Below, piece after piece: positions 1 to 26,323 of a stretch of DNA of 26,323 nucleotides. The position numbers and the translations under genes were made by a program. The stretch is from an uncultured Methylophilaceae bacterium. GTDB lineage: Bacteria; Pseudomonadota; Gammaproteobacteria; Burkholderiales; Methylophilaceae. The stretch lies in the NCBI GenBank assembly GCA_964466095.1, contig CAYXMC010000002.1, positions 1 to 26,323 on the forward strand, read 5' to 3'. Within the stretch, counting starts at the first letter, position 1; every line of letters begins with the position of its first letter. Below the pieces are notes generated by a model. That model made no database searches, was not told where the DNA came from, and saw only the letters and a list, made by a program, of their open reading frames with translations.

Positions 1-179
1 CCTAAATCATCCTCTCCCGGAATTTGCGGATGAATAGTTTCATAGTACATGCCCCATATTGAGATAATTGCGCAGATAAACCCTACACCTACGGCTAGAG
101 CCAGCAAATAGGAAAATAGCCACAAAACTGCCTCGCTAGCGGCGGATTGACTTGCCAGCCAAATTTTAAGCTTTTGCAT
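1..179 (-). CDS. Small hypothetical membrane protein, 3'-truncated at the window edge
   Basis: Hand translation from ATG at 179: MQKLKIWLASQSAASEAVLWLFSYLLALAVGVGFICAIISIWGMYYETIHPQIPGEDDLG..., 59 codons open to the edge. Long hydrophobic stretch; starts 12 nt after the DUF2726 stop. Not in the ORF track. Confidence 0.5.
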   Translation of the reverse strand, partial: MQKLKIWLASQSAASEAVLWLFSYLLALAVGVGFICAIISIWGMYYETIHPQIPGEDDL

Positions 180-191
180 AAGCGACAGTTA

Positions 192-644
192 TTAGCTACC
201 CAATATTGCAGCTCTTAGTTCTTCTGCTGATGGCAGCGCTTTAGCTTCAATCCTGAAAGTTTTGAATCCCGCTTGTTCGGTGATCTCGTCCCTGTATTTG
301 TCTTTGTCTGTTTTGTGTGTCTTGTCATCAACTTCAACAATCGCGTGAATTGAAAAGTCCTTGTTGCAGATGACAAAATCAGCGACTTTTTGCCTTGCTC
401 TTGCAAATAAGGCAAAGCTGGCCTTGCTTCTGCCGGGGACAGTGATAAAGCTGGAAAACGAGACTTGTGCCAACACGACTTTTTCATCGCCCATGGCCTC
501 TTTCAGTCTCCAATAAGCAACGCTTTCTATCTCGGTCAGAGGCTTTTTCCCTGCAAATCTGAGTGGCGTTTGTTCTTGGTTTCTGAGATGGTTAATTGCA
601 AACCATATGGCGATTACAAATATGATTATTAGTAATATGTTCAT
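192..644 (-). CDS. Membrane-anchored DUF2726-domain protein (PD-(D/E)XK/Vsr-like nuclease fold)
   Basis: N-terminal TM (MNILLIIIFVIAIWFAI), then KPLTEIE, VLAQVSFSSFI, KVADFVIC, AIVEVDDKTH and KDKYRDEI, typical of DUF2726. Start moved to ATG 644 because the track's upstream extension overlaps hda. Confidence 0.8.
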   Translation of the reverse strand: MNILLIIIFVIAIWFAINHLRNQEQTPLRFAGKKPLTEIESVAYWRLKEAMGDEKVVLAQVSFSSFITVPGRSKASFALFARARQKVADFVICNKDFSIHAIVEVDDKTHKTDKDKYRDEITEQAGFKTFRIEAKALPSAEELRAAILGS

Positions 645-658
645 CAGATGTCTGGGAA

Positions 659-1270
659 TCAGGTAGTAGGTAATTGTAGTAGCTGCCGCAACAAGGGTAA
701 CGTCACTGGCCGTTTGTAAGTCAGCGACCATTCATCCAGCGCATTAATGGTGGCCATCAGCGAGAGCATGTCGCGGCGTAGGTAACGCAGGCAGTAATCC
801 AGCACTTCGTCTGGCAGTTTCATGCCGCGCTCTAGGGCGTGGTTCTTCAGCGCCATGGCTTTTTCTTCATCGGTGAGTGGGTGTAATTGATACACAAGAC
901 CCCAAGCTAGGCGGGTGGCGAGGTCGTCGCGCAGGCCCATTTGGGTGGGTGCGGCGCTACCTGTGGCAATAAGCACGCCGCCTTCAGCACGCAGCTGGTT
1001 GTAGATATTGAAAAGGCTGATCTGCTCTTCATCATTCAGCTTGTCCACATCGTCGGCGCAGATCAGCAGTGTGATGCCCGTGCTTTTGCAGGCTTCTATC
1101 AGGTGAGTCTTGCCACTGCCATGTTCACCCCAGAGATAGATAAAACGCTGCTGCGGGTTGGGGCTGAGTGCTTGTATCAGGCTGTTCACCGCTTCTGCAT
1201 TGCGGCCGATGACAAAATTCTCGAAGCTGGGGAGTGCGGGGGGCTGGATATCCAGTAACAACTGCTTCAT
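659..1270 (-). CDS. hda: DnaA regulatory inactivator Hda
   Basis: N-terminal clamp-binding-like QLLLDI, SFENFVIGRNA, Walker A GEHGSGKT, DLATRLAWG (Arg finger); classic purM/AI-2E/hda synteny. Confidence 0.9.
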   Translation of the reverse strand: MKQLLLDIQPPALPSFENFVIGRNAEAVNSLIQALSPNPQQRFIYLWGEHGSGKTHLIEACKSTGITLLICADDVDKLNDEEQISLFNIYNQLRAEGGVLIATGSAAPTQMGLRDDLATRLAWGLVYQLHPLTDEEKAMALKNHALERGMKLPDEVLDYCLRYLRRDMLSLMATINALDEWSLTYKRPVTLPLLRQLLQLPTT

Positions 1271-2346
1271 TTAAGGTAAAGCTCGCTTTCCAGATAGCTT
1301 TTTTTGGCATGGCGCAGGCCAACAGCAATAGCTGCACCCACTGGCAGCGCTAGCAGGATGCCGGCAAAGCCGAACAACTGGCCGCCTGCTAGTAAGGCAA
1401 AGATCACGACGACAGGGTGCAGGCCGATACGATCACCTACCAGCAATGGGGTGAGTAAAAAGCCTTCAAGAACTTGCCCTACGCCAAACACGGCAAGCAC
1501 AGGCACGATCTGCCCCAGGCTGGAGAACTGCAAGGCCGCTGCCAGTACGGCGAGGATAATGCCGGTGCTGATGCCCAGATAAGGCACAAAGCCGAGCAAA
1601 CCGGCGATGAGGCCTATCGGCAGCGCCAACTCTAGTCCGGTGAACCATAAACTGGTGGCGTAAAAAGCGCTCATGAGCAACATCACGGATAGCTGCCCGC
1701 GCAGAAATTCGGCCAGCACCTGGTCGATTTCTCCGGCAATGGTCAGTGTTTTTTCATGCCATTTTCTGGGAATCAATTGAGAAATACGTGCCAGCATGCC
1801 GTGCCAGTCGCGCAGCAGATAAAACAGTACTACTGGCACCAGCAGCAGATTAACCAGCCAGGCGATCAGTGCAAGGCCGTGGCTGCTGACGGTGAGCAGG
1901 AATTGCCCGGCAAAATTGCTGGCGGTTTTCCAGTTCTTGGTGATGATGTCCTGTATCTGCACGGTATCAATTTCTAGTGTCACGCCAAAATGTCGCAGCA
2001 GCCATGGCTCCAGCTTGTCGTGCAGTGTGGTGATATAGCCAGGCAGGCGCTGGATGATGAGCATGATCTCTTTCTGGAACAGCGGCACCACGATAAACAG
2101 CAGCACGATTAGTATTCCTGCCAGCAAGAGCATGACCAGCACAGTGGCGAGGCTGCGGCCAACGCTGAACTTGCCCAGTTTGATGGTGCTGAGTGTATCC
2201 ACCAGTGGATTGCTGATATAAGCGAGGATAGCTGCCATCAAAAACGGCGAGAGTATGGGGAGCAATAGATACGCCAGCAGCAGGAATCCAGCAGTAAGAA
2301 GTATCAGTCTGTAGTCGGGTAAGAACTGTTTTTGTTGAGGATTCAT
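1267..2346 (-). CDS. AI-2E family (PerM-like) transporter
   Basis: Multi-TM protein with PFLMAAILAYISNPLVD, FLRGQL, GFVPYLG, LTPLLVGDRIGLHPV; ATGA overlap with hda. Confidence 0.9.
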   Translation of the reverse strand: MNPQQKQFLPDYRLILLTAGFLLLAYLLLPILSPFLMAAILAYISNPLVDTLSTIKLGKFSVGRSLATVLVMLLLAGILIVLLFIVVPLFQKEIMLIIQRLPGYITTLHDKLEPWLLRHFGVTLEIDTVQIQDIITKNWKTASNFAGQFLLTVSSHGLALIAWLVNLLLVPVVLFYLLRDWHGMLARISQLIPRKWHEKTLTIAGEIDQVLAEFLRGQLSVMLLMSAFYATSLWFTGLELALPIGLIAGLLGFVPYLGISTGIILAVLAAALQFSSLGQIVPVLAVFGVGQVLEGFLLTPLLVGDRIGLHPVVVIFALLAGGQLFGFAGILLALPVGAAIAVGLRHAKKSYLESELYLK

Positions 2347-2421
2347 CTCTTAATCCGTGCTGGCTTGGGGTAAAATTACACCTATTGTCCTAAATTCTTC
2401 TGTAGAAAGCGAGAACCCAAC

Positions 2422-3483
2422 TTGAATTCCCAACATTCCAACGGCGATTCATCCAATCAATCCATCAGCTACCGCGATGCCGGGGTGGATATTGAGGCGG
2501 GTGACGCGCTGGTCGAGAGAATCAAGCCATTTGCCAAGCGCACCATGCGCCCTGAAGTCATGGGTGGTATCGGCGGTTTCGGTTCGCTGTTCGAAGTACC
2601 CAAGAAGTTCAAGAACCCTATCCTTGTCTCTGGTACCGATGGTGTGGGCACCAAGCTCAAGCTGGCTTTTCAACTGAATAAGCATGACACCGTAGGTATT
2701 GATCTGGTGGCGATGAGTGTCAACGATATTCTTGTGCAGGGCGCTGAACCGCTTTTCTTCCTTGATTATTTTGCCTGCGGCAAGCTGGATGTAGATGCCG
2801 CTGCCCAAGTGATTCAGGGTATAGCACAGGGGTGCGAGCAATCCGGCTGTGCCTTGGTCGGCGGTGAAACTGCCGAAATGCCCGGCATGTACCCGCCGGG
2901 TGAATACGATTTGGCAGGCTTTGCAGTTGGTTGTGTTGATAAAGACGCCATCATCAATGGCAGCACTATTGCAGCGGGCGATGTGGTGTTGGGGCTGGCT
3001 TCCAGCGGTGCGCATTCCAACGGGTATTCGCTGATTCGCAAGTTGATCGATAAATCCGGTATCGACATGAACAGCGATTTCCACGGCAAGCCATTCCGTG
3101 ATGTGGTGATGGCGCCAACCCGTATCTACGTAAAACCGCTGCTCAAGCTGATTTCAGCAATGCCGGTCAAGGGTATGGCACACATCACTGGTGGCGGTAT
3201 TACCGAAAATATCCCGCGTGTATTGCCAGAAGGCCTGACCGCCGAGATCAAGCAGGGTAGCTGGGTGATGCCTGAGCTGTTCAAGTGGTTGCAGGCGCAG
3301 GGTAATGTGACCGATGACGAGATGCATCGCACCTTCAATTGCGGTATCGGCATGGCGGTAGTGGTGGCCAAAGAAAACGCAGAAGCCGCCATCAAGCTTT
3401 TGCAGGCTGAAGGCGAACAGGTTTGGCAGATCGGTCATATCCGCGCTTCGCAGGCTGGTGAAGCGCCAACGGTAGTGGTTTAA
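2422..3483 (+). CDS. purM: Phosphoribosylformylglycinamidine cyclo-ligase (AIR synthetase)
   Basis: [57 protein letters not shown] start; no ATG precedes the conserved SYRDAG. Confidence 0.97.
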
Positions 3484-3549
3484 AAGAGTCGCGGAAACTA
3501 GGCGCTGAAATTGACTCTAACTTTGGTGTTCAATCACAGCGTTTTGTTT

Positions 3550-4230
3550 ATGAAAAAACTAGTTAGCCTTGTTTTGTTGATGGTCGCATTGCCTGTATGG
3601 GCAGCCCCCAAACAGGTGGAAGTGGTTTATCAGGCTACCCGTAACGGGCAGCCGTTTGCCACCATCACCGAGACCTACAAGCAGGAAAATGGTCGCTACA
3701 AGATTGAAAGCGTGACGCAAGGTATAGGCGTCTATGCCTTGTTCGGCAAGCGTGTGCTGAGCAGTGAGGGTGAAGTGACAGCCGAAGGCCTGAAGCCCAG
3801 CCATTTTGAACTGCATCAGGGCGATAATGCCAAAAAATCCCTGATTACCGATTTTAACTGGGCGGCCAATCAACTCATCATGAAAATCAAGGGCAACTCG
3901 GTAACGGCCAATCTGGAGCCCGGTACGCAGGACCTTAGCAGCTTGCTTTACCAGTTCATGTTCGTGCAGCCAACAGGAGAAGATTTCAGTCTGCCGGTAA
4001 CCACGGGCAAGAAGCTGCGGGTTTACCAGTACAAGGTGACCGAGCGTGATGCCGAGCTTGAAGTGCCTGCGGGCAAGTTCAAGACCATGCATCTGGTGGA
4101 TAGTCATACTGAAGACCAAAAAGAACTATGGCTGGGTACGGAGAGCCATCACCTGCCTGTAAGGTTGGTGATGCGCGATGAGAATGGCGCAAAAATCGAG
4201 CAGAGCCTGACTAGTATCAATGTCCAATAA
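3550..4230 (+). CDS. DUF3108 family periplasmic protein with cleavable signal peptide
   Basis: MKKLVSLVLLMVALPVWA|APK signal peptide; SEGEVTAEGLKP, FNW, GTQDLSSLLYQF, VTTGKKLRVY, LWLGTESHHLPVRL. Start at ATG 3550. Confidence 0.8.
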   Translation: MKKLVSLVLLMVALPVWAAPKQVEVVYQATRNGQPFATITETYKQENGRYKIESVTQGIGVYALFGKRVLSSEGEVTAEGLKPSHFELHQGDNAKKSLITDFNWAANQLIMKIKGNSVTANLEPGTQDLSSLLYQFMFVQPTGEDFSLPVTTGKKLRVYQYKVTERDAELEVPAGKFKTMHLVDSHTEDQKELWLGTESHHLPVRLVMRDENGAKIEQSLTSINVQ

Positions 4231-5278
4231 TGTGTTTCGCCTCTGGAACCAATACATCTCCAAGCGCCTGCTGCTGGCGCTGCTAGTCTCTCTACTTTTG
4301 CATTTGTATACACTGGGTGGGCTGGATATCAGCCTGCCTGACCTTGATTTATCCGAAGATGTAGTTGAAGTGACCCTGGCGCCACCTGTGATTAAACCGG
4401 CACCACCGTTGCCGCCACAAAAGGCAAAGCCCAAGGCCAAGACAGAAAAACCGGCAGCCAAACCAAAGGCCGAGCCTCTACCAGCGCAGCCGGCTGAACA
4501 ACCGCAATTAGAGCCCTTGGTCGAGCCACAACCGGCCTCCGCAGAGACTGCATCAGTGGCGGAAGAAGCGGCCGTAGAACAGGAGTCGAGTCAGCCGCAG
4601 GCCTTGCAGGAAGAAGAAGCCGTAGCTAGCCGTTTCAAGCCAGCTACCTATATCGAAACAGTGTTCAAAGCGAGCAGCGGGGGCGTGAATGGCGTTTCGC
4701 GCATCAATTACAAAGCAAATCCGGATGGCACTTACACCTTGCGTAGCGAGGCTGAGGTCAAGGGCTTTGCCGGTTTGTTTTTCGGCAAGCTGTTGCAAAC
4801 CAGTGAAGGTACTGTAGGGAGTCGCGGCTTGAAGCCGGGTAAGTATTTTTACCAGTATGGCAGCAACGAGGACAAAATCAGGCGCGCCAGTTTTGATTGG
4901 GTGAGCGGCAAGCTGACCATGGAAGTGGGCAAGAAGGCTGCCACGGTTGCCCTGCAGGAGGGCACGCAGGATCTGTTGAGTTTTATGTATCAGTTTATGT
5001 TTGTGCCGCCACTGGACGACATGCATCTGCTAGTGACTGATGGCCGCAAGCTACGTAGTTATGCCTATACCTTTGAAGGTGAGGAAGAGCTAGCCACCGA
5101 GCTGGGCGTTATCAAGGCGCTGCATATCGGCAAGACCAGTAGCGAAGGAGAGGAAAAAACCGAGGTTTGGCTGGGTGTCGATTACAATTACCTGCCTGTG
5201 CGCATACGCAAGACCGATAAGGAAGGCCGTGTGATCGACCAGGTGGTCACCAGCATCCGCTCCGATATGTTTAATTAG
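4220..5278 (+). CDS. Inner-membrane-anchored DUF3108 protein with TonB/TolA-like N-terminus and Pro/Lys/Glu linker
   Basis: TM LLLALLVSLLLHLYTLGG; low-complexity linker aa ~54-137; C-terminal domain shares SEGTVGSRGLKP, FDW, GTQDLLSFMYQF, VTDGRKLRSY, VWLGVDYNYLPVRI with the upstream paralog; 11-nt overlap. Confidence 0.8.
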   Translation: MSNNVFRLWNQYISKRLLLALLVSLLLHLYTLGGLDISLPDLDLSEDVVEVTLAPPVIKPAPPLPPQKAKPKAKTEKPAAKPKAEPLPAQPAEQPQLEPLVEPQPASAETASVAEEAAVEQESSQPQALQEEEAVASRFKPATYIETVFKASSGGVNGVSRINYKANPDGTYTLRSEAEVKGFAGLFFGKLLQTSEGTVGSRGLKPGKYFYQYGSNEDKIRRASFDWVSGKLTMEVGKKAATVALQEGTQDLLSFMYQFMFVPPLDDMHLLVTDGRKLRSYAYTFEGEEELATELGVIKALHIGKTSSEGEEKTEVWLGVDYNYLPVRIRKTDKEGRVIDQVVTSIRSDMFN

Positions 5279-5320
5279 CATTCCTTTTAACCGAACAGAA
5301 GTGATCAAGAAAAGAAGTTT

Positions 5321-6583
5321 ATGAACCAGAATTTATTACGCCTGACCGCCATGGCACTCGCTGACGTGCTTTCCGGCACAGGCCCTGCCGATGCCAAGCT
5401 TGGCTTTTTCTTTCGCAATAACCGCGAGCTGGGCAATAAGGACAGGGGCTTTGTCGCCGAGACCATTTATGGCGTGCTACGCCGCAAGCGCTTGCTGGCT
5501 TATCTGGCAGATGGCGAAGATCCGCGCAAGCTGCTGGTGGCTTATTTGGTGCGTGTACAGGGTGCCAGCCTGCGCGAGCTTGACGAGGTGTTGAACAAGC
5601 AGCAAAAGGAATGGGCGCAGGAGATCAAGGCCAAGAATACGGATAACCTGACACTGGCCGAACAGGCTGATGTGCCGGACTGGCTGTGGGGCAAGCTGGT
5701 GGCACAATACGGCGATGAGCAGGCGCTAACTATCGCCCGTAGCATGCAGCAGCCAGCTACGCTGGATTTGCGTGTGAATACCATCAAGGCCAGCCGCGAG
5801 GAAGTGCTGGAGATATTTGACCGCGAGAACACGCAGGGTAACAAGAGATTTACGCCTACTCCATATTCACAGGTGGGTATACGGCTGCCGCAGCGCATGA
5901 GCATCAACCGCCATGTACTCTTTACCGATGGCAAGATCGAGGTGCAGGACGAAGGCAGCCAGCTGCTGAGCTATCTGGTAGCGCCGAGGCGCGGAGAGAT
6001 GATCGCTGATTTCTGTGCTGGTGCTGGCGGCAAGACCTTGGCCTTGGGTGCGCTAATGCGTAATACCGGCCGTTTGTATGCTTTTGATGTTTCCGAGAAG
6101 CGTCTGCACAATCTGGGACAGCGACTCAAGCGTTCAGGGCTATCCAACTTGCATAGCCAAGTCATCAGTAGCGAGGCTGATCCCAAGCTCAAGCGACTGA
6201 ATGGAAAGTTCGACCGTGTGCTGGTAGATGCGCCTTGTAGCGGCCTAGGCACCATACGCCGCAACCCGGATCTGAAATGGCGGCAAACCGAGCAGGATGT
6301 GCAGGAACTGAATGCCAAGCAGGCAGCGATACTGGCTCGCGCGGCCAAGCTGGTGAAGGCTGGTGGCAAGCTGGTTTATGCGACTTGCAGCCTTTTGCAG
6401 GAAGAAAACGAGCAGATTGCCCAGGCTTTCTTGGCAGCGCATCCTGATTTCAAGCTGCTGCCTGCCAACGAAATATTGAAGCAGCAGAATATCGAGCTGG
6501 ATACGGGCGAATACCTCAAGCTGTTGCCGCATATCCATCAGACCGATGGTTTTTTTGCAGCGGTGTTTGAAAAAGCTGCTTGA
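5321..6583 (+). CDS. RsmB/NOP (NOL1/NOP2/Sun) family RNA m5C methyltransferase
   Basis: VQDEGSQ, motif I DFCAGAGGKT, motif IV VLVDAPCSGLG, motif VI LVYATCS, TDGFFAA. N-terminus differs from canonical RsmB, so no symbol is given. Confidence 0.9.
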   Translation: MNQNLLRLTAMALADVLSGTGPADAKLGFFFRNNRELGNKDRGFVAETIYGVLRRKRLLAYLADGEDPRKLLVAYLVRVQGASLRELDEVLNKQQKEWAQEIKAKNTDNLTLAEQADVPDWLWGKLVAQYGDEQALTIARSMQQPATLDLRVNTIKASREEVLEIFDRENTQGNKRFTPTPYSQVGIRLPQRMSINRHVLFTDGKIEVQDEGSQLLSYLVAPRRGEMIADFCAGAGGKTLALGALMRNTGRLYAFDVSEKRLHNLGQRLKRSGLSNLHSQVISSEADPKLKRLNGKFDRVLVDAPCSGLGTIRRNPDLKWRQTEQDVQELNAKQAAILARAAKLVKAGGKLVYATCSLLQEENEQIAQAFLAAHPDFKLLPANEILKQQNIELDTGEYLKLLPHIHQTDGFFAAVFEKAA

Positions 6584-6643
6584 TGAAGAGATTGGCCTGC
6601 ATTTCGCTTTTAATTTAAGCGTTTAATCGATTTGGGAGCCAGC

Positions 6644-7879
6644 ATGAAATTGCCATCTTTAAACCAACAAATTCTAATCGGTGCAATCCTAGGTTTGTTG
6701 CTGGGCTGGTGGCTTTCAGGTCTGGAGCCCGAGGGCAAGGATGCCGGTATTTACGCGACTACGCTGGTGGGCGGTGTCTTTATCGACCTCTTGAAAATGG
6801 TGTTGATTCCACTGGTGTTCACCTCGATTGCTGTGGGTATCGCCAATTTGCAAGCACACCAGCAAATACACAAAGTATGGATATCTACGCTGGTGTTTTT
6901 TCTTTGTTCGATGGCGCTGGCGATATTGCTGGCTTTTGCAGCAAGTCATATTTTCAAGCCGGGTGAAGGTCTGCATCTGGCCATGTTTGCCGATGCCATG
7001 CAAAACTTTGAGGCCAAACAGTTAACACTGAGCGAATTCTTTTCACAGTTTTTGCATGGCCTGTTCGTGAATCCATTTGCTGCTCTATCACAGGGTAATG
7101 TGCTGGCGGTGGTGATCTTTGCATTGTTTCTTGGTATTGCATTGGTGATAGGTGGCGACCGATATAAAAATATATTGATATTGCTGCAAGAGTTTCTTGA
7201 GCTAGTGATGCGTATCGTTGGCTGGGTCATGCGGCTTGCACCGTTTGGTATTGCTGCCTTGTTGGCTAAACTGGTGGCAACTCAGGATATGAGTTTTTTT
7301 GCCACCTTGGGCAAGTTTGTCGCTGTAGTAGTGGGTACCACTTTGCTACATGGCGTAGTGGTGTTACCGCTTATCCTGTTTTTGTTCACTGGCAAATCAC
7401 CACTGTGGTTCTGGCGTGGCGCACGTGAGGCACTCATGACTGCGTTTGCTACCAGTTCCAGTTCTGCTACGTTGCCGATTACCTTGCGCTGCGCAGAACA
7501 ACATCTGCATGTACGGCGAGAAATCGCGGGTTTTGTGATTCCTCTGGGAGCTACCATCAATATGGATGGTACGGCACTTTATGAAGCGGCCGCGGCACTT
7601 TTTATTGCTCATCTGGTTGGTATAGAGTTGAACGCTATGCAGCAAATGGTGGTGTTTTTCACGGCCATGATCGCAGCGATGGGCGCGCCAGGTATCCCCA
7701 GCGCCGGCATGGTCACCATGGTCATGGTGTTGCAGTCAGTAGGCCTGCCAGCGGAAGCGATTGCCATCCTGCTGCCCATGGATAGATTGCTGGATACCTT
7801 GCGCACAACAGTCAATGTGGAAGGCGATATGGTGGGGAGCTTGGTTGTGCAAAAGCTGGTGAAGCCAGCCGACTCTTAG
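6644..7879 (+). CDS. Dicarboxylate/amino acid:cation symporter (DAACS, GltP/GltPh-like)
   Basis: FIDLLKMVLIPLVF, AFATSSSSATLP, LGATINMDGTALY, GAPGIPSAG, DRLLDTLRTTVNVEGD; GGGAG Shine-Dalgarno before ATG 6644. Confidence 0.92.
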   Translation: MKLPSLNQQILIGAILGLLLGWWLSGLEPEGKDAGIYATTLVGGVFIDLLKMVLIPLVFTSIAVGIANLQAHQQIHKVWISTLVFFLCSMALAILLAFAASHIFKPGEGLHLAMFADAMQNFEAKQLTLSEFFSQFLHGLFVNPFAALSQGNVLAVVIFALFLGIALVIGGDRYKNILILLQEFLELVMRIVGWVMRLAPFGIAALLAKLVATQDMSFFATLGKFVAVVVGTTLLHGVVVLPLILFLFTGKSPLWFWRGAREALMTAFATSSSSATLPITLRCAEQHLHVRREIAGFVIPLGATINMDGTALYEAAAALFIAHLVGIELNAMQQMVVFFTAMIAAMGAPGIPSAGMVTMVMVLQSVGLPAEAIAILLPMDRLLDTLRTTVNVEGDMVGSLVVQKLVKPADS

Positions 7880-7900
7880 TAGATTTATTTGGTTTTCAAG

Positions 7901-8428
7901 ATGTTGCATTTTTACAAAGCTGAAATCAGTGATGCACAAGCCATTGCCGAACTCGTGAACTCTGCTTATCGCGGAGAAAGCAGCCGTGCAGGTTGGACGA
8001 CAGAGGCTGACATTCTGGAAGGCAAGCGTACCAGTATCAAGGAAGTCGCGGATATCATCCGCCGTGATGATGCTTTTATCCTGCTGGGGGTGCTGCGCGA
8101 TGAAGTGGTGGCGACCATATGCTGTGAATGGCAGGAGATGGCTGGTCGTAATGCTGCACACTTTGGCATGATCGCGGTGAAGCCTACCTTGCAAAACAAG
8201 GGTTATGGAAAATCCCTTATTCAGGCGGCGGAAGCCATGACCAGCCGTGAATGGCGGGTTGCTGGTTACTACATGTCGGTGATCTCCCTGCGTCTGGAAC
8301 TGATTTCTTTTTATGAGCGTCTGGGCTACTCCCGCACTGGGGAGTTTCGGGATTTTCCCGTGAATCCAGCCATGTGGCAGCCAAAAGTCGAAGGGCTCAA
8401 TCTGGAATATCTGGCCAAGCTAGCCTAG
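7901..8428 (+). CDS. GNAT family N-acetyltransferase
   Basis: LVNSAYRG..GWTTEADILEG.R N-terminal signature; acetyl-CoA motif A FGMIAVKPTLQNKGYGKSLI; LISFYERLGY. Confidence 0.85.
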   Translation: MLHFYKAEISDAQAIAELVNSAYRGESSRAGWTTEADILEGKRTSIKEVADIIRRDDAFILLGVLRDEVVATICCEWQEMAGRNAAHFGMIAVKPTLQNKGYGKSLIQAAEAMTSREWRVAGYYMSVISLRLELISFYERLGYSRTGEFRDFPVNPAMWQPKVEGLNLEYLAKLA

Positions 8429-8436
8429 GCAGTGCT

Positions 8437-8847
8437 TCAAGCCTCTGGCGTATCGGTATCATCATCGCCCTTGTTTTTCAGGTCTCTGGCGATTTTAGCC
8501 AACGCTTCATAACGCTGCCTGAACTCATCCAGCTCCGTTTCTTCCAGTTCTTCCAGATCCAGCAGAGCATTATGTGCGCCTTTGGTAGCTCGTATCAGTT
8601 CGTCCAGCTTGATCTGAATGGCCTCTGTATCACGGTTCTGGGTACTCTGGATCAAAAATACCATCAGGAAGGTGATGATGGTAGTTGCCGTGTTGATCAC
8701 AAGTTGCCAGGTATCACTGAACCCGAAGATGGGGCCGGTGATTACCCAGAGCAGGATAGTGGCAACTGCCAGTGAAAACGTGAGCGGCCTGCCGGCGATG
8801 CGGGCCGTGAATTTGGCAAAACGCGAATACCAATTGGTCTGGATCAT
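8437..8847 (-). CDS. Low-affinity iron permease (Fet4-like) family protein
   Basis: WVITGPIFGFSDTWQLVINTATTIITFLMVFLIQSTQNRDTEAIQIKLDELIRA family signature; ATG 8847 overlaps the RND stop as ATGA. Confidence 0.85.
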   Translation of the reverse strand: MIQTNWYSRFAKFTARIAGRPLTFSLAVATILLWVITGPIFGFSDTWQLVINTATTIITFLMVFLIQSTQNRDTEAIQIKLDELIRATKGAHNALLDLEELEETELDEFRQRYEALAKIARDLKNKGDDDTDTPEA

Positions 8848-11800
8848 GTCTTTTTCCACAAACGTTGCACGCCGTGCATAGCTAATGAATAAACCGCTGG
8901 TACAACGACTAGCGTAAGCAGGGTAGATGAAATCATGCCGCCGATGACCGCAACAGAAAGCGGGCCATTGGTTTCGGCGCCTGCGCCTATGCCGAAAGCA
9001 GCTGGCAGCAGGGCGAGGATAATCGTCATGGATGTCATCAAGACAGGTCGCAAACGTATCGGGCAGGCTTGCAACAGGGCATCGTTGATAGAGGCACCCT
9101 TGTCGCGTAATTGGTTGGTGAGGTCAACCAGCAGGATCGAGTTCTTGGCGACCAGGCCGATGAGCAGCACCAAACCTATCATTGAGAAGATGTTGAGCGA
9201 ATTGCCTGTGAGCCAGAGTGCGACCACGCCACCTATGATGGCCAGCGGTTGTGCCAGCATGATGATGAACGGTTGCAGGAAAGAGTTGAACTGACTTGCC
9301 AGCACCATGTAGAGCAGGATCAGCGCCAGCATGAAGATGAAAGAGATGTTCTTGAAAGTTTTGGCGAACTCTTCAGCCTGACCGGAGAACTTGGTCTTGT
9401 AGCCGGCTGGCAGTATCTCTTCGGCAGCTTTGTTAACATGGCTGATAGCCTCGCCCAGCGGTATGGACGGGTTGTTGTAAAGGTTTGCCGCATATTGCAG
9501 GTCGAAGCGGCCGATGACTGCTGCGCCCAATTTCTGCTTGAAGCTGGCGATACTGTCCAGCCTGACCAGATCGCCATTACTGGTGCGCAGATAGATTTTG
9601 GCAAGATCGTCAACATGCTGAATGCTGCCTTCCTTGGCCTTGATACGGATATCGTAACGCTGGCCATCGCCCGGCTCGTCGTTGTAGCGGGCGATATCTA
9701 CACCGCCAGCATAGAGGCTGACAGCGGTTGCCAGATCATTGGCACTGATGCCAAGGCTGGCGGCACGCAGGCGGTCAATCTTCATTTCCACTTGGGGTAG
9801 ATCAAGCTGAACGTCGATATCCACCTTACCCATACCGGGAATATCAGCCAGCTTCTTTTGTATGGCCTTGGCATACTGGCCGACCTCATCCAGCTTGGGG
9901 CCGGTGATATTAAACTGCAATTTTTCTGAGCGCTGGCCGCGCACCATGGAGACTGGCGCGGGGAAGGCGCGCACTCCCGGAATCTGCTCCAGCTCTTCTT
10001 TTAGTTTGTCTACAAACACTTTTTGCGACATGGAGCGCTGCTTTTTATCCTTGAGGCGGATATTAATATTGCCTTGATTAACTTGGCCTTTTTGCCCTGC
10101 ACCCACCGTGGTGAAGAAGCTGGCAATCTGGTCCATATGGGTGAGCAAGACTTTTTCTATCAGTTCGGCACGGGTATTGGTGTATTCCAGGCTGGAACCC
10201 AGCGGAGTCTTGAACGAAATGACAAAGCGTCCCTCGTCTGCTTCCGGAACGAACTCTTTCTGTACGGCACCAAAAAAGAACTTGCTGCTGACGACTACCA
10301 GTATGGTCAGCACGACGACTTTCCACCGATGGTTGAGCGTCCATCGCAACAGCGCAGCATAGAAATGATCCATGCCTTTGAAGAAGCGATCCAGCGCGTA
10401 GTAAAGCCTGCCATGTTTGCTGCTGGCACTGAGGTAGCGTGAGCACAGCATGGGCGTGAGTGTCAGCGAAACCATGAGCGAGACCAGTACGCCGCAAGTG
10501 ACCACCACCGAGAAGGACTGGAAAAATTTGCCCATGATGCCATCCATGAAAATCACCGGTGCAAAGATACACACCAATGAGAGCGAAGCGGCGATGACAG
10601 CAAACGTGACCTCGCGACTACCTTCTATGGCGGCTTTCACTGAATCAATGGCGTTACCAGCTTGCATGCTCATGTGGCGGTAAATATTCTCCAGCACCAC
10701 GATAGCGTCATCCACGACCACACCGATCAACAGCAACAGGGCGAGCAAGGTCATGCTGTTGAATGTGAATCCGGAGAAATACATGACGGCGACTGCACCC
10801 AGTAGCGAGACCGGGATTGCGGTGGCGATGATGAGGGTGGAGCGTATCGAGCGCAGGAACAACCAGACAATGAGAGCTGCCAATATCGTGCCTTCAAACA
10901 AGTGCTCTTGCAGTGACTTCACCATTTCCTTGATGAAGGTGGCTTCGTTGGATGAGGTTTCTATCCAGAGCCCGGGCGGCAGGTTGGGGCGTATTTCCTC
11001 ATTCAGCCTGCGCTCTACTTCGCTGATGATATCGACGGTGTTGGCGTTGGGGATCTTGATGATACCTATGCCCACTGTGGGCTGGCCGTTAAAATTGGCG
11101 AACTGCCGGAAATCTCCCAGACCATCCTCAATCTCGGCAATCTCCTTGAGTTTGATGGGGGCGCCATCGCGGTAAGCCACCACCATGTCGGCAAATTCGC
11201 GAAAGTTGTGGTATTCAAGATCCAGCTTCATCAGATATTCGCGCTTTTCGCTGACCAGAAAGCCGCCAGGTACTTGCACATGCTCACGTTCCAGTGCGTT
11301 CACTACATCTGAGGCGACGATTTTGTTAGCGGCCATGCGCTCCGGCAGCAGATTGATACGTATGGTGCGGTCGCGGCGGCCGCCCAGTCTAACCTCGCCA
11401 ACACCGTTGATGGTTTCCAGTTTTTTCTTAAGGGTATTCCATGCGTACAGATTCAGCTGTTGAATCGTGCGGTCACCACCTAACGCCAGCCACAAAACAG
11501 GCTCGGCGTTGGTTTCTGCCTTTTGTACGATGGGTGGATCGGTGTCTTTGGGCAGGCGTCGTAGTACTTGATTTACCTTGGCTTGCACCTCGGTATAAGC
11601 GACATCAATGTTTTTTTCCAGCTTGAAGGTGATCACGATGACGGAAACGCCGGGCGATGAACTGGACTGGATATGCTCAATGCCCGGCGTCGTATTGATG
11701 GCAGATTCAATAATGCCGGTCACGCTAGTATCAACAATATCCGGGTTGGCCCCCTTGAGCGAGGTGGTGACAGTGATAATCGGGAATTCGATAGCGGGAA

Positions 11801-11909
11801 AGCGGTCAACGGCGATGCGCTGGTAGCTGATGATACCGAACAGCACCAGCAGCCCGGAGACCATCCAGGCCAGTACATGGCGTTTGATGGATATTTCAGG
11901 CAAGTTCAT
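8844..11909 (-). CDS. RND efflux permease (AcrB/HAE1-type)
   Basis: 1021 aa; DRFPAIEFP, proton-relay GVVVDDAIVVLEN (TM4), GLVAKNSILLVD (TM10), RLRPVLMTS (TM11). Confidence 0.95.
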   Translation of the reverse strand: MNLPEISIKRHVLAWMVSGLLVLFGIISYQRIAVDRFPAIEFPIITVTTSLKGANPDIVDTSVTGIIESAINTTPGIEHIQSSSSPGVSVIVITFKLEKNIDVAYTEVQAKVNQVLRRLPKDTDPPIVQKAETNAEPVLWLALGGDRTIQQLNLYAWNTLKKKLETINGVGEVRLGGRRDRTIRINLLPERMAANKIVASDVVNALEREHVQVPGGFLVSEKREYLMKLDLEYHNFREFADMVVAYRDGAPIKLKEIAEIEDGLGDFRQFANFNGQPTVGIGIIKIPNANTVDIISEVERRLNEEIRPNLPPGLWIETSSNEATFIKEMVKSLQEHLFEGTILAALIVWLFLRSIRSTLIIATAIPVSLLGAVAVMYFSGFTFNSMTLLALLLLIGVVVDDAIVVLENIYRHMSMQAGNAIDSVKAAIEGSREVTFAVIAASLSLVCIFAPVIFMDGIMGKFFQSFSVVVTCGVLVSLMVSLTLTPMLCSRYLSASSKHGRLYYALDRFFKGMDHFYAALLRWTLNHRWKVVVLTILVVVSSKFFFGAVQKEFVPEADEGRFVISFKTPLGSSLEYTNTRAELIEKVLLTHMDQIASFFTTVGAGQKGQVNQGNINIRLKDKKQRSMSQKVFVDKLKEELEQIPGVRAFPAPVSMVRGQRSEKLQFNITGPKLDEVGQYAKAIQKKLADIPGMGKVDIDVQLDLPQVEMKIDRLRAASLGISANDLATAVSLYAGGVDIARYNDEPGDGQRYDIRIKAKEGSIQHVDDLAKIYLRTSNGDLVRLDSIASFKQKLGAAVIGRFDLQYAANLYNNPSIPLGEAISHVNKAAEEILPAGYKTKFSGQAEEFAKTFKNISFIFMLALILLYMVLASQFNSFLQPFIIMLAQPLAIIGGVVALWLTGNSLNIFSMIGLVLLIGLVAKNSILLVDLTNQLRDKGASINDALLQACPIRLRPVLMTSMTIILALLPAAFGIGAGAETNGPLSVAVIGGMISSTLLTLVVVPAVYSLAMHGVQRLWKKT

Positions 11910-13012
11910 GATTGATCGGCCTTGCTTGCTTTTTTGGCGTCAGTGGCTAGTTTGACCTTGGCTTTATCGCTCAGAAAAGCAGCACCATCAACCGCGATGG
12001 TTTCACCGCTTTCTAAGCCTTCAATAATTTGCACCTTGCCTGCCTGTCGCAGTCCGGTTTTGACGATGCGTTGCTCGGCCTGGTTGTCCTTGATGATATA
12101 AACCACTTCACCAGCCGGACGCAGGACAACACTCTGTTCAGGAACGATCACCGCTGCAGCCTGTTCACCTAATATTACGCTGCCATTGACGCTAGCACCC
12201 GGCTGCCAACCAGGCTGGTCTACAACATCGGCGATCACATCCACGGAACGGTTGCTGGCGCCTATCAGTGGTTTGAGTTCGCGGATGGTAGCCACCACTT
12301 CGTTATCCGCCGTGGGCGTGGTGAGGCGTACTTTCAGCCCTGGCTGCAGTTTGCTGGCGATGGATTCCGGAAACGGCAAGTGCGCACGCAAGCGTTGCTT
12401 GCTGACAATCTGCACCAGCGGGTCGCCTATCTTGACGTAGTCGCCGGGGGCAACAATCTGCTTTTCTATAATGCCGTCAACAGGTGCGATCAGTGTGGTT
12501 TTGCTGCCAGTATGCTCTATGCTCGCCAGCCTTGCCTTGGCGGCATCAAGTTGCTGTTTGAGTGCAGTTTGCTGGGTTGCGACATCGTCCAGCGCATTCT
12601 GTGAAATGAAGTTTTTTTGTACCAGTGTCTGGTTACGCTCTAGTGTCCGCCCCTGATTGGCAAGTAGTGCTTCTACCCGCGCGACTTCTGCTTGTGCTTC
12701 CTTGCGTTGCAGGGAGTAGTCGGTGCCATCAAGCATGGCAATAATATCGCCCTTTCTGACGCTCTGGCCCGGATGCACCAATACCTTGAGCACGCGCCCC
12801 GGTACTTCAGCCGCAATCGTTGGATCTATCAGGCCCTCCAGACTGCCGACTGTTTCTTCAGTTGCTTCCAGTTTGGTCGTCTGCGCTGTGTAGATGCTGA
12901 CCAGTGTGGCGGAGGGGCCTTTCTTCTTTTCCTCGGCAGCTTGCTGTTTTGAGCAGGCGCTACTACCAAGCAGTATTGCCAAGGTAAGCAAGTAAATGCA
13001 TGAACGAAGCAT
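11906..13012 (-). CDS. RND periplasmic adaptor (MFP), probable lipoprotein
   Basis: Lipobox-like LLGSSA|C, IAAEVPGRV..V.V..GQ.V.KGD, hairpin coiled coil, LIAPVDGII, VPEQSVV, V.TGLR..G.V.I.EGL..GE; ATGA overlap with the RND gene. Confidence 0.93.
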   Translation of the reverse strand: MLRSCIYLLTLAILLGSSACSKQQAAEEKKKGPSATLVSIYTAQTTKLEATEETVGSLEGLIDPTIAAEVPGRVLKVLVHPGQSVRKGDIIAMLDGTDYSLQRKEAQAEVARVEALLANQGRTLERNQTLVQKNFISQNALDDVATQQTALKQQLDAAKARLASIEHTGSKTTLIAPVDGIIEKQIVAPGDYVKIGDPLVQIVSKQRLRAHLPFPESIASKLQPGLKVRLTTPTADNEVVATIRELKPLIGASNRSVDVIADVVDQPGWQPGASVNGSVILGEQAAAVIVPEQSVVLRPAGEVVYIIKDNQAEQRIVKTGLRQAGKVQIIEGLESGETIAVDGAAFLSDKAKVKLATDAKKASKADQS

Positions 13013-13033
13013 GGTTTGGAATTCTTTCTTTAA

Positions 13034-13570
13034 TTATTTACGAATGGCAGACCAGTCAAAAAACGGCCCCGGGTCGGTCTTTCTACCCGGTGCAATATCG
13101 GAGTGTCCGGTAATCGCGGTAATTGGATAACGCTGTTGCAAGCCGGGCAACAACTGGTTAAGCGTCGCATACTGCAGCTGGGTAAAGGCTTCGTGGTCGC
13201 TGCCTTCCAGCTCAATTCCGACCGAAAAATCATTGCATCGTTCACGGCCTTGCCAGCTGGAGACACCAGCATGCCAAGCACGCTGATTGCAGGAGACGAA
13301 CTGTATCAGTTCGCCATCGCGGCGTATCAGGAAATGCGATGACACCCTGAGTTGGTAGATGCTGGCGTAGTAGGGGTGAGCATCCGGGTTAAGGCAATTG
13401 GTGAACAACTCGATGATGCCGTTGCCGCCATATTCGCCCGGTGGCAGGCTGATGTTGTGGATGACGATCAGTGAAATATCGTTTTCTTTGGGCCTGGCAT
13501 CAAAATTGGGAGAGGCAATCTGGCGTGCGCTGTTGGTATAACCTTGTTGATTTATTTTGATGCTATCCAT
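13034..13570 (-). CDS. ampD: 1,6-anhydro-N-acetylmuramyl-L-alanine amidase AmpD
   Basis: SPNFDARP, VIHNISLPPG, RVSSHFLIRRDG, RAWHAGVS, SVGIELEG, GHSDIAPGRKTDPG; start set at ATG 13570. Confidence 0.95.
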   Translation of the reverse strand: MDSIKINQQGYTNSARQIASPNFDARPKENDISLIVIHNISLPPGEYGGNGIIELFTNCLNPDAHPYYASIYQLRVSSHFLIRRDGELIQFVSCNQRAWHAGVSSWQGRERCNDFSVGIELEGSDHEAFTQLQYATLNQLLPGLQQRYPITAITGHSDIAPGRKTDPGPFFDWSAIRK

Positions 13571-13629
13571 GTGCTGGGCGTGAATATCCGATAAAATCCG
13601 CAACAAATTAATGACTAAGGCCGACTGTA

Positions 13630-14631
13630 ATGGTTTTTCTGCAATTATTCCTGATGCTAATCGTGATTCTAATCGCGGCTGAGGTGTTCACCAATGCCCT
13701 TGAGCACTTGGGCGAGAAATTAAAGATATCGGAGGGCGTGACTGGTTCGTTATTTGCTGCCGTTGGAACCGCTTTGCCGGAAACTTCCATCCCTTTGCTG
13801 GCCTTGCTTGCTGGTACTCAAAACAAAGCAGTGAACGAGGAAATCGGGGTTGGTGCGATTTTGGGGGCGCCGTTGATGCTGGCAACGCTTTCCATTTCTT
13901 TGATGACTTTTGCTGTGCTGGCGCGTCGTGGCGCCAAGGGCAATTTCCACCCGGAGAAAACCGGCCTTAAACGTGACTTGGATTTCTTCATCGCCGCTTT
14001 TGGTTTTGCCACTATTGCACTCTTTATCCCGCATACGCAAACCGCGGTGCGTGCAGCTATCGGCTTTGTTATGGTGCTGATCTATTTTATCTACATCATG
14101 TTGACCATACGTGCCTCCAAAGCTTTGGTGAACGATGGACATGCAACAGAGGCCGATGAAGAGATGTTTTTATGCCGTATCGGTCTGCCCAACAAAATGC
14201 CGGTGATCATGCTGCAAATCCTGCTGGGCCTAGCCTTGCTCGTCGGCGGTGCTAAAGGCTTTATCCACGGCGTGGAGGCTGCAGCCGCTTTGCTCGGGAT
14301 TTCCACACTCCTATTATCTTTGCTGATTATCCCGATTGCGACAGAGCTGCCGGAGAAGATCAACAGCATTCTTTGGGTGCGCCGCGGTAAGGATACCTTG
14401 GCATTTGGCAATATCACCGGCGCGATGGTGTTTCAGGGTACCCTGCTGCCAGCTATCGGCATTATGTTGACGCCATGGCAGCCGAGAACCGAAGTGCTGG
14501 CTGGTGTGGTGATTACTTTGCTGGCGGCTGTTTGGATGCGTTTTTTAGTTGCCAAGGGTGGTATCAAGATCTGGCACCTTTGGGTGAACGGTACGCTGTA
14601 TCTGACTTATCTGGCGATTGCGCTCAGCTAG
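13630..14631 (+). CDS. Sodium:calcium antiporter (CaCA family)
   Basis: Two alpha-repeat-like segments, GSLFAAVGTALPETS and IIPIATELPEKINS...AFGNITG, in a multi-TM protein. Confidence 0.88.
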   Translation: MVFLQLFLMLIVILIAAEVFTNALEHLGEKLKISEGVTGSLFAAVGTALPETSIPLLALLAGTQNKAVNEEIGVGAILGAPLMLATLSISLMTFAVLARRGAKGNFHPEKTGLKRDLDFFIAAFGFATIALFIPHTQTAVRAAIGFVMVLIYFIYIMLTIRASKALVNDGHATEADEEMFLCRIGLPNKMPVIMLQILLGLALLVGGAKGFIHGVEAAAALLGISTLLLSLLIIPIATELPEKINSILWVRRGKDTLAFGNITGAMVFQGTLLPAIGIMLTPWQPRTEVLAGVVITLLAAVWMRFLVAKGGIKIWHLWVNGTLYLTYLAIALS

Positions 14632-14643
14632 ATTCTAGGCAAG

Positions 14644-16002
14644 TCAAAACTCATCTGCATCGTCGCTATCCTTGCTCAAGCCTAGCTTGGACAAGCGGTA
14701 GCGCAGGGTGCGGAAACTCACCCCCAGTAATTTCGCGGCAGCAGTCTTGTTTTGTCGCGTTTTTTCCAGTGCCTGCAAGATGGCCTGCTTCTCTATGGTT
14801 TCCAGATATTCAGGCAAGGGCAGGCCTTTGGCATCCACGGTGATCTGGTTAACTCGGAGATCGCTTTCCAGCAACAAGTCTTCCACTTCTATGGTCTGAC
14901 CATCGCATAGGGCCAGTGCTCGTTCCAGTGCGTTTTCCAACTCTCGCACGTTGCCCGGAAAGCCATGTCTTGTCAGCACATTCATGGCTTTTTCCGAGAT
15001 TTTTGGGGTGCTGCTGCCTAGCAGCCGGCATTGTTTTTCCAACAAGTACTGCGCCAGTAGCGGAATATCTGTCGGCATTTCGCGCAAGGCTGGCATTTTC
15101 AACTCAATGACGTTCAGTCGGTAATACAGATCTTGGCGAAACTGCCCACTTTCCATCATGGTGGAAAGATTGCGGTGAGTGGCGCTGATGATACGCACGT
15201 CGATGGGTTCTTCCTGAGTGCTGCCAACCATGCGCACTTTCTTCTCCTGTATTGCACGCAGCAGCTTCACCTGCATGGCCAGTGGCAGGTCTGCCACTTC
15301 ATCAAGAAACAGAGTGCCGCTGTTAGCGGCATGGAACATGCCTTCTTTATCTTGCAATGCCCCGGTGAACGCGCCTTTCTTGTAACCGAAGAATTCACTT
15401 TCCATCAGGTTTTCCGGAATAGCGCCGCAGTTCACGGCGATAAATGGGCCATCGCGTCTGGAGCCATTGAGGTGGATTAAACGGGCTGCCAACTCTTTGC
15501 CGCTGCCAGATTCACCGCTGATATACACAGGTGCCTGGCTACGCGCCAGTTTTTCTATGAGGGTGCGCACCTGTTTGATGGGCGCAGAGTTACCTATCAT
15601 GGTCAGGGCGCTGGCCAGAGGTTTTTCCGTGGTGGAAAGTTTCATGGCTGACTGGATAAGTGGGCGCAGCTGCTTGAGTGAGATGGGTTTGGTCAGGTAA
15701 TCGAAGGCACCGGCTTTGAGTGCAGAAACAGCATTTTCGGGACTGCCAAAAGCGGTAATCACGGCAACTGGTAAGCCAGCGTAATGGTTGCTGATGTGGC
15801 GCACGAGATCCAAGCCGTTACCATCTGGCAGGCGCATATCAGTAATGCATAGGGCAAACTCCCGTTGTGACAGCAGGAATTTGGCATCACTGAGGTTACC
15901 TGCGCTCTCAGCTTCGATTCCCATGCGCTCCAGTGTGAGCACCAGCAGTTCCCGAATATCGGTTTCATCATCCACTATCAGGCAATTGGCTTTTTTTGTC
16001 AT
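14644..16002 (-). CDS. pilR: Sigma54-dependent response regulator, PilR-like
   Basis: Receiver (LIVDDE, CITDMRLPDGNG), AAA+ (GESGSGKE, GAFTGA, LFLDEV), C-terminal HTH (NKTAAAKLLGVSFRTLRYRL); coupled to the PilS-like kinase. Confidence 0.85.
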   Translation of the reverse strand: MTKKANCLIVDDETDIRELLVLTLERMGIEAESAGNLSDAKFLLSQREFALCITDMRLPDGNGLDLVRHISNHYAGLPVAVITAFGSPENAVSALKAGAFDYLTKPISLKQLRPLIQSAMKLSTTEKPLASALTMIGNSAPIKQVRTLIEKLARSQAPVYISGESGSGKELAARLIHLNGSRRDGPFIAVNCGAIPENLMESEFFGYKKGAFTGALQDKEGMFHAANSGTLFLDEVADLPLAMQVKLLRAIQEKKVRMVGSTQEEPIDVRIISATHRNLSTMMESGQFRQDLYYRLNVIELKMPALREMPTDIPLLAQYLLEKQCRLLGSSTPKISEKAMNVLTRHGFPGNVRELENALERALALCDGQTIEVEDLLLESDLRVNQITVDAKGLPLPEYLETIEKQAILQALEKTRQNKTAAAKLLGVSFRTLRYRLSKLGLSKDSDDADEF

Positions 16003-17606
16003 TTTTGCGCGATCTTGTTGAGCTGCAGGGAAAATACACTACCGCTTTCTGCTGCAACATATTTGAGGGTGGCGCCGTTAGCTTCGCATAATTCTCTGGC
16101 GATATATAGCCCTAAGCCGGTGCCTGTGGATTCAGTGGTAAAGAATGGTTCAAACAAGTGCTGTCGTATTTCGATGGGTATGCCCGGGCCGTCATCTACT
16201 ACCTCGACTTGTATGTTGCTTGAGTCTGCTACAGCAACAACGCGTACGTTCAGGCTGTTTGCTGTATGTTTGCTGTGGCGCCAGCCATTGCGGCAAAGGT
16301 TCCACAGTATCTGGTGCAAATGGCGTTTGTCGAAGCTGATGTGGAGTGGGGTACTCCCGTTCTGCAGGCGAAAACCATCGTAAGTCACTTTTTCTGTCTG
16401 GCAGAACTGCTCGTGAAATTCATCCAAGAATTCGCAAAGGTCGATGGTTTCCTGATTCGTACGATCACGTCGGTTTAATTCAAGAATATCTTTTACCATC
16501 TGGTCCATGCGTTGCACGTTATCGGAGATGATTTGAAACATGCGTCGAGATGAGGCATCTTGATGGTCATCTTCTTGTAGCAACTGGTTGGCGTGGCTGA
16601 TTGCACTGAGCGGATTACGAATCTCATGGGCAATATTGGCTGTGAGTCTGCCCAGTGCGGCCAGTTTTATTTGCTGGGCTTGTATCTGCATCTGGCTCCA
16701 GTCTTCAATAAAGATAACAGCTCCTTGCTTACGGTCTGTGCCTACCGGCATAAAGCGTAGTCTCAATTCACGATCCCGCCAGTTAAATTTTTGTGCATTC
16801 CTCGTACTGGTGAAGGTGTTTTCCACCCAATCTCTCATGAGTTGGGCAAGCTCTGGTGCGCATTCATCAAGCGTCTTGCCATACCAGGCTTTTTTGCCCA
16901 GATAGAGCAGACCTTCTGCCTGCACATTGTGGTGGCGCACCGTGTAATCTTTGTCTACAACGAGCACACCATCTTGCATTTCCTGTGTGATAAGCGCATT
17001 CACCTGCTCAAGGTTTTCAAGGTCCACTTCACGCTGGGTTGCCAGTGCCTCGCTTTGCAGAGTGCGCTTGGCAAAGCTATGCGCTAGCCAGGCGGTGGCA
17101 AAGCAGCTCAGGCAGAGCATCACGGCATGGGTGTAATCGTCGTAATGTTCTTGCCAGGAAACCAACTGGTAAGATTGCTCCAGCAATAGTGCGATGCTGG
17201 CCAGTGCAGCATAGAACAGGGCCAGGCGTCCTTGGCTAATAAGGCTGGCGGCTGCGATTGCTACCACCAGCAAAACGCCTATGCCGCTTTTGATTCCTCC
17301 TGCCGAGTACATGAGGGCAACGATGAAAACGATATCAGTAGAAGTTTGCTGAGTGACCTGTCGGTCAAAATCAGGCCAGCGCAACCAGGTAGTGCTTGTT
17401 GCGAGAAGGCTGAATATCAGATAACCGATAGCCAGCTTGAAATAGAGCGGGGCGTTGTAGTTTTCCCAAACAGGCTGCTCCCTGAATGCGAAATAAGAAA
17501 AGATGAAGATGACAGTGAGGCTAATCCGGTAGAGATTGTAATAGCCCATGGAGCGCCAGTAGGTGGCGCTGGCTGGCTGAAGGCTGATACCGGGGTTGTC
17601 AGTCAT
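15999..17606 (-). CDS. pilS: Sensor histidine kinase, PilS-like
   Basis: Multi-TM N-terminus (YNLYRI..., GIKSGIG.LL), PAS-like region, H-box AHEIRNPL, N-box QILWNLCRN, DDGPGI, LFEPFFTT, GTGLGL. Alternative start at 17627. Confidence 0.85.
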   Translation of the reverse strand: MTDNPGISLQPASATYWRSMGYYNLYRISLTVIFIFSYFAFREQPVWENYNAPLYFKLAIGYLIFSLLATSTTWLRWPDFDRQVTQQTSTDIVFIVALMYSAGGIKSGIGVLLVVAIAAASLISQGRLALFYAALASIALLLEQSYQLVSWQEHYDDYTHAVMLCLSCFATAWLAHSFAKRTLQSEALATQREVDLENLEQVNALITQEMQDGVLVVDKDYTVRHHNVQAEGLLYLGKKAWYGKTLDECAPELAQLMRDWVENTFTSTRNAQKFNWRDRELRLRFMPVGTDRKQGAVIFIEDWSQMQIQAQQIKLAALGRLTANIAHEIRNPLSAISHANQLLQEDDHQDASSRRMFQIISDNVQRMDQMVKDILELNRRDRTNQETIDLCEFLDEFHEQFCQTEKVTYDGFRLQNGSTPLHISFDKRHLHQILWNLCRNGWRHSKHTANSLNVRVVAVADSSNIQVEVVDDGPGIPIEIRQHLFEPFFTTESTGTGLGLYIARELCEANGATLKYVAAESGSVFSLQLNKIAQK

Positions 17607-17811
17607 GCTGCTTGCTGTGTTCTTCACAGCAGAAATATTGCTGGTTTACCAGCAGACTCTCACTTTTGGGCAAATGCACGCCACAGTGTTGGCAACGCAC
17701 CATGTCTTCGTTTTGGGGTTTGGCTTGCGGTGCTTGCAGGCTTTTGTTGTAGCGCTTGATGATGGTGATGATTAACCAGACACCGATTGCCAGTAAGATG
17801 ATTTTTCCCAT
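17599..17811 (-). CDS. PP0621 family small membrane-anchored zinc-finger protein
   Basis: N-terminal TM then MVRCQHCGVHLP..ES.......FCCEEH; overlaps the pilS start. Confidence 0.8.
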   Translation of the reverse strand: MGKIILLAIGVWLIITIIKRYNKSLQAPQAKPQNEDMVRCQHCGVHLPKSESLLVNQQYFCCEEHSKQHD

Positions 17812-17843
17812 AAGCCTGTGCGTAAAGAGAGTTGTTGTGAATG

Positions 17844-17872
17844 ATTGTAACGAAAAGCCGTTCTTTGAACAA
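17844..17872 (-). promoter_or_regulatory. Candidate sigma70 promoter for PP0621-pilS-pilR
   Basis: Minus strand TTGTTC (17872-17867), 17-nt spacer, TACAAT (17849-17844), about 30 nt before the ATG at 17811. Confidence 0.45.
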
Positions 17873-17881
17873 AATCAAACC

Positions 17882-17890
17882 TGATATACT
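17882..17890 (+). promoter_or_regulatory. Candidate extended -10 promoter for the ECF operon
   Basis: TGaTATACT (TGn plus near-consensus -10), about 53 nt upstream of the sigma ATG. Confidence 0.45.
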
Positions 17891-17943
17891 CGAAACGAGC
17901 AGGAGCGTGAATCCCACGGTCCTTGCCCAAATAACTTAAAGAT

Positions 17944-18519
17944 ATGGCAACTGCACAGGAACTTTCTGATTTTCTCGCTCAAACTGAGCGCCGCGCATTC
18001 AAGCAGACCGTGTATGCCGTGCGTGATGAGCAGGCCGCCCTGGATATTGTGCAGGATGCCATGCTCAAATTGGCACAAAGCTATGCAGCCAAACCTGTGG
18101 CTGAGTATCCCATGCTGTTTCAGCGCATATTGCAAAATGCCATGCGTGATTATTGGCGTCGGCAGAAAGTGCGCAATCTGTGGACTACCTTGCTATCCTC
18201 ATTTGGTGGCAGTGAGGAAGATGACGATGAGCGTGACCCGCTGGAGACTTTGTCAGCCGGGGATGCGAACGAGGAGCCAGATGCACAGCTTGAGCGTAGC
18301 CAAACCATTGCTATAATTGAACAGGCTTTAGAAAAATTACCGGCACGTCAACGCGAGGCATTCATGCTGCGTTACTGGGAGGATATGGATGTAGCCGAAA
18401 CTGCTATGGTCATGGGTTGCTCCGAGGGGAGTGTCAAAACCCATTGCTCACGTGCAGTCCACAGTCTGGCCGCAATGCTTGAAAAGCGCGGTTTGCGAAC
18501 TGTCGGAGTCAAATCATGA
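17944..18519 (+). CDS. ECF RNA polymerase sigma factor
   Basis: Region 2 AALDIVQDAMLKL / LFQRILQNAMRDYWRR; region 4 LPARQREAFMLRYWEDMDVAETA..MGCSEGSVKTHCSRA. Confidence 0.93.
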   Translation: MATAQELSDFLAQTERRAFKQTVYAVRDEQAALDIVQDAMLKLAQSYAAKPVAEYPMLFQRILQNAMRDYWRRQKVRNLWTTLLSSFGGSEEDDDERDPLETLSAGDANEEPDAQLERSQTIAIIEQALEKLPARQREAFMLRYWEDMDVAETAMVMGCSEGSVKTHCSRAVHSLAAMLEKRGLRTVGVKS

Positions 18520-18893
18520 AAAAAGATCAGGATATCATCGCAAAAGAAATCATCAGCCTACTGGACGAAAGCGCCCAGGGAATTGATTCGTCTGTTGCTG
18601 CCAGACTGAGTGGAGCACGTCGTCTGGCGGTGGCTAGGATGCAGCAGGCTCAGTCGGTCGCTGGTCATGGCGGATTGACCCATCTGATGAATGAATTCAT
18701 GCACCAGCATCGTGTGCTGGTGTCTGCTGGTTTGCTATGCAGTGCTATTTTGGTGGCTTTTGTTGTGACACAGCAGTTTTCCCAAGATGCACTGGAGCAA
18801 AGCGATGCATTTCTGCTCGGTTCAGAGCTGCCCCCCGAGGCTTTTCTTGATAAAGGTTTTGATACATGGGTAGAACAAAGCTCGGAGCACTGA
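18516..18893 (+). CDS. DUF3619 family single-TM protein, putative anti-sigma factor
   Basis: ARLSGARRLAV N-terminal helix, one TM, C-terminal DAFLLGSELPPEAFLDKGFDTW; ATGA overlap with the sigma gene. Confidence 0.8.
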   Translation: MKKDQDIIAKEIISLLDESAQGIDSSVAARLSGARRLAVARMQQAQSVAGHGGLTHLMNEFMHQHRVLVSAGLLCSAILVAFVVTQQFSQDALEQSDAFLLGSELPPEAFLDKGFDTWVEQSSEH

Positions 18894-19312
18894 TTCTGCT
18901 GGTAGCCGTGGCAAGTGGTTTTGCCTATGCTGAAGAAAAATCAATGGCTGATCCCAAGTGGTCACAATTGACAGAAGAGCAACACAAGGTGCTTGCACCG
19001 TTGGCGGAAGAATGGGATACGCTGCGTCCATGGCAACGTGAAAAGATGCTGGATATTGCTCGTGATTACGGCAAGATGAGTCCTGAGCGCCAGCAACGGG
19101 TGCAAAAAAGACTTTCCAACTGGAGTCGCATGACACCTTTTGAGCGTGAGAATGCGCGCAAGAAATATCAGCAGTTCCAAGCGATGAGCCCCGAAAAGAA
19201 AGAAGCGCTACGCAAGAAGTGGAACGAATATCAGCAGATGCCTCAAGAGCAGCGTGCTGCTTTGCGTAAGGAACATCCTGAGCTTTACGGCTCCGACGAT
19301 CTCGATAACTAA
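18866..19312 (+). CDS. DUF3106 family secreted helical-repeat protein
   Basis: Signal peptide ending GFAYA|E; W..L...Q...LAPLA.EW..L pattern; six 18-aa repeats. Confidence 0.8.
   Translation: MGRTKLGALILLVAVASGFAYAEEKSMADPKWSQLTEEQHKVLAPLAEEWDTLRPWQREKMLDIARDYGKMSPERQQRVQKRLSNWSRMTPFERENARKKYQQFQAMSPEKKEALRKKWNEYQQMPQEQRAALRKEHPELYGSDDLDN
18959..19282 (+). repeat. Six tandem 18-aa (54-nt) degenerate repeats within DUF3106
   Basis: WSQLTEEQHKVLAPLAEE / WDTLRPWQREKMLDIARD / YGKMSPERQQRVQKRLSN / WSRMTPFERENARKKYQQ / FQAMSPEKKEALRKKWNE / YQQMPQEQRAALRKEHPE. Confidence 0.85.
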
Positions 19313-19318
19313 GCTATT

Positions 19319-19756
19319 TTGCTATCCTCTGAAAACTTGCCTAACGCCAGCTTGCTGAAACGATTTGCCAGCATGCTTTATGAAAGTATGCTGGTCATTG
19401 CCATCCTGGCCCTGGCTACTTTTTTGTTCCGTCTTGGCTTTGGTGATGCCACCGAGGGTATGAAGCGTCACGTCTTGCAGCTTTATTTGTGGCTGACTAC
19501 TGCGATTTACTTTATCTGGTGCTGGTTGCGTGGTGGCCAGACTTTGGCCATGCAAACTTGGCGTATCCGGCTATTGCATATCTCTGGTCAGCCTTTGAGC
19601 TTGTCGCTTGCAGTAGAGCGTTATGTGCTGGCAAGCATTGGCCTGATGTTCTTTGCAGCAGGTTTTCTGTGGGCGTTTTTTGACCGAGACGGCCAATTCC
19701 TGCATGACAGACTGACCGGTTGCCGTATTGTGCAGGAGCCGAGACCGGCCCCCTGA
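19319..19756 (+). CDS. RDD family membrane protein
   Basis: ASLLKRFASMLYES, GGQTLAMQTWRIRL, DRDGQFLHDRLTG; TTG start 6 nt after DUF3106. Confidence 0.85.
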   Translation: MLSSENLPNASLLKRFASMLYESMLVIAILALATFLFRLGFGDATEGMKRHVLQLYLWLTTAIYFIWCWLRGGQTLAMQTWRIRLLHISGQPLSLSLAVERYVLASIGLMFFAAGFLWAFFDRDGQFLHDRLTGCRIVQEPRPAP

Positions 19757-19759
19757 TAC

Positions 19760-20830
19760 CTATCGCCGTTCTATCCAGAACAGCATGAACAACCCTGCCA
19801 TCAGAAACAGCAGTGTAGGTACTACCGCACTGAACAAGGCAGACCAGTCATTCAGTAAGCCAAGGTGTACGAATACCCGGTTCAATACCTGATAGACGAT
19901 ACCGAGCATGATGCCAGCAAATATTTTGGCACTGGTGCCGCTGGAACGTTGCTGCAAAAAGCCGAATGGCAAAGCCAGCACGATCATCACCATACATGCA
20001 ACCGGATAAATCATTTTTGACCAAAGTGCGATCTCGTGACGGGAGGTTTTTTGCTTGTTGGCACTCAGGTGGCGGATAAAGAAGTAGAGATTCCAGGCCG
20101 ACATTTTTTCTGGCACTACCAGCAACACATTCAGCAGCTCTGGTCTTATCAGAGATTGCCAGTTGGCCTGAGGGAAAAAGTTGGAGCGTATCTTGTTATC
20201 TTCAAACAGCGTTTGTGTGACGCTGTGCAGGTTCCAACTCTTGCCTTCAAAACTGCCGCTTTTAGCATTGCTGATCGAGCGCAGACGAAAGTCTGGATCG
20301 AATTCATAAATGTGGATATTGAGCAGACCGGTGTCTGGTAGTACGTCCTCAACATTGACAAAGCTATTGCCGTCTTTAACCCAAAGGCCGGAGCGGAAAT
20401 CCTGAGCAACCACCGAGTCGGTGGCCTTGATGCGTATACGCTGGGCAGTCTTTTCGGTGTAGGGTGCTACCAGTTCTCCGACAAGAAACGTTACGACGGC
20501 AAAGATCAGTCCTACCCGCAGTAGTGCCATCGCAATTTTGTAGATTGATACGCCGCTGACACGCAGCACGATGAGCTCGGAATGGCGCGAGAACTGACTG
20601 AGGGCATACATGGTGCCGACCAGCACTGCGACCGGCACTACCTCATAGACATGACCAGGGGCGCTTAGAATGACGAAAAGCAAGACCTTGCCTATGCCAT
20701 AACTACCTTTGCCTATTCGCTCTAACTCCTGTATCAAGTCGAAGAAAGAGAACATTGCCAGCAGCGCCAGCATGATCAGCATGATGCTGGAGACGACTTC
20801 CTCGGCAAGGTAGCGGTTGAGTATCCTCAT
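19760..20830 (-). CDS. lptG: LPS export ABC transporter permease LptG
   Basis: MRILNRYLAEEV, SELIVLRVSGVS, GELVAP, GLWVKDGNSFVNV, YEIALW-like HEIALWSKMIYP; true start 20830 (ATGA overlap with lptF). Confidence 0.93.
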   Translation of the reverse strand: MRILNRYLAEEVVSSIMLIMLALLAMFSFFDLIQELERIGKGSYGIGKVLLFVILSAPGHVYEVVPVAVLVGTMYALSQFSRHSELIVLRVSGVSIYKIAMALLRVGLIFAVVTFLVGELVAPYTEKTAQRIRIKATDSVVAQDFRSGLWVKDGNSFVNVEDVLPDTGLLNIHIYEFDPDFRLRSISNAKSGSFEGKSWNLHSVTQTLFEDNKIRSNFFPQANWQSLIRPELLNVLLVVPEKMSAWNLYFFIRHLSANKQKTSRHEIALWSKMIYPVACMVMIVLALPFGFLQQRSSGTSAKIFAGIMLGIVYQVLNRVFVHLGLLNDWSALFSAVVPTLLFLMAGLFMLFWIERR

Positions 20831-21912
20831 TTGAACCACAACCTTGGTATCAGCGGCAATTGGAAAATGCGGCGATAGAACATGTAGATGGTTAACAGCA
20901 GGAAGAATGCATGTACCGGCCACAGACCAATAAACGGCGTGATCTTGCCTTGGGTCAGCCAGGCTTGCATGATGCTGAGAAGATTGTTGTAGATAACATA
21001 GATCATTAGCGCCATCATCAGGTTGGCAGAGCGGCCTGAGCGTGGATCTACAAAGCTCAAGGGAATGGCCAGCAAGACCAAGATAAAAGCCGAGATTGGA
21101 GTGGCCAGTCTCCATTGGATCTCGGCAATGTTGTCCAGACTATGGTTTTGCAGTAGTTCCAGACTGGCTCGCGACTGGGTGCTTGGGGGTTCTTCCTTGA
21201 CTTCGGCAGGTTCGATACGAATGGCGTAGCGCTCAAATTCAGTTGTTGAGAACTCAGGTGTGTTGGGTTTGCCTTCATAACGGCGACCATTTTCCATGAC
21301 TAGAAAACTGTCACCGTTTTCTTCGGAAACTCGGTGCCCCTTGGCTGCGACTACAATACCCAGACGTTTGTGTTGTATCGATTGTACAAAGATGTTTTTG
21401 ACAACATTGCCTAGCTGGTCAAAGCTTTCCACAAAGAATACGCGGTCAGCATGGCTTGATTCCTTAAAGACTCCAGGGCTGATCGATGCCAGTTCATCGC
21501 GGGCTTTGAGCTGGTTTTTGAAGTCAGCGCCTTTGTGGGTAGCCCAAGGGGTAACAAACAAGCTTAGGAAGGCAATCACCACAATCACAGGCAATGAGAA
21601 TGACAGCACAGGTTTGACCCAGCCGGCGATTCCCAGACCCGAGCTGAACCAGACCACCATCTCACTATCACGATGCCAGCGCGTGAGTGTTAGCAAGACG
21701 GCCAGAAATATCGTCAAAGAAAGTAGCATGGGCAGGAACCTGAGCATGCTGAAACCCAACAAAGTATTAATCGCATCGCTGGCAAGGCTGCCCTTTGCGG
21801 CTACGCCAATGTAATAGGCTACGCGCTGGGCAATAACAATTCCGACCAGAATCAGGAACGCGCCACCGGCGGTGCTGACCAGTTCGTGTTTGAGCGAGCG
21901 AGTAAATAACAT
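20827..21912 (-). CDS. lptF: LPS export ABC transporter permease LptF
   Basis: MLFTRSLKHEL, RWHRDSEMVVWFSSG, LFVTPW, PGVFKE, AEIQWRLATP, PRSGRSANL; true start ATG 21912. Confidence 0.93.
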   Translation of the reverse strand: MLFTRSLKHELVSTAGGAFLILVGIVIAQRVAYYIGVAAKGSLASDAINTLLGFSMLRFLPMLLSLTIFLAVLLTLTRWHRDSEMVVWFSSGLGIAGWVKPVLSFSLPVIVVIAFLSLFVTPWATHKGADFKNQLKARDELASISPGVFKESSHADRVFFVESFDQLGNVVKNIFVQSIQHKRLGIVVAAKGHRVSEENGDSFLVMENGRRYEGKPNTPEFSTTEFERYAIRIEPAEVKEEPPSTQSRASLELLQNHSLDNIAEIQWRLATPISAFILVLLAIPLSFVDPRSGRSANLMMALMIYVIYNNLLSIMQAWLTQGKITPFIGLWPVHAFFLLLTIYMFYRRIFQLPLIPRLWFK

Positions 21913-21930
21913 GTGAGTCGGTTTAGTGTT

Positions 21931-21958
21931 TTGACAAGGGCCGAAAACGAAGGATAAT
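21931..21958 (+). promoter_or_regulatory. Sigma70 promoter of pepA-holC
   Basis: Perfect TTGACA (21931-21936), 16-nt spacer, GATAAT (21953-21958); AAGGA Shine-Dalgarno 8 nt before ATG 21989. Confidence 0.65.
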
Positions 21959-21988
21959 TCAGAAAGATTAATCGAAAGGATGTATTGC

Positions 21989-23485
21989 ATGGAATTTAGC
22001 ATAAAAAGCACTAGTCCGGAAAAACAACGTAAGGATTGTGTTGTGGTTGGCGTTTTTGATACACGCAAGTTGTCTGATGCTGCAGCGGCGCTGGATAAGG
22101 CATCTGATGGTTACCTGACTACAGTGCTGCGTCGTGGTGATCTCGATGGCAAGCTGGGTTCCACTTTGTTGCTGCATAGCGTGCCGGGGACCCTGGCTGA
22201 ACGTGTTCTGCTGGTAGGCTTGGGCAAACAGGCTGAGTTTGGCGAAAAGGAATATCGTCAGGCTGTGCGTGCATCTATCAAGGCTTTGTCCGTCGGCAGT
22301 GTGAATGATATTGCTAGTTTCTTGGCTGAACTGCCGGTGAAAAAGCGTGATGCAGCATGGAAGCTGGCACACTTTGCCGAAGTGGCTCTGGATGTGACCT
22401 ATCGTTTTGAGCAGATGAAAGGCAAAAAAGACAAGCAGGACAAACCTAAAGCTGTTTCCAAGGTACTGGTCAGCTTACCCAAGCCAGAGCTTGCTGCTGG
22501 TGAGACAGGACTCAAGCAGGGTCTGGCGATTGCATCAGGTGTGCGTTTTGCCAAAGACCTTGGCAACCTGCCGCCTAATGTGTGCACACCTACCTATCTT
22601 GCAGAACAAGCTCAGGCATTGACCAAAACACATGGTTTAAAAGTACAGGTACTTGAACGTGCCGAGATGCAAAAACTGGGCATGGGTTCTTTCCTTGGTG
22701 TTTCACAGGGTAGCCATCAGCCACCCAAGCTGATTGTGATTCAGCATCACAAGGGCAAGAAGAACCAGAAGCCAGTGGTGCTGGTCGGTAAGGGCATCAC
22801 TTTCGATACCGGCGGGATTTCTCTCAAACCCGGTGCAGATATGGATGAAATGAAGTACGACATGTGTGGCGCGGCTAGTGTGTTGGGCACTATGAAAAGT
22901 GTTGCTGAGCTTGACCTACCCATGAATGTGATCGGTATCGTACCGACCTGTGAAAATATGCCAGATGGCAATGCCATACGTCCAGGCGATGTGCTGACCA
23001 GCATGTCCGGTCAGACGATTGAGGTATTAAATACCGATGCTGAAGGTCGCCTTATTCTGTGTGATGCCCTGACTTATGCCGAGCGTTTTGAACCTGCTGC
23101 CGTAGTGGATGTAGCTACCTTGACCGGAGCCTGCGTGATTGCACTGGGTCATCATGCCAGTGGTCTCTTCAGCAACAAGGATGCGTTGGCCAAGGAGTTG
23201 TTGCAGGCGGGTGAAGAGGCTTTGGATCGTGCCTGGCATATGCCGATGTGGGATGATTATCAAGGCCAGTTGGACAGCAATTTTGCTGATATGGCAAATA
23301 TCGGTGGTCGTGCTGGTGGCAGTATTACGGCTGCCTGTTTCCTCTCCCGTTTTGCCAAGAAATATGATTGGGCGCATCTGGATATCGCCGGGACAGCCTG
23401 GAAGTCAGGTAAGGAGAAAGGCTCAACGGGGCGCCCGGTGCCATTGTTGACACAATTTGTCATGCAGCGCGCGGAAAAAGCCTGA
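21989..23485 (+). CDS. pepA: Leucyl aminopeptidase (M17)
   Basis: KDLGNLPPN, GKGITFDTGG, MKYDMCGA, NTDAEGRL, DVATLTGA, WAHLDIAGT; divergent from lptF as in many Proteobacteria. Confidence 0.96.
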   Translation: MEFSIKSTSPEKQRKDCVVVGVFDTRKLSDAAAALDKASDGYLTTVLRRGDLDGKLGSTLLLHSVPGTLAERVLLVGLGKQAEFGEKEYRQAVRASIKALSVGSVNDIASFLAELPVKKRDAAWKLAHFAEVALDVTYRFEQMKGKKDKQDKPKAVSKVLVSLPKPELAAGETGLKQGLAIASGVRFAKDLGNLPPNVCTPTYLAEQAQALTKTHGLKVQVLERAEMQKLGMGSFLGVSQGSHQPPKLIVIQHHKGKKNQKPVVLVGKGITFDTGGISLKPGADMDEMKYDMCGAASVLGTMKSVAELDLPMNVIGIVPTCENMPDGNAIRPGDVLTSMSGQTIEVLNTDAEGRLILCDALTYAERFEPAAVVDVATLTGACVIALGHHASGLFSNKDALAKELLQAGEEALDRAWHMPMWDDYQGQLDSNFADMANIGGRAGGSITAACFLSRFAKKYDWAHLDIAGTAWKSGKEKGSTGRPVPLLTQFVMQRAEKA

Positions 23486-23493
23486 TTACGCAA

Positions 23494-23922
23494 ATGACGC
23501 GCGTCGAGTTTTTTTTCAATGTAGAGAACAAGCCGGCAAGAATTGCCAGTCTCGCAGAGAGCGCCTGCAAAAAAGGCCGCAAGCTGATGGTGTTTGCGCC
23601 GGATGCCTCTACCGCTAGCTCGCTGGAGCGCTATCTGTGGACATATCCACCTATAGGCTTTCTGCCTAATTGCAATCCACAAAATCGTTATGCAGAGCAG
23701 ACACCGATTATTGTCGATTGGCAGGGAAGCAAACTGATTCATGATGATGTGCTGATCAATTTACAGACTCAGTATCCACCGTTCTTCAGCCGCTTCCGCC
23801 GTCTAATTGAGATCGTGGGGGTGGATGAGGCTGACAAGGCTGATGCCAGAATTCGCTACCGCTTTTATCGTGACCGTGGTTATGAAATCCGGTCGTTTGA
23901 TGCTAATGGAGCCAGTTTATGA
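23494..23922 (+). CDS. holC: DNA polymerase III chi subunit
   Basis: MTRVEFF, LERYLW, FLP, LINL, FSRFRRLIEIVG, ARIRYRFYRDRGY; follows pepA. Confidence 0.93.
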   Translation: MTRVEFFFNVENKPARIASLAESACKKGRKLMVFAPDASTASSLERYLWTYPPIGFLPNCNPQNRYAEQTPIIVDWQGSKLIHDDVLINLQTQYPPFFSRFRRLIEIVGVDEADKADARIRYRFYRDRGYEIRSFDANGASL

Positions 23923-24278
23923 GTCAGGATGCCTCACCCAAGGATAATCTGGCACAGGTGCTCAACCGAATTAATACGCTCACCAAGCATCAGGAGTCCA
24001 GCGATATCCCGGTGCTGACTGAAGTATTTGATGGCGAACCTACCTTGTTGGCTGAGGCCTCCGAGATTCCGGTGCTGAACGAGATTGCCGATCTGGAGAT
24101 GCTGGCTCCTCCCATGCTGAACGCAGATGTCCTGCTTGCAGAAATGATGCCGGTGATTCAGGCGGCGGTTAGGTCTGCTATCAAGGCAGAGCTGGCCGGG
24201 ATTGAGAGTACTCTGGCCAGCAAACTTGAAAAAGAGTTGCTGGAAGTCCTGAAACAGCGCTTAGGCGCTGCCCAGTAG
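23919..24278 (+). CDS. Hypothetical acidic protein with repeated IPVLxE motif (DUF2486-like position after holC)
   Basis: ATGA overlap with holC; IPVLTEV and IPVLNEI motifs; helical N- and C-termini. Confidence 0.75.
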   Translation: MSQDASPKDNLAQVLNRINTLTKHQESSDIPVLTEVFDGEPTLLAEASEIPVLNEIADLEMLAPPMLNADVLLAEMMPVIQAAVRSAIKAELAGIESTLASKLEKELLEVLKQRLGAAQ

Positions 24279-24644
24279 TTTCTCGTAGGCCGCTGCATCC
24301 AGCAGGTGGTTGATTTCTTCTGCATGGCTGGATTTAAATTTGAATATCCAGTTTTTGTAGGGATGGTCGTTAATCAACTCAGGGTTGCCTTGCAATGCTT
24401 CATTGATTGCCACGACCACCCCACTCAGCGGGGCATGCAAGTCTGAGCCGGTTTTGACCGACTCAACCAGGCCGCAAGGCTTACCTGCAGTGATGGTTGT
24501 CCCGACCTTGGGCGCTTCTACGTAGACAATGTCGCCCAGCAAATCTTGTGCGTAATCCGTAATACCGGCAAGCCAGTCGCCATCGGTATCCTGATATGCC
24601 CACAGGTGTTCTGTAGAATAGTGATAGTTTTCAGGTGTTTTCAT
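24261..24644 (-). CDS. gcvH: Glycine cleavage H-type lipoyl carrier protein
   Basis: YSTEHLW, GITDYAQDLLGDIVYVE, lipoyl-Lys motif VESVKTGSDLHAPLSG, VVAINEAL..NPELIN..PY..WIFK; start ATG 24644. Confidence 0.92.
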   Translation of the reverse strand: MKTPENYHYSTEHLWAYQDTDGDWLAGITDYAQDLLGDIVYVEAPKVGTTITAGKPCGLVESVKTGSDLHAPLSGVVVAINEALQGNPELINDHPYKNWIFKFKSSHAEEINHLLDAAAYEKLLGSA

Positions 24645-24698
24645 ATGGAAAGTATTCAAATTTGCCTGTGTATATTGTCGCATAAATATTGCATGTGA

Positions 24699-24716
24699 TA
24701 GATTGAAGACAATCTA
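24699..24716. promoter_or_regulatory. Perfect palindrome in the gcvH/pbpG divergent spacer (candidate operator)
   Basis: TAGATTG-aaga-CAATCTA: 7-bp inverted arms with a 4-nt spacer. Confidence 0.4.
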
Positions 24717-24807
24717 AGAAAGTTTCTAAAGAAATGCATGTATGTTGATGACAAATAGAAATATTTTGGATAATATCGGCCTAAATGATTTTTGATGGGA
24801 AACAACA

Positions 24808-25791
24808 ATGATACGGAAATTAATACTGTTGTGTGCAGCACTCACAATAGCTATGCCTGCAATCTCTGTAGAGGCGGCACAGAAAAAATCCGGCAAGCGT
24901 ATTTCCGTTTCCAGCAAGAACAAGGTTTCAGGCAAGCGTATCATCCGCACAATCCGTGCAGATCACAAATATCAGGTACAAAACGTTAATTACAACCGCA
25001 GTGTGTTTCAGGATGAAACGCATGATGGGGTTTTACAACTAGCTTCATCCAAGGCGCTGATCGTCAATCAGGAAACAGGGGAGACCTTGTACGCTAAGAG
25101 TACGGATGTTTCCACTCCGATTGCGTCGGTGACTAAACTGATGACGGCCATGGTCATGCTGGATGCCAATCTGCCTATGGATGAATACCTGACAATTTCT
25201 GAGGCAGATGTCGATCTGCTTAAAGGCACCAGTTCCCGACTGCGTCTTGGTACCGAGCTGACACGCGCAGAGTTGTTGCAACTGGCTATTATGGCTTCAG
25301 AGAACCGTGCAGCTTCTGCACTGGGTCGTAATTATCCCGGCGGTTTGACTGCATTCGTTGCCGCTATGAATGCCAAGGCCTTGCAACTAGGCATGATGCA
25401 TACACGCTTCCTTGATCCAACTGGCTTGAACAGCGGCAATGTCTCGACCGCTGAAGATCTGGTGAAGATGGTGCGAGCTGCTTACCAATATCCACAGATT
25501 CGCCAAGTCAGTACTTCTGGTGCGCATGAGGTAAGTGTGCGCGGGCAGCGTAATCCTGTGCATTTTGTTAATACCAATATCCTTGTGCGCAACAGTGATT
25601 GGGTCATAGGTCTGTCCAAGACTGGCTATATCAATGAAGCAGGCCGTTGTCTGGTGATGCAAGCGGAGATTGCTGGTCAGCCACTGATTATTGTGCTGTT
25701 GGATTCATGGGGCAAGTATTCAAGAATCGGCGATGCACAGCGTATACGCAAATGGATAGAAAGTAGTAATGCCAGCCGCCATTTGGGTTGA
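24808..25791 (+). CDS. pbpG: D-alanyl-D-alanine endopeptidase PBP7 (S11 family)
   Basis: Signal peptide, LASSKALIVNQETGE, SxxK IASVTKL, SxN ASENRA, KTG LSKTGYINEAGRCLVM, RIGDAQRI. Confidence 0.9.
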   Translation: MIRKLILLCAALTIAMPAISVEAAQKKSGKRISVSSKNKVSGKRIIRTIRADHKYQVQNVNYNRSVFQDETHDGVLQLASSKALIVNQETGETLYAKSTDVSTPIASVTKLMTAMVMLDANLPMDEYLTISEADVDLLKGTSSRLRLGTELTRAELLQLAIMASENRAASALGRNYPGGLTAFVAAMNAKALQLGMMHTRFLDPTGLNSGNVSTAEDLVKMVRAAYQYPQIRQVSTSGAHEVSVRGQRNPVHFVNTNILVRNSDWVIGLSKTGYINEAGRCLVMQAEIAGQPLIIVLLDSWGKYSRIGDAQRIRKWIESSNASRHLG

Positions 25792-25808
25792 TTGGTGTAA
25801 ATGAATAC

Positions 25809-25838
25809 AAAAAAAGCGGCCAATGGCCGCTTTTTTTT
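25809..25838. terminator. Bidirectional intrinsic terminator between pbpG and topA
   Basis: AAAAAAA-GCGGCC-AAT-GGCCGC-TTTTTTTT between convergent genes. Confidence 0.9.
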
Positions 25839-25851
25839 GGCTATAGGGAAA

Positions 25852-26323
25852 TTAACTTGCGCTGACTTTCTTGGCCGGCTTTTTGGCTGTGCTTGTTTTC
25901 TTGGTCGGTGTCTTTTTTGCAGTCGTCTTGCTTGCTGCTTTTTTAGCGGCTGGCTTTTTCTTGGCAGGGGCTTCTTTTTCCGCTTTGGCTGCCAACAATT
26001 CAAGTGCTTCTTCCAAAGTCAGTGTTTCCGGGGTCACACTCTTGGGCAGGGTTGCGCGAATCTTGGCATGCTGCACATAAGGACCATAACGCCCAGAATA
26101 AACCTCAATATTGCCTTCAGACGTAGGGTGGGCTCCCAGATCACGTAAAGGTGCCGGCCCAGAGTTTGCCTGCGCCAGTAACTCGACTGCGCGAGCCATA
26201 TCAATATCAAACACGCTGTCGGTCTTGGGGATGGATTTGAATTTGCCATCGTGATTGACATAGGGCCCGAAGCGACCAATATTGGCGACAACCTTCTTGC
26301 CGGTTTCTGGATGCTGGCCGAGG
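25852..26323 (-). CDS. topA: Type IA DNA topoisomerase, C-terminal part (5'-truncated by the window)
   Basis: Frame open from 26322: LGQHPETGKKVVANIGRFGPYVNHDGKFKSIPK... and LGAHPTSEGNIEVYSGRYGPYVQHAKIRATLPK..ETLTLEEALELL, two topoisomerase C-terminal repeats, then a Lys/Ala/Pro tail. Confidence 0.85.
   Translation of the reverse strand, partial: LGQHPETGKKVVANIGRFGPYVNHDGKFKSIPKTDSVFDIDMARAVELLAQANSGPAPLRDLGAHPTSEGNIEVYSGRYGPYVQHAKIRATLPKSVTPETLTLEEALELLAAKAEKEAPAKKKPAAKKAASKTTAKKTPTKKTSTAKKPAKKVSAS

Follow-up and report, generated by a model that had tools for sequence, protein, structure and literature searches.

We describe a conserved betaproteobacterial protein, encoded in a 26,323-nucleotide stretch of DNA from an uncultured Methylophilaceae bacterium (hereafter, the window), that joins an N-terminal module resembling those of TonB and TolA to a C-terminal DUF3108 domain. 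The best reading of this architecture, which is partly supported, is a TonB/TolA-class anchor fused to DUF3108, with the motors encoded elsewhere. We put the probability that the protein is an inner-membrane-anchored periplasmic transducer of this class, with a DUF3108 beta-spiral as its effector and coupled to a motor in trans, at roughly 0.55. The features named by the original prediction (a basic N-terminus, SLLLH, VEVTL followed by APP, a linker and DUF3108) were all found by sequence inspection and Pfam at the positions it gave. The gene and its surroundings are laid out as follows.

Positions 3550 to 4230, plus strand: short DUF3108 paralog, 226 amino acids from the ATG at 3550 (Pfam DUF3108, E = 5e-24).
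Positions 4220 to 4230, plus strand: overlap of the short-gene stop and the long-gene start, 11 nt, ATGTCCAATAA.
Positions 4220 to 5278, plus strand: long DUF3108 gene, 352 amino acids plus stop, in which a linker joins a TonB/TolA-like N-terminal module to a beta-spiral domain.
Positions 4220 to 4267, plus strand: cytoplasmic basic N-terminus, residues 1-16, with R7, K15 and R16.
Positions 4268 to 4324, plus strand: transmembrane helix, residues 17-35, with S24, H28 and L35 (His+7) as the S-H-L of an SHLS motif.
Positions 4361 to 4378, plus strand: candidate D-box/motor-box strand with alternating hydrophobics, V48-V-E-V-T-L53, then APP.
Positions 4379 to 4648, plus strand: disordered, periplasm-spanning linker, residues 54-143 (composition; AF2 pLDDT 53-71).
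Positions 4649 to 5263, plus strand: DUF3108 C-terminal domain, residues 144-348 (Pfam PF11306; AF2).

The transmembrane segment carries the most conserved residues of the N-terminal half, where S24 (codon 4289-4291) and H28 (codon 4301-4303) of SLLLH are the only invariant columns in a 59-sequence alignment. Conservation of SxxxH and of an [IV]x[VA]x[LM] strand across long DUF3108 homologs had been proposed as a check on the original prediction, and both were found: SxxxH is kept in 118/118 close full-length homologs, and an alternating-hydrophobic strand lies 20-22 residues past the His, ahead of a proline-rich run, in 92 of the 118. An unbiased, hydropathy-based count over three homolog sets reaching Acidovorax and Rubrivivax found a His within the transmembrane segment of every full-length homolog in which such a segment was detectable (278/278; 117/117, 121/121 and 40/40 in order of increasing divergence). 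Ser at His-4 accompanies it in 259/278 (117/117, 121/121 and 21/40 in the same sets), Comamonadaceae-like members being the only ones to have lost it. The periodicity of conservation peaks at 100 degrees, and the conserved positions form a single stripe consisting of L(-11), A(-8), L(-7), S(-4), H(0), L(+3) and L/F(+7) relative to the His. Three of these, S(-4), H(0) and L/F(+7), correspond to S-H-L in the SHLS motif of TonB and TolA. The His+7 position is hydrophobic (L/F/V) in 84 of 118 homologs; the final Ser of SHLS is not conserved, and the family has Leu at His+11. In the motor complexes, TonB S16/H20 and TolA S18/H22 contact ExbB S34/W38 and TolQ S28/W32, and within SHLS it is the Leu and the final Ser that are less conserved (PMC12215075).

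The elements flanking the helix, which spans residues 15-32 in the AF2 model, also follow the TonB pattern. K15-R16 precede His28 by 13 and 12 residues, just as R7-R8 precede H20 in E. coli TonB, and by position counts R/K at His-13 plus R at His-12 occurs in 79/118 homologs. On the periplasmic side, V49-E-V-T-L53 (4364-4378) is followed directly by APP; the family consensus is [ILV]-E-[VA]-x-L at His+21 to +25, then Pro, and the candidate strand aligns with TonB 45-ISVTM-49 in both HMM and hhalign comparisons. The D-box of TonB, ISVTM, binds the ExbD dimer by strand recruitment (PMC10907165). AF2 does not model VVEVTL as a strand in the monomer, as would be expected if the strand forms only by addition to a partner. 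The linker, about 90 residues with 21% Pro overall, changes in composition along its length, from 33% Pro, 21% Ala and 19% Lys in residues 54-95 to 21% Glu, 21% Ala and 12% Gln in residues 96-143, and AF2 assigns it no secondary structure except a helix at 130-136. All long homologs carry a linker, variable in length and composition. The combined arrangement of a Ser-x3-His transmembrane helix, a strand and DUF3108 is far beyond chance.

The first scan of genome contigs was confined to Methylophilaceae because its patterns were drawn from the most conserved peptides of the C-terminal domain; wider taxa came from a search of representative sequences and a second profile search. The family comprises 5837 representative clusters at E<=1e-3, short DUF3108 forms included, and the long architecture is found in nearly all of the best 150 representatives. 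In public sources the proteins carry no annotation beyond "DUF3108 domain-containing" or hypothetical, and the TonB-like module has thus gone unrecognised.

Several profile comparisons indicate that the N-terminal module is specifically TonB/TolA-like, as judged from sequence, and unlike other bitopic proteins. An HMM of the N-terminal 50 residues was built from 180 sequences, which were selected by a transmembrane-His filter that was circular and too strict; the His counts given above come from the hydropathy-based count instead. Its best match outside the family, among about 2480 sequences, was E. coli TonB (17.0 bits, E = 5.8e-4), in an alignment that runs from RR through SxxxH to ISVTM; TolA was the third non-family match. 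With hhalign, the N-terminal profile matched TonB at P = 2e-4 over 41 columns and TolA at P = 4.5e-5, pairing the family Ser/His with TonB S16/H20 and TolA S18/H22, whereas the bitopic controls ExbD (P = 0.23) and TolR (P = 0.077) were unmatched. In absolute terms these similarities are weak, at 17 bits and an hhalign probability of 47-69%, and because the region is short and compositionally simple as well, the resemblance may be convergent.

The full-length protein matches the NCBIfam TonB model NF008084 over residues 12-181 (E = 6e-7). Since full-length matches to TonB and TolA could reflect proline-rich composition, the NCBIfam scan was repeated on the 50-residue N-termini alone; tolA_full was then the only family matched by more than one member (6/47 and 3/56 in two independent sets), accompanied by single matches to other TolA/TonB models. 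A Pfam scan of one of the N-terminal sets gave only scattered single matches. Searches of PDB sequences returned low-complexity mL40 alone for the full protein (E about 0.1) and one spurious kinase for the N-terminal profile (E = 0.76).

The C-terminal domain is assigned by Pfam to DUF3108 over residues 167-336, scoring 75.6 bits where the cutoff is 26 (E = 6e-21). Pfam found only DUF3108 in the long protein, with no match to TonB_C or DUF1849; no LolA/LolB sequence family was matched in Pfam or NCBIfam, and no TolA C-domain was found, TIGR02794 covering residues 59-134 only and scoring below its cutoff. The AF2 model of the domain is all-beta, with about 15 antiparallel strands in a beta-spiral/LolA-like arrangement and pLDDT mostly above 90. 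The best Foldseek match of the modelled domain was the DUF1849 protein EipB (6ntr; E = 4e-6, target-normalised TM-score 0.55). The LolA/LolB/LppX/LprG/RseB(MucB) superfamily provided many further matches (E = 5e-5 to 1e-2, TM-scores 0.3-0.5), among them the MucB/RseB structures 6in8 and 6jau at E of about 3-6e-4, and ependymin and 3fzx also appeared.

The short gene directly upstream encodes a paralog that is 37% identical to the C-terminal domain of the long protein over 204 residues (E = 2e-38). Its product has a Sec signal peptide, with cleavage between MKKLVSLVLLMVALPVWA and AP, that contains no lipobox, and it is therefore predicted to be periplasmic and soluble. Of 80 Methylophilaceae loci, 64 have the short gene immediately before the long one, and the -11 spacing recurs in about 50 of those 64. 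The 11-nt overlap implies translational coupling of the two genes, and the long gene is thus probably coupled in translation to its soluble paralog. The gene order of the cluster is purM-DUF3108-DUF3108-rsmB, and no promoter-like or terminator-like site separates these four genes; promoter, terminator and Rfam scans, run over 2300-6700 or the whole window, gave nothing informative. The soluble paralog immediately 5' of the long gene, probably coupled to it in translation, is an addition to the original prediction, which was silent on it.

Motor genes are missing from the vicinity. Pfam and tblastn confirmed the earlier statement that the window holds none, detecting no homologs of ExbB, ExbD, TolQ, TolR, TonB or TolA; the best tblastn match, which paired the TonB C-domain with 18040-18219 (E = 0.04), falls within an ECF sigma gene and was judged spurious. 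Nor was ExbB, ExbD, TolQ or TolR found within 8-10 kb of the gene in 86 loci (80 from Methylophilaceae and 6 divergent), so any coupling to a motor would be in trans. Synteny with motor genes is typical of TolA and the vWA class of transducers and is not required for TonB. The original prediction of a TonB/TolA-like N-terminus fused to DUF3108 is supported by the profile and hhalign matches.

The absence of motor genes nearby speaks for a plainer interpretation, in which the helix merely anchors a LolA/EipB-like periplasmic chaperone, the linker provides reach, and there is no coupling to the proton motive force; the Ser/His face would then serve homo-oligomerisation or contact with another inner-membrane complex (Lol, Mla, Lpt or Pqi-type). 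Soluble DUF3108/EipB-type proteins function without an anchor, the Ser is dispensable in the Comamonadaceae-like clade, and the low absolute scores against TonB and TolA point the same way. However, a plain anchor needs neither an invariant His on a conserved stripe nor a strand at a fixed distance, and it leaves unaccounted for a module that is in register with TonB from RR to the D-box and that leaves ExbD and TolR unmatched. We regard such a passive tether as rather unlikely, and prefer the TonB/TolA-class anchor because the N-terminal module is like TonB and TolA specifically. The invariant His, the periodic transmembrane conservation and the conserved strand also led us to reject the simpler notion of an uncleaved signal peptide.

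Two further explanations were weighed. The MucB/RseB structures among the fold matches, and the envelope-stress phenotypes reported for PA0943/PP_1663 and EipB, would suit an RseB/MucB-like beta-spiral that senses mislocalised lipid or LPS and signals through the Ser/His helix to an inner-membrane partner. We consider such a stress sensor improbable: only some 16 residues are cytoplasmic, with no anti-sigma domain among them, MucB is not the best fold match, and no linkage to a sigma factor or protease is conserved, the neighbours being purM and rsmB. The N-terminal similarity, together with one divergent locus (L089) in which the second gene downstream encodes a TonB-dependent receptor, could instead mark a true ortholog of TonB or TolA that has diverged in sequence and supplies energy to TonB-dependent transporters or Tol-Pal. 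This was rejected as highly improbable on the evidence of the C-terminal domain and the gene context, since that domain is DUF3108 with no match to TonB_C or the TolA C-domain, its modelled fold is a beta-spiral and not the small alpha/beta domain of TonB and TolA, and a tol-pal or exbBD cluster surrounds the long gene in none of the loci examined.

If the protein is indeed a motor-coupled transducer of the TonB/TolA class, the Ser/His face of its helix would dock on the outer surface of a pentamer of ExbB or TolQ type whose gene lies elsewhere in the genome, and the periplasmic ExbD/TolR dimer would capture the candidate strand. Proton flow could then power a conformational or pulling cycle that is relayed through the linker to the beta-spiral, which might bind either the soluble paralog or a hydrophobic ligand from the envelope (a lipid, the acyl chain of a lipoprotein or a molecule resembling LPS); binding by DUF3108 at or near the outer membrane would support envelope integrity. 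Any role of DUF3108 in pulling an outer-membrane cargo is purely speculative. More broadly, and with considerable doubt, we suggest that long DUF3108 proteins might be widespread betaproteobacterial transducers of the proton motive force that share the ExbBD or TolQR stators with TonB/TolA, their beta-spiral moving or extracting a lipidic component of the envelope that is possibly exchanged with the soluble paralog.

To our knowledge, the delivery of energy to the outer membrane is understood for few systems (Ton, Tol-Pal, gliding motors and the proposed vWA transducers), and we know of no mechanism for the envelope-integrity, secretin-stress, EDTA and metal phenotypes associated with LolA/EipB-like beta-spirals. 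The conserved protein described here may be an unrecognised, proton-motive-force-driven factor in envelope maintenance. If so, it would add a transducer whose effector is a LolA/EipB-like beta-spiral, and "envelope integrity" beta-spirals of the EipB/PA0943 type would gain an energised mechanism. Several clients would then compete for the same stators, and function would hinge on a single residue, H28, and on exbBD/tolQR.

Among known systems, E. coli TonB (b1252) has much in common with the long protein: both are N-in bitopic proteins with RR (KR in the long protein) 12-13 residues before a transmembrane His, Ser at His-4, an alternating-hydrophobic D-box strand (a candidate strand in the long protein) 21-25 residues past the His, a proline-rich periplasm-spanning linker, and a gene unlinked to motor genes. 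Unlike TonB, the long protein ends in a DUF3108 beta-spiral of roughly 205 residues in place of TonB_C, has a soluble paralog of its C-terminal domain encoded alongside it, and, one locus excepted, has no association with TonB-dependent receptors. TolA also has a transmembrane helix of SHLS type, gave the best hhalign P-value and the most frequent NCBIfam match to the isolated N-terminus, has a motor-box strand (SIDAVMV) comparable with the candidate strand of the family (IDAVL/IEARL), and has the theme of envelope integrity in common with it. It differs in that its gene belongs to the tolQRA-tolB-pal cluster, which does not contain the long DUF3108 gene, in its unrelated C-terminal domain, and in a domain II that is long-helical, whereas the corresponding region of the long protein is Pro/acidic and disordered.

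The original prediction spoke of a "third class" of ExbBD/TolQR client, which is overstated, since TonB-like anchors with a vWA C-terminal domain have already been proposed (Williams-Jones et al. 2025, PMC12204202). These vWA transducers likewise combine an SHLS helix, a motor box, a linker of about 100 residues and a C-terminal domain that is neither TonB nor TolA (PMC12204202). They differ in the fold of that domain, vWA as opposed to the DUF3108 beta-spiral, in their taxonomic range, that of long DUF3108 being Betaproteobacteria, and in their synteny with motor genes (PMC12204202): vWA genes adjoin tolQ/tolR-like genes, and long DUF3108 genes never do so in the loci examined.

At the level of fold, the C-terminal domain is best matched by Brucella EipB (PDB 6NTR), with which the Pseudomonas proteins PA0943/PP_1663 probably belong; these are likewise 14-15-stranded periplasmic beta-spirals connected with envelope integrity. 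PA0943/PP_1663 follow purM-purN, as does the long DUF3108 gene in two loci (L086 and L090). These proteins are soluble after cleavage of a signal peptide and have no TonB-like module, whereas the long DUF3108 protein is anchored. EipB, a periplasmic envelope-integrity beta-spiral, has a conserved C69-C278 disulfide (10.1101/551135) that is missing from the long protein, which has zero Cys, and the likeness found is one of fold only. LolA, LolB, LppX, LprG and RseB(MucB) are built on a beta-sheet that is antiparallel and curved around a hydrophobic cavity, a plan that the domain resembles and whose cavity it may share; the domain matched none of their sequence families, and none of these proteins carries the TonB-like anchor that distinguishes the long DUF3108 protein.

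The long DUF3108 protein (352 aa) is encoded among housekeeping genes of a Methylophilaceae-like betaproteobacterium, which stand locally in the order Hda (-), AI-2E transporter (-), purM (+), short DUF3108 (3550-4230), long DUF3108 (4220-5278), rsmB (+) and SDF symporter. Its closest homolog is 56% identical, the named matches are from Methylophilaceae or Methylotenera, and naming sources label family members "DUF3108 domain-containing" or hypothetical. The original prediction, of a TonB/TolA-like N-terminus fused to DUF3108, listed a basic N-terminus, S24 and H28, VEVTL followed by APP, a linker and DUF3108, and all of these are present in their places. The layout of the protein, including segments from an AlphaFold2 model built on the family alignment (mean pLDDT 81.7), is as follows.

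aa 15-32: TM helix (AlphaFold2 model)
4289-4291, + strand: codon of S24, in the hydrophobic helix
4301-4303, + strand: codon of H28, in the hydrophobic helix
4364-4378, + strand: VEVTL, a candidate strand, then APP (from the sequence)
aa 33 to ~143: disordered stretch (AlphaFold2 model)
90-residue linker: Pro/Ala/Lys-rich first half, Glu/Ala/Gln-rich second half (composition)
aa 144-348: confident all-beta domain of ~15 antiparallel strands (AlphaFold2 model)
aa 167-336: DUF3108 domain (Pfam, E=6e-21)

The N-terminal pattern is conserved beyond what chance would be expected to produce. SxxxH is found in 118/118 close full-length homologs, and S24 and H28 are the sole invariant columns in the N-terminal half of a 59-sequence alignment with a mean column identity of 37%. 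Searching 1.84 billion representatives with a profile yielded 5837 relatives at E<=1e-3; among the best 150, almost all are 330-450 aa long and match from the N-terminus, and those without the motif are fragments truncated there. A second profile search extended to Acidovorax and Rubrivivax proteins. These have often lost the Ser and still carry the His in the TM helix, the strand of alternating hydrophobic residues and a run rich in Pro. When TM helices of full-length proteins were located by hydropathy, with no His presupposed, a His lay inside the helix in 117/117, 121/121 and 40/40 proteins of three sets, and a Ser at His-4 in 117/117, 121/121 and 21/40. Conservation along the helix has its periodicity peak at exactly 100 degrees, and the conserved stripe, L(-11), A(-8), L(-7), S(-4), H(0), L(+3) and L/F(+7) relative to His, is a helix-packing face carrying the S-H-L of the TonB/TolA TM motif. 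An R/K-R pair is located at His-13/-12, a spacing identical to that of R7-R8 to H20 in E. coli TonB, and the candidate strand, whose consensus is [ILV]-E-[VA]-x-L, occupies His+21..+25, with prolines next.

TonB and TolA have in common the TM pattern Ser-x3-His-x6-Leu-x3-Ser, whose Ser and His touch ExbB S34/W38 and TolQ S28/W32 in cryo-EM structures and whose Leu and Ser are conserved less well (PMC12215075). The D-box of TonB (residues 45-49, ISVTM) binds the ExbD dimer through strand recruitment, with alternate hydrophobic side chains buried (PMC10907165), and an equivalent "motor box" was reported in 93% of 113 validated TolA proteins and, as its authors found on analysing further, in every TonB (PMC12204202). 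Our similarity tests were restricted to the 50-residue module as a guard against proline-rich bias. Among non-family matches in ~2480 sequences, E. coli TolA ranked second and TonB third with a 118-sequence HMM; with a 180-sequence HMM, TonB was the top such match (17.0 bits, E=5.8e-4), in a single alignment spanning RR, SxxxH and ISVTM. Comparison by hhalign gave P=4.5e-5 for TolA and P=2e-4 over 41 columns for TonB, with S/H and D-box in register; the bitopic controls ExbD (P=0.23) and TolR (P=0.077) left the TM helix unaligned. When isolated N-termini were compared with NCBIfam, tolA_full was the sole family to match more than one member (6/47 and 3/56 in two independent sets), other TolA/TonB models matching once each. 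The signal is specific and reproducible, though weak in absolute terms. The simplest reading is that the module is homologous to TonB/TolA, the alternative being convergence on an identical docking solution. With the N-terminal HMM, an ORF antisense at the rsmB position of one Methylophilaceae locus (L063, 9111-9767, - strand) reached 11.4-11.8 bits, which places it between TonB and TolA or above them; it is probably a chance hydrophobic ORF.

The C-terminal domain models as a beta-spiral. Its first Foldseek match in the PDB is Brucella EipB (DUF1849, 6ntr; E=4e-6, TM-score 0.55 normalised to target), followed by LolA, LolB, LppX, LprG, MucB/RseB, ependymin-related proteins and 3fzx, which PMC4364669 cites for the YmcC-like fold of DUF3108 proteins. 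EipB folds in the periplasm as a beta-spiral of 14 strands, whose lumen is mostly hydrophobic; envelope integrity depends on it, and it shows synthetic lethality with ttpA (10.1101/551135). Membership of DUF1849 was rejected for the long protein, which has no Pfam match to that family and lacks cysteines for EipB's conserved disulfide. Pseudomonas PA0943/PP_1663 are described as periplasmic 14-strand beta-spirals, and their loss results in phenotypes of secretin stress, EDTA/paraquat, wound fitness and cadmium. The 24-kDa DUF3108 protein NGO_1223 of N. gonorrhoeae stands beside MlaC in a quantitative proteomics table, with values of 1.81 and 1.64 (PMC6424457); if that table compares an mlaA mutant with wild type, it hints at a link to outer-membrane lipid homeostasis.

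The short paralog (3550-4230) has a signal peptide and no lipobox, and is predicted to be soluble. In 64/80 Methylophilaceae loci it immediately precedes the long gene, and an 11-nt overlap (ATG...TAA; 4220-4230 in the window), identical in ~50 of these 64, implies co-translation. Identity between their beta-spirals is 37% (E=2e-38), so the pair appears to stem from a tandem duplication that Methylophilaceae keep translationally coupled. In other lineages the long gene occurs without a short partner; in Acidovorax, and in a metagenomic contig related to it, a solitary long gene precedes a DUF3567 gene of ~95 aa (L084, 11562-11849, and L089, 9292-9588, respectively), and there the TM Ser is lost and the His kept. 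The same arrangement is reported for Burkholderiales BTH_I0360/BTH_I0359, the latter influencing CDI toxin susceptibility in Burkholderia (PMC4364669). The L089 contig also carries a TonB-dependent receptor (Plug and barrel, 9795-11939) two genes downstream of long DUF3108, a single case that may be coincidence. Purine-biosynthesis genes are recurrent neighbours of DUF3108 genes: purM in the window (region 2422-5278), purM-purN-long-DUF3108 in L086 (8316-11056) and purN-DUF3108 in L090 (3133-5068), two divergent loci. PA0943 and PP_1663 presumably adjoin purN-purM, judging by gene numbering, an order that appears alike to these two. The linkage has no obvious functional reason.

Elsewhere in the window, 17944-19756 forms a small envelope-stress-like cluster, and the remaining loci listed include a pump and a kinase that are ordinary neighbours unrelated to the DUF3108 finding.

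8844-13012: RND efflux pump and membrane-fusion protein (AcrB/HlyD type)
14644-17627: PilS-like histidine kinase and sigma-54 response regulator
17944-18519: ECF sigma factor (checked with Pfam)
18516-18893: 125-aa single-TM ORF overlapping the sigma gene, probably an anti-sigma factor
18866-19312: predicted 148-aa exported helical repeat protein
19319-19756: predicted 145-aa membrane protein
19760-22068: lptG and lptF (LPS export permeases), divergent from pepA (21980-23485)

In the lptG/lptF region, ORFs called mechanically overlap by ~290 nt; the downstream permease gene (ORF 19760..21115) therefore probably starts later than its listed coordinate.

We favour, at a probability of roughly 0.55, a motor-coupled transducer of the TonB/TolA class whose stator is encoded elsewhere. 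The analysis itself shows the protein's architecture, its pattern of conservation, a specific resemblance to TonB/TolA, the modelled C-domain fold and how the operon is organised. In the coupling and energisation that we infer, the Ser/His stripe would dock on the outer face of the ExbB/TolQ pentamer, the ExbD/TolR dimer would capture VVEVTL, the ~90-residue linker would bridge the periplasm, and the beta-spiral would act on its cargo, either a hydrophobic envelope ligand or the soluble paralog. A search for ExbB, ExbD, TolQ and TolR found none in the window, as originally noted, and none within 8-10 kb in the 86 loci. A passive tether, with its conserved face serving to bind another partner, would sit easily with that result and less easily with a candidate strand in register with the D-box; we regard it as the leading rival, if an unlikely one. 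The MucB/RseB match would suit an RseB-like sensor, to which we give little credence. The TonB/TolA-like module would suit a true TonB/TolA ortholog, a reading that fails on C-domain and gene context and is very hard to sustain.

If motor coupling is correct, it would tie the unexplained envelope-integrity beta-spirals of the EipB/PA0943 type to the proton-motive force, and it yields sharp one-residue predictions. A TonB-like N-terminus is absent from the literature mentioning DUF3108 in the library searched. The protein had been proposed as a "third class" of ExbBD/TolQR client, which is not strictly so, as the vWA transducers proposed in 2025 came earlier; because these already join a TonB-like anchor to a different C-domain (PMC12204202), the protein is not a categorically new machine. 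The vWA transducers enjoy support from motor-gene linkage, whereas the long DUF3108 family is without it in the 86 loci. In this the long DUF3108 gene resembles E. coli tonB, which is not linked to exbBD either, so the missing linkage does not refute coupling.
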